Below are positions 1 to 64,000 of a DNA stretch of 64,000 nt, piece by piece; positions within the stretch are counted from its first letter, which is position 1; every line of letters begins with the position of its first letter. The stretch lies in contig CBDATS010000004.1 in the NCBI GenBank assembly GCA_965200245.1, positions 576,001 to 640,000 of the forward strand. Reading direction: 5' to 3'. The stretch is from a bacterium. Lineage in GTDB: Bacteria > UBA8248. The position numbers were made by a program, and so were the translations under genes. The notes under the pieces are model-generated. The model searched no databases. It was not told where the DNA came from and was given only the letters and a program-made list of their open reading frames with translations.

Positions 1-941
1 AAGCGATTCTCCGTCGCGGGTTCGCCGTCTTCGATGAGACATATCTTCGCCGTCGTTCCGCCCATATCGAATCCCAGCACGTGGGCTTCGTCCAGGGAAC
101 GGGCGATTTGCGCTGCCGCGAGCGCGCCGCCCGCAGGCCCCGATTCGATAATGCGCACCGGATGCTCACGCACGCTGTCGAGCGTCGCGAAGCCGGAATT
201 GGACAGCATGATAAAAAGATCACCTGAAAAACCCGAATCGCGCAGGTTCTCGAGCAGGCGCGTCAGGTACGCATCAGCAATGGGTCGTACGTAGGCGTTC
301 GCCGCCGTGGTGGAGGTGCGTTCGTACTCGCCCGTTTCGGGAGCCACGGCAGATGAGATGGAAACGGGCGTGTCGCCCGCGATTTCCCCAATAGCCGCCT
401 GGGCCGCCCATTCGTTCCGGGGGTTGACGGGCGCGTGAAGAAACGAGACGGCGATGGATTCCACACCTGACTTCAGGAGTTTTGCCGATTCGCGTCTCAC
501 GGCCTCGACATCGAGAGGAAGAACCATCTTGCCGTCCACATGGACGCGTTCGGGAACCTCGACCCGGAATGCCTTCGAGACGAGAGGCGCCGGCATCTCC
601 TGGTGCAAGTCATAGAGGTCGAAGCGCTTCTCGCGGGCGATCTCGATGACGTCTGAAAATCCTCGGGTCGTGATGAGGCCCGTTCGCGCGCCTTTCCTCT
701 CGATGAGCGCATTGGTGATGAGGGTAGTGGCATGCACGATACTCGCCAGTTCCGATGCGTCGAGACCGGCAGATTCGAGAATTTTCCTGAAACCCGCAAG
801 CGCTCCATCGGCGGGATCACCGGGCGTGGTCAGCACCTTGGCGATATGAACCGCGCTTCGAGTCTCGTCAACCAGCACGAAATCAGTGAACGTGCCTCCT
901 ATGTCTATGCCCAGGCGGATTCGCGCTTCGTTGTCCATCAT
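1..941 (-). CDS. hydantoinase/oxoprolinase family protein (subunit A), runs off window start
   Basis: Manual translation of the minus strand gives RIRLGIDIGGTFTD...HATTLITNALIERKG...EYERTSTTAANAYV...IESGPAGG...FDMGGTTAK; ATGA overlap with the upstream gene. Confidence 0.9.
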   Translation of the reverse strand, partial: MMDNEARIRLGIDIGGTFTDFVLVDETRSAVHIAKVLTTPGDPADGALAGFRKILESAGLDASELASIVHATTLITNALIERKGARTGLITTRGFSDVIEIAREKRFDLYDLHQEMPAPLVSKAFRVEVPERVHVDGKMVLPLDVEAVRRESAKLLKSGVESIAVSFLHAPVNPRNEWAAQAAIGEIAGDTPVSISSAVAPETGEYERTSTTAANAYVRPIADAYLTRLLENLRDSGFSGDLFIMLSNSGFATLDSVREHPVRIIESGPAGGALAAAQIARSLDEAHVLGFDMGGTTAKICLIEDGEPATENR

Positions 942-1906
942 CCCGCTTTCAGGAGCATCTCGCCGTCCCGGACGATGACTTCAACATCAAACCATACCGT
1001 AGGCGCACGGATAATCGCGTCGAAATGGGTCTTGGCCCGTACATTACCACCCAGGTTGGCAGAAGTCCCGATTCCAATGTGGATCGTGCCATTCACACCT
1101 TCATCGTTGAGCATTTCACCCGTGAAATCCCTGCACTCGGGATTCAGGCCCATCGCGAACTGCGCGACATTGTAGACCCACTCGTCGTCCTGCTCGGCCA
1201 GAAGTGCTCTGAGAAAATCCGCCTGCCGCCCGCCCGAAATCTCGCGTACGAAGCCGTCTTCAATGCGAAAAGTCACCGGTTCTTCCATTACGCCTATCCC
1301 GTAGTAGGGAATGCTGCCATCCACCACAAGAATGCCTTTCGTCGTTCCTTCCACCGGCGATATGTTGGCCTCGATGTTGGGAACGGCGGTGAAGCCGGGA
1401 CCATCCAGAACACAGGCGTGGCTGTTGCCGGCGCGACCATCGACGGAAAACGTGAGTTCGGTGCCCGCCTTGTTGGAGACGCGCACCTCGCGCGCCAGAC
1501 TCAAACGTTCCGCCAGGGCGTCGCAAAGCGGCTTTCTCGCCCTGAAATCCGCCATGAGGCCGCCACGCTGCATCTGCCCGGTCGTGAATGCCGTCATCGA
1601 GAGTACACGCGCTCCTGCACTGACGGCCGCCCTGGTCGCCTGCGTATGAGCAAGTGCATGGGTAACGGGCAAAAAAACTGCGTCTGACGCCCGCATCGCC
1701 TCTGCCACGGCTCGCGGCGGTTCCTCGTTGTCGATGCTTCTGGGCGGGCACACGACAATCGTGGCACGCGCACCGCGTGCTCCCGCCTCGTCGCAAAGGG
1801 CCTGCGCGACAGGGAAGCGCTCCGCGTCAGTGACGATGAGCACATCCTCACCACTGCTTACGCCGGCACAGTCGCCTACGAGAATTTTCGCGCCTTCTTC
1901 CACCAA
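938..1906 (-). CDS. M29/leucyl aminopeptidase-like metalloprotein
   Basis: 322-aa ORF, GTELTF..., EANISPVEG, NDEGVNGTIHIGIG...THFD motifs. Confidence 0.75.
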   Translation of the reverse strand: MVEEGAKILVGDCAGVSSGEDVLIVTDAERFPVAQALCDEAGARGARATIVVCPPRSIDNEEPPRAVAEAMRASDAVFLPVTHALAHTQATRAAVSAGARVLSMTAFTTGQMQRGGLMADFRARKPLCDALAERLSLAREVRVSNKAGTELTFSVDGRAGNSHACVLDGPGFTAVPNIEANISPVEGTTKGILVVDGSIPYYGIGVMEEPVTFRIEDGFVREISGGRQADFLRALLAEQDDEWVYNVAQFAMGLNPECRDFTGEMLNDEGVNGTIHIGIGTSANLGGNVRAKTHFDAIIRAPTVWFDVEVIVRDGEMLLKAG

Positions 1907-2039
1907 TTACTCCTTGACCTGGAGCGATGAACCCATGATCGCGCAACGCTGTCTGCCCATATCCATGGTTGCAAAGCGTCTCGAAACCACGCAGGGGCTA
2001 TGAATACGTCGTTGTCAGTCCCGGTTTGCCCATATAAAA

Positions 2040-2783
2040 ATGGGAATCTACACTACGGACTTGCGAGAGGCGAGCATGAGGCAGGGAAAATTCTCCACAC
2101 CGAAATTAACGCTCGACCGAAAACGGCTGATGGATATCTACGAGCGCTTGTATGCGCGTTTCGGTGCCCAAGGGTGGTGGCCCGGCGAAACAGCGCTCGA
2201 GATCTGCCTGGGAGCCATTCTGGTCCAGAACACCTCGTGGTCGAACGCCGCGCGCGCCATCGAGAATCTGAAACGAGAAGACCTCCTCACGGAAAGCGCG
2301 CTAGGTCAGGTGCGCAAAGACCGCCTCACTCGACTCCTCCGCCCCGCACGGTTTTTCAATATGAAGACGAAACGGCTGAAGGGTTTCATGGCCTATCTCC
2401 GGAAACACCACGGGGGAGACGTAAACAAGTTCCTCAGCCTGCCTACGGAGGAATTGCACGAAGAACTGATGAGCCTCGACGGCGTAGGACGGGAGACGGC
2501 CGATTCCATCACGCTTTACGCCGCCGGGAGACCCGTGTTCGTGGTGGACGCCTACACGAAGCGCATTTTCTCCCGGCTCGGGTATTTCGTGGCCACAAAA
2601 AACGGGGACAGGGACTACCTCACATTACAGGAAACCCTCACGGCACACCTGCCACACGACACGGCTCTATTCAACGAATACCATGCCCTCCTCGTGCGCC
2701 TCGGGCACACCTGTTGCCGTCCCACGCCCAAATGCGACGAATGTCCGCTCCGTGCGGTCTGCCGATACTCCGGTGACAACTAG
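2040..2783 (+). CDS. endonuclease III-related HhH-GPD DNA glycosylase
   Basis: GAILVQNTSW, GVGRETAD, VVDAYTKR, C-terminal CCRPTPKCDECPLRAVC Fe-S motif. Confidence 0.9.
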   Translation: MGIYTTDLREASMRQGKFSTPKLTLDRKRLMDIYERLYARFGAQGWWPGETALEICLGAILVQNTSWSNAARAIENLKREDLLTESALGQVRKDRLTRLLRPARFFNMKTKRLKGFMAYLRKHHGGDVNKFLSLPTEELHEELMSLDGVGRETADSITLYAAGRPVFVVDAYTKRIFSRLGYFVATKNGDRDYLTLQETLTAHLPHDTALFNEYHALLVRLGHTCCRPTPKCDECPLRAVCRYSGDN

Positions 2784-3651
2784 AATTCACCAGCCAAGAG
2801 GACGCTGAACGTGTCGGAGTCCTTGCCAGTGCCACCTTCATCGACTGCATAATCGGTGTCATTCGCCCACTCAACACCCAGAAAACTCCATCCATCAACT
2901 CGTCCGAAAGGCCGATCAGGATACGTTTTTTTCGGCAATTCCAGTGCGAGTGCCTCATCTTTCGCTTGGTAGCCAACCGCCAGCGTCGCCGCCTTGCCGA
3001 CCAGTTCGAATCCGCAGGCCGCCTCGACCATCCAGGCCGAGGGTTTTCGCCGTAGTCGCCGAACGCCAATTCATCTCCGTGGAACTCGTCCAAGGCCCCA
3101 AGATACTCGCCGAGGAACGTGATACCGTTGCTCCGCATTTTTGCGCTTGCGGAGATGCCCTGCGCGCGATCGATGACCTCGTTGCTACCCAGCGTATCTG
3201 CAATCACGTCTTGAAGCGCGTCCGAATCCCCCAGATCGTTGATGTAGGATAGATTCAGGCCAAGTTCGAATCTCTTCCTCTCTACCGAGTAGCCCACCGC
3301 AGCGCCCGCACCCTGGACCCTGTCTTCTCCGTCCTCCGGGCTGTCACCCTTGAAAATGAATATCGATCCGTTCAGCCCACCGGAGGAAAGGTTGAGTTGC
3401 AGGGCTGTCTGCCTAGTCTCGCCGATGTCCACAGTAAGGGGGTCGGATAGCAATTCTGTCTCGAACGATCCAAACGGTACGTAGAGTTGGCCTCCCGTCA
3501 GAGACCATGCCCCACCCGGCGGGCCGAAGGTCAACGAGGCGGTATCCACGTCTACGGAATCATCCTCCTTGGTGAGCACAGCCTCTCCGCTCACCCAGTC
3601 ATTTATTATTTTCGCTCCTATCACCCTCTTTATTCGAGAGGCCAACATCAA
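2780..3651 (-). pseudogene. outer-membrane porin (LbtU-like), frameshifted
   Basis: GQLYVPFGSFETELLSDPLT..GET motif; the C-terminal part ending in aromatic LAGEF lies in another frame; 5' end degraded. Confidence 0.6.
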
Positions 3652-3858
3652 GATGAAGCAAGAAATTTAATTTCACGTTTCGATAAAGTTAATTCCATGT
3701 TTCGGGAATCAATCTGTTCGGGGAAAATATGTCGTATGAGATTTTACAGTTCAGCGCATGAAGGAGAAGTTGCATTCTCCCAAGCGGGAGGACCGGTTTC
3801 CAGAAGAGAAGGCGGAATTGCCCCTTTTGGGTATTTTTCGGGATAGCAAGCCCTGGGC

Positions 3859-4641
3859 CTAGACAACCGGGCAGAATCCCCCATCGATGTTCACCGCTGT
3901 TCCCGTGATGTAGGAAGCGGCGTCGGATGCGAGAAAACACGCCATGTTGGCGTATTCCTCGCTCGTTCCCATCCTCCCGAGCGGTATGTCACGTCCCGCT
4001 TCAGCGATGTAATCCTCGAGCGATGTGTCAGGATTTTCACGCTCATAGCGCCGTACAATCTGATCCGTCACGATACGGCCTGTACAAAGCGCGTTCACCA
4101 GCACATTGTAGGGTGCGCCTTCGCCCGCCAGCACCTTTGTCATCGCCATTCCTGCAGCGCGAGAGACGGAGGTCGGCGCGCTGGCGGCGAACGGCGCCTT
4201 TACCGCCACCGTCACGACGTTGATGATACGACCCCAGCGACGTTCCTTCATCGCCGGAAACGCGAGGCGGCATGTTCTGATGGCGCCGAAGAGTTTGAGA
4301 CCCAGGTCCTCTTCCCACATCTCGTCGGTAATCTCTTCGAAAGGTCCCCGGGTGGACGTGCCCGCGTTATTCACCAGAATGTCGATTTGCCCCATATCTT
4401 CGAGAGCCGACGTCCACATCTTCCTGATTGCCGCCGCTTCGCGCATGTCACACGAATAGGCGAACACCTGGCCCCCGGTAGTGGCTTCCATCTCGCGCTT
4501 CGTCTCCTCGAGCACATCAGGTCGCCTCGCGACGATGGCTACCTCGGCTCCCGATTCAGAGAACTTGAACGCCATACCTCTGCCCATACCACGGCTGCCG
4601 CCCGTGATGAGCGCTTTTTTCCCTTCCAGACGAATATCCAT
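3859..4641 (-). CDS. SDR family oxidoreductase
   Basis: TGGSRGMG, NNAG, ITGTAVNIDGG. Confidence 0.9.
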   Translation of the reverse strand: MDIRLEGKKALITGGSRGMGRGMAFKFSESGAEVAIVARRPDVLEETKREMEATTGGQVFAYSCDMREAAAIRKMWTSALEDMGQIDILVNNAGTSTRGPFEEITDEMWEEDLGLKLFGAIRTCRLAFPAMKERRWGRIINVVTVAVKAPFAASAPTSVSRAAGMAMTKVLAGEGAPYNVLVNALCTGRIVTDQIVRRYERENPDTSLEDYIAEAGRDIPLGRMGTSEEYANMACFLASDAASYITGTAVNIDGGFCPVV

Positions 4642-4758
4642 GAAACACTCCCTGAAAATTGAGCGAGCACTTCACTGTGGCAAGCATACAGGAACGGGAA
4701 CATCGGCCCGGCGCGCGGGAGCCTGTCCCGCCCGATAACACAATCGCCCCGGATTTCC

Positions 4759-6444
4759 TTATGAAATTTTCGGCAGGGGCTGCTCGCGCGTCATCACTTC
4801 TACGATGGCCGGTTTTCTCGCCGAGAGTGCCGTTTTAATGGCCCCGTCGAGATCGGCGGGGTCTTCCACACGCACGCCGAACGCATCGAAAGAGCGCGCC
4901 ATGTCGGCGAAATTGGGACTCTTGAAGTCACAGCCGTATGCCGCGCCGTAAAGGTTCTGCTGCTGACGGTCTATCTGGCCGTAGGAACCGTCGTTCAGGA
5001 CAACCATCACGATGTCGGCGCCATATTCGCTCGCGGTAACGAAATCGCCGATCGTCATGAGAAACGCGCCGTCTCCCACCAGACCGATGACGTCGCGCCC
5101 GGGGTATTCCATCTTTGCGACGATGGCCGTGGGCAGCGCAAAGGACATGGCGTTCCACACGCCCGACTGCATGAAGGAGAACTGGTTCGTGAGCGGCACG
5201 TAGTATCGCGCGAACATCTGGCAATTGCCTACATCGCTGACGACGATGGTGTCAGACTTGATGTGGCGGCTGAGTTTTTCCATCAGCAGCGCCGGATGAA
5301 TCGGTGTCTCGCTCTCGTGGCCCGCGATCAAATCCGCAGCCTGTTTTTTTAGATCCGCCTTGCCTTGCGCGATCTGCTCCCTCACCTCTTCCCTGACCCG
5401 TCCGCTCTCTTGGGCCAGATGTTCCTCCAGGGCGCTCAGGAACAACTCGGGGTCTGCGACAATTTCGTCCGTGCCTCCATAATGCGTATCCTCCGCATCG
5501 TCGAAACCGATGAAAATCCGCTCCCCGGGTGCATAGGGGTCTATGTGATCCACCTCCGCCGTGGCGGCTCTCAGTCCGATGAACATCATCAAATCACACC
5601 TTGAAGTGACGTCGTTCATGAAACGGGTGTTCCTGAAGGCGAAGTAATGCCCCACCGCCAGGGGGTGATCCTCAGGAATCACGCCCATCGCATCCTGGGG
5701 GTAGATGACGGGAATCGAGAACTTTTCGGCAATTCGCGCAAGTTCTTTCATCGCTCCCTTGCGCATCAACCCTTTTCCCGCGCAGATGACGGGATACTTC
5801 GCCTCCAGCAGCCTGCGGGCATACTGGGCGACATTTTCCGCATTTGGGGTGACGACATGTGCCGGTATCGGCACGTATCCGGGCAGCGCAATGGGATCTT
5901 CCTGCAAAAGATGAGGGCTGTAGTCGCTGAGCCTTGGAATCTCGACGTGAACCGGCCCCGGCCTCCCGCTCCTGGCGACATGAAACGCCTTGGCCATGAT
6001 TCCGGATATCTCCTTGATGCTCTTCACGCGAACGCTCCACTTGGTTACCTTGCGAAACATTTCTACCAGAAAATCGGGATCGTCCACCCCATGGAACGCC
6101 TCGCGAGACGCATCGAGCGGCACGGAACCTGTGATGTGCACCATCGGCGATGCGGCGCCATAGGCCTGCGCTACGCCCGCGATGGAGTTCGCACCGCCGG
6201 GTCCCGCCGTAAGCAGACACACACCGGGCTCTCCGGTGAGACGCCCGTAGGCATCGGCCATCAGGGAGGCGTTCGGCTCCTGTTTGCAGGTGACGAGACG
6301 GATGGATGGCGCTTCTCTCAGCGCATCGTAGAACTGCAGAAGGTGGGAACCGGGCAGACAATAGAGCCTTTTGACGTTTTCCCTTACGAGCGCGTCTACG
6401 ACAATTTGGCCCGCGTGCGCGAGCGCGCCGACTTCAAAAGGCAT
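4759..6444 (-). CDS. thiamine-pyrophosphate-dependent enzyme (acetolactate synthase-like)
   Basis: GDGAFLM...NDG TPP motif; N-terminal MADAYGRLTG..GVCLLTAGPG. Confidence 0.9.
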   Translation of the reverse strand: MPFEVGALAHAGQIVVDALVRENVKRLYCLPGSHLLQFYDALREAPSIRLVTCKQEPNASLMADAYGRLTGEPGVCLLTAGPGGANSIAGVAQAYGAASPMVHITGSVPLDASREAFHGVDDPDFLVEMFRKVTKWSVRVKSIKEISGIMAKAFHVARSGRPGPVHVEIPRLSDYSPHLLQEDPIALPGYVPIPAHVVTPNAENVAQYARRLLEAKYPVICAGKGLMRKGAMKELARIAEKFSIPVIYPQDAMGVIPEDHPLAVGHYFAFRNTRFMNDVTSRCDLMMFIGLRAATAEVDHIDPYAPGERIFIGFDDAEDTHYGGTDEIVADPELFLSALEEHLAQESGRVREEVREQIAQGKADLKKQAADLIAGHESETPIHPALLMEKLSRHIKSDTIVVSDVGNCQMFARYYVPLTNQFSFMQSGVWNAMSFALPTAIVAKMEYPGRDVIGLVGDGAFLMTIGDFVTASEYGADIVMVVLNDGSYGQIDRQQQNLYGAAYGCDFKSPNFADMARSFDAFGVRVEDPADLDGAIKTALSARKPAIVEVMTREQPLPKIS

Positions 6445-6479
6445 GAACCATCCTCTTTGGTCAGAAGAAAGAAATAAAT

Positions 6480-7559
6480 CTACTCACCCGATTTCTCGAT
6501 GTGCGCACAGAGATAATCGCCCACTTCCCGTGTATTGAGCGAACCGCCCAGGTCGGCCGTGGTTTTTCCCTCGCCGACGGCGGAGCGTATTGCCTCCCAA
6601 ATCAGGTCCGCGGCTTTCCCGAGTCCCAGTTCGTTCAGCATGATTCTGCCCGTCAGGCAGACCGCGAAGGGGTTCGCGATTCCCTTGAGCGCGATGCCTG
6701 GCGCCGTGCCGTGCACCGGTTCGAACATGCATACGCGGCCCGGGTGAATGCACCCCGACGCCGCAAGACCCACGCCTCCCACGAGGCCCGCGCAAAGGTC
6801 GCTCAGGATGTCGCCGTACATATTGTTGGTAACGATGACCCCGAAATCCTCGGGTCTGAACAGGAGGTCCTGGCACAAGGTATCGATGAAGTAATGCTCT
6901 CCCTCCACGTCGGGGTACTCTTCCGAAACCGCCCAGAAAACCCGCTGCCAAAGTCCGTGCGCGTGGATGAGGGAGCCGTGCTTGTCCGCCATGGTCACCT
7001 TGGGGTAACCGTGTTTCAGTGCGTACTCGAAGGCATAGCGGCAGATGCGCGAGACCCCCTTGTACGTGTTGATATCCTCCTGGATGGCCACTTCATCCGG
7101 CGTCCCCTTCTTGAAGTTGCCACCCACACGCACGTTTACGCCCTCGGTGTTCTCGCGCACGACGACGAGGTCGATGGGTACGTCTTTTTTCAGGGGACAA
7201 AAATCCGGATGCAGCAACGGCGATGGCCGCAGGTTCACGTACAAGTCGAGTTCGAAACGAAGCGCGCGCAGGAGGTCGCGGCAATTTACGTCTTCGGGAA
7301 TTCTGGGATCGAGACCCGCGCTTCCGAAAAGGATGGCGTCGTGCCTGTCCGCCAGGCCACGCACCAGCCCATTCACGTCTTCGGGCAGGGGCGTTCCGTG
7401 TTCGAGATAGTGGAGCGCGCCGTAGTCATAGACTTCCGCCTTGACCTCCACTCCCATCGTGCCCGTAGCCGTCCGTACAACTTCCGTCGCCACGGGCAGT
7501 ACGTCGTGCCCCACGCCGTCGCCCAAGATGACGGCCAGGGAAACCGATTTTTCGCTCAT
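6480..7559 (-). CDS. isocitrate/isopropylmalate/tartrate dehydrogenase family
   Basis: GDGVG, VVRENTEG, NMYGDILSD, FEPVHGTAP; start set at MSEKS. Confidence 0.9.
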   Translation of the reverse strand: MSEKSVSLAVILGDGVGHDVLPVATEVVRTATGTMGVEVKAEVYDYGALHYLEHGTPLPEDVNGLVRGLADRHDAILFGSAGLDPRIPEDVNCRDLLRALRFELDLYVNLRPSPLLHPDFCPLKKDVPIDLVVVRENTEGVNVRVGGNFKKGTPDEVAIQEDINTYKGVSRICRYAFEYALKHGYPKVTMADKHGSLIHAHGLWQRVFWAVSEEYPDVEGEHYFIDTLCQDLLFRPEDFGVIVTNNMYGDILSDLCAGLVGGVGLAASGCIHPGRVCMFEPVHGTAPGIALKGIANPFAVCLTGRIMLNELGLGKAADLIWEAIRSAVGEGKTTADLGGSLNTREVGDYLCAHIEKSGE

Positions 7560-7572
7560 GGAATTCCCTCGC

Positions 7573-8748
7573 CTAGAGATGCTTGATGACCTTGATGCGC
7601 TGTACTGCATCGCCTGCGAGATGCGTCCAGATGAGCGCATCGCGGACGAGTTTTTCCACGCCCTCATCCTTCATCACGCCCGCACCGCCGTGAATGTCCA
7701 TGTTCAGTTGGGTGACGCGCTGGATAACGTCAGTGGCGAAGTTCATGAGCAGGATGTTGTGTTTCATTTCGCGGTCGGCGCCCTTTTCAAGATCACATGC
7801 GGTACGCATGACGTAGGAACGAAGCGCCTCGGTCAACATGTGCATCTCCGAGAGTTTGAGCTGAATCGCCTGGTGCTCGATGATGTATTTGCCGCCCTGC
7901 CAACGCGTCCTGGCGTGGCACATCGCCATGTCGACCGCCGCCTGACAGACGCCCAGGCCGTTCGCGGAGAGTTCGAGGTCACCGAATTCCGACGTATCGC
8001 CCTTTCTCGCCTGAACGCCGCGGTTCACCTCGCCCACCACGTTGTCGTGCGGCACGCGGGCGTTCTCGAAAATGAGTTCCGCGTTCTGGTAGAACCTCCA
8101 GCCCATCTTGTCGTACACTTTCCCTACCCGAAAACCCGGTGTGTCCGTCGGCACGAGAAATATCGTGGTACCCTGCGTGATGGGGGCTTCGGGGTCGGTT
8201 CTCCCGTCGATGAAAAAGAGCTTGGCCACGCTCCCGTTCGCAATGTAGCGTTTGCTGCCGTTCAACACCCACTCATCTCCGTCGCGCACCGCCTGGAGTT
8301 TCCATCCTGTCCGGGGGTCATCAGAGGGCATGCGATTGTCCGAGCCTGCAGATTCCTCGGTTCCACCCTTCCCGAGAAGATAGGTGTCGTCCTCCAGAAA
8401 AGGTTTCAGGAATCTGTCTTTTTGATCCTCCGTGCAGGAGGCGGCTATCAAGTGGCTCCACTTCCAGCATTGACTGAAAGTCTTGGAAATCGCGCTGTCG
8501 CCACGCGCGATTTCCTCCATCACCAGCGCCTGGGTGACAAAATCGATGCCGTGGCCTCCACGTTCCCTGGGTACGACGGCGGTGCGAAAACCGAGTCTGG
8601 AACCCTTCCTGATGATCTCCCAGTCGAATGTCTCACGCGGGTCGGGAATCAGGTCCCGCTCAAGGGATATGGGCGCGACTTCTTCTTCTGCGAATTTCCT
8701 CGCCTTGTTACGCCACGCTTTCTGTTCTTCGTTCAATTCAAAGTCCAT
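7573..8748 (-). CDS. acyl-CoA dehydrogenase family protein
   Basis: MDFELNEEQ, WVLNGSKRYIANG, IHGGAG...EKLVRDA. Confidence 0.92.
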   Translation of the reverse strand: MDFELNEEQKAWRNKARKFAEEEVAPISLERDLIPDPRETFDWEIIRKGSRLGFRTAVVPRERGGHGIDFVTQALVMEEIARGDSAISKTFSQCWKWSHLIAASCTEDQKDRFLKPFLEDDTYLLGKGGTEESAGSDNRMPSDDPRTGWKLQAVRDGDEWVLNGSKRYIANGSVAKLFFIDGRTDPEAPITQGTTIFLVPTDTPGFRVGKVYDKMGWRFYQNAELIFENARVPHDNVVGEVNRGVQARKGDTSEFGDLELSANGLGVCQAAVDMAMCHARTRWQGGKYIIEHQAIQLKLSEMHMLTEALRSYVMRTACDLEKGADREMKHNILLMNFATDVIQRVTQLNMDIHGGAGVMKDEGVEKLVRDALIWTHLAGDAVQRIKVIKHL

Positions 8749-9968
8749 ACAGGTTTGCCCTCATCGGTAAAAGTAAAAACAGACTCTGCTCCAGGTAAAC
8801 AGATATTTCGTGAAATTCCGGGAACCTGAACGGAGACTCCCTGGCTCAGGGACAAAAACGCCTCATCCTCATCGCGTACGAGATCGAGGTCCCTCTCCAT
8901 CTCGCGCACGATAGGAATCACGTGCCTGCCCACGGTCTCGCATTCCTCGTGCAGGGGGAAGCCCGAGAGTATAAGCAGGTCGATTCCAGCCTGTTCGATC
9001 TCGATGATCTTCTGCGCACACTGCTCATAGGAGCCCACGATGGCGACGGCCGAACCCGAACGAATCCGGCCCATGCCCGCCCAGAGGTTCGGACCCACCA
9101 TCTCCTCGCGCGTGCGGGCCTGTTGATCCTTCGTACCTTTGCTCTCAAACGAGGAGATGATCTTCCCTCGATGCGCCAGCACCTCGGGGTCGACCCGGCT
9201 CATCACCTCTTCGGCTGCATTGAAGGCTTCCTCCTCGGTTTCGCGCGCGAATATCTGAAAGCGCGTCACATATTTCAGCGGACGTGTACGCCCTGCCCGC
9301 TCGCATTTTTCGTTCATGTTCCGGACGCGCTCGGCCACCTGTTCGGGAGTCTCTCCCCAAAAGACCGAATATTCCGCCCGCCGGATCGCGATGTCCTGCG
9401 CAATCTCCGAAGCACCCGCCATGAAGAAGGGAATCCTCGGCTTTTGTGCGGGACGAGGATACACAGTGGCGTCTTTCAGGTTGTAGAACCTGCCCTCGAA
9501 AGAGAATTTGTCTTTCGTCCAGAGACCCTCCAGGATTTCGAGGTATTCATCCGTACGCTCATAGCGCGTATCGTGATCCAGCACCTCCCCATAGCTTGCG
9601 AGCGCGCCACCACCTGTCACGATGTTATAGAGAATTCTCCCACTCGTGAGTTCATCGAGCGAAGCCATCATTCGCGCGCAAATCGCCGGGTCGATGATGC
9701 CCACCCGCACGGCCAGCAGGAGCTTGATCGTCCTGGTCGCCGGACCAATGACCGCGGCGTTCACCATGCTGTCCCAAGTGGGCGCCTGCGGGCCGTAGTG
9801 GCCGCTCACCTGTGATGTCGGTACCAGAATGGTGGTGAAGCCGCTATGTTCCGCGTTTTGCGCGATTCGTGTAAAAGTCTCATAACTCGGGGGGTGTTGG
9901 GCGAATTTCTGGCCGATGTAGGCGCTGTCGCCGTCACACGACATGTACCAAGCAAGTTCAATTGCCAT
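8733..9968 (-). CDS. LLM-class flavin-dependent monooxygenase (SsuD-like)
   Basis: AEHSGFTTILVPT, LDELTSGRILYNIVTGG, PNLWAG, ILSGFPLHEE; start set at MAIELAW. Confidence 0.88.
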   Translation of the reverse strand: MAIELAWYMSCDGDSAYIGQKFAQHPPSYETFTRIAQNAEHSGFTTILVPTSQVSGHYGPQAPTWDSMVNAAVIGPATRTIKLLLAVRVGIIDPAICARMMASLDELTSGRILYNIVTGGGALASYGEVLDHDTRYERTDEYLEILEGLWTKDKFSFEGRFYNLKDATVYPRPAQKPRIPFFMAGASEIAQDIAIRRAEYSVFWGETPEQVAERVRNMNEKCERAGRTRPLKYVTRFQIFARETEEEAFNAAEEVMSRVDPEVLAHRGKIISSFESKGTKDQQARTREEMVGPNLWAGMGRIRSGSAVAIVGSYEQCAQKIIEIEQAGIDLLILSGFPLHEECETVGRHVIPIVREMERDLDLVRDEDEAFLSLSQGVSVQVPGISRNICLPGAESVFTFTDEGKPVWTLN

Positions 9969-10067
9969 GAGACCGTCTCCGCGTGTATTTCCTGTCCTGA
10001 ATGAGGAGTCAGTATATCTCTTGAGAAGGCTTTCCGTCACTTGAGTTCGGAGATTCGCGCGGGAAAC

Positions 10068-10928
10068 TCACTTTTCCAGAAACGCGCTGATCTGCCGCTT
10101 GTAATCTGTGTCGTTCATGTATTTTTTCATGAAATCGCCTGTGGGAACGTTTTCCAGGTCTTCGGGCTGCACGCCGTCTCGAAAAGCCTTCAAGACCGAA
10201 TATGCCGCATGGGCCGCTGCCATGATAGGCTGATGGCCCTGGAGCGCAACACGCACGCCCAGACTCGCGAGATAATCCAGCCCCCGCACTTCCTTCGCGC
10301 TCCCACCCAGAATGATGGGCAGACTCACCTCCGCCACGATGGTTTCCAGTTGCGCGCGGCTTTGAACGCCTACCAGGAAGATGGCGTCCACCCCCGCCGC
10401 CTCATACGCCGTGACGCGTGCGATGGCATCCTCGGTGTTCGTGACGCGCGGCGCGCTCGTTCTGCCCGCGATGACGAGATTCGGGTCCTGACGTCCCTCG
10501 AGTGCTGCGTGCATCTTGCCCATGCCTTCTTCGATCGAAGTGAGCTTTGCTCCATCAGCCCCATAGGGCTGGGGCAGCAACGTGTCCTCTATCGAGAGGC
10601 CTGCCACCCCTGCGGTTTCGAGTTCCTCAACGGTCCTCTTTACGTTCAGTGCGTTTCCGTAGCCATGATCCGCATCTACCAGCAGGGGTACCTCCATCGC
10701 GCGGTTGATGCGCAGTGCCTGCGCGGCAAATTCGGTGAGGGTGAGCAAGATGATGTCGGGCGCGCCCAGTACGGTGAGCGAGGCGGTGGAGCCTGCAAAC
10801 ATCCCGACCTCGAAGCCCAGATCTTTCGCCATGCGGGCCGTGAGCGGGTCGTAGACCGAACCGGGATGCACACATCGCTCACCCGAAAGCACGGCACGGA
10901 ATTTCTCTCGTCTGGGTGTCCAGTTCAT
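10068..10928 (-). CDS. isocitrate lyase/PEP mutase family (oxaloacetate decarboxylase-like)
   Basis: VDADHGYGNALNV, SIEDT, IAGRTS. Confidence 0.88.
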   Translation of the reverse strand: MNWTPRREKFRAVLSGERCVHPGSVYDPLTARMAKDLGFEVGMFAGSTASLTVLGAPDIILLTLTEFAAQALRINRAMEVPLLVDADHGYGNALNVKRTVEELETAGVAGLSIEDTLLPQPYGADGAKLTSIEEGMGKMHAALEGRQDPNLVIAGRTSAPRVTNTEDAIARVTAYEAAGVDAIFLVGVQSRAQLETIVAEVSLPIILGGSAKEVRGLDYLASLGVRVALQGHQPIMAAAHAAYSVLKAFRDGVQPEDLENVPTGDFMKKYMNDTDYKRQISAFLEK

Positions 10929-10964
10929 TTCAGGGAAATCTCCTGCACAGGGGTGGAAACTGGT

Positions 10965-11358
10965 TTATATGACCTCGCGGCCGCCGTCGGAATAGGTGAT
11001 CCGCATCGTCACGCAGCCTTCGTTCATCAGCCAGGGGCGTATGGTGAACGTGCGCGCACCACTCGCGTGCATGGGATCTGATTCCGCGATCTTTCTCGCC
11101 TCCGACAGAGATTCGGCGCGAACAATGATCATACCCTCCCCCTCCCAGCGTTGCTCATCCTCTGTCCAGAAAGGCCCCGCGCCGAACATGATGCCCTTTT
11201 GTTCGAGTTCGACCTAGAATTTCAGATGATCTTCCAAGTTTTCCATGACAGGTCCCAGTCCATTCGCAGGTTTCGTGAAATAGACGTACATCTGTTTTTG
11301 CAGACATCCGGCGCTGGCGTTCAGGACGTCTTGCGCACTGATTTGAGGTTCACTCATG
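10965..11358 (-). pseudogene. YciI family protein interrupted by an in-frame TAG (11214-11216)
   Basis: EDHLKF*VELEQKGIMFGAGPF...ESDPMH...IRPW reads as one frame across the stop. Confidence 0.8.
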
Positions 11359-12218
11359 GTTCGCTCCTGTATAAGGAATGATGGTGTGATTTCAAGAGGG
11401 GCCACTATAGCATCTTTTTTCGCAGCAACCATCGTCTCCCGACTCTCCTTCGAGTCGATTCCGGGAAATTGACATGCTTCGTCAAGTGCGCGGGTTTACA
11501 CCCTCCTCCTGGCACACCGTGCCGCCTGCGGCGATGGCCGCACTTCGCAGGATGAAGTTCTTGACGGGTTCTTCGGGCGTGGGAACGAAGGGAGTTTCAT
11601 TGAGGCAGGCCTCGGGCAGGAAAAACAGCGGCAGAACCATCCCCGCGATCTGCAGAAAAGCAGGAACAAAGCAAATCGGATGAGTAGGCAGAAGGGCAAC
11701 TCCAGCCCTGGCGCCACCTCCCGCCAGTCGATCAGGGAGATGAAAAAAGGCGGCAGCCGATAGATCGTACGGCGCACGAACCCGGTCCTTGACGCTTGAT
11801 CCGGAGGGTTTCAGTGCCCCGAACCAAGGTAAAGACTACGGCGAGTGAGATTCTCGGGAACAACCGGACATAACGGTTCATTCAGTCCGAGGCGTGACGA
11901 CCGATTTGGTCGATGCATGGGGTCAAGGGGAATTCCGTCCCTGTGACTGGTGTTGGCAAGCAACATCTTCCCTGAAAATAGCCGTTTATGGAGAAGGGTG
12001 GAATTGCCCGTAGCCTCGAAATCACCCAAGAGCGTTTCTCCCACTGTTTCTCAGCGAAACCCGAGCAGAGAAATGCAAAAAACCACAAATCCCCAAATTG
12101 AAAAACGTGCAACATTCACGCATAATTTCCTCACATTCAATTCATGCGGAAAACCGAAAAGTGTGGACTCCTCCGTTTCGGGAGCCGTGGGACTCATTCT
12201 CAAACTCAGGAGGCGTGT

Positions 12219-13946
12219 ATGATTATCGAACGTGACCTGCCCGTCGAGATGGATGACGGAGTTGTGCTCAGGGTTGACGTATTCCGGCCCGACACCAAGG
12301 AGAAAGTGCCCGTCGTAATGGCCGGGGGCCCCTACGGCAAGGGCGTCAAGTATCAGGAACACTACAAGCCGCTCTGGGATTCGCTAGTGAAGATGCATCC
12401 CGATATCCTCCAGGGTTCACAGCACCGCTGGCTCACCTGGGAGACGGTGGACCCCGAGATATGGGTACCCTGGGGCTATGCCTGCGTAAGGCTTGATTCA
12501 CGTGGAGCGGGGCGTTCGCCCGGCTATCTCGATATCTTCTCCCCTCGCGAGACCAGGGACTTCGCAATCGCCATCGAGTGGGCGGGACAGCAGAAATGGT
12601 CGACCGGCAAAGTGGGCCTGAACGGTGTTTCATACTACGCCATCAACCAGTGGCAGGTTGCGGCACTTCAGCCCAAGCATCTGACGGCCATGATCCCCTG
12701 GGAGGGGGCGGCCGACCACTATCGCGACTGGGCGCGCCATGGGGGCATTCTCTCCAACAAATTCATGGAAATCTGGTATCCGCGTCAGGTGGAAGCAGTG
12801 CAACACGGAAACCCCGAAGGCCCGCGTGACCACTGGATGGAAACGCGCTCTACGGGTCCGGCAACGCTCTCGGAGGAAGAGCTCAAGGAAAATCGCGCCG
12901 ATACTCTCGCGAACTTCCTCGCGCGCGAGATGGACGACGACTGGTACCGTTCCCGCTCGCCCGATTGGTCAAAGGTGAAGGTTCCCTTCCTGAGCGCGGG
13001 TAGCTGGGCAGGCTTCGGCCTCCATCCGCGCGGCAATTTCGAGGCTTTCACACAAGCGGCGTCCGAGGAGAAGTGGCTCGAAGGTCATCCGGGCAGGCAC
13101 GAAGAGTGGTTCTACCTCGAATATGGCATGCAGCTTCAGAAGCGCTTTTTCGACTATTATCTCAAGGACGAACAGAACGGATGGGAGAAAGAGCCGCGCG
13201 TGTGGCTGAATCTCCGTCGTCCGTTCACCGACGAAGTGGAACTGCGCAAGGAACACGAATGGCCGCTCAAAGGCACCGACTGGACGAAGCTCTACCTCCA
13301 CGCGGGCGACAAGGGCAAGCTCGACTGGGACCCGCCCAAGGCGGAGTGCTCGGAGACCTTCGAGGCACTCACGCGCGGCATCACACTCAGGACGCCGCCA
13401 CTCGAGGAAGAGACCGAGATCACCGGCCCGATGGCAGCCAAGCTGTTCATCTCCTCATCCACGGTGGATGCGGACCTGTTCGTCACCGTGCAGGCGTTCT
13501 CGCCCAGTGGCAGTGAGGTCTACTTCCAGGGCACGGTTGACCCCAAGACGCCGCTTGCCCAAGGCTGGTTGCGTGCCTCGCACCGAAAGCTCGACGAGGA
13601 GAAATCCGAACCTTGGCGTCCCTATCACACGCACGACGACAAGCAGCCACTCATGCCGGACAGGGTTTACGAACTCGACGTGGAAATCTGGCCCCAGTGC
13701 ATAGTGCTGCCCAAGGGCTTTCAACTCTCCATCAACATCGCCGGGCAGGATTTCGACCGGCCTGGACCTGCGGTGGATGCCTACGTGCCCTCACGCGGCT
13801 CGGGTCCTTTCCTGCACGATCATCCCGTCGATCGCTCAAAGGAAGTCTTCGGAGGGCGCACCACGCTGCACACGGGACCGGAACATCAATCCTATCTACT
13901 TGTTCCGATCATCCCCACGGAACGCCCGGGTGCGGTTGCGAAGTAG
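12219..13946 (+). CDS. CocE/NonD family hydrolase (S15)
   Basis: DGVVLRVDVFRP, DSRGAGRSPG, GVSYYA nucleophile motif. Confidence 0.92.
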   Translation: MIIERDLPVEMDDGVVLRVDVFRPDTKEKVPVVMAGGPYGKGVKYQEHYKPLWDSLVKMHPDILQGSQHRWLTWETVDPEIWVPWGYACVRLDSRGAGRSPGYLDIFSPRETRDFAIAIEWAGQQKWSTGKVGLNGVSYYAINQWQVAALQPKHLTAMIPWEGAADHYRDWARHGGILSNKFMEIWYPRQVEAVQHGNPEGPRDHWMETRSTGPATLSEEELKENRADTLANFLAREMDDDWYRSRSPDWSKVKVPFLSAGSWAGFGLHPRGNFEAFTQAASEEKWLEGHPGRHEEWFYLEYGMQLQKRFFDYYLKDEQNGWEKEPRVWLNLRRPFTDEVELRKEHEWPLKGTDWTKLYLHAGDKGKLDWDPPKAECSETFEALTRGITLRTPPLEEETEITGPMAAKLFISSSTVDADLFVTVQAFSPSGSEVYFQGTVDPKTPLAQGWLRASHRKLDEEKSEPWRPYHTHDDKQPLMPDRVYELDVEIWPQCIVLPKGFQLSINIAGQDFDRPGPAVDAYVPSRGSGPFLHDHPVDRSKEVFGGRTTLHTGPEHQSYLLVPIIPTERPGAVAK

Positions 13947-14069
13947 ATTCCGTGGGACTGAGTGATAGAGAAAGGGGGCATCAGGCCAGGGGTTCAACTC
14001 CCTTGGTCTGGTGTTTCCAGTAATGTAGCGGAGGCTGAACGCTTCCGTCTCTTCTTTGGTTCCTTCTTC

Positions 14070-14369
14070 TCAGGTAGCCGTTGCGCACGAGCGCACGGCG
14101 ACCCTGCGTGTCGCGCGCGACCGGGTGCTCCTCGAGGAAGTCCCTCAGTTCCGCCTCCACCGCCTGGCGGATGATGTGTTGCGCGCCCGCGCGCAACAGT
14201 TCGCTCAGTTCGTCCCGAAAGGCTGGATTCACGAAGGGAATCGTCATATCTTCCTGCATGGTGGTGCATCTCCTCCTTGCTGAATGACCGGGCTTCCAAC
14301 AACCCCATTTCAGCAGGAATGCGCCGCCTTCTTCAATTCAGCTCCATACACCAGATCCGACAGTAACTC
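14070..14369 (-). mobile_element. IS256-family remnant (one end plus transposase N-terminus)
   Basis: DELSELLRAGAQHIIRQAVEAEL...RNGYL typical of IS256 transposases; end-like sequence GAGTTACTGTCGGATCTGGTGT ending at 14369. Confidence 0.75.
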
Positions 14370-14414
14370 CAAAACCCTCTGTGATTTCTTTACCCACAGC
14401 GGAATGAAGGAGCC

Positions 14415-14950
14415 ATGGCGCGAAGAGGATTAAAGACCCCAAAATCCGACACCGGAGCCGTGACAGGCCATGAACGCGAACTTTGGCAGATGGCCGACAC
14501 CCCGTGCGGATCGATGGATGCCGCGGAATACAAGCATGTCGTCCTGGGTCTGCTTTTCCTCAAGTACATCTCCGACGCTTTCGAGGAACACCATGCCTCG
14601 GTTCTGGCCGAATGGGGCGCGGAGGCTGCCGAGGACCGGGACGAGTATCTCGCCGAGAACATCTTCTGGGTCCCGCCGGATGCCCGCTGGAGCCATCTCA
14701 GGACCCGGGCGCGGGAGCCTGTCATCGGCCGGATCGTCGATGACGCCATGGCGGCCATCGAGCGCGACAATCCGGCGCTCAGGGATGTGCTGCCCAGGGA
14801 CTACGCCCGTCCGGTGCTCGACAGGGTGCGGCTCGGCCAGCTCATCGACATGATCGGCAACATCCGGGTGGGTGATGCGGATGCGCGATCACGGGACGTT
14901 CTGGGCCGCGTCTACGAATATTTCCTGTCGCAGTTCGCAAGTGCAGAGAG
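14415..14950 (+). pseudogene. hsdM: type I RM methylase HsdM, N-terminal fragment
   Basis: [22 protein letters not shown]...[18 protein letters not shown], then the similarity ends. Confidence 0.85.
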
Positions 14951-15309
14951 GTTCAGTTTGTTTTGGTTTTTGGGGTTGGTTTGCGGCTCTTGCCGCGTTG
15001 GTCAGGATCCTTGAGCGGCGATGCGTTGGAACACGCCCGCGAGCATCGGCTGGTTTGCCGCTCCTCCTTCGTAAATGCGGACCGGCTGCAGACACCGCCC
15101 GCCCGCATGGGCGTTGAAAAAGGACAACCGTTGACCACCACAGGTGCGGTCGATTGTGTCGTCAATGTCCAGCACAGAATTTGGGGGAACGCAGAAAAAT
15201 TTCTTGCGTTTCCACCGGAATGTCCCGTATCCTGTTCATGATGCAAAAGAAAAACGAAAGCAGCGTGGGTGTCAACCCATACCCATTTCTCTCGGGAAAG
15301 GAGACCAGG

Positions 15310-15573
15310 ATGAAATCTGCTACAGAGATGCGGCAGCAGCTGAGTGAGAAGGCAGGCACGGACGAGGCGTTCCGGCAGAAACTGCTCGACGACCCGCGCG
15401 GCACGATCGAAAGCGAGTTCGATGTCGCCCTGCCGGCCGGTTTTTCGGTTTCGGTGCTCGAGGTCGCTGTCGGGGATCATGCGCATCTGGTGATCCCGCC
15501 CTCGTCGCTGATCCCCGACAGCGACCTCGAGAGCGTCAGCGGCGGCGGCGACCCGTGGTATTGGCGGGATTGA
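15310..15573 (+). CDS. NHLP-leader RiPP precursor, predicted core GDPWYWRD
   Basis: KAGTDEAFRQKLLDDPR...HLVIPP...DSDLESVSGG leader with double-Gly; AGGAG RBS upstream. Confidence 0.88.
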   Translation: MKSATEMRQQLSEKAGTDEAFRQKLLDDPRGTIESEFDVALPAGFSVSVLEVAVGDHAHLVIPPSSLIPDSDLESVSGGGDPWYWRD

Positions 15574-15803
15574 TGAATGGAGATCTGTTGTTGACGGACA
15601 GTTTTTCGCTGGGCTGGTTTCTGGACGCGCTCCGGCCGGAGATTCCGCAGTCGCTTCTGTCGGGTTCCAGTCTGGAGCGTGTTCTCGTGTGCGCCTCCGC
15701 ATTGCCGCTGGCGGCGGCGGGCAACAAGCATTTGTCGTTATTGACACTGCAAATAGAGAAAATGAGGGACATGCCAGTATTTACACAAAAAATCCTGAAA
15801 TAG
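15573..15803 (+). pseudogene. truncated gene translationally coupled to the RiPP precursor
   Basis: TGATG overlap; GC-rich coding-like sequence switches to AT-rich DNA near 15722. Confidence 0.5.
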
Positions 15804-15892
15804 GAGAAGGTGGAACTAGGAAATTGAGAAACTTGCTCCTCCCGTTGCTACAAAACAGGATGGCTTTAGACGAAGCATTTCATCACTTTTCG

Positions 15893-15913
15893 ATTTCAAA
15901 GTGAAACTCTGCC
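15893..15913. mobile_element. isolated IS1-family-like terminal repeat
   Basis: ATTTCAAAGTGAAACTCTGCC resembles the TIR ATTTCAAAGTGAGACACTACC of the 33.5-40.9 kb element. Confidence 0.6.
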
Positions 15914-16296
15914 AAATTTTCAAGTTTCCCGAGCCCCCCGTCATTTCGATATGTCAGGCTACGCCATAAATCTTTTTTGAGTGGAATTTTTTCCGGCTCA
16001 ACTTGTAGCAATACTTTGACAAGATCGGGGAAATGGCCTGTTTCCGGCTGTTTGCGGGAGTGGGTCAGTTTTTATGAGGAAACCATTGGAGATACGCATA
16101 TAGCATGCACTTGGCTTCATTCTCGTTATAAGAATACAGAACCCACAAATTATCAGTCTCTGCGAGATTATTTCCATGAAAAACATCAGAGTTACTTTGT
16201 GGGTTCCCTCTTGTCGCGTGGTCTTCCATCTGCTGGGGAATGAGACAAACTCCATTCGGCTCCTCGCCATTGTTCACTGAATCTGTTGTTTTCTCA

Positions 16297-16600
16297 TTAC
16301 GCCTTATCTATGGATTCCTCGGCGCAACGAGCCAAAGCGACGGTGCGATATTGCGGGAACCAGGAATTAGACATTTTCGATTTTTCAACTACTTTACTTG
16401 CCCATATCTTGACCTCTTCCGCTATCTCCTCCTTTTCAGAAACCAACGTGGCACACATGGGAATTTCTTCTCCCTCAGTTGCCATTTCCCAGATTCTGTC
16501 GTGAGTGATTTCGCGGATACCTGTGGCTAATCTACGTTCACTCTCAGAAAGCAGGCTGATGTCTGGTCAGTCTTCTGTAAACAGAACCGCCATATGAGAA
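16297..16600 (-). pseudogene. possible Panacea/DUF4065 antitoxin-like C-terminal remnant
   Basis: PDISLLSESE...ITHDRIWEMATEGEEIP fragments; weak, recognised from memory. Confidence 0.3.
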
Positions 16601-16663
16601 TTATTTCCGTTATCGAATCCGGGACGAAGCATATGTGTTTGCAACACCTGATCAAATTCTTAC

Positions 16664-17422
16664 TCATTTCTTGACAAAATACACTTTTTCCTTGTCGTCC
16701 CAGAGTTCGCACCACTTCCGTGCGCGCTCCTCTATCTCAGTATCACTGTTCACAATAAAGAACGTCCTGGGCGACACATACCGCCATCTAACCGCACAGC
16801 TATTGGAACCAAGCCGTCTCAGCCAGCACTTGACCTCCTCGCAATGCCCGCCCTTTCGGCGTGTGTTGTGGTGGTAGATAACGACGGGTCGCGGCTGCCC
16901 GTTATTTTTCCACAAGCATTTCACTTCGCATTCCGAGATACTTTTTCCGTGCTTTTTTTGACCGGGTCTGAAATTACACTTTTCTTTCAAACCGTTATCG
17001 GGGTCGGCGAATACCAAGTCACATTCGTTCAAGTCCTCCAGAACACGCTTGAACCAAGCGTGTCTCCAGTCTGCTTGTTCGCCTCGACTACAGCCAGCGA
17101 AGGACAACCTGCAACCGGAAAACACGGCATTCTTAAGAATACCGGATTTTTCGATTTCCTTAACGGAACGTCTCTCCTCTATAATTTCCTTGACGGAACA
17201 TTTCTTCTCTACAATTAAAATTTGCCGAAGTTCATCGAATGTCTTGGGGTCGGAATCTCGCAACCTCTCATCACGCAAATACTCCGTATGTTTCCCGTCT
17301 TCCGTCTTTTTCTCATCGGGGAAAAGATACTAGGCTACGCCGAGTTTCTTTCCGCAGGACAGCGCGCGGAGGAGGCTGTATTTGGCGTAGTCCCCGATGT
17401 CTCCCGTATACCTGTCCTGCAC
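16664..17422 (-). pseudogene. conserved hypothetical protein (MQDRYTGDIGDYAKY type) with in-frame TAG at 17330-17332
   Basis: GTG start; KLGVA*YLFPDE continues in frame into the 204-aa ORF (DLVFADPDNG, VVIYHH). Confidence 0.7.
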
Positions 17423-17567
17423 CTGGATTCTCCAGTTCAGTGTTCAAGACGTCACGCCACCAAGTCCCGGTAGCACAGACGCCAGCCGATTATGTCCTGC
17501 GCCATGTATGCTATCAGGTTGATGGTGTCGGCTTCAGATGTTGGATTCGCTTTTTCTATTCGTTCTT

Positions 17568-17643
17568 TGGTGGGCGGGAGAGGGCTCGAACCTCCGACCT
17601 ATGCCTTGTAAGGGCACCGCTCTGCCAGCTGAGCTACCCGCCC
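17568..17643 (-). tRNA. tRNA-Val(TAC)
   Basis: GGGCGGGTAGCTCAGCTGGCAGAGCGGTGCCCTTACAAGGCATAGGTCGGAGGTTCGAGCCCTCTCCCGCCCACCA folds as a cloverleaf with CCA end. Confidence 0.97.
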
Positions 17644-17730
17644 AAATAAGGAAACGGCGAATGGAGAATAGCATCTTGGGGGCCAGGCGACCATCCCCGG
17701 AGGTGATGAGAACCTGGTCCCATCAACCAG

Positions 17731-18852
17731 CTAAATCTGGAGTTCCCCGTCCTTCGAGAAGAGTTTTCCGTCGACATAGACCTCACCACCCTGTCGTAAA
17801 TCACACACCATGTCCCAGTGAAGTGCCGAGTTGTTTTTCGATCCGCTCTGGGGATAGCCCTTGCCGAGAGCGAGGTGCAAGGAGCCGCCGATTTTCTCGT
17901 CGAACAGTATGTTCTTCGTGAAGCGCTGGATGCCACCGTTCAGTCCGAACGCGAACTCCCCTACCCTCTTCGCACCCTCGTCCATGCCAATCATCGATTT
18001 CAGGAATGCCTCGTTCTTCTCGGCCACTGCCTTGACGACCTCGCCTTTCTCGAACTCGAGTTCCACACCTTCCACCTCACGCCCCTGGATGCAGGCCGGG
18101 AAGGAATAGCGAATCTTGCCGTCGATCTTGTTCTCCTCGGGGCCGGTGAAAATCTCTCCATCCGGGAAATTGTTGTGTCCTGAGCAGTTGAGAAACGGAC
18201 GCCCCGTGATGCCCACTCGCAAGTCGATGCCCGGCGCTCCGATTTCCACCACCTTGCGACCCTTGAGATAACGGATGACCCGCGCCTGAAGCCTGTGTTG
18301 TTCACGCCAGCGCTTGATGCCGCCTGCCTCGTCCGCGAAGCAGGCGCCAAAGACGAAATCCTCGTATTCCCTGATTCCCATCTCCGCATCCTGGGCGTAG
18401 GCTTCGGTAGGATAGAGGGTGAGCGTCCACCTGAGGCCCCCCTTGCCTTTCTCTTCATGCTCGGCAGCGCGCCTCATGAAAGTATCCATGATGGGCTGCC
18501 TCGTCCTGGACACAATCGCCTGTTTTTTGGGGTCCACTCCCGAAAGCCGCCGGGTGTTCGTTTCCGACAAAACGGAGATGACAACGTCCACGTTCTCGAC
18601 TTCGAACTTCCTCAAGGGAGAGAGATATTCCAGCTGCCTGCGGGTGGCGTGCTCAAAGAAAATCTCTTCCAGTCCCGGCAGCGACACCTCGGTATGGACG
18701 TAAGCGCCACGCCGGACGCACTCGGCGTAGAGCGCGCGAATGAGGGGAGCAGCGGCCGTACTCCCCCGAATCCCCACGAGATCACCCCGCTTCACTTTTG
18801 AGGAATAGCCCGTAATGATCTCCGCCATCCGTTCCACACGCACATCCGCCAT
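17731..18852 (-). CDS. aminopeptidase (M29, aminopeptidase T/II)
   Basis: NFPDGEIFTGP, LFDEKIGGSLHLALG, SALHWDMV; start set at MADVRVERMA. Confidence 0.92.
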   Translation of the reverse strand: MADVRVERMAEIITGYSSKVKRGDLVGIRGSTAAAPLIRALYAECVRRGAYVHTEVSLPGLEEIFFEHATRRQLEYLSPLRKFEVENVDVVISVLSETNTRRLSGVDPKKQAIVSRTRQPIMDTFMRRAAEHEEKGKGGLRWTLTLYPTEAYAQDAEMGIREYEDFVFGACFADEAGGIKRWREQHRLQARVIRYLKGRKVVEIGAPGIDLRVGITGRPFLNCSGHNNFPDGEIFTGPEENKIDGKIRYSFPACIQGREVEGVELEFEKGEVVKAVAEKNEAFLKSMIGMDEGAKRVGEFAFGLNGGIQRFTKNILFDEKIGGSLHLALGKGYPQSGSKNNSALHWDMVCDLRQGGEVYVDGKLFSKDGELQI

Positions 18853-19239
18853 CGTTCCCTCTCCCGTAATGATTTGTTCAGGTAATGCTGCAAACGGCAA
18901 CCACCAAGCACGGCCCTTGCGGACGAAGCAAGAAACCATGAAGCGCTCGACTCTGCAATTACCATACAACAAAACAGCAAAGAGGTTCAGCAGCAAATGA
19001 GTTTTGGAAAGCAAACCGATTGGCATTCCATTTGAGTAGAAGGTGCTGCCGATACCGGATCCGGTATGGTGACGATATGATGGGTTTCCAGTCCCTTTAC
19101 TGTTGACCCGACACAATGCAATAAGCGACGGGCTCTCTCGATAAACCACCCCGTCCGGGCAGACCCCAATCTTACCCGGATGTGCTATAAGCAATGAAAA
19201 TGCGACGACTTACACAGCCCCAAAACGGAGAAGCAAGAC

Positions 19240-20046
19240 GTGGCAAAATCGGATTTGGAAGGAAGCTGGGCGCTCATACTGGGAGCCAGCAGCGGCTTCG
19301 GGGAAGCGAACGCGATCAAACTCTCAAGCATGGGAGTGAACATCTTCGGCGTTCATCTCGACAGGAAAAGCACGCTTCACAACGTGGAGCGCATTCAGGA
19401 GCAAATCAAAATCAATGGTACCGAATCCCTGTATTTCAACGTGAACGCAGCGGGCCACGAAGAGCGAAAGAGTGTTCTGGATCAAATCGAGGAACATCTG
19501 GGCGGGAGTGCGAAAGGTGCGGTACGCATCCTGCTTCACAGCCTGGCCTTCGGCACGCTCAAACCCTACATCGCGGATGAGGAAAAGGACGCCATCACCC
19601 CCAGGCAACTCGAAATGACGCTCGATGTCATGGCGAACAGCCTGGTGTATTGGACCCAAGCGCTCGTACGGCGAGAACTCATGGGTTTCGGGGGCCGTAT
19701 CTACGCCATGACAAGCGCGGGCGGACACCGAATCTGGAAAACCTATGGTGCTGTTTCGGCGGCCAAGGCCGCTCTCGAGAGCCACATTCGTCAACTCGCC
19801 GTCGAACTCGCGCCCTTGGGCATCACGGCGAACAGCATACAGGCCGGCGTCACGGACACACCCGCGCTTCGCAAAATCCCTGGAAATGTCAAGATGATCG
19901 ACAACACGAAAAAAATCAACCCCCACGGGGAACTGACAACGCCACAGAAAGTAGCCGACGCCATCGCCACGCTGGCCACCTCCGGAACGCAGTGGATGAC
20001 GGGCGATTTGATTCGGGTCGATGGAGGCGAAGACATCGCGGGCTGA
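19240..20046 (+). CDS. enoyl-ACP reductase-like SDR (FabL/FabI type)
   Basis: LGASSGFG, YGAVSAAKAALE, GVTDTPAL. Confidence 0.85.
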   Translation: MAKSDLEGSWALILGASSGFGEANAIKLSSMGVNIFGVHLDRKSTLHNVERIQEQIKINGTESLYFNVNAAGHEERKSVLDQIEEHLGGSAKGAVRILLHSLAFGTLKPYIADEEKDAITPRQLEMTLDVMANSLVYWTQALVRRELMGFGGRIYAMTSAGGHRIWKTYGAVSAAKAALESHIRQLAVELAPLGITANSIQAGVTDTPALRKIPGNVKMIDNTKKINPHGELTTPQKVADAIATLATSGTQWMTGDLIRVDGGEDIAG

Positions 20047-20227
20047 GACGAGTCATGGCCAGAGAACTTTCCGGGAAAACCCGACTTGGCGTGTGACAGA
20101 AAGCATACGGAAGCGCCGAACGCCTTGAGAAACGTTCGTCGTTCGTCCCCATGATCACTTGCTCCTGGCGGGGCATGCCAGACACTGCGTTTCGAGATAG
20201 ATTTCCCTCTTTTTCCTTGAGAATCGC

Positions 20228-20980
20228 ATGAGCGAAGTGGAAGCCGTCGTCGTCATTCTTGTTCTCTTTTTTGGCGGATTCGTGAAGGGTTCTATCGGCT
20301 TCGGTACGCCCTTGGTTTCCGCGCCGCTTCTCGCGCTCTTTATCGATCCTCAGGAGATCGTCACCCTGCTCGCGCTCCCGCTCCTGGTCTCCAACATCAC
20401 CGACACCTATCGCCTTCGCTCGGAATGGCGCTCGCTCAGGGAAATATGGCTGTATCTGCTGTGCGCCCTCGCACTCATACCGGTGGGGGTGTGGTTTCTG
20501 GGGTTCGGAGACCCCGATTTCATCCGTTTGATGATGGGAATCATGGCTTATACGTACCTGCTCGTGGAGAGCCGCCTTTCCTCCTTCAAGGAACTCGGCA
20601 CGGGGCTGCAAAGAATCGTCGGCGCCTTGATGGGCGCGATACTGGGTTTCGTGTACGGGACGACAACCATCAGCGGAGCCATCAACGTGATTTACTTCAG
20701 CATGCTCAGGTTGTCGAAAAATCCCTTCATCTTCCTGATGAACGCATTCAACACAACTGGCATGATCGTCATAATCTCGAGCCTTGGCCTACAGGGTATT
20801 TATACGAAGCCGCGCTTCACGAACGCGTTGCTGGCGATCATACCCGTGTACGTCGGGTACTGGGTGGGCATTCGCGTTCGAGAGCATATCGACCAGGCGC
20901 TTTTCTTCAAGCTCATCCGGATAGCCCTGTTCCTGATCGCCACGAGTCTCGTGATCAAATTCGCCTTGGGAAAGATATGA
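20228..20980 (+). CDS. TauE/SafE family membrane exporter
   Basis: GGFVKGSIGFG; many hydrophobic helices. Confidence 0.85.
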   Translation: MSEVEAVVVILVLFFGGFVKGSIGFGTPLVSAPLLALFIDPQEIVTLLALPLLVSNITDTYRLRSEWRSLREIWLYLLCALALIPVGVWFLGFGDPDFIRLMMGIMAYTYLLVESRLSSFKELGTGLQRIVGALMGAILGFVYGTTTISGAINVIYFSMLRLSKNPFIFLMNAFNTTGMIVIISSLGLQGIYTKPRFTNALLAIIPVYVGYWVGIRVREHIDQALFFKLIRIALFLIATSLVIKFALGKI

Positions 20981-21037
20981 GGTTCCACGGGCACAACAGA
21001 CTTATGCCCTGAAGCGATGCAGCAGATTTCCAGAAAG

Positions 21038-21069
21038 AAACCCCGCCCGGACGAACCCGGACGGGGTTT
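21038..21069. terminator. intrinsic terminator between convergent genes
   Basis: AAACCCCG.CCGG...CCGG.CGGGGTTT hairpin. Confidence 0.7.
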
Positions 21070-21102
21070 GATGCTATCGGGCGAGAGATCGCCCTGTTTC
21101 AG

Positions 21103-22257
21103 CTAGCCGCTCTGTTTCGCCATGATGGCGCGGGTGATGTCACCCTCGGGTGTCGTGCCCTCCGGCGAACCGTTCATGCCAGGGAATTTCAAGTGGTTCT
21201 TCACAGGGTCAATGCCCGCAAGCCTTGCCAGCGTGCCACCCAGGAAATCCGCCTTGTCCTGCTTCGTAATGGAGGGATATCCCCATTTTTCCTGGAGTTC
21301 TTCGTCGATGTGCAGCTTGAGAATCGCTTCAACCGACTGATACGGATCCGAAGCGGGCCAGTCGCTGCCCCACACGAAACGGCCGGGACCCACGATTTGC
21401 AGCGTCGTTCCGACCATGTGGGCGAAGCGATGGGGGGCACGCATGAGCCAGGGCAGCAGAATCGAGTAGCTCACGTACACGTTCGGGTGTTTCCACATCA
21501 GCATGATCAGGTCTTCCCAGTAGGGATAGCCGCCGTGGTAGGCCACGATTTTCAGGTCCGGGAAGTCGGATGCCACCTCATCCAGCAGAATCGGAAGGGT
21601 ATAGCGTGTGGGACCCATCCGGATGGTGATGCCGGTGTGGAAGAAGGCCACGATGTCCTTGTCCTGGCACATCTCGTAGGCGGGCCAGAGTCTGCGGTCG
21701 TTGATGGGGCAGTCTTCGGGTTGATAGAACTTGGTGAACTTGAAGTTGTAGTTGTCGTGGAGATATTCCATCTCCCAGAGGAAATCCTTGGTCTTGCGCT
21801 TGGAGAACGGCCCCACGTTCGAGACGCCGATAACGCGGTCGGGGTATTTCTCGATGGCGTCGATGACGTGCTGGTTCGTGGAGAACGGCGCGCTGTCGCC
21901 CGCCGTGTCGATGAACGATTCGCGCATCAGGGCTATCTGGTCTACACCCGATCGGTCCATGTCGGCGATGATCTTGTCGATATGCCAGTCCATGCCCGGG
22001 TGGATGGCCGCCGGCCTGTTGTTCCTGTGGTCGATCCACTGCCACTGGTTGCACATTTTGTGCGCGTACTCGAATGTGCTCGTGCCCTCGAAATACTTGA
22101 TGAAGCGCCGGTAGTCCTCGGGCATCACGTGCGTTTCGCAGTCGATGATATAGTAATCGTTCGCGTCCTCACCCGTCTCGGGATTGGACGGTAAGGGCAT
22201 CTTTGTGTCCCAAGTGGGAGCCACATATTCAGCTTGCGCGGTTCCGTCTGTGCTCAT
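21103..22257 (-). CDS. amidohydrolase family 2 protein
   Basis: IDCETH, FFHTG, AYHGGYP, WGSDWP. Confidence 0.88.
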   Translation of the reverse strand: MSTDGTAQAEYVAPTWDTKMPLPSNPETGEDANDYYIIDCETHVMPEDYRRFIKYFEGTSTFEYAHKMCNQWQWIDHRNNRPAAIHPGMDWHIDKIIADMDRSGVDQIALMRESFIDTAGDSAPFSTNQHVIDAIEKYPDRVIGVSNVGPFSKRKTKDFLWEMEYLHDNYNFKFTKFYQPEDCPINDRRLWPAYEMCQDKDIVAFFHTGITIRMGPTRYTLPILLDEVASDFPDLKIVAYHGGYPYWEDLIMLMWKHPNVYVSYSILLPWLMRAPHRFAHMVGTTLQIVGPGRFVWGSDWPASDPYQSVEAILKLHIDEELQEKWGYPSITKQDKADFLGGTLARLAGIDPVKNHLKFPGMNGSPEGTTPEGDITRAIMAKQSG

Positions 22258-22418
22258 TCTCTCTTACCTCCAGAAGGGTCGAATAAAGAAAGCGAAATCA
22301 TCGCGTTCCGCTCTATGATGACGAACACCATTTGCTCAGAAACAAAAGAGGCCCTATGTTAGGATGCTCAGGTAATCGTGTAAAGTAGCGTCATCACCGA
22401 AAACGGCGAGAGAAGGTT

Positions 22419-24695
22419 ATGTCCGGCACAACTCGGAAATCCTATACGATCTGCTCCCCCCATTGCGGGAATAATCCGTGCAGTTTTGAGGTTGAAGTAA
22501 ACGAAGGAGAAATTGCCTCGTTCCGGGCGAATCCCAAAATGCGCATCAAGCCCTGCATCAAGGGGTTCCAGTTACCGGACAGGTATCACCACCCCGACAG
22601 GCTCCTCTACCCCATGAAGCGAGTAGGCGCGAAAGGTTCCGGACCGGGCAACTCGAACCGCTTTGAGCGAGTGAGTTGGGATCAAGCACTGGATCTGGTC
22701 GCCGAGGGACTCGAAGCCGCCAGGGAGAAGGGTGGCAACGAATCCGTGATGATGTATCACTACTCCGCCCAGCACACCCTGCCCGGCGGACGCGACGCGG
22801 AACCGGCCACCATCATGCGGCTTTTGAACATGTGGGGCGGCGCAGTGCAACCCTACATGCGTGGCAGCCTCTGTTGGAAGGCCTTCTTGGGAGCGAGCAC
22901 GGACGTATTCGGACACTGGCAGGTGAGCAACAAGCCGACCGATGACTGCGAGTGGATCGTCCTGTGGGGCAACAACCCGGTGGAGACGGGATACCGCGGT
23001 CTCCTCCAGTCCCTGCAAACCGCCAAGAAAAATGGATGCCGCTTCATTGTGGTAGACCCTTTCCGCACGAGGACGGTGGAACGCTTCTGCGATGTGCACG
23101 TGCCGATTCGCCCCTCCACCGACACTGCGCTCGCGCTGGCCGTGCTGCGCCTCATGCTTGCAGAAGACGCATTCGACGAAACCTTTCTCAGGCAAAGAAC
23201 CAATGCCGCCTTCCTTATTAATACTGATACAGCCCGCTTCGTTCGGGATTCGAGCGGTGCACCGCTTGCCTGGGATGAAGAAACCGCCTCGGCCGTAGCG
23301 TTCGACGCTTGCACGAAACAGGCCCTGAGCGGCACTTTCCATGTGAATGGAACCGGCTGCAGGCCCGCACTCGATTACCTGCGCGACGCCGCCGAACCCT
23401 GGACACCCAAACGCGCAGCGCGAGAATGCGGCGTCTCGACGGAACACGTGCGGGCTATTGCAAACGCGATGCGAAACGGAAAAATTATCGTCTATTACGG
23501 TTCCTATCAACGCACCGTATACGGTGAGCAGGCTGTCCGTGCGCTGCACATCCTGAACCTTCTGGCGGGCGCTTCGGGCGGTGTTTTACGCCACGGAGCA
23601 AAAGAAACGGGTTTTCCCTCCGACACGGCGCACGGCACTGGCCTCGCCGAAGTGATGACTGATCGATGGGCCGTCCCGAATCCCGTGAAACGCACCATTC
23701 CGACCGGTCGGATCGGAGAAGCCATCCTGACCCCTGATTCTTACGGTGGCCCCGTGCACGCCGCGCTCGTGATGTGGGGCAACCCGGTCGGCCAGGCCGG
23801 AAATGCGCACAAAACCGAGCGCGCCCTGCACTCTTTGGATTTCTGCGCGGTGGCGGACATCTTCATGACGCCGACAGCGAAATGCGCAGACGTAGTGCTG
23901 CCGGCCTCCACTTGGCTTGAACGCTGCGCAATCACCGGGGGCATGGAGATGGGCAGTACCTTCTATCATCTCGCTCATGAGAATTCACCCAAGCATATTC
24001 TCCTTTACACGCCGGGTGTCATGCCGCCGCGTGGGGAGTCGCTCGATGATTTCGAGATCGTCTGCCGCCTGGCCGAAAAAATGGGTTACGGCGCACATTT
24101 CCCGTGGAAATCATCCAGGGAATGGATTGAAGAACTCCTGGAAGCGGCAAGGACGGACGCACGCTTCCCCTGGTTCCGGGACGTTACGCTCGAAAGGCTC
24201 GAAGTCGAGGGCCAGATTACCCTCGATATCCCGGACGCCGCGCCGCACTGGGAACTCGCCACTCCGCAAGGTCGCGCGCAGGTTTATTTCGAGGACATCA
24301 AACAAAAGACACCGGCTCATTTCTCACCAGAACAGGGTCCGAACGGCACAGGCTACCCATTGCAACTCCTTACGCCGAAAACCTATTTCCGTGCGAGTTC
24401 GACCTTCAACAACGCGAGGAAACTCCTGCGCCACGGCTGGAACGTCGTCACCCTTCATCCGGCCGATGCAGCCGCCCGGGGCATCGGGGAAGGCGACAGC
24501 GTACGGCTTCGGAACGATTTCGGAGAGTCCGTCTTCGAGGCCAGGGTGAGCGAGCGAATTCGCCAGGGAGTCGTGCACGTGCCTGCGGGCGGATTGCCGG
24601 AGGACGGCGCGGCAAATCAGCTCACCGGCGACGCCTTGTCAGAATACGAAAACGCCACGTTCAACAGCTACCATGTAGAGGCTGAGAAAAGCTGA
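22419..24695 (+). CDS. molybdopterin-dependent oxidoreductase (DMSO reductase family)
   Basis: CSPHCGNNPC..CIKG, RLLYPMKRVG, WGNNP, ADVVLPASTWLE, HPADAAARGI; no Tat signal. Confidence 0.9.
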   Translation: MSGTTRKSYTICSPHCGNNPCSFEVEVNEGEIASFRANPKMRIKPCIKGFQLPDRYHHPDRLLYPMKRVGAKGSGPGNSNRFERVSWDQALDLVAEGLEAAREKGGNESVMMYHYSAQHTLPGGRDAEPATIMRLLNMWGGAVQPYMRGSLCWKAFLGASTDVFGHWQVSNKPTDDCEWIVLWGNNPVETGYRGLLQSLQTAKKNGCRFIVVDPFRTRTVERFCDVHVPIRPSTDTALALAVLRLMLAEDAFDETFLRQRTNAAFLINTDTARFVRDSSGAPLAWDEETASAVAFDACTKQALSGTFHVNGTGCRPALDYLRDAAEPWTPKRAARECGVSTEHVRAIANAMRNGKIIVYYGSYQRTVYGEQAVRALHILNLLAGASGGVLRHGAKETGFPSDTAHGTGLAEVMTDRWAVPNPVKRTIPTGRIGEAILTPDSYGGPVHAALVMWGNPVGQAGNAHKTERALHSLDFCAVADIFMTPTAKCADVVLPASTWLERCAITGGMEMGSTFYHLAHENSPKHILLYTPGVMPPRGESLDDFEIVCRLAEKMGYGAHFPWKSSREWIEELLEAARTDARFPWFRDVTLERLEVEGQITLDIPDAAPHWELATPQGRAQVYFEDIKQKTPAHFSPEQGPNGTGYPLQLLTPKTYFRASSTFNNARKLLRHGWNVVTLHPADAAARGIGEGDSVRLRNDFGESVFEARVSERIRQGVVHVPAGGLPEDGAANQLTGDALSEYENATFNSYHVEAEKS

Positions 24696-24710
24696 ATACG
24701 CGTGTGGCAC

Positions 24711-25697
24711 CTAATCATCATGGACTAACCGGGATATTTCTACGTCTTTTCTTGCATAATCCATCAACTCTCCGTTACTGAGCTTGGCAATTTCCTTTAA
24801 GTAGAGTTCTCTGGATTCCTCGTCCTCCAAAAGCACTGCAACACTGTATTTGAAAAATTGGGGTTTTCTGTCTTTGCTTCTATTCGGATATTCTGATTGT
24901 TTCTTTATTTCTTTCAATTCTGCCACATGCTCATCCATTATTCTCTTCATGGATAAATCAGCATATTCTTTCTCTTTCTCGCATCCTACAAAGTTTCTCC
25001 CGTTCCGTATTGCTGAAACGCCCGTGGTGCTGCTCCCCGCAAAGGGGTCGAATATCCAGTCGCCTTCATTTGTTGACGCAAGGACAATCCTGTCGAGTAA
25101 TTCGACGGGCTTCTGGGTCGGGTGTTCCCCATGTTTTTTCTCGGACTTTCTGGGAGGGCCAATCCTCCAAACCGTTTTCATCTGCTTTCCGCCGTTCCGT
25201 TCGTGCATTGCCTGGTAGTTGAAACAGTGTTTTGACTTGTCAGACCTCGCAGCCCAAAGAATAGTTTCCGTGGAATGGGGAAAATACCGGCGAGACAGAT
25301 TTGGGGGAGGATTCGGTTTCTCCCAAGTGACGCTGTTCAGTATCTTCATTCCGAGACATTGCATGACGTATCCCACGGAATGAATGACGTGATGGGTGCC
25401 GGAAACCCATATCGTGCCGTTGGGTTTGAGAAGATTCCGGCATTTGCGGAGCCATTCGAGATTGAATTCATGATTTGCTTCCACGCCCATAGATTTGTCC
25501 CAGCGTCCTTTGTTGACGCTACCCATTTTTCCGGCATGGCCGCTAATTCCATCATTGGACAGAAAATAGGGCGGAGCGGCGAAAATCATGTCATACAAAT
25601 CATCAGGATAGTCAGTCGCCATTTCATCCATCAAGGTCAAGCTGTCGGCATGAAACAAAGTAATACCACTAACTTGAAACGTCGGTTTTGTGTTCAT
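24711..25697 (-). CDS. beta-class DNA methyltransferase (DpnA/MboI-like); catalytic DPPY reads APPY
   Basis: DMIFAAPPYFLSN, HPTQKP, FDPFAGSSTTG. Confidence 0.85.
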   Translation of the reverse strand: MNTKPTFQVSGITLFHADSLTLMDEMATDYPDDLYDMIFAAPPYFLSNDGISGHAGKMGSVNKGRWDKSMGVEANHEFNLEWLRKCRNLLKPNGTIWVSGTHHVIHSVGYVMQCLGMKILNSVTWEKPNPPPNLSRRYFPHSTETILWAARSDKSKHCFNYQAMHERNGGKQMKTVWRIGPPRKSEKKHGEHPTQKPVELLDRIVLASTNEGDWIFDPFAGSSTTGVSAIRNGRNFVGCEKEKEYADLSMKRIMDEHVAELKEIKKQSEYPNRSKDRKPQFFKYSVAVLLEDEESRELYLKEIAKLSNGELMDYARKDVEISRLVHDD

Positions 25698-26119
25698 CTT
25701 TCAATAACTCCAATATCAGGGGAATAAACAAAGTAACGAAAAAGACTTGAGATCAATCACTCAATGAGCCCGGCTATTTGGTGTCCGTCTTCTTGGCTAA
25801 TTTCACATCCCGCAAGAACGCCAATATCTTCCATTGGAGCGGGGAGATGGATATTTTCTTCAAGTTTCGCTTTTGACGGTTGATAAGGCGAGGGTTTTAT
25901 TTCAACTCTAGGTTTGTTTTTGCTTCGTCAATCTCTGTACAAGAAATGCTGTCGAAGATATGAGAGTCAGAGAGAATACCGAGCCCCACTCACGATGCGC
26001 AGTGTATCGCTTGATTTCTTGGCTGAAACCAGACATATCATCTTCACTTGCAACCAACTAAATATGACATATTTGGGGCCGAAGGTGAAAGAACAATCTG
26101 AAGAAAAAGCCACTATGGC

Positions 26120-26285
26120 GGCTTCGCGGAAGCTATACTGTAAAACCAATTCGATGTCTTTGGGAACCGGTATATCCTCTGCACTGGCGTAGCGACGAAC
26201 GTCTGCGTGGAGAGCACGGCGCGCGAGGCCTGTTTCCGCGAATTCCGGCCCATTCTCATCGACGACACGATAAATCACAGCGGAT
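26120..26285 (+). pseudogene. isochorismatase/cysteine hydrolase fragment
   Basis: LCTGVATNVCVESTAREACFREF motif with no intact ORF. Confidence 0.6.
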
Positions 26286-26300
26286 ACAACGCCCGGAGAC

Positions 26301-28681
26301 ATGGAGGAGGAATTGGCGCAGGGAATGTCTGATCGCGACGAAGCTGCCTCCATTCACGCGCGTCTCATGCAACTCGCGGCCGAGAAGGCTGCACTGGAGG
26401 CTCGACTTGCCGGGATCGAAGCTGCGGGACCGGGCATTCAGGATAACGAATGGCCCAAGGAGCCGGTGACGAACCGTTCGCCGACACGCGAGAAGATCGC
26501 GCTGTTCCGATCGCTTTTTCGCGGTCGGGAAGATGTGTTTCCGAAGCGCTGGGAAAATGTCCGGACCGGTAAAGCGGGGTATGCACCCGCGTGTAGCAAT
26601 GAATGGAAACCGGTCACATGCGGCAAGCCTCGCGTCAAGTGTGGTGCCTGCCCCAATCAGGCCTTCCTGCCAGTGACAAACGAGGTGATCGAAAGACACT
26701 TGCGCGGGCACCACATGATCGGTGTCTATCCCATGCTCTCCGATGGTGCCTGCTGGTTTCTCGCCATCGACTTCGACAAACGGACATGGCAGCGGGACGT
26801 GAAAGCCTTTCTCGTGACCTGCCGTTCGAGAGAGGTTCCGGCGGACATGTGTGGATATTCTTCGCTGAACCAGTCCCGGTTGCGGTCGCCCGTCGCCTCG
26901 GCACCCATCTCCTGACCGAGACCATGGAGTGCAATCCCGACATGGGCTTCGAGTCCTATGATCGGCTGTTCCCCAGCCAGGACACAGTGCCGGCCGGCGG
27001 TTTCGGCAACCTCATCGCGCTGCCGTTGCAGCACGGTCCACGAACAGATGGCAACAGCCTGTTCCTCGACGAGCGCTTCGAGCCCCATGCGGACCAGTGG
27101 GCATTCCTTTCCGGGCTTCGGCGCCTGTCTCTGGCAGAAGTGACGACGATCGTCGAGGAAGCGGGTCGGCAGAGTGGAATTATAGGGCTGCGCCTGCCGC
27201 TCAATGAAGAAGACGAAGAGCCCTGGACTACACCCCCATCACGCCTCCGACCGCTGCCGGAGATTGCCGGGCCACTGCCCAAAAGTGTCAATGCCATCCT
27301 AGGCGATCTGATCTACATCCCGCGCGCCGGCCTGCCGCCGCGGCTGATCAATCGGCTTGTCCGCCTCGCAGCCTTCCAGAACCCCGCATTCTACAGCGCC
27401 CAGGCGATGCGACATTCCACGTTCGGTATTCCCCGTATAGTCGCCTGCGCCGAGTTACTCTCCCATCATATTGCCCTGCCACGCGGCTGCCTCGAGTCGA
27501 TGGAGTGCCTGTTCGAGGAATTGGGTATTGACGTGAAACTGCATGATGAACGTTTTTCCGGCCGTCCCGTCGAGACGGCGTTTCTCGCAGAATTGACCCC
27601 GGAACAGAAAGCTGCTGCCGATGCCCTGCTTGCACATGAGAACGGTGTGCTCGCAGCAGCCACCGGGTTCGGTAAGACCGTCGTCGCGGCGTCCACCATT
27701 GCCACCCGCGGGACCAATACACTCGTTCTGGTCCACCGCCGCCAACTCATGGAGCAATGGATCGCGCAACTCGGCGCGTTCCTTGATCTCCCGGTATCTG
27801 AAATCGGCCGGATCGGCGGTGGCAAGCGCAAGCCCAGTGCCACAGTTGATGTCGGCATCATCCAGAGCCTCGTACGCAACAGGGAAGTGGACGATATCGT
27901 TGCCGATTACGGGCATCTGGTAGTCGACGAATGTCACCATCTCTCCGCCGTCAGTTTCGAGGCGGTGGCACGCCGCGCGAAGGCCAAATACGTCCTCGGG
28001 CTGTCCGCGACCGTCACCCGCCAGGACGGGCATCATCCGATTGTCTTCATGCAATGCGGCCCGATCCGGTTCCGGGCAGGCGCGAAGGCGCAATCCCGCC
28101 AGCGCCCGTTCAGGCATCGGGCGATCCTGCGTCCGACATCGTTCGGGATGCCAGCGGGCCTGGACAGGGAGCGACCGCCGATCCAGTACGTCTATACCGC
28201 GCTTGCTGCAGACGAGGATCGCAACACCTTGATTTTCGATGATGTGCTGAACGCTCTCAAGGCGGGACGTTCGCCACTCGTTCTCACGGAGCGCAAAGAC
28301 CACGCGTATCATCTCGCGGAAAAGCTTGACCACTTCGCCCGGAATGTGCTCCTTCTCCGGGGCGGCATGGGGACGAAACAGCACCGTGAGCTCATGCAGC
28401 GACTCAAGGATATACCCGAAACGGAAGAGCGAGTCCTCGTTGCGACGGGTCGTTATATCGGCGAGGGGTTCGACGACGCCCGCCTAGATGCGTTGTTTCT
28501 GGCGATGCCAGTCTCCTGGAAGGGAACGCTCGCGCAGTATGTCGGTCGCCTCCACAGGCTGCATCCAGAGAAGCGCGAAGTGCTGGTCTACGATTATATT
28601 GATGAAGCCATGCCAATGCTCCGGCGCATGAGCGAAAAACGCATCCGGGGCTATCGCAGCCTCGGCTATTCCGTCGAATAG
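26301..28681 (+). pseudogene. primase-like N-domain + SF2 DEAD/DEAH helicase (TOTE-type/ResIII), frameshifted near 26845
   Basis: LFRSLFRGREDVF, GVYPML..CWFLAIDFD, GFGNLIALPLQ, ATGFGKT, DECHH, LSAT, QYVGRLHR split over two frames. Confidence 0.85.
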
Positions 28682-29080
28682 TCCCGGCGGTCGAACCGGT
28701 GGATTGGACCGTCATGGGACCCTTCACATCCTGTTTTGTCGACTCGCCCCGATGTTCGGGATTGAATTCGACAGAAGAGGGAGGGTTCCACCTTTCCATG
28801 CAACGTGCGCGATACCGTATCGCCTGTTTCTCATGTGCACGGCAATCCCGGTCCGGTTTCGGGAGTGTGCGATTGCATCTCTAGTGGGACAGGTAATGGC
28901 CTGTCCGAAAACCCTGGGTTGCATGCGCAAATTCGATTGCGAATGTTGCTGGATGAAAGCTATGATAACGTTGCCTTCGCGCATATCCACACAATCACTG
29001 TTTCCCGGATCCAGCCCGGTTTTCAAGGGTATTCATTCCGGGAATTGGGATTGTCCTCGTTATCCATATGGAGATGAACC

Positions 29081-29989
29081 ATGGAGAAAAGAGTACTCGG
29101 ACGCACTGGTTTGGAGGTCACGGTTATCGGGTTCGGTGCAATGACCATCGGGGGCGTGTTCGGCCCTGTGGATGACGGCGAGAGCAACCGCGCGCTGCAT
29201 GCCGCCATCGATTCGGGCATGAACTTCATCGACACTTCCGACGCCTACGGCGCGGGACACAGCGAGACCGTCATCGGCAAGTTCCTGAACGAGCGTTCCG
29301 ACAAGGGTGATATCCTGATTTTCACCAAGGGTGGGAACGACATGACGACGGGCAAACGCAATTTCGCACCCGATTACATCGCAGGCTGTCTGGAAGGAAG
29401 CCTGAAGCGCCTCGGAGTCGATGCGATCGACTACTACCAGCTTCATAACCCCAACGTCGACAACATGGCGGCCGAGGACAGTTACGCCCTGCTTGAACAA
29501 GCGAAAGCCGACGGGAAGATCAAGCACTGGGGCGTTTCGGTGAACACGGTGGAGGAATGTAATCTGGCTGCGGAACAGGACAAGTCCTCCACTTTGCAGA
29601 TGGAATACAACATTATCAGCCAGGAGGCGGCACCTGCCTTCGCCCGCGCGAAAGAGGCTAACGTGGGCGTGATATCCCGTGTGCCCCTGAAGCGGGGTTT
29701 TCTCTCGGGACGTATCGACGAGGCGTTCGAATTCGCGGAAGGCGACCGGAGAAAAGGCATCCTCTCGCCCGAGAACATCCGCAAATTCCAGACCCAGTTG
29801 AGCCGCACCCGCGAGGTGGCAGACAACCTCGGCATTTCGGCGGCCCAGGCAGCTATCCGCTTCTGTGTTTCGAACGAGAACGTCAGTTGCGTGATTCCGG
29901 GAATCAGAACGCCAGAACAATCTGAACAAAACGCCGCATGCGGGGAATCCCTGCCCGCCGAAGCCGTCAGAAGGCTGCAAGAGGTCTAG
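29081..29989 (+). CDS. aldo/keto reductase
   Basis: LGRTGLEVTVIGFG, DTSDAYG, SLKRLGVDAIDYYQLH. Confidence 0.93.
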   Translation: MEKRVLGRTGLEVTVIGFGAMTIGGVFGPVDDGESNRALHAAIDSGMNFIDTSDAYGAGHSETVIGKFLNERSDKGDILIFTKGGNDMTTGKRNFAPDYIAGCLEGSLKRLGVDAIDYYQLHNPNVDNMAAEDSYALLEQAKADGKIKHWGVSVNTVEECNLAAEQDKSSTLQMEYNIISQEAAPAFARAKEANVGVISRVPLKRGFLSGRIDEAFEFAEGDRRKGILSPENIRKFQTQLSRTREVADNLGISAAQAAIRFCVSNENVSCVIPGIRTPEQSEQNAACGESLPAEAVRRLQEV

Positions 29990-30096
29990 GCAGCGCAAGG
30001 CGTCGAGACACAGTGAGTTTTCGATTTTCGCAGAATGGCCATCGCCCTCGATCGAGGGCGTGACGTTCGCGATACTGGATACTGAAGGAGACGAAA

Positions 30097-30498
30097 ATGC
30101 CTGTGACGAATTGGGACAAACTGCCGACGAAGGTCCCGTTCCCCGGAGTGGAAGTGGGACTCGTGAGCGGAAAGCACTGCATGATCAGCTACATTCACGC
30201 GAAAGGCGGAAATTCCACGCGCAGACACCACCATGAGGCGGAACAGATATTCTGCCTGATAAGCGGATCCGCTCGCGTACAGGCCGGAAACGACCCGGTG
30301 GCGGTGCTAAAGCCGGGCGATGTCTGGTACGTGCCTCCGCACACCGAGCATCAGGCGGATTATCTCGAAGACACGGTGGCCTTCGAGGCTTGCGGCCCCA
30401 TACGCAAGGACAATTTCGCGGGTTACCTGCACCAGGACACGCATTTCGTCGAGCAAAGGGATCTCGCGGCGGACATGGAGAAGGAGCAAGCCGAATAG
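30097..30498 (+). CDS. cupin domain protein
   Basis: HHHEAEQ...PGDVWYVPPHTEH. Confidence 0.88.
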   Translation: MPVTNWDKLPTKVPFPGVEVGLVSGKHCMISYIHAKGGNSTRRHHHEAEQIFCLISGSARVQAGNDPVAVLKPGDVWYVPPHTEHQADYLEDTVAFEACGPIRKDNFAGYLHQDTHFVEQRDLAADMEKEQAE

Positions 30499-30532
30499 AG
30501 GAGGAGTGATCAACGGGCACGGGTAACAGCTT

Positions 30533-30578
30533 TCCAGGCACAGAGATACAGGTGCATACCTGTATCTCTGTGCCTGGA
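30533..30578. repeat. perfect 21-bp inverted repeat with 4-nt loop
   Basis: TCCAGGCACAGAGATACAGGT-GCAT-ACCTGTATCTCTGTGCCTGGA. Confidence 0.9.
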
Positions 30579-30982
30579 GCCCCTGTGGGTCCGATTCGAT
30601 TTACGTGGATTCCGTAGCAGAGGCAGATCGTGGCCTGTCCGAGGTTTATGTGCCTGCAGTTATCTCCCGAAACTGCATGTTGGAAATCATTTCGGTGTCG
30701 TGGTTTGCCTCGATGGAGGCGAATGCGTGCAGGGTTCCTGCACGTGGATAATGGCCCTTCATGTATTGCCAACCCTGAAATGACTCCAATGGCAGTCATA
30801 GTCGTCCATGGGGCAGGGCGGCCTACCGTAGCCGTCTGTATTCGTTTTGACCGCAATCACCAGGACAGTTCTCCCCACATCGCATGAGCGAATCGCCTCG
30901 AAAAGGTATACAATCCCCCCTACAGCACTGGCCGCCTGGTGCCGTCATCCCTTCATTGGTTCCAAAGCGAGGAGGAACAAAG

Positions 30983-31864
30983 ATGGAGCGCAAACAAGCG
31001 AGTGATTTCGACCAGGAATTGTTGGATCTGTTTGATGAGTATGTCCACGGCATCATCGGGCGCAGGGAGTTTCTCGACAGGGCAGCCAAGTTCGCCGTGG
31101 GAGGTCTCACCGCCGTTGCCTTGCTGGATATGCTCTCACCCGACTACGCATTGGCGAAACAGGTCGATGAGAACGATGCGCGTATCAAAGGCGAGAACAT
31201 CGAGTATTCCTCTCCCAAGGGGCACGGCAAGATCAAGGGCTATCTCGTGCGTCCGGCGGACGGGGGCAAGCAAGGCGGCGTGGTCGTGGTGCACGAGAAC
31301 AGGGGGCTCAATCCCTATATCGCGGATGTCGCCCGCCGCGTGGCCGTGGCCGGTTTCACGGCCCTTGCGCCCGACGGCCTTACGCCACTTGGCGGATATC
31401 CCGGCAACGACCCCGACGGCAAGGTCATGCAGCGAAAGCTCGACAAGGGAAAACTGCTGCAGGATTTTTTCGCCGCCTACGATCACTTGAAGGCGAACGT
31501 GAACGGCAAGATAGGCGTGGTGGGCTTTTGCTACGGTGGAGGCGTTTCGAACGCCATGGCTGTCCACAAACCGGACTTGGCCGCCTCAGTTCCCTTCTAC
31601 GGCCGCCAGCCCAAGACCGAAGCCGAAGTCGCCAGAATCAAGGCGCCACTTCTGCTCCATTTCGGCGAACTCGACCGTCGCATCAACCAGGGGTGGCCCG
31701 CCTATGAAGCCGCCCTCAAAAAGCACGGCAAGGAATACACAGCGCATTTCTATCCCAAGGCCAACCACGGTTTTCACAACGACACCACGCCGCGCTACGA
31801 CAAGTCAGCGGCCGAACTGGCCTGGAAACGCACGATAGACTTCTTCCAGGCGAAGCTGGGGTAG
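30983..31864 (+). CDS. dienelactone hydrolase family (YghX-like)
   Basis: [31 protein letters not shown]. Confidence 0.92.
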
Positions 31865-32351
31865 ACGTGCATTTGGGCTTGGAGAAGAAGTTCGTCCGCC
31901 TCGTTCTGATCATCAACGGAATACAGGATCACCTGACCTGATCGGGAACATCTGCACATACTCGAATGCGGTCCTTTGACCGGCAAGGAAGTGTAGGCCT
32001 ATTCCGACGACAGGTACTGTATCTTCAACTGAATCGTTTCGTTGGTTGATGGAGAGGCTCTCGGGACGGACCGTGCCCCCCATGATCGCTGTGGGTCATT
32101 TTTGTCCTGCAGTATTAACTCCACGCCGCGCAGGCGGGTCGGTCGCGTTTCGCAAGAAGCGGACGCGTGGGAAGGTGTTAGATTTCCTGTGTCTCCACTC
32201 TTTTCGTGCAGATTTGCCTATGAAATAGTGACGAGCAGAATCATGGATATCTGTGAGCACATGGGTGAAACCGGGAAAATACAGAAACAGGTAATGTGAG
32301 CACAGGCAATTTCAAGAAAAATGATGGGGTTGCCATTGGAAACGAATATAT

Positions 32352-33023
32352 CTAGGTGCCAAGTCCTCGCAGTCGAAAGAAAGCGAGTGCCGTTAGGAAT
32401 ATAATTCGTAAGTCCATCCAGAACGAATAATTCAGTATATAATATAAATCGTGTTCCAGCTTTATCCTGTAATCTTCAGTCTGATCTACATATCCCTGTC
32501 GAATTTGCGCCCATCCAGTGATTCCTGCAGGCACGAGTTCCCGATATTTGAATTCGGGATAATATTTTTTGGCTATCTCTAGCGTTTTTATGTACTCCGC
32601 TCTCGGTCCGACGATGCTGATATCTCCCTTGATGACGTTCCAGAATTGCGGAAACTCATCGAGATGATAGCGGCGCAGAAAACGCCCGTACGGGTAAATT
32701 CTCAAGTCGTTTTCCTTCGTCGACATGGTTCCCTGCGGCTCGTCGGCATTTACGCGCATGGTCCTGAACTTGTAGAGCGTGAACAACCGTCCTCCTTGGG
32801 TAATGCGGGTTTGTGAATAAAAAATCGGTCCTTCGCTAGAGAGTTTGATGAAAACAGCAATCAAGGTTCCGAAGGGAAAGAATATGACCAGGGCCATCAC
32901 GCTAAGCCCCAAATCCAGAACACGCTTGCAAAGAAACTGACGACGGCTTAAAAACTGCCCGTCCTTCAAAGCGGACAATTTCCCGGCCCCGGGAAAAGAT
33001 TCCAACGGAACGCGACCTTCCAT
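32352..33023 (-). CDS. sugar transferase (polyprenyl-phosphate glycosylphosphotransferase)
   Basis: KRVLD, YKFRTM, LDEFPQFWNVIKGDISIVGPR, GITGWAQ. Confidence 0.92.
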   Translation of the reverse strand: MEGRVPLESFPGAGKLSALKDGQFLSRRQFLCKRVLDLGLSVMALVIFFPFGTLIAVFIKLSSEGPIFYSQTRITQGGRLFTLYKFRTMRVNADEPQGTMSTKENDLRIYPYGRFLRRYHLDEFPQFWNVIKGDISIVGPRAEYIKTLEIAKKYYPEFKYRELVPAGITGWAQIRQGYVDQTEDYRIKLEHDLYYILNYSFWMDLRIIFLTALAFFRLRGLGT

Positions 33024-33564
33024 GAATCTCCTCAATTCGCTTGAAGAACGCGTAGCACTTCATGCGTCCATAATATAATGCCGACCGCTTTTTTCGCTTC
33101 ACATTCGAGACGAATTTCTGGATACACGGGGAGTTGAGAAAATCAATACGAAAACACCAACTGAATTCGTCAAACCAAAATATACATTCCACCACACGAC
33201 TGAATGAGAAGATATTATCTCGGGTAACCAGAAACGGATGAGAGCAAGGAAAAACCCGGAGAAATGAACGAAGACAAATTCACAAATTTTCTCCGATCTT
33301 TAGAGAAGAAGTGAATTTCTCGCTTCGGAGCGGCGGCTCAATTTTGTACTTACACTATTCCCGTTCTAAAAACCGATGCTCGAAAAGAGACCAAAGCCCC
33401 AGTTAGACGGTTTTTCTTGTATCCGGGATGGTATTGATTTATGTCAGAACAAGTTGCTTCATGAGCCGGTAGTGTCTCACTTTGAAATTTTCCAAAAATG
33501 ATTGTATTCGCGTTTTTTCAAGTAGGTTACACGTTTTATTCACTTTTCATGGGAGGGAATGAAT

Positions 33565-33726
33565 ATGGCTACCGGCCCACAGGGGCAGAAAAGGCCGGGG
33601 GATGTTGTAGGGTGTGCTGTTCGTGTGGCACAGATTGCGACCGGTGAAGTAGTGGAAACAGAAAGTCAGGAAAATGCCCGCAAGGGCGGCCATGCAAGTA
33701 TCGCTGTTTTGAGAAGAAATCCATAG
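33565..33726 (+). pseudogene. small IS-end-associated protein (GPQGQKRPxDVVG...RKGG), 3'-truncated
   Basis: GGAGG RBS; near-identical inverted copy at 40402-40610. Confidence 0.7.
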
Positions 33727-33843
33727 TCCTTCGCAAGGTGCAGACTACCTCTGCCGTGACCTTACCTGGAATGATTTATTTACGATTTGACATGTCTGGC
33801 GGTCTGAACCGTCATACAATCCGCGGGGTGATTCTTCTTGAGA

Positions 33844-34842
33844 TCAATCTTCATACATGATCGACCAGCTTTCCCCCGGATATTTTTTCTGGGTTTCTTC
33901 CCATGTCATGAAATCACCTTTTGAATCATTTGGTGATGAGCCGAAATAACTGTAAAATCTACATCTTTCCCCCTGATTTTCGAACCCATGGCTTTTGGGA
34001 AGTTCACGTGATTCAAGAAATGCAAATTTCTTGTTTTTGATTCTGGTATAGTTTCCGTCGGCCTTATCTTTAATGAGCCTCGGGTTGAGCGTGAATTTGT
34101 TTTTGATCGGGTATTCTTTAATCTTGCCGGTCGATGGGTCGATCAGTTGCCCTTTCTTGCTTTCCAGAGGCAGGAATATGATATAGTCTTGGTCGTATCT
34201 CTTGCCATGTTTTATAAGCATGTCTCTGAGATATTCGCCATCCATGTCATTATTCGATTCATCTGCAATGAAGAGGGAATTTTCCTCAACGTCTATTCCT
34301 TCCTCTCCTTTTTTGGTTGTGCAGATTTCGTAGTTCTTTCTTGCGGCTAACTTGGCATAATATTCTTCATCGTTCTTAAAATCCCTTCTCTTGATTGCTT
34401 CACACCAACCTCCTGAAACATCAGTCACGCTAAACTTCAATTTTCTCACTGAGTCTCGCAGTTCTCTATGTCGGTTCATGTTCGTTTTGTATGAATAACG
34501 ATCTTTGAACGCGGATATCGTTCCACAGTTGTATTTTTCCCATTTTCTCTTTATCTTGGAGAAACCGCTTTCAACCAGTATCTCACCATGGGTTTCCAGT
34601 TCGATACAATCGCACCAGTGGTCTTTCGCAGGCTCTATGATTGTATCGCGGGCATTCCAGAGCCTGTCTTCGGTGATATACAGATTCGAATCATGGATCC
34701 AGTCTTCGTACATGTCCGCCATTCGCAATGCATATTCAGTAATTCTTTCCCCCCTATCGAGTTCTGGATCGGGGAACCCGACTTCATCCATGAATCGTTC
34801 CGCCATGCGTTTCTGGGTGATTTTTCTGGTTTTATGCAGCAT
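33844..34842 (-). CDS. acidic N-domain fused to phage-type SAM lyase (SAMase)-like domain
   Basis: ISAF, NMNRHR, TDVSGGWCEAI, VEE, YDQD collinear with T3 gp0.3 motifs as recalled. Confidence 0.65.
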   Translation of the reverse strand: MLHKTRKITQKRMAERFMDEVGFPDPELDRGERITEYALRMADMYEDWIHDSNLYITEDRLWNARDTIIEPAKDHWCDCIELETHGEILVESGFSKIKRKWEKYNCGTISAFKDRYSYKTNMNRHRELRDSVRKLKFSVTDVSGGWCEAIKRRDFKNDEEYYAKLAARKNYEICTTKKGEEGIDVEENSLFIADESNNDMDGEYLRDMLIKHGKRYDQDYIIFLPLESKKGQLIDPSTGKIKEYPIKNKFTLNPRLIKDKADGNYTRIKNKKFAFLESRELPKSHGFENQGERCRFYSYFGSSPNDSKGDFMTWEETQKKYPGESWSIMYED

Positions 34843-34866
34843 CGGATTTCCTTTATTTTGCCTTCG

Positions 34867-35241
34867 TCAAAAATTCTTGATAATTCCCATTTCATTCCGT
34901 GCCCGGTTCTTCATCAAGTCGTATTTCTCTTGAGTGTCGTCATTGTACATCGCTGTCTGTATTTCACTCGCCGCATTCGGGTGAGACGTGAAACTGTATC
35001 TGAACGTTCTCGGGCCGGTGGCCTCCAGCAATAATTCCGACCGATCTTCGAGCCAGTCAAGAACAGATTCGGTTAATTCATCTTTCGTCAGCTTATCGAG
35101 TTCTATGTTCTCCTCGATGGGCAGACGATCCATGAACGAGAGTACGGCATATTCCGGGTCCAGACACTCCATGATCTCGTCTGAATTTTCATCCAGTATG
35201 TCATACAGCGTTTCAATCAGGTAGTCGAGATAATCGTCCAT
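34867..35241 (-). CDS. highly acidic domain fused to a truncated RelE-like segment; paralog of 38501-39115
   Basis: 25 D/E versus 4 K/R in the first 73 aa; YSFTSHPNA..E...AM......YDLMK aligns with the paralog. Confidence 0.65.
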   Translation of the reverse strand: MDDYLDYLIETLYDILDENSDEIMECLDPEYAVLSFMDRLPIEENIELDKLTKDELTESVLDWLEDRSELLLEATGPRTFRYSFTSHPNAASEIQTAMYNDDTQEKYDLMKNRARNEMGIIKNF

Positions 35242-35257
35242 GCCTCCTATTTAGTCT

Positions 35258-36256
35258 TCATGTATCCCCGTTTCCTTCGTCCCGGAAAATTTTAAGGGGA
35301 TCACTCAAGATTCGACGACAATAGGGCAATGATCGGATAAACTCCCTCATGAATTCAAAGTCAGGGGAATCCTCTTTTGAAGGCAGCTTGATTTTCAACC
35401 TTTTCAGGCGTGTTTGACTACACTTTCTGCCGTAGTTGTATCTGAATTGTTCCATGTTCAATATGGTCACCAGAAACATGGCGATGTAACTGTCCATCCT
35501 GAATTTCGGATACAGGACTTCTACATGATCCGATGCGGAAAAGGGACGGTTTTGGTAAGTACAATAACCAATCACAGCACTCTCAACGGTCAATAGCCCC
35601 CTTCCATCCTTGTTTTCAGTATAGTAGTCATAGAATCCTCCGACTCCGTTATTTGTGTCCTGTGTTGTGATGTAGGGAAATTCACCCTCGCCCCTTTCTT
35701 CCAAATCCGCGAGCGGGGTTGTTTTTGAACCTGAAACATCAAATAGCTCCGCGATTCTGAACCATTTCCAGTCGCTTTCAAACAGATTTCTGTTTTCCAG
35801 GGAAGCAGGCTTCCCGCTAATCTCGGGTATTTCAATGCTGCCAACCCAACCAGGGATATCGTCAGGGACCAGTAAGTTGTACAGGGTTTTGTTCGCTTCT
35901 CTTCCATGAGAGGTGTAACGAAACCTGTTCCTGGCTATTGCGCAACAATAAAATACCTTTTGCCGGAAGCTCATATCCGACTTCGGGCGCAACACTTTGA
36001 TGTTTTGGGCCGTATAAAAGGGTTCTGGCTGGACAAAGGACGAAAGAAGATACGTGCCTCCGAGAGAAACTGTGATAAGTCCTTTCGGGTAAGGTTCCAG
36101 GCCCTCTATCGCACTTACCTTGCAATCAATCCCCAGGTTCTGCGATGACCTGGAGATGAAATGGGTCCCATCATCATCCAGAGACAATTTGTTCCTGTCG
36201 AGTTGATTCCCGTACTCGATATCGAAAATACATTTCAACGGAGTCAGACTAGTCAT
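35258..36256 (-). CDS. restriction-modification specificity subunit (BcgI beta-like)
   Basis: Two TRD repeats, FRYTSHGREAN / FRYNYGRK, PDFEFMREFIRSL; overlaps the stop of the RM gene. Confidence 0.85.
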   Translation of the reverse strand: MTSLTPLKCIFDIEYGNQLDRNKLSLDDDGTHFISRSSQNLGIDCKVSAIEGLEPYPKGLITVSLGGTYLLSSFVQPEPFYTAQNIKVLRPKSDMSFRQKVFYCCAIARNRFRYTSHGREANKTLYNLLVPDDIPGWVGSIEIPEISGKPASLENRNLFESDWKWFRIAELFDVSGSKTTPLADLEERGEGEFPYITTQDTNNGVGGFYDYYTENKDGRGLLTVESAVIGYCTYQNRPFSASDHVEVLYPKFRMDSYIAMFLVTILNMEQFRYNYGRKCSQTRLKRLKIKLPSKEDSPDFEFMREFIRSLPYCRRILSDPLKIFRDEGNGDT

Positions 36257-38099
36257 ATCTCACTCGAAAGGATACGTATTCTCTAATTGCCTTTTCAAAG
36301 TCTTCCGAATCCAGTTTTGAATAATCCGTTTCCATGTATGCTTCGGCACACCACTCATCTTCTGCTTCGATAGATTGTAAAACGCTCACGCCAGCCTTGC
36401 TTTCCCGGTTGAGAAAATGTCCCAACCATGCATTTTTGATTTCATCCCACGACCCCTTGTCGATCCGACCCATATTTTTCGTTTTCTCGAAACCGTCATC
36501 TTTGAAATAGCCAAAAAATGTCTTGTATCCCTGCCGATGAGGTATCCTGGCTTCAAAAACCATAATGCAGGTAACTACTCCGACAGGGTGGAACAAATCA
36601 TTCGGCATGGAAAATGCGCCGGACAAGTTGTGGTCACGAAGCAATTCTTCGCGAATTGAGGTAACTTTTGATGTTGATTCCGTCGCACAGCTCATTTGAA
36701 CAATCGCAACACATCTTCCCCCAACTGCAAGGCACTCTAGTGCGTTTTGTATGAATCTCAATTGTCCCTCCGGACCCACATCATATGGAGGGTTCAGAAA
36801 AGATACTGTTGGCTTGAATCCCTTTAACCTGGCCTTTTCATCCCCGGAGAAAGAATCGCCTTGATATATATGGGATTTGCCATCGCCACCCATCATCATG
36901 TTCGAACACGCATACGTAAACATGTCCGGTCTTTTTTCAATTCCTACCAACTGTTCTGCCTTGATTTGTCTCTTTTTTTGTTCGTCATTGCCAGCCAGCT
37001 CGAGCATTCGCTTCATTGCAGCCAACAGGAAACCACCCGTTCCGCAACAAGAGTCGAATACGACGTCATTCACGTTAAGATGCGCTATATCGCAGAAAAA
37101 CTCCCGGATATGTTGGGGCGTGAGAACCAATCCTGTCTTCCTGTCTGTGCCGGCATATCGGATGAATTCATTGTAGAAGCGGCCAAGAACATCATGGCCT
37201 TTATCTCCCATTTCCATGAGAGGGAGGATATTCGACTCTAACTCCTGGACAATGTCTCTCAACACATAGTTGTCTTCTTCTTTGATAGCCTTTTTCTTTT
37301 TGCTCTTTTTGTCTTTGGCGATGGCGTAATTTTCGATTTTCCTGTACTCACTTGTCATCGCTCTGACGCGGCCCTGATCTATCTGATTGTCTTGTAAAAC
37401 CTGCTCTATGCTTTCCACTACTCGACGGGCAACCCTTTCGGGGCTTGGCCTCGATTGGCTCGTTCTGGCTGCTTCCTTGTAGGAGTTCCTGAACGCATCG
37501 TTTTGTAGTGCCAGCAAAATAGCACTGATCAGGGTACATCTCTCATATTCAACGATTGAATAATCATTCAACTCCTTGTTCAGAAAAATTGCTGTTTTGG
37601 TGATTTCCTCGCTTTCTATCCTTCTCGCTACGACTTCACCCCGGGACTTGTTGATGTAGGAATATACGTCAAGGAGCTTTTCATCTTCCTGATGACATGC
37701 ATCTTTGCCTTTTGTGTAGTAAAAGGATGAAATTCTGATTTGTCCTTCTTCACTTCCACTCACAGCGATTGCCAGGACGTTATATTCAGGAATCAGGAAT
37801 CTGGCATAATGCGGGATGCCATCCACAGCGTAGTCTTTTGGGTTGGACCGATCTCGGCTTTCGTGAAATTTTATATCTGCCTTGCATTCAACCAGAATAA
37901 TGTCGTCAGGCTGACTTGGAAAACTGATAATGAATTCAGGATAACCGGGCTTGCCAGTTTGGTTTTTGGATGCTTTTGACAAGCATTCTCTGGCTCGGTT
38001 GAGGGAGGTTCGCTGTTCTTCAAGTTTAATGGTTTTGAACAAAGGGTCGCGTTTGAAGTGGTCTCGTACTATGTCCTCTGTCTTCCTTTCGTTCGCCAT
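36249..38099 (-). CDS. fused restriction endonuclease/N6-adenine methylase (BcgI alpha-like, type IIB/IIG)
   Basis: YPEF...VECK nuclease motif, DSCCGTGGFL, NPPY. Confidence 0.88.
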   Translation of the reverse strand: MANERKTEDIVRDHFKRDPLFKTIKLEEQRTSLNRARECLSKASKNQTGKPGYPEFIISFPSQPDDIILVECKADIKFHESRDRSNPKDYAVDGIPHYARFLIPEYNVLAIAVSGSEEGQIRISSFYYTKGKDACHQEDEKLLDVYSYINKSRGEVVARRIESEEITKTAIFLNKELNDYSIVEYERCTLISAILLALQNDAFRNSYKEAARTSQSRPSPERVARRVVESIEQVLQDNQIDQGRVRAMTSEYRKIENYAIAKDKKSKKKKAIKEEDNYVLRDIVQELESNILPLMEMGDKGHDVLGRFYNEFIRYAGTDRKTGLVLTPQHIREFFCDIAHLNVNDVVFDSCCGTGGFLLAAMKRMLELAGNDEQKKRQIKAEQLVGIEKRPDMFTYACSNMMMGGDGKSHIYQGDSFSGDEKARLKGFKPTVSFLNPPYDVGPEGQLRFIQNALECLAVGGRCVAIVQMSCATESTSKVTSIREELLRDHNLSGAFSMPNDLFHPVGVVTCIMVFEARIPHRQGYKTFFGYFKDDGFEKTKNMGRIDKGSWDEIKNAWLGHFLNRESKAGVSVLQSIEAEDEWCAEAYMETDYSKLDSEDFEKAIREYVSFRVRYD

Positions 38100-38280
38100 T
38101 TCAATACGCCCTTCCAGGCGTATTGAAATGGCGAAAAAAGGGGTTTTCTTGAAACAATCCGATGTTTTTGGGGAGGTTAGTTTACTAGCTGTGCCGCCCC
38201 CGTCAGTATACCAAGATTTTCCTTCATCATGCGATACGTCCTTTTAAGGGAACTATACCCCCCACAAAAGAAGACCGAAA

Positions 38281-38514
38281 TCACCGGTAGTCTTCAGGCC
38301 AGTCGCGTCCTGTTCTTTCGGCCTCAAGCCTGTCCCTTTCGAGGATTCCCATGAATGTTTTCTCGAATTTTTTGCGAGAAACCCCTTCCAGGCAGAATTC
38401 GATAGCTTCTTCCCGGAGTTTTTTGTCTTGCCAATTAACAAGAATGTGTCCGCGAGAATCATCAAGTTTCTTGTCTCGATAGGTTTTCTGTTTTGATTTC
38501 TTAAGGCCGACCAT
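38281..38514 (-). CDS. hypothetical protein overlapping the toxin 3' end (candidate antitoxin)
   Basis: 77 aa, GGAGG-type RBS, 14-nt overlap with the toxin ORF. Confidence 0.5.
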   Translation of the reverse strand: MVGLKKSKQKTYRDKKLDDSRGHILVNWQDKKLREEAIEFCLEGVSRKKFEKTFMGILERDRLEAERTGRDWPEDYR

Positions 38515-39115
38515 CTACTTCATCCCTCCGTCTTTTGGCTTTCTCTATTTCGTTTCGTGGTATACCCCTGCGTTTCTTCACAAACGCAGAGAGAACCCAG
38601 ATAATCCTTCCTCTCACGGTAAAGAAAACGCGAACCTGCCTGGGCCGGAAATACCGGATGTCATGGTCTTCGCGAAGTATTTCGACATGGGGATATCCCA
38701 TCGCACGAACATTTCTTCTCGCCATTCTTTTCATAACGTCATATCTGCGTCGGGTGGCCTCGTCACGCATGGCATTTTCTACTTCACGCGGTGCGCTTGG
38801 ATGATGCCTGAAGCTATAATTATCGTCTGATCCGGAAGCCTCCGATAACAGCTTTCACGTTTCCGCCCAACCCTCTACCGAGTCCTCGGCGACAGTCAAT
38901 AACCTATCATGGATGGCCTGTTCCGTCATCTCGAAGATGTCGGTGTCCACGTCCTCGTTCACGGCCCTGTAGTATCCGAGAGTCGGATCGCTGCCGAGAA
39001 CCTCGATCAGTTCCGAACGTCTCTCCGGGACATAATGCCCGACGTGTTCGCGTATCAGTCTTCGCGGATTGCGACTGTCGGCGATTTCTTCTTTCAGTTC
39101 TTCGAACGTAAGCAC
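38501..39115 (-). pseudogene. Ocr-like acidic domain + RelE/ParE (Gp49-like) toxin domain in one frame, with in-frame TGA at 38855-38857
   Basis: GWAET*KLLSEASG... runs in frame into VRVFF..RIIWVLSAFVKK..IPRNEIEKAKRR. Confidence 0.7.
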
Positions 39116-39187
39116 GTGTATTCCTCCCTGTGGAAATGTCCTGTTGTATCTATACGATTTCAGGAGGGTAGAACGGGGTTTAGAAAA

Positions 39188-39376
39188 CTACTCGCGATCC
39201 ATCCACTCCGCGGCAAAGTCGAGCAGTTCATCCTCGGTCGCCCTTCGTGCCTGCGAGATGTATCTCTCGACATGTTCCATGACGGCTTTTTCCGGGTTCC
39301 GGCTTTTCTCGATTCCGGTTCAGTGATCCTCTAAATCATCGAGAATATCCTCTGTGATTCGTTTCACTGAAGGTAT
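39188..39376 (-). pseudogene. stand-alone acidic domain of the same family (ATA start, internal TGA)
   Basis: AAGGAG RBS; ITEDILDDLEDH*TGIEKSRNPEKAVMEHVERY...DELLDFAAEWMDRE. Confidence 0.6.
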
Positions 39377-39507
39377 GGTTTTTCTCCTTGTAAACAAGAG
39401 TTCCGGTATCTATTTATGCGTTCGCGAGAAGGCAATTCCGGAAAATTTCTCCCTGTTTTGGGACCTTTTTGCCTGATGGCAAGCATGATATCTCATATAT
39501 TGTGGGC

Positions 39508-40380
39508 ATGAACAAGCTGCCGACATCAAAGAGAGTTCAAATCCTCAACATGCTGGTCGAAGGGATGTCGATGCGGGCCACCTCCCGCGTGGCAGGCGTT
39601 TCCATCAACACCGCTACAAAACTCCTCATCAAGGCCGGTGAAGCCTGCGCCGAGTATCATCACAGCCATGTGCAGGAAATCCAGTCAGAGCGCGTCCAGT
39701 GCGATGAGATCTGGTCTTTCGTCTATGCCAGGCAAAAGAACGTGGCGGGTGAGCAGGCTGCATCCGAAGACTCGGGCGATGCGTGGACGTGGACGGCCAT
39801 CGATGCCGATACGAAGCTGGTTATCTCGTATCTCGCAGGCGGGCGCGACAGCGGATATGCGGCCGAGTTCATGGAAGATGTAGCCGGGAGACTGGCAAAC
39901 CGCGTCCAGATGACCACGGACGGCCACAGGGCATATCCCGAAGCGGTGGAAGATGCCTTTGGCGGCGAGACAGGCTACGCCATGCTGTTAAAGCTCTATG
40001 GCCCATCGAAAGAGGAAGGCCGCTACAGTCCTTCGGAGTGTATCGGAACGCGCACCGCCACCATTACGGGAAGGCCCGATCCCGAGGATATCTCCACCAG
40101 CCATGCAGAACGCCAGAACCTCACCATGCGGATGTGCATGCGCCGTTTCACGCGCCTTACGAATGCCTTCTCGAAGCGTCTGGAGAATCACATTCACATG
40201 CTCTCGCTTTACTTCGTGCATTACAACTTCTGCCGGATCCACAAGAGCCTGCGCGTAACTCCGGCAATGGCCGCAGGCATGGATTCGCAGCTTCGTGACA
40301 TGGAATGGATCGTTCAGCTGATCGAAGCCTGCGAACCGAAGCCCGGCCGCCGCGGGAAATACAGGAAAATTTCAAAGTAA
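39508..40380 (+). CDS. IS1-family DDE transposase
   Basis: MNKL...LVEGMSMRATSR HTH, QCDEIWSFV, TTDG, ERQNLTMRM, HYNFCRIH; stop codon lies inside the TIR. Confidence 0.92.
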   Translation: MNKLPTSKRVQILNMLVEGMSMRATSRVAGVSINTATKLLIKAGEACAEYHHSHVQEIQSERVQCDEIWSFVYARQKNVAGEQAASEDSGDAWTWTAIDADTKLVISYLAGGRDSGYAAEFMEDVAGRLANRVQMTTDGHRAYPEAVEDAFGGETGYAMLLKLYGPSKEEGRYSPSECIGTRTATITGRPDPEDISTSHAERQNLTMRMCMRRFTRLTNAFSKRLENHIHMLSLYFVHYNFCRIHKSLRVTPAMAAGMDSQLRDMEWIVQLIEACEPKPGRRGKYRKISK

Positions 40381-40401
40381 GACACTACCGAAATTCCGTT
40401 C

Positions 40402-40610
40402 TTATTTCCTTGCCCATCGCGCCGCCGCGCTATTCTGCGCGATTTCTTTCCTGCGTTCTGCAGTAAGGTTTCTCGCTCTTGCGTGGCCGCCCTTACGAGA
40501 TTTTCCTGACTTTATGTTTCCACTACTTCACCGGCTGCAATCTGTGCCACACGAACAGCACACCCGACGACATCTGCCGGTCTTTTCTGTCCCTGTGGGC
40601 CAGTAGTCAT
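40402..40610 (-). pseudogene. second copy of the small IS-end-associated gene
   Basis: MTTGPQGQKRPADVVGCAVRVAQIAAGEVVET* then RKGGHARARNLTAERRKEIA...ARW after a frameshift. Confidence 0.7.
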
Positions 40611-40614
40611 AGTA

Positions 40615-40806
40615 TTATCTTCCCGTTCGTTCAATCAGGGTTCGGAGGGCAATCATGGATTCCTCATGCCTTTTCTCGAACTCGTTTGCTCTTTGCCTGG
40701 CATTCAAGTTCATCACATGGATGCCATACCATATGCCAATTAATACCCCATACGATTGGATGAGGAGCAGAATTTGAAACTAACCCATGCTATTGGAAGG
40801 GTCCAC
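40615..40806 (-). pseudogene. small membrane/coiled-coil protein with internal TAG
   Basis: LIGIWYGIHVM...RHEESMIALRTLIERT; resembles 61218-61490. Confidence 0.5.
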
Positions 40807-41046
40807 TTTTATCTCCTCCCATGACAAGTAAAAACATATGTCCTGCTTGACAAAAACGAAAGTACGATTATTTCTGGAAAATTTCAAAGTGAGACACTAT
40901 CCATGAGTCGGGCGCTTTTTTCCACGCCTCATCTCATGCATATGAGACGTGAACAGAGTGACGGCGCAGAAAACCGTCTCCCCAAGGCACGCATTGTTCC
41001 TCTCTCGCGCCGACCTACTTGCGGAAGAAATATCGATATTCGAACG

Positions 41047-41124
41047 TGGCGTCCCCAAGGGGATTCGAACCCCTGTTGCCGGCGTGAAAGGCCGGTGTCC
41101 TGGGCCAGGCTAGACGATGGGGAC
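41047..41124 (-). tRNA. tRNA-Glu(TTC)
   Basis: GTCCCCATCGTCTAGCCTGGCCCAGGACACCGGCCTTTCACGCCGGCAACAGGGGTTCGAATCCCCTTGGGGACGCCA. Confidence 0.97.
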
Positions 41125-41221
41125 AAGCAATTATTCCCGATGGCCGGATCGGAAAATCCGAACCACCAAGGGGTCGATTTATACTGTTTTTCTCGCCGGA
41201 AGTCTATCCTGCCCGAGCATT

Positions 41222-42092
41222 TCAAATGCGCAGGACGACAAGAATCACTCCACTCACGGTAAGAGTCGCTCCGGCAGGCACACGCCATGTAATAAGTTCG
41301 GCTCTCCTGAGAAAGATTACGCTGAAAAGCACGGTGAAAAAAGGACTGATCTGCACAAGTGGTACCACCCTGAAAACCTGACTCGCCTGCAAGGCTGAGG
41401 TGAAGAGGAATATTCCCATTCCCGCCGCTAAACCACCTAGCAGATAGGGCCAAAAAGCTTGCTTCACGTCGCCTGCCTCATCTTCTCGCAATGCGTAACA
41501 GGTATAAGCCCCCACTACAACGAGAGCGGAGGCGGCGCCTACCATTGAGGCGGGCAGTGCGCTCGTGAAAGCAACCAGCCCTTTTTTCCAGGACATGGCC
41601 CCAAAAACCCGATATCATGGCCGCGATCAAGGGCCATCTAGCGTCCCAGCGGCTCCATCGTCCTCCAGTCTTCCCTGATACAAGCAACACGATACCGCAT
41701 ACCACGAACAAGACACCCATCATATGGTACCAGGCAGGGTCCTCTCCCAGAAAAATGAGCGCGAAAAGAGCCGCGAATATGGGAGACATCCCTTTTATGG
41801 GTGCCGCACGGGCAACGCCGATCCGGTGGATGCCGATCAGGAAAAAGATGAGAAAAGGGCCTGGGTTGCATAGACCGCCAATGATCACCCAAAGATAATG
41901 CGTACCCATTTCGGGGAACTGGGGAGCCAGGAGAAAGATTAATGGCAGAAAAAGAGCCACCTCGCCCACCAGCGTGATGGTGGCGCCCACGAAATGGTTA
42001 GCGTATTGCAGGCCTTTTCGAGCAAAAATATCAGCGCAGGTAAAAGACAACGCCGCAGCCAAAGAGAGAAAAATAAACGGTTCAATCAGCAA
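41222..42092 (-). pseudogene. EamA/DMT transporter, frameshifted near 41600
   Basis: Two hydrophobic ORFs carrying EamA repeats in different frames, joined near a T5G4 run. Confidence 0.8.
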
Positions 42093-42158
42093 GGCGGGAT
42101 CCTCCGCGCGATGGGCGCCTGCTTCAAGAACATTCTCCGCCAGAGAAGCCGGGAAAAT

Positions 42159-43406
42159 CTAGGCGAGATATTTTTCCGGGTTCTCCAGGAACTCGACCAC
42201 CGCTTGCACAAAGACGCTCACACCAACCGGCAACGCATCCTCATCCAGATCGAAGAGATCCGAATGAAGACCGTGGACGATTCCCTTTTCGGGATTCGAT
42301 ATACCCACGCGGAACAAGGCACCGGGTCGTTTCTCCACCATGTAGGAGAAATCTTCGGCCCCCATCGAAAGCGGCATTTCCAACACGTTTTCTGTGCCGA
42401 GGACCTGCATGCCCGCGCATTCGACGAGAGCGGCGGCCGCCTCGTGGTTCACCAGAACAGGATATCCAGGTGTGATTTCGAGGTCGATCTCAACGTCGAA
42501 GGCTTCCGCCACCCCGCGTGCCACAGCACGCACGCGATCGGCCACCTTCGCTCGAACCTTCGGATCGTGCGTTCGTATAGTGCCTTTTATCCTCGCATCG
42601 CGAGGCACAATGTTGAAAGCGACGCCGGACTCGAACATAGTGATAGAGAGAACGACGGACTCGAAAGGATCAATATTTCTGCTCACGATGCTTTGAAGCG
42701 TAGTCACCAAATGGCAGGTGGCCAGCAGGGCGTCTTTGGATTTTTGAGGATACGCCGCGTGCGAACTTTTCCCTCTCACGTAAATCTGGAGTCTGTCCCC
42801 CGCTGCCAGCGAAGGTCCCGACCGTATGGCGACACGACCCGCAGGCATATCGGGCCACACGTGCGCGGCGATGAGAAGGTCGACCCGGGGTTCCTCCAAA
42901 ACGCCTTCATCCACCATCCTTTGCCCGCCGGCCTTACCTTCCTCTGCAGGCTGAAAGATGAATTTGACGTTGCCCCCCAAGCCATCGAGCAAGTTGTTGT
43001 TCTCGGAGAGTAAGCGCGCCGCGCCCAGCAGCATGCTTACGTGGGCATCATGGCCGCAGGCGTGCATCTTCCCCGGACGACGGCTCTTGTAGGACACGTC
43101 GTTGGACTCCTCGATGGAGAGCGCGTCCATGTCGGCGCGAATACCGATGGTGGGGCCCGGACGTCCCGTCTCGAGCAAGCCGACAACACCGGTCTCTGCA
43201 ATGCCTGTGTGCACTTCGAGTCCAAAACTCTCAAGGTTCTTCACGATGAGGTGAGATGTTTCAAACTCCTCGTAGCCGAGTTCGGGATTCATGTGAATGG
43301 TGCGTCTGGTTTCGGAAAGCCATGGCAGCAGAGCCCATGAAGCCTCCCGTATCGATTGCGAAGTATCAGCGGACTGCATGAATTCGATTTTCCTCACTCC
43401 GCCCAT
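42159..43406 (-). CDS. M20 family amidohydrolase
   Basis: HMNPELGYEE, RADMDAL, MHACGHDAH, FQPAEEG, GAEDFS. Confidence 0.93.
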   Translation of the reverse strand: MGGVRKIEFMQSADTSQSIREASWALLPWLSETRRTIHMNPELGYEEFETSHLIVKNLESFGLEVHTGIAETGVVGLLETGRPGPTIGIRADMDALSIEESNDVSYKSRRPGKMHACGHDAHVSMLLGAARLLSENNNLLDGLGGNVKFIFQPAEEGKAGGQRMVDEGVLEEPRVDLLIAAHVWPDMPAGRVAIRSGPSLAAGDRLQIYVRGKSSHAAYPQKSKDALLATCHLVTTLQSIVSRNIDPFESVVLSITMFESGVAFNIVPRDARIKGTIRTHDPKVRAKVADRVRAVARGVAEAFDVEIDLEITPGYPVLVNHEAAAALVECAGMQVLGTENVLEMPLSMGAEDFSYMVEKRPGALFRVGISNPEKGIVHGLHSDLFDLDEDALPVGVSVFVQAVVEFLENPEKYLA

Positions 43407-43639
43407 GCCGCCTCAACAAATCATCTCCGCAAAGGCTTGGAAGGCGTTTAGAAGTCTACTCAATGAAGGTTAGATATCACAAACAAAGAAGTATATCACC
43501 AATCCGTCGCCCGATGCTGCGTTTACGGGCTTTAACGGTTGACTACATCCAGCGAGACTACTCCGTTCAGTTGTGGTTTTGCAAAAGAATTACATCACGT
43601 ATCAACAGGAGTTGAGCATCTTGAATTCACAAATGACAA

Positions 43640-45310
43640 TCAAAAATCATCCGCCGAGAATTCGGGATGTTCCCTCAGTATCGCCTTGATGTCCTCTCGC
43701 TTGTGCTTGCGTGTGGTGGTTCTGGGCAACTCCTCCTCGGGCCAGAGGAAAAATCCGGCCACTCTCTTGTAATCCGCCAAATGCACACTCAGGCGCTTGA
43801 GTTCGGAATCGGCCAAAGCGACGCGCTCCTCATCTTCTCCAGGCAAATCGGTTTCAGGGTCCAGCACCACGACGGCGAATACCTCCTCGCCGCCACGAGG
43901 CGTCTTCCTGCCGATGACGCACACGTCCTGGAACCACCCGCTCTCGAGAAGTTGCTCCTCCACCTCTTCGGGATAGATGTTTTTCCCTGCCTCGGAGATA
44001 ATGACGTTTTTCGAGCGGCCGCATATCGTGAGGTAGCCGTCTGCGTCCAGGCGGCCGATGTCTCCGGTATGAAACCACCCGTCTCGCAAGACCTCCGCCG
44101 TGAGTTCGGGGTTCTCGTAATAACCCTGCATCACATTCGGCCCGCGTATCAGGATTTCGCCCTCGTCCGCTCCCTCAACGGGTTCTATCCGCGCATCCAC
44201 CCCCGGGATCGGCGGGCCGACGGTTCCGATTTTGTTCGGTGTTCCTGGCGGATTCGCATGGGTGACCGGGGATGTTTCCGTCAATCCATATCCCTGGAGC
44301 ACCTCGATTCCAAGAATCAGCAAATCTCGAGCGATCTTCGGGTCGAGCGCTGCTCCTCCGCTCGCGAAATAACGCAGATTCGGGCCCAGGTTTTTCTTCA
44401 CCTGGGAAAACAGCAAACCTCCGACGCGAATCCCCATGGTGAGGCAAACCCGGGAAATCCCGAAAAACATTTTGAAGACGATTTGCTTCGCACCGCTCAG
44501 CGATTCCACGTTCGCCATGATTCGCTTGTGAATGAGCCGCGCCAATGCAGGCACCATCAGACAGATGGTGATGCCCTCATTTTGCATGGCCTCTACCAGG
44601 AGACGAGGATTCAGCGAAGAGAGATAGTGAATGCGAGCGCCGGCTGCCAGCGGAATCAAAAAGCCGCCCGTGCTCTCGAACATGTGGTGAAGAGGCAGAA
44701 TCGAGAGGAAAACATCATCTTCACCAGCAAAGAAAGGCTCGAGCACAGCGCTTACATTGGAAGTGATGTTCCCGTGAGAGAGCATCACTCCCTTGGGCGT
44801 TCCTGTCGTTCCAGATGAAAATGACACCAGAGCCAGATCCTCCGGGTTGCTCTGTGCACCCGGAAGGATGTCGAGCGAAGCGTCGAAGTCAGACTCTTTC
44901 ACTTCATCAATGCGCAATACCGGAGGAGACGATGTGAGATTGTCCGAGAGCGCCTTCGCACGCTTCACTTCTTGTGCGTCCGTCATCAGACATACAGGTT
45001 TGGCCTTATCGAGAATATTCGCCAATTCTCCTTCTTTGAGATTCACGTCCAGCGGCACGAGAACTCCACCGGCGAGCAGCACTGCAAAATATCCCACGCC
45101 CCACTCGGGTTGATTCGGGGCCAGAAGAGCGACGAAATCGCCCGGCTTCACACCCGCATTCAGCAACTCGTTCGCCAGGGTGACTGCTTTTCCGCACAAA
45201 CCCTTCCTCGTGAGCGCCACCCGCCCGCGACCTGTCACGTCGCCTTCGAGTGCGATCGAATCTGGAAATTTCGCAGTCGCTTCCTTGAGAAGGTCTATCA
45301 ATGTCTCCAT
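43640..45310 (-). CDS. long-chain fatty acid-CoA ligase (AMP-binding)
   Basis: SSGTTGTPKG, QGYGLTETSP, FHTGDIG. Confidence 0.92.
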   Translation of the reverse strand: METLIDLLKEATAKFPDSIALEGDVTGRGRVALTRKGLCGKAVTLANELLNAGVKPGDFVALLAPNQPEWGVGYFAVLLAGGVLVPLDVNLKEGELANILDKAKPVCLMTDAQEVKRAKALSDNLTSSPPVLRIDEVKESDFDASLDILPGAQSNPEDLALVSFSSGTTGTPKGVMLSHGNITSNVSAVLEPFFAGEDDVFLSILPLHHMFESTGGFLIPLAAGARIHYLSSLNPRLLVEAMQNEGITICLMVPALARLIHKRIMANVESLSGAKQIVFKMFFGISRVCLTMGIRVGGLLFSQVKKNLGPNLRYFASGGAALDPKIARDLLILGIEVLQGYGLTETSPVTHANPPGTPNKIGTVGPPIPGVDARIEPVEGADEGEILIRGPNVMQGYYENPELTAEVLRDGWFHTGDIGRLDADGYLTICGRSKNVIISEAGKNIYPEEVEEQLLESGWFQDVCVIGRKTPRGGEEVFAVVVLDPETDLPGEDEERVALADSELKRLSVHLADYKRVAGFFLWPEEELPRTTTRKHKREDIKAILREHPEFSADDF

Positions 45311-45396
45311 GCGCTCTTCCTCCCACGTCAACCCTGACGAAGACTTTCAGCGAGTCAGCGATGTTTGTCGCCAATCGTGTCCAATCGACGTCCTGA

Positions 45397-46188
45397 CTAG
45401 ATCAGCCGCTTCCTGACCTGCCATGCGGCGAACTCTCCCGAGAAAACCAAGGCGATAATGGCCAACACCAGCACACCTGATTTTTGCCACTGAAACTGCT
45501 TTACATACAAAAACACGTAAAATCCCAAGCCTCCCGCGCCGACGAGGCCCAGAATCGTGGAATCGCGTAGATTCATCTCAAAACGTATGGCCAGATGCGC
45601 GACCATCTGCGGCAATACCTGAGGAATCAGGCCGTGCTGTATAACCTGAATGGACGATGCGCCCGTGCCTTGCAATGCGAGCAATGGTTTCGGGTCGGTC
45701 GCTTCAATTTCCTCCGCTACAAAGCGTCCGAGCACTCCGATGGAGTGCACTGCCAGCGCCAGCACACCTGGGAAAGGCCCAAGTCCCACGGCGGAAACAA
45801 ACAGCAAGGCGAGGAGCAAAAGTGGGATGGAGCGGACAAACGCCATGAATGCCTTGATGGGCAGATGCACCCAAACCGGCGTCCAGTTCGACGCCGCAAG
45901 CACTCCCAGTGGATAGGCGAACAATGCGCCCAGAAAAGTACCAGCAACCGTGGTTTGCAGCGTTTCAATCGCCGAAGTCAGTAAAACGTCCCAAACCGAC
46001 CAGTCAGGCGGCGTCATCCGGCCAAAGAAGTGAAACAGTTGGGGAATCCCGCGCCAGAATTGCCCGGGCGAAAACTCAGAACCCTGAAAAGACCAAAATA
46101 AGAGTGAACTAACCGCTAGTAATAGGCTGATCCTGCCAACCATACGGCCAGGAGAAAGCGCTTCTGCTCGCTCTCGTTCCGTTCCCAT
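45397..46188 (-). CDS. phnE: phosphonate/phosphite-type ABC permease
   Basis: GLGPFPGVLAL, RFEMNLRDSTILGLVGAGG. Confidence 0.88.
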   Translation of the reverse strand: MGTERERAEALSPGRMVGRISLLLAVSSLLFWSFQGSEFSPGQFWRGIPQLFHFFGRMTPPDWSVWDVLLTSAIETLQTTVAGTFLGALFAYPLGVLAASNWTPVWVHLPIKAFMAFVRSIPLLLLALLFVSAVGLGPFPGVLALAVHSIGVLGRFVAEEIEATDPKPLLALQGTGASSIQVIQHGLIPQVLPQMVAHLAIRFEMNLRDSTILGLVGAGGLGFYVFLYVKQFQWQKSGVLVLAIIALVFSGEFAAWQVRKRLI

Positions 46189-46954
46189 TCACGACTCCGT
46201 TTGTTCCCGTGAATTCGTAGATTTCACATATCCTATCATTGGAGAGGGAATCCGAAGAACCATCCCACATGATTTTTCCGTCTTTCATTGCGAGAATTCT
46301 ATCCGCATGCCTTCGTGCAAGTTCGGGGACGTGAAGGCTCATCATCAGAGTAAGGTCGTAGGCGTCACAAACCGACACGAGAAGGTCCATCGTGTCCTCG
46401 GCCAGCGCCGGATCCAGGCTCGATACAGGCTCATCGGCCAGCAAGATCGCAGGCTCCTGCGCCAACGCCCGGGCGATTGCCACGCGCTGTTGTTCCCCGC
46501 CCGAGAGCGTGCGAGCGAATCGGCGTTGCTTGTCCTGAAGATGCACCTCGTGAATGGCCTGCGCGCAGATTTGCAAATCGCGTTCCGAGCAGATACCGAA
46601 AACGCTTTTCATCAAGGACAGATATCCAAGCCTTCCATGATAGACGTTTTGCCAGACGGTTTCCCGTCCAATGAGGTCAAAATGCTGATGAATCATGCCG
46701 ATAAGACGATGATGGTTTTTTTTCCTTTGCGGATCCTTGATCGGGAAAACATCCCCCATCACGACTACTTTACCCTCCTTACAGGGTACATAGCCCTTTA
46801 GCATCCGCATCAGGGTTGTCTTGCCTGAGCCGCTGTTGCCGATAATAGCCACTCTTTCACCACGAAAGACCTCAAGGTGATCGATGGACAAAATCGTCCG
46901 TCCCTCTATCTCAACGAGCGCATCTTCGATTTGGATGACCGTTTCTTTCGTCAT
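46109..46954 (-). CDS. phnC: phosphonate-type ABC ATPase
   Basis: GNSGSGKT, LSGGEQQRVAIARAL, DEPVSSLDP. Confidence 0.88.
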   Translation of the reverse strand: MTKETVIQIEDALVEIEGRTILSIDHLEVFRGERVAIIGNSGSGKTTLMRMLKGYVPCKEGKVVVMGDVFPIKDPQRKKNHHRLIGMIHQHFDLIGRETVWQNVYHGRLGYLSLMKSVFGICSERDLQICAQAIHEVHLQDKQRRFARTLSGGEQQRVAIARALAQEPAILLADEPVSSLDPALAEDTMDLLVSVCDAYDLTLMMSLHVPELARRHADRILAMKDGKIMWDGSSDSLSNDRICEIYEFTGTNGVVNGNGTRASRSAFSWPYGWQDQPITSG

Positions 46955-46957
46955 TTC

Positions 46958-47881
46958 CTATTCCCTCAGAAAACCATACTTCAGCGCCATATCGGCCACC
47001 TGTTGATACCGATTGTGGTCAACCCTGACGTAACCATCCGTCCCGTAAAGAGTACGCACCAACGCGCGATTCTCGGGCAGGTTCATCTTCAGCATCGCCG
47101 TGATGAACTTTTGCCTGATTCCAGTTTCCAGACCCTTACGCACCACTACGTTGTGGCTGGGAATTCTGGCTGATTCCGCGATGGCGACCACATTGTCCCG
47201 CTCCCCGGGGCGCAGAAGATTCAGGGCGTATTGGCTGACCCCGGCGGCGTCGACGAAGCCGCCAGCCATCGAGTTAATCGCCTGCTGATCCCCGCCTGCG
47301 AAATATACTCTCCGGAAAAACCTGCCCTCCGGTTTTTCCACGCCTCCTTTCGCCAAGCCTGCGCGAACGAAAATGTCGTGCGGGTACATGAACCCTGAAC
47401 TCGATATGGGATCGACGTAGGCGATGGTCTTGCCTTTCAAGTCCGAGATAGTCTTGATGCCGCTGTCCTTGCGAACGAAAATCCTTGAATAATAGAAGGG
47501 TTTCCCGTCGTATATCTCGCCGAGAACCGCCTCGACTCCCGAGTATTTGTTCGCCAAGACATAGGGCAGTGGAGACATGAAGCTCACGTCAGCCTTTTTC
47601 GAAATCATGGCTTCGACGGCGGCCGAGTAGTTCAAGGTAATGAAATAACGGACCTTGCGTCCCATTTCCCTTTCCAGGAAATTCATCGCCGGCTTCACGT
47701 TGCTGATGAGTTTCTCGGGATTCTCAAGGGGAATGAAAGCGATCCGAAGTTTCCTGTCGGCCGCGCGAACAGGAGTCGGAGCGAGACAAAAAACGCAAAA
47801 GGCGAGGAAAATAGCCGCCTGCAGAGCGATGCGCGGCGTTTTTGACGATGATTTTCGAATGAATCGCAAGTTGCTGTTCAT
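46958..47881 (-). CDS. phnD: phosphate/phosphite/phosphonate ABC substrate-binding protein
   Basis: Signal peptide, YSAAVEAM, DPISSSGFMYP. Confidence 0.85.
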   Translation of the reverse strand: MNSNLRFIRKSSSKTPRIALQAAIFLAFCVFCLAPTPVRAADRKLRIAFIPLENPEKLISNVKPAMNFLEREMGRKVRYFITLNYSAAVEAMISKKADVSFMSPLPYVLANKYSGVEAVLGEIYDGKPFYYSRIFVRKDSGIKTISDLKGKTIAYVDPISSSGFMYPHDIFVRAGLAKGGVEKPEGRFFRRVYFAGGDQQAINSMAGGFVDAAGVSQYALNLLRPGERDNVVAIAESARIPSHNVVVRKGLETGIRQKFITAMLKMNLPENRALVRTLYGTDGYVRVDHNRYQQVADMALKYGFLRE

Positions 47882-49836
47882 TTTAGTTTATCCGCGTTTT
47901 TCCTGTAAAGAGCATGATAAACTGCTATTTTGTCGTCGGTCATCTTTACGTCGCCCGCGAGATGCGCGCTCAGGGCCTCGCTCAATTTGCTCTCCATTTC
48001 ATCGAGAATCGGCATATTCCCCTTTTCCTGAATATCCCATTTATGAGCCTGCACCTCGCGTACCACTGTTTTAAGCAAGACGGTGATCAACTCTTTTTTC
48101 TTCCTGCGCTTCAAACGCTCATAGGTAGACAGGAAGAACCTGAACTCCTCCAGTTCCGATTCGAGCGTGTGAATCGTATCCTCCATCCCTCGAACGCCAT
48201 CCCCCACGGCTTCAACGTAGGCCGTGAGGTCTTCAACTTCCCTGCTGTTCAATCCCAGCTTGAATTGCCTGTTGAACCACTCGTTCACCGCCCGCAGTTT
48301 AGGCAGACTGCCGTCGTGAAAATACGGGGCTGTGAATTTCGACGAAAGCAGCGTCGGCGTATCCAAACCGCCTACGTGAAAGAACCGGCTCGCTCCCGTT
48401 GAGCCGATGTCGTGTCGTTTATGATCCACGAAGTTTGCGTTTGGAATGTGACAACTCGCGCAACTCATGCCGCCCATCATCTGGGGAAATTTCCTGTAAA
48501 ATATCTTCTCGCCCCGCAATGCCATATTGGAAACTTTCTCGGGATTCAGCCTGCCGCTTTTTTTCAGCTTCGGGTTCGGCAAAAACTCGAACTCGTTCAT
48601 GTAGGCGATCATCCCGTCCAGAATCATCGGGTCAGGCTCGGGACCGTTGAATTCGTTCACGATGACGTTACGCACGAATTCCCTGAGTGAGGAGAAACGC
48701 CCGTTTCTGCCGTAGGGAGCCGTAAAGCGAATCCCTCTCAAGTCGGGCGTGTCGAGCGGGTCGTGGAGGCCGTTGTTGGCGTGCCCTGCAAAAAAGCTGT
48801 TTGACACGTCCATCCCGCCTTTCTTGCCGGAAAGACCAGGGATGAAAAACTTGGGATTCGTCACCCCTTTGTTGTGACAAGTGTTGCAACTCATCCCCAA
48901 ACTGCGTGCGGGTTCACCGAAAATCTCCGCGCTGTCGAAAACCATATCACCCAAGGCGATGAGAAAAGTTTCCGCCTCGCTCGCACCGCGTTCCGCCATT
49001 CCAAGAATCTGTCTGGGACGCGGGAGTTGTTTGTTGATGTTGGATCCGGGCGGCAGGGGCCACGGTACTTTCGCGGTTTCGATATATGTTTCGCTCCTCC
49101 TCGGACGGGGAAGAAGCCTGTGTTCTTTTTCGCTCTGGTAACCGGAGAAATTCGCAAGAAAATACCCGCGAACGTAAGAAACGTTCTCACGGATTTTCTC
49201 GATATCCATTGGCTTTGCACCTATACCCATCACGCCGGCGGCTCCGAGGTGGGAACTCGCCTCGAGCCAATGGATTTGCATTTTTTTCCAAGCCTCGGGG
49301 TCCAGATAGGGGAGAGCCTCTGCGAAAGACCGGGAGATTCTGCGTGCTTCGTCCAGATGGAATTTGACCTCGGCTCTTCCCGAACCCGCTTTGATCGCGT
49401 CCAGATGAAAGATCAATAGCGTAGCGACTCCACGCGTGGCCACGGAGAAAGCCAAACGACTCCCTTTTTTCCGCGCAGTGACCATATCCAGCTCTTTTCC
49501 GCCCCTCGCTACGGGTTGGGCAACACGTTTGGCAACTGCCAACTCCGCCGAAAATTTCGTCGCACCTGGAGAATTCACCTCTTTGAGCGCTTCTTCGATA
49601 CGTTCCAAATCAGACCAGACCTGTGGCCAGAGCACCGGGTTCAGATTCAGGACGAAACCGGCACGACGATAACTTTCCGCAACAGGGTGTAATTCCTCCG
49701 GAGGAACGACGTGCGCCGAAACGGGACCGAAACTGATTGCCACCAACCCGGCGGTCAGTAGCCAAGCCGGCATCGCCAGAAAATTTCCTGCTCGCAGAAC
49801 AAGCCTCTTCCCGAGTGTATGGAGGCCGTATTTCAT
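47878..49836 (-). CDS. exported di-heme cytochrome c peroxidase/MauG-family protein with extra N- and C-terminal domains
   Basis: CNTCH and CASCH, DTPDLRG..TAPY, TPTLL..TAPYFHDG. Confidence 0.85.
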   Translation of the reverse strand: MKYGLHTLGKRLVLRAGNFLAMPAWLLTAGLVAISFGPVSAHVVPPEELHPVAESYRRAGFVLNLNPVLWPQVWSDLERIEEALKEVNSPGATKFSAELAVAKRVAQPVARGGKELDMVTARKKGSRLAFSVATRGVATLLIFHLDAIKAGSGRAEVKFHLDEARRISRSFAEALPYLDPEAWKKMQIHWLEASSHLGAAGVMGIGAKPMDIEKIRENVSYVRGYFLANFSGYQSEKEHRLLPRPRRSETYIETAKVPWPLPPGSNINKQLPRPRQILGMAERGASEAETFLIALGDMVFDSAEIFGEPARSLGMSCNTCHNKGVTNPKFFIPGLSGKKGGMDVSNSFFAGHANNGLHDPLDTPDLRGIRFTAPYGRNGRFSSLREFVRNVIVNEFNGPEPDPMILDGMIAYMNEFEFLPNPKLKKSGRLNPEKVSNMALRGEKIFYRKFPQMMGGMSCASCHIPNANFVDHKRHDIGSTGASRFFHVGGLDTPTLLSSKFTAPYFHDGSLPKLRAVNEWFNRQFKLGLNSREVEDLTAYVEAVGDGVRGMEDTIHTLESELEEFRFFLSTYERLKRRKKKELITVLLKTVVREVQAHKWDIQEKGNMPILDEMESKLSEALSAHLAGDVKMTDDKIAVYHALYRKNADKLK

Positions 49837-49871
49837 ATCTTCGATTCTCCGAAAAATCCATCAGCAAAGAA

Positions 49872-49901
49872 ATTCTATCCCTATCTGAAAAATAAAGTCA
49901 A
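49872..49901 (-). promoter_or_regulatory. putative sigma70 promoter of the di-heme/phn operon
   Basis: TTGACT-N18-TAGAAT. Confidence 0.5.
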
Positions 49902-50184
49902 TCCCTGATAAATTTTATTTTAGGCATGCTTAAATTCGAGAATGGCCGTTTAATGCTCGCATAAACAAATGTTTGTTAGAGTGTTTGTTACAAGAATGCA
50001 TGAGAAAACTTGTACTGATGGAGAGATGCAAACGGAAAAGCCGGTCCTGCTTCAGGACCGGCTTTTTGAAAGACATTCGATTCCTTATATCTTCAACAAT
50101 CGAGTTGATGGAAGATTACGAACACTCTGCAATCTTTCACGCAGGATTCATCACCTAGAAACGATTCCCTTGCCGTGCAGATTC

Positions 50185-50526
<342 letters not shown>

Positions 50527-50580
50527 TCATTCCTCTCAAGGTGAATGGGGCACATCCAAATTAGACCCCTTACACTTCCA

Positions 50581-51972
50581 TCAACCCAACCTCTCGCCCG
50601 CGTAGGCTTCCATCCCGTGCTCGGAGAGATCGAGACCAGCCGATTCGTCTTCAGCGGAAACGCGCACCCCCATGACGGCTTTCACAACCTGCCAAAGGAT
50701 CAGGGACAGGACGAAAGTGAACACACCGACTGCAATGACACCTGTGAGTTGCTTGATGAAGAGCCCTGCGCCGCCTCCGTAAAACAGACCCACGACACTC
50801 TCGTCGATGGAAGGCGCGGCAAATAAACCAAGCACCAATGTGCCGAAGATTCCGCAGGCCAAGTGAACGGAAACTGCTCCGACCGGATCGTCAATTTTGA
50901 TTTTGTCGAGAAACGGAACCGAGATGCAAACGATGACGCCTGCAACCAATCCGATAATCACCGCCCCGAAGGGAGTAACATTGGCGCACGGCGCTGTAAT
51001 GGCGACCAACCCTGCAAGCGCGCCATTCACGCTCATGGAGAGGTCGGCTTTGCCGAACATGGTCCGTGATGTCACGCTTGAGGCCACGACGCCCGCCGAG
51101 GCCGCAAGGTTCGTCGTCACGGCGATGCGCGCGATGGCGTCTGCATCGGCGGCCATGGTGCTACCCGGGTTAAACCCGAACCATCCGAGCCATAAGATGA
51201 ACCCACCCAAAGTAACGAACAGCATATTGTGGCCTGGAATCGGCTGCATCCGTCCATCGGAGGTGTACTTCCCGAGCCGGGGGCCGAGGACGATGATTCC
51301 TGCGAGCCCCGCCCAGCCACCCACGGAATGGACCACGGTGGATCCTGCAAAATCAAGAAAACCCATTCCGCCCAACCACCCGCCACCCCAGATCCAGTGG
51401 CCCTGGATGGGATAGATAATCGCGACCAGCACGAAACTGAAGATCATGAACGAGGAGAATTTGATTCGCTCTGCCACACACCCCGAAACGATTGTCGCCG
51501 CCGTCGCCGCAAAAACGAGCTGGAAGAAAAACTTCGCATAGAGTGGCACACCCGTCCAGTTGAGGGACGAGAAAACGCCTTTGTAAGCATCTCCCGTAGC
51601 CGGACTGTTGTCCGTTCCCGAGAGGAAAAAACCATTCGCTCCAAACATCGAGTTGCCGTCACCGAACATGAGAGCGAACCCCAGAATCCAAAACGCCAGG
51701 GACGAAACGGCGACGACGCCGAAATTCTTGTAGAGAATGGCCACGACATTCTTGGCCCGGCAAAGTCCCGACTCGAGCATCGCGAAGCCTGCGTGCATGA
51801 AAAACACCAGAAAACCGGCCAACATCACCCAGACGGTATCCGCCGCGACTTGCAAACTCGCCAGGCTCTTGGCCATGGACTTGACGTCCTGCGCCCAGCT
51901 ACTACCGGCGAAAGAAAAAACCCCGACGGCGAAGACCAAAATTATCGTGAAATAAAGATTTTTGCTTTTCAT
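50581..51972 (-). CDS. amtB: ammonium transporter
   Basis: DFAGSTVVHSVGG, GWFGFNPGS, IDDPVGAVSVH. Confidence 0.96.
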   Translation of the reverse strand: MKSKNLYFTIILVFAVGVFSFAGSSWAQDVKSMAKSLASLQVAADTVWVMLAGFLVFFMHAGFAMLESGLCRAKNVVAILYKNFGVVAVSSLAFWILGFALMFGDGNSMFGANGFFLSGTDNSPATGDAYKGVFSSLNWTGVPLYAKFFFQLVFAATAATIVSGCVAERIKFSSFMIFSFVLVAIIYPIQGHWIWGGGWLGGMGFLDFAGSTVVHSVGGWAGLAGIIVLGPRLGKYTSDGRMQPIPGHNMLFVTLGGFILWLGWFGFNPGSTMAADADAIARIAVTTNLAASAGVVASSVTSRTMFGKADLSMSVNGALAGLVAITAPCANVTPFGAVIIGLVAGVIVCISVPFLDKIKIDDPVGAVSVHLACGIFGTLVLGLFAAPSIDESVVGLFYGGGAGLFIKQLTGVIAVGVFTFVLSLILWQVVKAVMGVRVSAEDESAGLDLSEHGMEAYAGERLG

Positions 51973-52219
51973 ACCTCCTCCTCCAATACCCATTGGCAAT
52001 TAGAAAGCGTACATTTGAATCATCGCCTCCAATTTGTAGGTGAGGAGTATTTCGATACCGTTTCGTCCACATTACCTGAATGTTAATAATGTAATGTGCG
52101 CAGGTTCTCGGTCCGCTTTTGTTTGACAGTCGATATCTCGCGTGTTAGCAATTCTGCCGGTTCAACCAAATCAGTTCATCCGAACCCTTTCCTGGAATAT
52201 TCCCATTCAAGGAGAAACA

Positions 52220-52663
52220 ATGCCTTCAAAACAAAAGCCCAAAATTCCTGCTGGTGCTCTCAAGCGCGGGACTCAGTTGTGGACCAAGGAATTCACCGAG
52301 CGCATCGGTCATGACATGGCCGAATGGGCTGATGAGGAATTCATGAAACTGTTCATGAACTTCTGTTACGGCGGGCTCTACGACAGAAACGTCCTGCCCC
52401 AGAAAACCAGGGAGCTTTGCGCCGTGGCCGCATGCGTGATGGCAAACGCGCATCCGCAATTGCGCACCCACATACAAGCTTCATGGAATTGCGGGGCGAC
52501 GAAGCGCGAGATCATGGAAGTCATCATCCAGATGGCCACCTACTGCGGGATGCCTTATATGCTTCAAGCAGCTCGAATCGCCGCGAATGAGGTCTTCCCC
52601 CTGCTCAAGCGTGGAGAAAAAGCAGCCGCTCCGCCACCGGGCCTGAAACTGGAAGAGAAATAA
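52220..52663 (+). CDS. carboxymuconolactone decarboxylase family protein
   Basis: KTRELCAVA, QLRTHI, EIMEVIIQMATYCGMP. Confidence 0.88.
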   Translation: MPSKQKPKIPAGALKRGTQLWTKEFTERIGHDMAEWADEEFMKLFMNFCYGGLYDRNVLPQKTRELCAVAACVMANAHPQLRTHIQASWNCGATKREIMEVIIQMATYCGMPYMLQAARIAANEVFPLLKRGEKAAAPPPGLKLEEK

Positions 52664-52715
52664 CCTGTATCCAACAACACAAACCCGAAATTGAACTCGT
52701 AAGGAGTATCATCCA

Positions 52716-53492
52716 ATGGCCCGTAGAATCGTAGACCTGAGCGTTCCTCTTCAAAACGCGCCTATGGAGAACAATCCAGCCGTCATCCAGTACGTGAACC
52801 ACACGGAACTTGCGCGCATGCGAGCCAAATCATACAAGTTTCCAGACACCAGTTATTTTCCCGAACACATGCACTGCGCGACCGAAAACATAACATCCAT
52901 CAGCACGCACAGCGGCACGCACCTCGACTCCCCGTACCACTACGGCCCCGCATGCGAGGGGAATCCATCGAAGACTATAGACCTCGTTCCCCTCGAATGG
53001 TGCGTGAGTGCCGGGGTGGTCCTTGACTTTCACGATGTCGAGCGCGGCCACAATATCACGCTGGAGGAAACAAGGCAGAAAGTAGCGGCCCTGAAGGAAA
53101 AAGGCTATTCACTCAAGCCAATGGACATTGTCCTCATCCGAACCGATCACACCACGAAGTATCTCTACACCCCCGATTTCGAGCAAACCCATCCGGGCAT
53201 GAGTGTCGACGCCACGGAATGGCTGGTCGATCAGGGAATCAAGGTGATGGGGATAGACGCATGGGGTTTCGACATTCCCGTCTCGAAGATGACCGAACTC
53301 CGACGCCAGGGAAATGAGAAAGATTTCTTTGGCAGTCATTTCCTGGGCCGCAAGAAGGAATACATCCACGCGGAAAAGCTCATGAATCTCGATAAAATCC
53401 CCGAATTCGGGTTTACCGTTTCGATGCTCCCTATCAAGATAGAGCGCGCAAGCGGCGCGTGGTGCAGGGCAGTTGCCATCATCGATAACTAG
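52716..53492 (+). CDS. cyclase family protein (kynurenine formamidase-like)
   Basis: THSGTHLDSPYH, GIDAWGFD, EKLMNLD. Confidence 0.92.
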   Translation: MARRIVDLSVPLQNAPMENNPAVIQYVNHTELARMRAKSYKFPDTSYFPEHMHCATENITSISTHSGTHLDSPYHYGPACEGNPSKTIDLVPLEWCVSAGVVLDFHDVERGHNITLEETRQKVAALKEKGYSLKPMDIVLIRTDHTTKYLYTPDFEQTHPGMSVDATEWLVDQGIKVMGIDAWGFDIPVSKMTELRRQGNEKDFFGSHFLGRKKEYIHAEKLMNLDKIPEFGFTVSMLPIKIERASGAWCRAVAIIDN

Positions 53493-53601
53493 TTCATTCA
53501 TGAGGAAGGATGGAATCGGCTTGGTGGGGTGACTTCACTGAAAAATATGGTAATATCCACATATACACAGCGGAGTGGCGAAAATCCAGAGGAGTGGTTC
53601 G

Positions 53602-53802
53602 ATGGCTTTATACGAGAACGTAGCGAAACAACAAAAAACCTTATCCAGTGGTCTCATCCAGCGCATTGAGGTTCTCAAGCCAGCCGTATTGGCGATCGTT
53701 CTCGGCATATTTATTCTGTACGGAGTGGGATTCGCCCAGCCGCAGCTATTGCATGATGCCGCCCATGATACACGGCATGCTTTCGCCTTCCCTTGCCATT
53801 AA
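53602..53802 (+). CDS. cbtB: CbtB-domain cobalt transporter subunit
   Basis: One TM helix followed by HDAAHDTRHAFAFPCH. Confidence 0.9.
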   Translation: MALYENVAKQQKTLSSGLIQRIEVLKPAVLAIVLGIFILYGVGFAQPQLLHDAAHDTRHAFAFPCH

Positions 53803-53832
53803 GATGTCTGGCAGCCTGTTGCCAGACAAAAG

Positions 53833-53864
53833 ACGGCGCCCCTCGGGAGGCGCCGTTTCCTTTT
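53833..53864 (+). terminator. intrinsic terminator after cbtB
   Basis: ACGGCGCC...GGCGCCGT followed by a T-rich tract; second hairpin at 53805-53828. Confidence 0.65.
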
Positions 53865-53874
53865 AAGGAAACGG

Positions 53875-54222
53875 ATGTCCGAGCAGAAGACCGACAAACC
53901 CTGGGGATATTTCACCGTATTGGCCCATGAACCGGATCATCAGGTCAAACGGATAGTGATTCATCCGGGGCATCGCTTCAGCCTGCAGAAGCATTCGCGC
54001 AGATCCGAGCACTGGTACGCCATATCTGGACAGGCAATCGTCATCTGCGGAGAAGATCAAACCTCCTTTTCCGCTGGCCAGAGCATGGATATTCCATCAG
54101 GGACATGGCACAGGGTTCAAAACGAAACGGATGCACCTTTCGTTTTCATCGAGGTTCAGACCGGCGCCTACTTTGGCGAGGACGACATACAACGACGTGA
54201 AGACGATTACGGGAGGGTTTGA
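53875..54222 (+). CDS. phosphomannose isomerase type II C-terminal cupin
   Basis: KPWG, SLQKHSRRSEHW, IEVQTGAYFGEDDI. Confidence 0.9.
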   Translation: MSEQKTDKPWGYFTVLAHEPDHQVKRIVIHPGHRFSLQKHSRRSEHWYAISGQAIVICGEDQTSFSAGQSMDIPSGTWHRVQNETDAPFVFIEVQTGAYFGEDDIQRREDDYGRV

Positions 54223-54271
54223 GAAAACATTACGGAATTTCCTAGTTTAGGGCTTGATATTCTCTGGTGAT

Positions 54272-54520
54272 TTAACCCCTTTCGTTCACCGAATACCCCG
54301 GAGGATAATAATCCAGTTCGTCTCCGGTTTCGTTCCCCGGATACTGCCTGAGTCTCTCTATGACTTCATCCCAGGGTTTTTCTTCGTGTTCATCACTAAG
54401 TACACTCATCCATTCAACGTGCTTGAATTTGAAAGTTTCTTTGGTGAATTCGGTTTTTTCGTACTTCGACCACGGATCATCGATCCATTCCCAGTCCCCG
54501 CCCCTTCTTCTGGCCATCAT
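54272..54520 (-). CDS. hypothetical protein preceded by a toxin-like gene remnant
   Basis: AAGGAG RBS; upstream fragment IILVTAYDPD..RRKRRRR ends with a TGATG overlap. Confidence 0.45.
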   Translation of the reverse strand: MMARRRGGDWEWIDDPWSKYEKTEFTKETFKFKHVEWMSVLSDEHEEKPWDEVIERLRQYPGNETGDELDYYPPGYSVNERG

Positions 54521-54713
54521 CTTCTCCTTCGTTTCCGTCGTTTTGACCGTCCGCGTTCACGTTTCAGTCGCGCCGCCCTTCTTTTCATGTCCTCTTCTCT
54601 CTGGTCCGGGTCGTATGCGGTAACCAGAATAATCTTAATGTGGACACGGAGTTGAACACCGCCACCAAAGTTGAAGGCGTTTCCGGTTACATCTGAAGCA
54701 AACGGTCCTTAAC

Positions 54714-55913
54714 CTAGCCTTTTCGAAGCTGCTCCAATGCGCCCGCCAGACGCTCCACGCCACGCTCGCATTCTTCTGTCGAGCAGGAATACGCGATTCT
54801 GATATAACCTTCTCCCCCAAATACGGCGCCATTGACTGAAGCGATGGCGTGCTCGTTCAAAAGACAGTCTGCCACCTCACCCGAGGTTTCACCGAAGGCC
54901 TTCACATTCGGGAATGCATAGAACGCGCCCGTAGGCTCCGCCAGCGTGACGCCCTCAATGGCGCGCAATCCTTCGGATATCACACGCCGTCGCTTGTCGA
55001 ATTCACGCGTCATCGCTTCCATGGGGGCCTGATCCTCAAGAACGCCACGCGCCGCGCCGTTTTGAATAAACGTGTTGACGCATACGGTGGTGTATTGGCG
55101 TATTTTGAGCAGGTGACGCGTAATCTCGGGGCTTGCCACTGTCCAGCCCAGACGCCAGCCGTCCATACTGTAGAATTTCGAAAACCCATTGATGATCACC
55201 GTACGCTCCGCCATGCCAGGCTGCGAGAAAATACTCGGGGCGCAGGGCGCATCGCCGTAATAAATGCGCGCATAAATCTCATCGCTCATCACCATGAAGT
55301 TGCGTCGCACCGCCAACTCCGCGATTCCAGCGAGTTCGGATTCAGGTATCGTGCAGCCTGTGGGGTTGCCGGGTGATGTGAGGCAGACGAGCTTCGTCCT
55401 AGGGGTCAAAACCGCTTCTATATCCTCGGCGCGCAATGCGAAATCATTCTCTTCTTTCGTCATTACCTCGACGGGCACGCCGCCCGCCAGTGCCGTGCAG
55501 GATTTGTAATGATGCCAGTTCGGCTGTGCGATAATGACCTCATCGCCGGGATTGACCAAGGCCAGCATGGAAACCATGATGCCCTCATTCGCACCAGCCA
55601 TAACGATCACCTGCGTATCGGGGTTCACCTCCACGCCCGTATCTATTTCCGTTCTGAAAGCAATGCCCTTGCGCAGGGCGGGAACTCCCGTGCTGGGCGC
55701 ATAGTGCACGTCGCCGCGGTCGAGGGATTCCATAGCCCCTTGTTTGATGTGTTCGGGCGTGTCGAAATCGGTACGGCCAATCTGCCAGTGGATCACGTCG
55801 CGCCCTTCAGCTTCGAGCTTTGCCACGGCGTCGAACACCTTGCGAATTCCCGAGAAGGGGATTTCTTCCAAACGATCCGCACCCACGGCCCGGGCATCAA
55901 AAGCAGAAACCAT
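54714..55913 (-). CDS. class I/II PLP-dependent aminotransferase
   Basis: PGNPTG, SDEIY, GFSKFYSMDGWRLG. Confidence 0.94.
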   Translation of the reverse strand: MVSAFDARAVGADRLEEIPFSGIRKVFDAVAKLEAEGRDVIHWQIGRTDFDTPEHIKQGAMESLDRGDVHYAPSTGVPALRKGIAFRTEIDTGVEVNPDTQVIVMAGANEGIMVSMLALVNPGDEVIIAQPNWHHYKSCTALAGGVPVEVMTKEENDFALRAEDIEAVLTPRTKLVCLTSPGNPTGCTIPESELAGIAELAVRRNFMVMSDEIYARIYYGDAPCAPSIFSQPGMAERTVIINGFSKFYSMDGWRLGWTVASPEITRHLLKIRQYTTVCVNTFIQNGAARGVLEDQAPMEAMTREFDKRRRVISEGLRAIEGVTLAEPTGAFYAFPNVKAFGETSGEVADCLLNEHAIASVNGAVFGGEGYIRIAYSCSTEECERGVERLAGALEQLRKG

Positions 55914-56218
55914 CCAGAATCTCCTTGCATATGAAAACGATACTAACAGCGATGACTAATAATTCACTGAAAACGCTCTGTAAACCGCCCCTTATAGCTT
56001 TTGAAGCCTCAAGGCGCAAGAGAGTTCTCACCCCGGATTCTCCGCCATGTAACCAGTCGCTCTCATTTTTTCGGTTTCGAGATGAGGTAGCCAACTTATG
56101 GGGATGAAAACCATGGGCCGTGCGCTTATGGTCGAACGATTCCCACACTTTCTTCTGTTGCCCTGATGGCTTTTCGTTGGCGATGGAGGGCGTGGATGAA
56201 CATCCGACTGCTGAACCC

Positions 56219-57007
56219 CTAAAGCAAATCCCCTTGCAGGACGGTCACGGCCTTACCCCCAAGCAGGATACGGTCTCCAAGAATTCTGATGCGTACGACC
56301 CCGCCTCGCGCGGATGCTTGATAGGCCATAAGTTCTTCCTTTTGGAAGCGCCTCGCCCAAAACGGCCCCAAGCAACAGTGGGCGGAACCTGTCACCGGAT
56401 CCTCATTCACGCCGAGACCGGGCGCGAAGAACCGAGACACGAAATCATATCGGGGGTCATCGGATTGTGCCGTAACGATGCAGCCACGCATTGGAACCAT
56501 CTTCAGAAGCTGAAAATCAGGGGCCAATGCCCTGACGGTTTCCTCGGAGTCGGCTTCCACCAGATAATCGAATTCGTTTTTCCCTACATAGCGGGGGGTC
56601 AGCCCGATACTCTCCACCAGGGCATCAGGGGGTATCACGGGAGATTCCCGGGTGATGGGAAAATTCATTTCTATCCATTCATCGTCCTGCCCACAGGTCA
56701 AAATCCCGCTTTTCGTATGAAAGATGACCGTTTGATCGGAGCCTAGATGGCCCCTTTCCCAAAGGACATGAGCGCTCGCAAGCGTTGCATGACCGCAGAG
56801 GTCCACCTCACTCACCGGTGTGAACCAACGTAAGCTGTAACCGTCTTCCTGTCTCACCACGAAAGCGGTTTCAGAGAGATTCATCTCTTCCGCCACGCGC
56901 TGCATCCATCCCTCGTCCACTTGCGCCGGCAGGATACAGACAGCTGCCGGATTGCCCGAGAACGGCGTATCGGTAAACGCATCCACCTGTACGATCGGAA
57001 ACGACAT
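56219..57007 (-). CDS. PhzF family isomerase
   Basis: VDAFT..GNPAAV, EVDLCGHATLA, EDPVTGSAH. Confidence 0.94.
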   Translation of the reverse strand: MSFPIVQVDAFTDTPFSGNPAAVCILPAQVDEGWMQRVAEEMNLSETAFVVRQEDGYSLRWFTPVSEVDLCGHATLASAHVLWERGHLGSDQTVIFHTKSGILTCGQDDEWIEMNFPITRESPVIPPDALVESIGLTPRYVGKNEFDYLVEADSEETVRALAPDFQLLKMVPMRGCIVTAQSDDPRYDFVSRFFAPGLGVNEDPVTGSAHCCLGPFWARRFQKEELMAYQASARGGVVRIRILGDRILLGGKAVTVLQGDLL

Positions 57008-57032
57008 GAGGATATCTCTTGGAAAATGACGG

Positions 57033-57503
57033 TCAGACGCGTCTGATCACGTTGCCTGAACGAATCGAACCCCTGCCTAGAACCTGCGCATTCAGCCCCG
57101 AGCGATTGATGAGTGCGTCGTGCAGACCCGTGATCCCAAGCAAATTCTCAAAATACTTGCATGGCTCGTTCAGACGAACCCCACGCATCCGCACCTCACC
57201 CACCTGAAACTCCACCCCCACCAGATGATTGAGCGGAACCCCTCGCGTCACGATGTTTCTCCTGCTCTGGCCTGCGTCGAGCTGGATGTCGTGGTCCCGC
57301 ACAAGAGCCTCGATGGCTTCAATTTCAATGAGCGTCACCTCGCGGTCTGGCCCCTGTTTTTTGGAGTACGTACCCACGCCCTCGGCGTAGCGATCTCCCA
57401 CAAGACCCGATCCGACGACCGCCTCCGCCTGGGCGACCTCCATCATCGGCTCGCCGCCCACCGAGGCGATATGAACCGAGACCACCTTACCCTCGAAGGT
57501 CAT
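57033..57503 (-). CDS. MOSC domain protein
   Basis: GLVGDRY, RRNIVTRG, EPC. Confidence 0.9.
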   Translation of the reverse strand: MTFEGKVVSVHIASVGGEPMMEVAQAEAVVGSGLVGDRYAEGVGTYSKKQGPDREVTLIEIEAIEALVRDHDIQLDAGQSRRNIVTRGVPLNHLVGVEFQVGEVRMRGVRLNEPCKYFENLLGITGLHDALINRSGLNAQVLGRGSIRSGNVIRRV

Positions 57504-57742
57504 GACTTCATATTCCCCTGAATCAGATTAATCACTTCTTCTTCCGTGGGAAAGTTGCCCGAATCGAGTTTCGACCACAATAGCCCGCCGTCCAATACCA
57601 ACTCGAAGGAGCCGATGCGAAAGTTCCCGTCCTCGTTTCCTGCGATATCCAAGTCTGGGAAATGTTTTTTCAGTTCATGAGCCAACTGCTCATAGCGCGG
57701 CCCGTAGTTTCATTTTTGGCAATATTCAACGTGAAGTTTCAT
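57500..57742 (-). CDS. Rdx/SelW-like selenoprotein (C-Q-K-U)
   Basis: MKLHVEYCQK-TGA-NYGPRY...GSFEL...LWSKL...FP; GGAGG RBS; SECIS-like hairpin after the TGA. Confidence 0.9.
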
Positions 57743-57950
57743 TCATTTCCCTCCACAGGAAGACAATAAATGCTACTCAATCACATCATAGAAGAATTCT
57801 GCCGACAGGAGAAGGAGGCAAAAGAAAAACCACCCCACCGAATTTCCCTGCGTATCGAATAAAGCTGCGAAAACCCCGTGCAGCTTGACTATTTTATCTA
57901 CACAAGAGAAAAGGCTCCCCGGTTTCCGAAGAGAACTTCAAGGAGAAGAA

Positions 57951-59354
57951 ATGGCCGGAATCACATGCGTGGGAGCATACATCCCCTTTCATCGCCTGGG
58001 CGGAGACACCGTGCGGGCCGTTTGGGGAACTGGCAGCCCAAGGGCTTCACGCCCGCTGGCCGGTTTCGACGAAGACAGCATCACAATGGGGGTGGAGGCG
58101 CTGATCAACGCCGCGGGCTGGGGCGATTCCGGGGTCGATTCGCTGTATTTCGCATCTACGTCCCATCCTTACGCCGAGAAATCGAATGCTGCTGTACTCG
58201 CCGCTGCGGCGGATTTGCCCGAAAAACTCTTCACCCTGGATGCGGGAGGCTCGGTGCGCGCGGGCACATCTGCACTCAAAGCCGCCTGCGACGCCATAGA
58301 GGCCGGTTCCTCTCAGACGGCGGCCGTTGTTGCGGCGGAGAAAAGACCATCTCTGCCGGGCAGTCCCGATGAACTCGCTCTTTGCGACGGTGCAGCAGCA
58401 GTGTTGCTGGGCAAGGGAGAGGATGTCGCCGCAGAGATCGAGGCGATTTATTCATGGTCCGAAGATTTCATCGACAGGTGGCGTCTGCCGGGCGAGGGGG
58501 CCGTTTCCGCGGGCGACGCCAAATTCATTCAGGATTACGGCTATGTGCGCCAGAGCATTGCCACCGTGGAGGGGCTGCTCAGCCAGACGGGAGCTACGAG
58601 AGAAGACATCGCACGCGTGCTCGTCTACGCTCCCGATCCGCGCACCCACGCGGCGATAGCCAGAAAACTGGGTTTTCCCGAGTCGGCATATCCTGAAAAC
58701 CCGTTAATCACACGCCTGGGCGACTCCGGGGCGGCGGCACCTCTGCTTGCTCTCGTCGATGCGCTACAGGGTGCAGAGCCGGGAGAGCACATCATCGTCG
58801 CAGGCCATGGAAGCGGAGGCGAGGCCATTCTGCTCCGGGCAACGGACAAGGTTCATTCCTTGAGAACGCAGAGGGGACTCAGTTGGTCCCTGGATCATGC
58901 AAGACCCATCCCAAATTATGGCCAATGGCTCAAGTTTCGGGGCCTCTCGCCCGAGGAGGAAATCAAGCCCTTCTCCTCTCCCAGTATCCTGTGGAAAGAA
59001 AGCAGGGCCAACATGCGCCTGATGGCGGGGGTTTGCCGCTCATGCGGAGAGGTGCAGTACCCTCGCCAGCAAGTCTGCAATGCATGCGGGGCACGCGATG
59101 AGTGGGATGAGCGAAAACTCAGCCGTCGGGGCAAAATCTTCACTTTCGTGCATGATTACCTGCCGCCATCGCCCGAAGGCTTTATCACGATGGCGACAGT
59201 GGAACTCGAAGGGGGCGGACGATTTTACGGCCAGATGACGAATCATGTGAAAGACGAGGTTCATATCGGGATGGAGTGTGAGCTCACGTTCCGACTTCTC
59301 CATCAGGGCGATGGGTATTATAATTATTTCTGGAAACTTCGCCCCGCCGAATAG
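57951..59354 (+). CDS. HMG-CoA synthase-like + DUF35 (Zn-ribbon/OB) fusion
   Basis: DEDSITMGVEA, CRSCG...CNACG, C-terminal YFWK. Confidence 0.88.
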   Translation: MAGITCVGAYIPFHRLGGDTVRAVWGTGSPRASRPLAGFDEDSITMGVEALINAAGWGDSGVDSLYFASTSHPYAEKSNAAVLAAAADLPEKLFTLDAGGSVRAGTSALKAACDAIEAGSSQTAAVVAAEKRPSLPGSPDELALCDGAAAVLLGKGEDVAAEIEAIYSWSEDFIDRWRLPGEGAVSAGDAKFIQDYGYVRQSIATVEGLLSQTGATREDIARVLVYAPDPRTHAAIARKLGFPESAYPENPLITRLGDSGAAAPLLALVDALQGAEPGEHIIVAGHGSGGEAILLRATDKVHSLRTQRGLSWSLDHARPIPNYGQWLKFRGLSPEEEIKPFSSPSILWKESRANMRLMAGVCRSCGEVQYPRQQVCNACGARDEWDERKLSRRGKIFTFVHDYLPPSPEGFITMATVELEGGGRFYGQMTNHVKDEVHIGMECELTFRLLHQGDGYYNYFWKLRPAE

Positions 59355-59401
59355 AGACCTCGGCTTTCAGCGGGAATGCCTCATATCTCAAGGAGTCAGC
59401 C

Positions 59402-60598
59402 ATGAGCGGAAATATTGCCGGAAAAGTCGCCATCATCGGCGTGGGCATCACGAAATTCGGGGAACTCTTCGAGCAGAGCTATAACGACCTCGTGGTGGAA
59501 GCTTCTTTCGAGGCCTATCAGGACGCAGGTGTGACCGGCGAAGATATTGAAGCTGCATGGCTGGGCACGTATCTCCCCCTTGGCTGGGGCTTCGACGGTA
59601 CGGGCGGACCCTCGCTGGCGGAGGCGCTCAACCTCTACCCGAAACCCGTCTCGCGTGTTGCGAACTACTGCACCACGGGGATGGAAGCCGTTCGCATGGC
59701 GGCAATGGCCGTCGCTTCAGGCATGCACGATGTCGTCCTGGCCGTCGGCGCCGAGAAGATGCGCGAAGTTCCTCCCCGAGGCAGCCTGGTCGCACAACAC
59801 GTTGAAAAACTTCACCCCATGTATTCGAAGGGCCGCACGGCACCGGGCAGTTTCGCCGTTCTGGCGAGACGGTATTTCGAGGAATTCAGCGCGGATAAAG
59901 AAGATTTGGCCGAGGTGGCGGTGAAGAACCACTATCACGGAAGCCTGAACAAGCGTGCGCATTTCAGGAAGGAGATTACCAAAGAACAGGTGCTCAAGGC
60001 TCCCCCGGTGACGGAGCCCTTGGGTCTCTACGATTGCTGCCCCACCACGGACGGTGCCGCTGCTGTCGTGCTCTGCCGGGCGGATTTGGCCGAATCGCGT
60101 TTCGACAAGAAAGATTACGTCTTGATCGACGGCATGGGACTCTCCTGTGCGACAGGCTATATCACCACGGCATTCAACCCGAAATTCAGCTTCATCGGCT
60201 TTGAGGCCACGAAGGAGGCTGCGCGCCAAGCCTACGAGCAGGCTGGCGTAACGAACCCCCGTGAGGAGATAGACGTCGCGGAAGTACATGATTGTTTTAC
60301 GATTACGGAGATACTGAACTATGAGGATCTCGGCTTCGTCGAGAAGGGTGAGGGGCCCGAATTCGTGAAAAGCGGTGCGAGCAGGCTCGGCGGTGAACTG
60401 CCCGTGAACACTTCGGGCGGCCTCAAGAGTTGCGGCCATCCCATTGGCGCTACGGGCGCGCGCGTGGTGGCCGACCTGACGCACCAACTCCTCGGTCGCT
60501 GCCGGAAGCGGCAGGTCAAGGGCGCCAGGCGAGCGCTCGGACACACCCTCGGCGGGCCGGGAGCGGTCTCGAGTGTCTTTGTGCTAAGCAGGAACTAG
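59402..60598 (+). CDS. thiolase (SCP2-type acetyl-CoA acyltransferase)
   Basis: NYCTTG, EVHDCFT, GHPIGATG. Confidence 0.92.
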   Translation: MSGNIAGKVAIIGVGITKFGELFEQSYNDLVVEASFEAYQDAGVTGEDIEAAWLGTYLPLGWGFDGTGGPSLAEALNLYPKPVSRVANYCTTGMEAVRMAAMAVASGMHDVVLAVGAEKMREVPPRGSLVAQHVEKLHPMYSKGRTAPGSFAVLARRYFEEFSADKEDLAEVAVKNHYHGSLNKRAHFRKEITKEQVLKAPPVTEPLGLYDCCPTTDGAAAVVLCRADLAESRFDKKDYVLIDGMGLSCATGYITTAFNPKFSFIGFEATKEAARQAYEQAGVTNPREEIDVAEVHDCFTITEILNYEDLGFVEKGEGPEFVKSGASRLGGELPVNTSGGLKSCGHPIGATGARVVADLTHQLLGRCRKRQVKGARRALGHTLGGPGAVSSVFVLSRN

Positions 60599-60944
60599 CC
60601 GAAAAAATCCCCCAGGCACCTGTTGCCGGAGAGGGGACATCACCCCGCAATTACTTGCATCATCCGTCATCGCGGCAAGCGTGAACCATGGCGGAGTTAA
60701 ATTTGGATTTGCACGGGGAAGCTGCCAAACCCTGGTCTGCCTCCCCGAAAAACAGGCTTGCCATCGTCGAACCCCGTCCTGAAGCTGCGTTCCAGACCTT
60801 CCCTGGTGGGCAGGGGCAATGTATCCGGCTTCGGAGTGTCGAGCAGATTCCTGAGGGGCATATCCATATTCCCTTCGAGTTGACTTTTCTTCAGTCTCTC
60901 CTTGATTTCTCTCTCCAGAACTCCTGAATGCAACATCACACTGT

Positions 60945-61135
60945 TTCAGGAGAAACAATCCATCCGGGAGCAAATCACAGAAGCCTTCCTGATAACCTGA
61001 AAGACCACCAGGAGAAAACCGGGGAGAGCGCAGGCCGCGAAGATGCCGTCATGGAACATGTCGGGAGACAGGGGCGCAAAAGGCGGGCATGGATGAACTG
61101 CTTGATGCTGCCAAGGAATGGATGGCTCGTGAGTC
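60945..61135 (+). pseudogene. degenerate second copy of the stand-alone acidic-domain gene
   Basis: DAVMEHVGR...DELLDAAKEWMARE; shares a 19-mer with 39268-39286. Confidence 0.6.
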
Positions 61136-61217
61136 ATTTTCTGTTACAATAAGAAAAACGTATCGTGCGATGAGATACCTGCAAGAGGAAACAATGATAG
61201 AGATAGAATTTGAACCG

Positions 61218-61490
61218 ATGGAAATAGCTGAAGTTGTAAGCTTGGCTGTGAGTCTGTTTACGGGTTTACTGACCCCCTCGGTTATCGGATATGGCATCTA
61301 CGCCATGATGAAAGCGAACAGGGAACGCGCAGTGGCGAGTGACAGGATAAATGAGGTACTGGCAAAGGCTATAGAAGGACTGGACAATTCGAACACTGCG
61401 CTCGCGAAGGCCATCGAAGGTATGGACAAGACCATGGAAGGGCTGGATAAGTCCAATACTGCGCTCGCAAAGGTACTGGAAAGGTTATAA
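61218..61490 (+). CDS. small single-TM coiled-coil protein with heptad repeats
   Basis: VIGYGIYAM followed by AKAIEGLDNSNTAL repeats. Confidence 0.6.
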   Translation: MEIAEVVSLAVSLFTGLLTPSVIGYGIYAMMKANRERAVASDRINEVLAKAIEGLDNSNTALAKAIEGMDKTMEGLDKSNTALAKVLERL

Positions 61491-61651
61491 CCTCCTGCAG
61501 CATCCCTCCGATATCACCGGAAACACCAAACACGTCTGAAACTCTTGCGGGCATGGAGTCCGATGGAATGTCGTGCAAGCGGGATTTGTCGGCTTTCCTG
61601 TGCAAATCCCCAAGTTTCAGAAATTTCTGCACCTGAAACGCGACGCGCAGT

Positions 61652-62446
61652 TCACCCCCCGCGCGAGATCATTTCCCGGAAATGGCTCAAGAGGAACAGC
61701 ACTGCCGCCGCCACGACGATGCATGGACCCGCCGGCGCGTTCCATTCGACCGACGCCCACAGGCCTGCCCCCACCGAGACGACCCCTGCAAGGATGGCGA
61801 ACGCCGCCATCTGCTCGGGTGTTTTGGCGAACCGCCGTGCCACCGCCGGTGGAATGATGAGCATCGAGGTGATGAGCAGAATCCCTATCAGCTTCATGGA
61901 AACGGCGATGATGAAGGCGACCAGGAACATGAAGACAAACTTCACGCGGAAGGTCGGTATCCCTTCGGCACCAGCCAGTTCTTCGTTCACCGTGACGGCG
62001 AGTAGCCCCCGCCACAGCCACGCGAGCACGCCCAGCGCAGCGGTACCACCCAGATAGATCCACCACAAATCCAGCGGGCCGACCGCAAGGATATCCCCAA
62101 AAAGGTAGCCCATCAGGTCTACCCGGAGGGTCTCGACCACACTGACAGCGATGATGCCTATCGAAAGCGCCGTGTGGGCCAAGATACCCAGCAGCGTGTC
62201 GATGGAGAGTGTTTTCCAAGTTTGCAGCGCCAGAAAAACGATCGCGAGGCCGATGCAGGAGATAAAGATGCCGAGTCTCAGGTCGACCCCGAAGGCGAAC
62301 CCTATCGCGACACCGAGCACGGCCGTGTGGGACATGGAGTTTCCAAAATAAGCCATCTTGCGCCAGACGATGAAACAACCCACGGGCCCCGTCACCAAGG
62401 CGACGCCTACTCCGCCCATGAATCCCCTCAATATGAAATCCTCCAT
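61652..62446 (-). CDS. znuB: zinc ABC permease
   Basis: GCFIVWRKMAYFG..SH, MGYLFGDILAV. Confidence 0.92.
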   Translation of the reverse strand: MEDFILRGFMGGVGVALVTGPVGCFIVWRKMAYFGNSMSHTAVLGVAIGFAFGVDLRLGIFISCIGLAIVFLALQTWKTLSIDTLLGILAHTALSIGIIAVSVVETLRVDLMGYLFGDILAVGPLDLWWIYLGGTAALGVLAWLWRGLLAVTVNEELAGAEGIPTFRVKFVFMFLVAFIIAVSMKLIGILLITSMLIIPPAVARRFAKTPEQMAAFAILAGVVSVGAGLWASVEWNAPAGPCIVVAAAVLFLLSHFREMISRGG

Positions 62447-63228
62447 CAGTTGCCTCCGTGATGGCGATGGGCTTCCTCGGGTTCGACAGGGAATATCTCC
62501 CCCTCCGGTCCGTGAACATGGTCGTGGCTGTGGGTGTAAATCGCCAGACTCTCCGCCTGTTTTCCGAACAAGGCGAGGTATTCGGGATGTTTGCTCACGG
62601 CTGTGGGATGTCCCGAGCAACAGATATGCCTGTTGAGGCATACCACGAGATCGGTGAACGCCATGACGAAGTGGAGGTCGTGCGAGATCATGATGACACC
62701 GCATCCCCTCTCGTCCCTGATTTTCGCAATCAGGCGGTAGAGTTCGCTCTGCCCGTTGATGTCCACGTTCTGGATGGGCTCGTCGAGAACGAGCAGATCG
62801 GGCTCGCGCAGCAGGGCGCGGACGAGTAGCACGCGCTGGCGTTCTCCTCCGGAGAGGCTCTGGACGGGATGATCCAGCAAGTTATCGGCACCGACTTCTT
62901 CGAGGCACTTCTCCATCTGCTCGGGCGAGGGTTTCTGGGTGAGACACAACAGCCTGCGCACGGTAAGCGGGAGCGAGGGGTCGACCTCGAAGACCTGGGG
63001 CAGGTAGCCGACCGAAAGGCCCTCTTTCCGGTGGATCAACCCCGAATCGGGCTTGATCAATCCGAGCAGCACGCGGATGAGCGTGGTCTTGCCTGCACCG
63101 TTCGGGCCGACGAGGGTAAGAATTTCACCGTACGAAATGTCGATGCCGACATTCTGGAGTATCGTGGACCCGCCGATACGAAGGTGGAGGTTCGCGGCGG
63201 AGATGAGAGAGCGCCGCGCGTCATTCAT
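62446..63228 (-). CDS. znuC: zinc ABC ATPase
   Basis: GPNGAGKT, LSGGE, ICCSGHP, His-rich tail. Confidence 0.92.
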   Translation of the reverse strand: MNDARRSLISAANLHLRIGGSTILQNVGIDISYGEILTLVGPNGAGKTTLIRVLLGLIKPDSGLIHRKEGLSVGYLPQVFEVDPSLPLTVRRLLCLTQKPSPEQMEKCLEEVGADNLLDHPVQSLSGGERQRVLLVRALLREPDLLVLDEPIQNVDINGQSELYRLIAKIRDERGCGVIMISHDLHFVMAFTDLVVCLNRHICCSGHPTAVSKHPEYLALFGKQAESLAIYTHSHDHVHGPEGEIFPVEPEEAHRHHGGN

Positions 63229-63709
63229 CGTCATGACACTCCAGGCACCTGCCGCTAACTTCCAGGATGGGCGTTTCCACCAGAAAACCCGCCCGGGTGG
63301 CACTTGCCTCGATAGCCTCGCCGATTTCCTCACCGTGCGTCTCAGCCACGTTTCCACAATCGCGGCAAATGAAGAACAGGGCATTGTGAGCGTCCGTCGA
63401 CATGGTACAGCCTATGAACGCGTTCATGCTCTCGATGCGGTGGATGAGGCCATTCTTCATGAGGAAATCAAGCGCCCGGTAGACCGTGGGCGGAGCTTTT
63501 CGTTTCCCGTTTACGTTCATGCGCTCAAGCACATCGTACGCGCCCATGGGCACATGGCTCTCCCAGACGATCTCCAGCACTCGACGCCTGAGCGACGTAA
63601 GTCTCGCTCCGCGATCCCTGCACAGCGCTTCGGCTTGTTCCAGCGCGCTCTCGATGCAAGCCTCGTGGTCGTGAGCCCTGCCTGGAAATTTCTTTCTTAT
63701 CGATGTCAT
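63221..63709 (-). CDS. zur: zinc uptake regulator (Fur family)
   Basis: PPTVYRALDFL, CRDCG, CLEC; znu context. Confidence 0.92.
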   Translation of the reverse strand: MTSIRKKFPGRAHDHEACIESALEQAEALCRDRGARLTSLRRRVLEIVWESHVPMGAYDVLERMNVNGKRKAPPTVYRALDFLMKNGLIHRIESMNAFIGCTMSTDAHNALFFICRDCGNVAETHGEEIGEAIEASATRAGFLVETPILEVSGRCLECHDDE

Positions 63710-63734
63710 CCAAAATTCCTTGACGAACGAAACA

Positions 63735-63757
63735 TTAACGTTATAATATAACAATTT
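63735..63757. promoter_or_regulatory. Zur box
   Basis: GTTATA-A-TATAAC palindrome (63740-63752) between divergent zur and znuA. Confidence 0.85.
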
Positions 63758-63800
63758 AGGGACAATTTCAATTCCATTTTTAACAGAAAGGGCCGTATTG

Positions 63801-64000
63801 ATGAAATATCTGTTGATCGCCGTGGTTCTCACGATGACGCTCGTTGTGCGCCTTTCGACCCCTGTCTCTGCGGCACCCCAGGTGGTGGTCTCCATAAAAC
63901 CGCTTCATTCGCTGGTCACGGGTGTCATGAAGGGAGTCGGCAAACCTTATTTGCTGATAAAAGGCGTCGCCTCGCCTCATACGTTTTCCCTCAAACCCTC
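63801..64000 (+). CDS. znuA: zinc ABC substrate-binding protein, 5' part
   Basis: Signal peptide followed by VVVSIKPLHSLV...ASPHTFSLKP. Confidence 0.9.
   Translation, partial: MKYLLIAVVLTMTLVVRLSTPVSAAPQVVVSIKPLHSLVTGVMKGVGKPYLLIKGVASPHTFSLKP

Follow-up and report, generated by a model that had tools for sequence, protein, structure and literature searches.

The mobile element described here probably carries a mosaic cargo around a stand-alone BcgI-like restriction-modification (RM) system, and its passenger genes are probably not partners of the RM enzyme; we put the probability of this reading at about 60%. The cargo lies on the minus strand of the 64,000-nucleotide stretch of DNA that was analysed (the window). 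The sequence-only reading had listed seven co-oriented minus-strand genes; these are present, but their boundaries and ORF make-up had to be corrected. All the enzymatic activities named below for genes of the element are predicted ones.

The whole inserted element is an IS1-family cargo transposon of 7432 bp, located at positions 33470–40901. The early proposal of one transposon was confirmed by the inverted repeats, the target duplication, the transposase and the empty site in congeners, although the real unit is wider than the segment 33844–39376 outlined at first. The empty site (TTTCATGCGTCGGGC) was uninterrupted in the four congeners fetched (4/4), the present genome having the insertion there; congener homology stopped at 33462/33469 on the left and restarted at 40899–40907 on the right. 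The 10 bp target-site duplication has its left copy at 33460–33469 (plus strand, CATGAGCCGG) and its right copy at 40902–40911 (plus strand, CATGAGTCGG, 9/10 identical to the left one), and the empty sites of the congeners read CATGCGTCGG or CATTCGTCGG. In IS1 this duplication is usually 8–9 bp, and the present one lies at or above that length. The outer left inverted repeat (33470–33517, plus strand) is a 48 nt arm pairing, with 88% complementarity, with the 48 nt outer right repeat (40852–40899, minus strand). The latter is the end of a stretch (40399–40901) that repeats part of the IS left end in inverted orientation (blastn against the IS copy at C4:968223–970550). A 55-aa ORF in the IS left end (33559–33726, plus strand) has an inverted second copy at 40512–40634, the two forming a 125 nt inverted repeat (86%). 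This ORF was found by tblastn at seven places in the genome, both window copies included, and was without family match in Pfam, NCBIfam and PADLOC. The 303-aa transposase (39469–40380, plus strand) scored 26.8 bits against DDE_Tnp_IS1 (cut-off 24.1) and 70.4 bits (1.9e-19) against NCBIfam transpos_IS1, under the cut-off of 100. An inner inverted repeat lies at the transposase (40364–40390), and a partial copy of the transposase region, 99.5% identical, was found at C4:969921–970550. The insertion point is about 145 bp from a tRNA-Glu, and the G+C content is 0.43–0.48 in the region and 0.457 in the cargo, compared to 0.569 for the genome. Cargo-bearing IS are called "transporter IS", and composite IS1-family transposons are also known; the present element shares with them a transposase, terminal inverted repeats, a target duplication and cargo inside, but differs at the right, where the IS left end is present a second time in inverted orientation.

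Judged from their sequences, RM and S are an intact BcgI-like Type IIB pair. The 616-aa RM subunit (36249–38099, minus strand) is BcgI-A-like, with an N-terminal nuclease region followed by an N6-adenine methyltransferase (N6_Mtase 2.7e-27 in Pfam, REase_MTase_IIG 4.7e-101 in PADLOC). Its translation holds DDIILVECK, DSCCGTGGF and NPPY, and homologues cover residues 1–612 of 616. The specificity subunit S (35258–36256, minus strand) possesses two target-recognition domains (Methylase_S in two stretches, E 2.6e-24; PADLOC Specificity_II, 1.1e-48) and is full length against its homologues. The Pfam and PADLOC matches thus uphold the SAM-dependent BcgI-type pair of the sequence-only reading, the need for SAM being drawn from the analogy with BcgI. 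According to passages of PMC3592466, the BcgI nuclease requires SAM and the BcgI methylase is essentially inactive on unmethylated sites; by analogy, the RM core would need SAM for methylation and for cleavage. As in BcgI-type (Type IIB) systems, a fused nuclease-methyltransferase precedes a separate two-domain specificity subunit. The present pair, a predicted system, differs in its location inside an IS1-family element and in a hairpin over the RM start codon. The hairpin (inverted repeat I5, 38085–38142, minus strand) has a 26 bp stem and a predicted RNA fold of −40.8 kcal/mol (z −7.6), with 0/200 shuffles equally stable. Upstream, a conserved promoter-like leader (TGGTATACT ... CTAGTAAACTAACC, 38174–38237, minus strand), a putative promoter, could be aligned with three more RM-type loci of the same genome (C4:470.4k, C5:404.0k and C5:214.7k).

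The 332-aa protein p1 (33844–34842, minus strand) is made of a unique N-terminal domain (residues 1–85) and a SAM-lyase-family domain (about 86–290). By itself it scored 26.6 bits against PF23780, below the Pfam cut-off of 28, and 68 of 69 aligned relatives matched this family. The p1 profile matched the SAM lyase 7ock_L of the PDB (E 1.6e-5), and the AF2 model (pLDDT 73.9) had T3 SAM lyase 8bb1_E as its best Foldseek match (E 5e-4, TM(target) 0.67). Residues G144, E187 and Q218 were invariant across 46 sequences. Gly56, Glu69 and Gln104 are given as the only strictly conserved SAMase residues in a passage of PMC7877911; all three are kept in p1, and Trp146 replaces Tyr58 of Svi3-3. The relatives, the profile match, the kept residues and the modelled fold place p1 in the SAM-lyase family, as had been proposed, and by analogy it would most likely cleave SAM like the phage enzymes. 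The acidic domain attributed to its N-terminal part was not recovered, this 85-aa part having a modest net charge of −8 and being unrelated to the acidic family described below (hhalign probability 0.06%). Phage SAM lyases (T3 gp0.3 SAMase, Svi3-3; PF23780) resemble p1 in family-level sequence, in fold and in the Gly/Glu/Gln residues. They have about 150 aa, whereas p1 is lengthened by its 85-aa N-domain, by 25 inserted residues and by an extended C terminus, carries Trp in place of Tyr58, scores just below the family cut-off, and is chromosomal and transposon-borne with paralogues in the same genome. One such paralogue, of 337 aa (PF23780 36.7 bits, over the cut-off), sits at the C4 end / C8 start, adjoining a sigma-70-type gene and away from RM genes. 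The p1 protein was found in 0/60 other genomes (22 of the same genus), and its 90% cluster has one member.

Genes p2, p6, p7 and p8 hold acidic or Gp49/RelE-like sequences. The 124-aa p2 (34867–35241, minus strand) joins an acidic domain (residues 1–75; net charge −21, pI 4.05, Asp+Glu 33%) to a RelE/Gp49-like start that halts after about 49 residues, in agreement with the truncated RelE segment first described; it had no match in Pfam, NCBIfam, PHROG or PADLOC. The RelE-like assignment of p6 (38501–38854, minus strand; ATG at 38770, frame open back to the TGA at 38855) was also borne out, with a PF05973 score of 36.5 bits (cut-off 23.9). By read-through, this Gp49/RelE-superfamily domain spans profile positions 6–89 of 90, and the 28 codons ahead of the ATG align with p2. 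The acidic 86-aa p7 (38858–39115, minus strand; net charge −12) has a GTG start after GGGAGGA and matched the acidic-family model with an E of 6.3e-15. A broken small gene of the same family, p8 (39188–39367, minus strand; E 1.6e-23), contains an in-frame TGA at 39320–39322; the end formerly placed at 39376 lacks a start codon, the closest start being the GTG at 39367. A single frame running from 39409 to 38501 is interrupted by the TGA at 39320, the TAG at 39188 and the TGA at 38855. The p2 alignment crosses the last of these (42% over 60 aa, E 4e-11), which argues that the acidic and RelE-like parts were once one coding unit. An acidic domain fused to a RelE-like toxin, as originally described, would therefore have existed, but it is not one ORF today. 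The other two genomic copies of p6 retain their last 46–56 residues only.

The basic 77-aa p5 (38281–38514, minus strand) overlaps the Gp49-like ORF by 14 nt. Intact paralogues are located at C5:403.7k (76% identity) and C4:670.3k (58%), and a further one at C5:402.8k is fused behind an acidic domain. No family match (helix-turn-helix included) or PDB match was obtained for p5, and a weak Atlas lead pointed to dnstrm_HI1420 (score 0.78). The p6/p5 arrangement recalls the toxin-first pairs of Gp49/HigB-type RelE/ParE toxins with their antidotes (PF05973; HI1420/HI1419-type pairs) in the Pfam match above cut-off, in the small gene overlapping the 3′ end and in the weak p5 lead. It departs from them in the in-frame acidic domain ahead of the toxin domain, separated by a TGA alone, in the lack of a helix-turn-helix or family match for p5, and in the other toxin copies being stumps.

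The RM neighbourhood was surveyed at 49 homologous loci; for 24 of them the flanks reached 2 kb or more in either direction. S lay within 300 nt of RM at 43 of the 49. Relatives of p1, p2, p5, p6, p7 and p8 (tblastn, E ≤ 0.01) and matches to the SAM-lyase-family HMM (E ≤ 1) were found at 0/49, and a conserved architecture was not supported; this missing linkage cannot prove the accessory genes unlinked here, because one genome alone has them. Neither PF23780 nor PF05973 was present in the 150 of 200 flanking ORFs scanned at loci L013–L049. The flanks held housekeeping genes, transposases and defence genes of other kinds; loci L013, L025 and L037 also adjoin IS1595-type transposases. The accessory families were located in this genome only, among the genomes, metagenome and viral contigs searched. 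The acidic family had 13 matches in it, zero in 43 further genomes belonging to the order and none in metagenome or viral contigs. Decayed accessory copies recur in the genome, some distant from any RM gene. Four of the families recur at C5:402–405 kb. The RM-type gene next to them there encodes an HSDR_N protein cut short at about 290 aa and has the same leader upstream. This set is not a simple block duplication, its divergence from the window being highly unequal (p5 76% identical, p1-like 27–31%).

Of the explanations first offered for the locus, independently accumulated cargo fits best, given the 0/49 linkage, the paralogues away from RM and the decay (in-frame stops, truncated p2, p6 stumps, a TAA in a C5 fusion). 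The recurrence at C5:402–405 kb weighs against it and is one point favouring some link between accessory and RM genes; the 74-aa acidic-family protein adjoining an N6_N4 DNA methylase at C4:1250k weighs in the same direction. So does the operon-like packing of RM, S, p2 and p1, with an 8 nt overlap followed by gaps of 16 and 24 nt, which fits a SAM lyase co-expressed with a SAM-dependent enzyme. The subthreshold Pfam score of p1 and its Trp146 weigh against the favoured reading of p1 as a SAM lyase. Restriction alleviation, one of the initial suggestions, would in this case make p1 a built-in SAM rheostat for the Type IIB enzyme of the transposon. Since BcgI-type nucleases need SAM, a co-transcribed SAM lyase would damp cleavage while the element settles in an unmethylated new host, and might also blunt the SAM-dependent restriction of incoming DNA by the host. 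Establishment in a naive host would be a real problem because of the near inactivity of the BcgI methylase on unmethylated sites in the passage of PMC3592466 cited above. The very stable hairpin hiding the RM start codon makes RM expression look controlled, the SAM-binding residues and fold are retained, and contigs from two RNA libraries span p1, p2 and the p2/p1 junction. Alleviation is conceivable for p1 but unlikely: no SAM-lyase-family neighbour was seen at the 49 RM homologue loci, p1 paralogues lie away from RM genes, and less SAM would impede methylation too. The RM body (36324–37985) was uncovered by the RNA-library contigs in both runs, a contig gap that proves little.

Promiscuous or fused antitoxin modules include CapRel-type fused toxin-antitoxins, the PanA "Panacea" domain and the three-gene PaaR-PaaA-ParE systems. 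A comparable new family of fused toxin-antitoxins or sensor-effectors, in which the strain-specific acidic domain restrains basic effectors (RelE-like RNase, SAM lyase, p5-like domain) until a trigger releases them, would be a second defence line riding with RM; we consider it quite improbable. The acidic domain is joined to three unrelated basic domains (pI 11.6, 9.2 and 9.3): the Gp49/RelE-like one (p7-TGA-p6 and p2), a SAM-lyase-family one at C5:402.1–402.9k, around a TAA (HMM E 1.6e-7 and 3.5e-7 on either side), and a p5-like one at C5:402.8–403.4k. The set adjoins RM-type genes at two loci. One small domain associated with several unrelated effector domains, and an acidic partner with a RelE/ParE-fold toxin and a third small gene, recall the systems above by analogy. 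However, the majority of the acidic fusions are broken or truncated, the family, known from this genome alone, lacks comparative support, and PADLOC models gave zero matches to it. The guard module proposed earlier had no support, both acidic-RelE-like copies being interrupted or truncated. Still less probably, p2, p7 and p8 would block restriction enzymes by mimicking DNA in the manner of Ocr or ArdA. Like T7 Ocr and ArdA they are small and highly acidic, and members of the family adjoin DNA methylase or RM-type genes, but in most cases the domain is part of a fusion with a basic domain or lies upstream of a membrane protein, a setting that suits a partner or neutraliser no less well. The Ocr-like label was based on charge alone: compared with the PDB and BFVD libraries, the p2 model (pLDDT 77) gave zero matches with E ≤ 0.001 in either, its confident part (residues 1–75, pLDDT 83–93) reached a best E of 2.6 and 0.5, respectively, and the acidic proteins matched nothing in Pfam, NCBIfam, PHROGs or PADLOC. 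Membership in the Ocr/ArdA family is unsupported by sequence or fold, although the mimic idea survives an absent fold match because DNA mimics share no one fold.

We favour the mosaic cargo, in which a transposon would have carried low-G+C foreign DNA into the present strain. Its working core would be a stand-alone BcgI-like Type IIB RM composed of a fusion subunit and an S subunit. The p1 gene may be an anti-restriction gene from a phage- or plasmid-like source, and p8, p7, p6 and p2 are probably decayed copies of genes with a small acidic helical domain placed before a basic Gp49/RelE-type toxin domain. Encoded just 3′ of the toxin domain, p5 would be its conserved small partner, possibly an antitoxin or regulator, and all these passengers would be a mosaic of strain-specific mobile-element genes. 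The passengers look like a local mosaic rather than a conserved new defence system.

The minus strand carried a series of co-oriented ORFs from 33.8 to 39.4 kb: the SAM-lyase-family ORF p1 (33844–34842, 332 aa), p2 with an acidic part and a truncated RelE-like part (34867–35241, 124 aa), the specificity subunit S (35258–36256, 332 aa), the restriction-modification fusion subunit RM (36249–38099, 616 aa), the small basic p5 (38281–38514, 77 aa), the Gp49/RelE-like p6 (ATG at 38770, end at 38501) and the acidic p7 (38858–39115, 86 aa), followed by broken acidic remnants (p8, 39188–39367). RM and S overlapped by 8 nt, and gaps of 16 and 24 nt separated S from p2 and p2 from p1. The G+C content of the locus was 0.43–0.48 compared to 0.569 for the genome. 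A transposase of 303 aa was encoded on the plus strand at 39469–40380. It scored 26.8 bits against Pfam DDE_Tnp_IS1 (cut-off 24.1) and 70.4 bits against NCBIfam transpos_IS1 (E 1.9e-19, under the cut-off of 100), and it matched IS1595 less strongly. A repeat search located 48-nt inverted arms at 33470–33517 and 40852–40899, an inner inverted arm at 40364–40390, and a 125-nt inverted repeat enclosing a 55-aa ORF. This ORF (MNMATGPQGQKRPGDVVGCAVRVAQIATGEVVE...), which belongs to the left end of the insertion sequence, was seen at 33559–33726 (+) and 40512–40634 (−); it was present at seven places in the genome and matched no family.

The right flank was kept in 22 of 22 congeners, the homology beginning at 40899–40907. 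The site was empty in all four congeners that were fetched: the sequence to the left of 33470 joined the right flank uninterrupted, and all four read '...TTTCAT(G/T)CGTCGGGC...'. The window held the target-site copies CATGAGCCGG at 33460–33469 and CATGAGTCGG at 40902–40911. From the empty sites and the duplicated flanks, the segment 33470–40901 (7432 bp) is a single insertion with a 10-bp target duplication, located approximately 145 bp from a tRNA-Glu (41047–41124). Structurally, the unit is an insertion sequence in which the cargo sits between the left-end ORF and the transposase, and an additional, inverted copy of the left end comes after them. The sequence-only reading, which had placed the genes in one transposon, was right on this point, as indicated by the terminal inverted repeats, the target duplication and the empty site in relatives. 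Inside the element, neither consensus promoters (12 versus 8.4 ± 2.9 in shuffled sequences) nor consensus terminators (6 versus 8.2 ± 2.5) were in excess, and an Rfam scan of the window returned two tRNAs only. Immediately to the left of the transposon, a Bac_transf sugar transferase gene (32352–33035, E 3e-60) also had a low G+C content, 0.474. On this side, homology was seen only from 33276 onward, in two of the four fetched congeners, so this left neighbourhood is variable too.

The BcgI-like RM gene and S subunit that had been proposed were recovered by profile searches. RM matched N6_Mtase (2.7e-27, residues 302–610), PADLOC REase_MTase_IIG (4.7e-101, residues 29–613) and PHROG 13671 (1.1e-79), and its translation carried the motifs DDIILVECK (D..ECK), DSCCGTGGF (FxGxG-like) and NPPY. 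It is one polypeptide, made of a nuclease region and a gamma-class N6-adenine methyltransferase. S, with two stretches matching Methylase_S and a PADLOC Specificity_II match at 1.1e-48, is a separate specificity subunit with two recognition domains, adjoining RM and of full length against its homologues. Relatives of RM were found at 49 loci (one genome per species) with 30–65% identity, most over residues 1–612/616, and S was within 300 nt of RM in 43 of them. Judged from their sequences, RM and S form an intact BcgI-type system. BcgI is described, in an excerpt of PMC3592466, as cutting on both sides of a bipartite site with a nuclease that needs SAM, and as having a methylase essentially inactive on unmethylated sites. 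By homology, the pair described here would also cut on both sides and require SAM. IS1595-type transposases directly adjoined the RM homologues at three loci from unrelated MAGs (L013, L025 and L037), including the two closest homologues (64–65% identity), and the RM family seems repeatedly to travel with IS1/IS1595-type elements.

SAM lyases convert SAM into MTA and homoserine lactone, and are trimers with active sites between the subunits. Alone, p1 scored 26.6 bits against PF23780 (cut-off 28), over residues 108–151 only. Searched exhaustively with HMMER, 1.84 billion representatives yielded 103 matches at E ≤ 0.001 and four at E ≤ 1e-10, two of these four being from this genome; most matches were approximately 190 aa long and aligned to p1 residues 87–150 and 181–280. 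Among the aligned relatives, 68/69 matched PF23780 (best E 3.7e-24) and 35/69 matched DUF3293, and the p1 profile matched PDB 7ock_L ('SAM hydrolase / SAM lyase') with an E-value of 1.6e-5. In an alignment of 46 sequences, G144, E187 and Q218 of p1 were the sole invariant columns. By profile alignment to the T3 SAMase, read together with an excerpt of PMC7877911, they are equivalent to Gly56, Glu69 and Gln104 of Svi3-3, which are reported in that excerpt as the only strictly conserved residues among active SAMases, all binding SAM. p1 thus keeps the three strictly conserved substrate-binding residues, and Trp146 stands at the position of Svi3-3 Tyr58, which contributes too according to the same excerpt. 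The AlphaFold model of p1 had a mean pLDDT of 73.9 (82–97 in the core). Foldseek ranks 1–5 in the PDB were all T3 SAM lyase chains, the best of them, 8bb1_E (E 5e-4, probability 1.00, TM 0.67 on target), being the sole PDB match at E ≤ 0.001; the predicted fold is that of a SAM lyase. The label 'SAMase-like' is therefore supported by the PF23780 relatives, the profile match to 7ock_L, the invariant SAM-binding residues and the Foldseek result.

The N-terminal 85 residues of p1 were only mildly acidic (net charge −8). Three candidate relationships of this domain were rejected by hhalign: with the acidic family (probability 0.06%), with the RelE-like domain (0.14%) and with the N-extensions of longer SAM-lyase-family proteins (0.2%). 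Annotated collections yielded two phage records with 26% identity to p1, amid runs of hypothetical genes, and annotated plasmid records yielded none. No relative was found in viral contigs or in 60 other genomes, 22 of them congeners. A word-index protein search returned p1 itself only, its cluster had one member, and the cluster look-up of its relatives gave only metagenomic proteins without names. A p1 paralogue of 337 aa with an 86-aa partner, next to a sigma-70-type gene, was located at the end of contig C4 and the start of contig C8 of the same genome; it scored 36.7 bits against PF23780, over profile positions 2–130 of 133. The segments C4:1539921–1540790 and C8:1–871 overlapped with 99.9% identity within this intact paralogue, where the two contigs probably join. 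A further p1-like copy (C4:641.4–642.7k) was broken by a 319-bp insert. The insert (C4:641654–641972), just outside the window, was 100% identical to the stretch 62304–62622 inside it.

Upstream of RM, the stop-to-stop listing showed a single frame running from 39409 to 38501 and broken by a TGA at 39320, a TAG at 39188 and a TGA at 38855. The sequence-only reading had an acidic mini-gene followed by an acidic domain joined to a RelE-like toxin. These parts are indeed in phase and the RelE-like part is real, but three in-frame stops intervene and they are not one ORF. Selenocysteine insertion or programmed read-through at the TGA at 38855 was considered as another reading of this frame; the other genes of the locus had normal ends. 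p6 scored 36.5 bits against Gp49 (PF05973, RelE/ParE superfamily, cut-off 23.9), and in a read-through translation with X at the TGA the match covered profile positions 6–89 of 90, starting at the ATG from which p6 measures 89 aa. The 28 codons between the TGA and this ATG were conserved at the protein level with p2, which aligned straight over the stop (42% identity, 60 aa, E 4e-11) and ended approximately 49 residues into its RelE-like part. We infer that an acidic domain and a RelE-like domain once formed a single polypeptide; of its two present copies, one is interrupted by a nonsense codon and the other is truncated. A word-index protein search with the p7-X-p6 read-through and with the 117-aa p6 frame gave no match. 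The predicted complex of the p6 frame with p7 scored 0.00, a value that counts neither for nor against binding.

p5, the candidate for the downstream antidote (HTH) gene of a Gp49/HigB pair, overlapped the p6 ORF by 14 nt and was basic (pI 9.3). It had no Pfam match at E ≤ 0.1, no significant PDB match (best E 0.18), and only leads below 0.9 in the Protein Atlas, with a weak link to 'dnstrm_HI1420' (score 0.78). All three copies of p5 in the genome were intact, while the two further copies of p6 were stumps of 46 and 56 residues. The third pair of p6 stump and p5 adjoined a block of small acidic ORFs at C4:670.3–673.4k (7300–10400 of locus L008). This block, which included a YafQ-toxin-like protein (PF15738, E 1.6e-8) and antidote-like genes (MARTK...) in duplicate, looks like a further mobile-element remnant.

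With an HMM iterated on the six-frame translation of the genome, the N-terminal part of p2, p7 and the p8 remnants were found to belong to one family of approximately 60 residues, with the signature ...L.DDL....EI.ES..P..A..E... ...DELLDVAEEWMDRE. The family had 13 matches in the genome; none was found in 43 other genomes of the order nor, using the p8-type alignment, in metagenome and viral contigs. A stand-alone copy of 74 aa adjoined an N6_N4 methylase at C4:1250k, and others of approximately 58–60 aa preceded membrane coiled-coil proteins at several loci. Elsewhere the domain was fused: twice to a RelE-like domain in the window, once to a SAM-lyase-family domain in a TAA-broken gene at C5:402.1–402.9k (HMM E 1.6e-7 and 3.5e-7 for the pieces), and once to a p5-like domain at C5:402.8–403.4k. 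At 61039–61490 of the window (C4:637039–637490), another member was followed by a protein of 110–130 aa that combines NSNxAL coiled-coil-like repeats with a membrane helix. The same two-gene module was present at C4:737.2k, C4:373.6k, C5:376.4k and C4:18.9k.

The recurrent linkage of the accessory genes to RM, expected if the locus were a conflict system, failed to appear in the neighbourhood survey. None of the 49 loci with RM relatives, 24 of which include 2 kb or more on each side, had a tblastn match (E ≤ 0.01) to p1, p2, p5, p6, p7 or p8, or a SAM-lyase-family HMM match (E ≤ 1). In a Pfam scan of 150 of the 200 ORFs within 2.2 kb of the pair (loci L013–L049), no ORF matched PF23780 or PF05973. 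The scan instead brought up housekeeping genes, transposases, MazEF and YoeB modules, and other defence genes. Judged from the RM side, this is not a conserved system. The accessory families were confined to the source genome, where they recurred in low-G+C patches (0.39–0.53), partly away from any RM gene. Another locus, C5:402–405 kb, combined the acidic–SAM-lyase fusion, the acidic–p5 fusion and a p6 stump with p5. It also held an RM-type gene with an HSDR_N domain, truncated at approximately 290 aa, behind the same conserved leader as RM, in a neighbourhood of NERD, UvrD-like, AAA, Lhr and patatin genes. This recurrence speaks against pure chance. The identities between the window and C5 were very unequal, from 76% (p5) down to 27–31% (p1-like); the likeness is the product of recombination among related modules, not of one block duplication. 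Among the papers listed by full-text searches, no title or abstract described an RM-linked SAM-lyase gene on a chromosome or a SAM lyase acting as a bacterial effector.

The leader at 38174–38237 included an extended −10-like motif. This promoter-like sequence (TGGTATACT ... CTAGTAAACTAACC) was conserved ahead of four different RM-type genes of the genome, the other copies being at C4:470.37k, C5:403.95–404.03k and C5:214.74–214.80k. The RM-type gene at C4:470.4k also begins with MANERK..., ends after 58 aa, and is preceded by a run of CCCCGACT repeats. A hairpin with a 26-bp stem was predicted at 38085–38142 (−) (−40.8 kcal/mol, z −7.6); its 3' arm contains the RM start codon. In two metatranscriptome runs of one study, which may also have supplied the DNA, contigs covered 38032/38129–39462/39469 with a word depth of 10–14, spanning the genes from p8 through p5 as well as the leader and the hairpin. 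Contigs with a depth of 3–6 covered p1, p2 and a piece of S, and none covered the RM body (36324–37985) in either run. This evidence is weak, as contigs reveal neither strand nor level and a gap between them says little. It suggests transcription of the accessory genes, but not of RM, under those conditions. The gap fits a hairpin enclosing the RM start codon, which may be a translational block or an attenuator of the restriction gene. The contigs of the two RNA libraries stopped at or slightly past this hairpin. Raw reads of run X8, of the same species label, numbered 46 on the stretch, too few for any inference.

We favour, with a probability of about 0.6, a stand-alone Type IIB RM system that travels, along with mosaic passengers, on an IS1-family transposon. 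Among these passengers, one would be a probably active SAM-lyase-family gene of phage or mobile-element ancestry; the others would be acidic-domain/RelE-like modules in decay, accompanied by p5 as their small partner. RM systems moving on insertion sequences are known, and the RM core is in this respect ordinary. An unlikely alternative is that p1 functionally modulates the SAM-dependent RM enzyme. The packing of the genes and the biochemistry of BcgI make it attractive; the RM relatives surveyed had no SAM-lyase-family neighbour.

The strong negative charge of p2 (residues 1–75: Asp+Glu 33%, net charge −21, pI 4.05) and of p7 (net charge −12) is of the kind seen in the mimics Ocr and ArdA. 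The model of p2, with a pLDDT of 83–93 over residues 1–75 and all helical there, had no match at E ≤ 0.001 in the PDB (best E 2.6) or BFVD (best E 0.5), and the Protein Atlas gave no usable match. The term 'Ocr-like' of the sequence-only reading is thus reduced to charge, and we find it very improbable that the acidic proteins are DNA mimics. The fusions to different domains would agree with an acidic domain serving as a promiscuous cis-partner of toxic effectors, an idea to which we give little credence. Equally doubtful is a layered defence cassette, in which this lineage-restricted helical domain of approximately 60 aa would be the promiscuous cis-partner of basic effectors (a RelE/Gp49-type RNase, a SAM-lyase-family enzyme and a p5-like domain). 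On the bacterial side, such a cassette would use SAM destruction as an effector, either toxic or for abortive infection, and the modules would ride with RM genes behind a shared promoter-leader.

Under the favoured reading of an RM system with passengers, two features are still unusual. SAM-lyase genes are otherwise, to our knowledge, described from phages, as counter-defence. Here, a gene of this family with its SAM-binding residues kept is found in a bacterial chromosome; 400 bp upstream of it lies the gene of an enzyme with relatives that require SAM for cleavage. The second feature is an acidic domain, not seen before, with fusions to three domains that are unrelated to one another. If p1 is cargo only, the locus is a clear example of mobile-element debris resembling a designed system. 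If p1 is active, bacteria or their transposons would keep SAM lyases.
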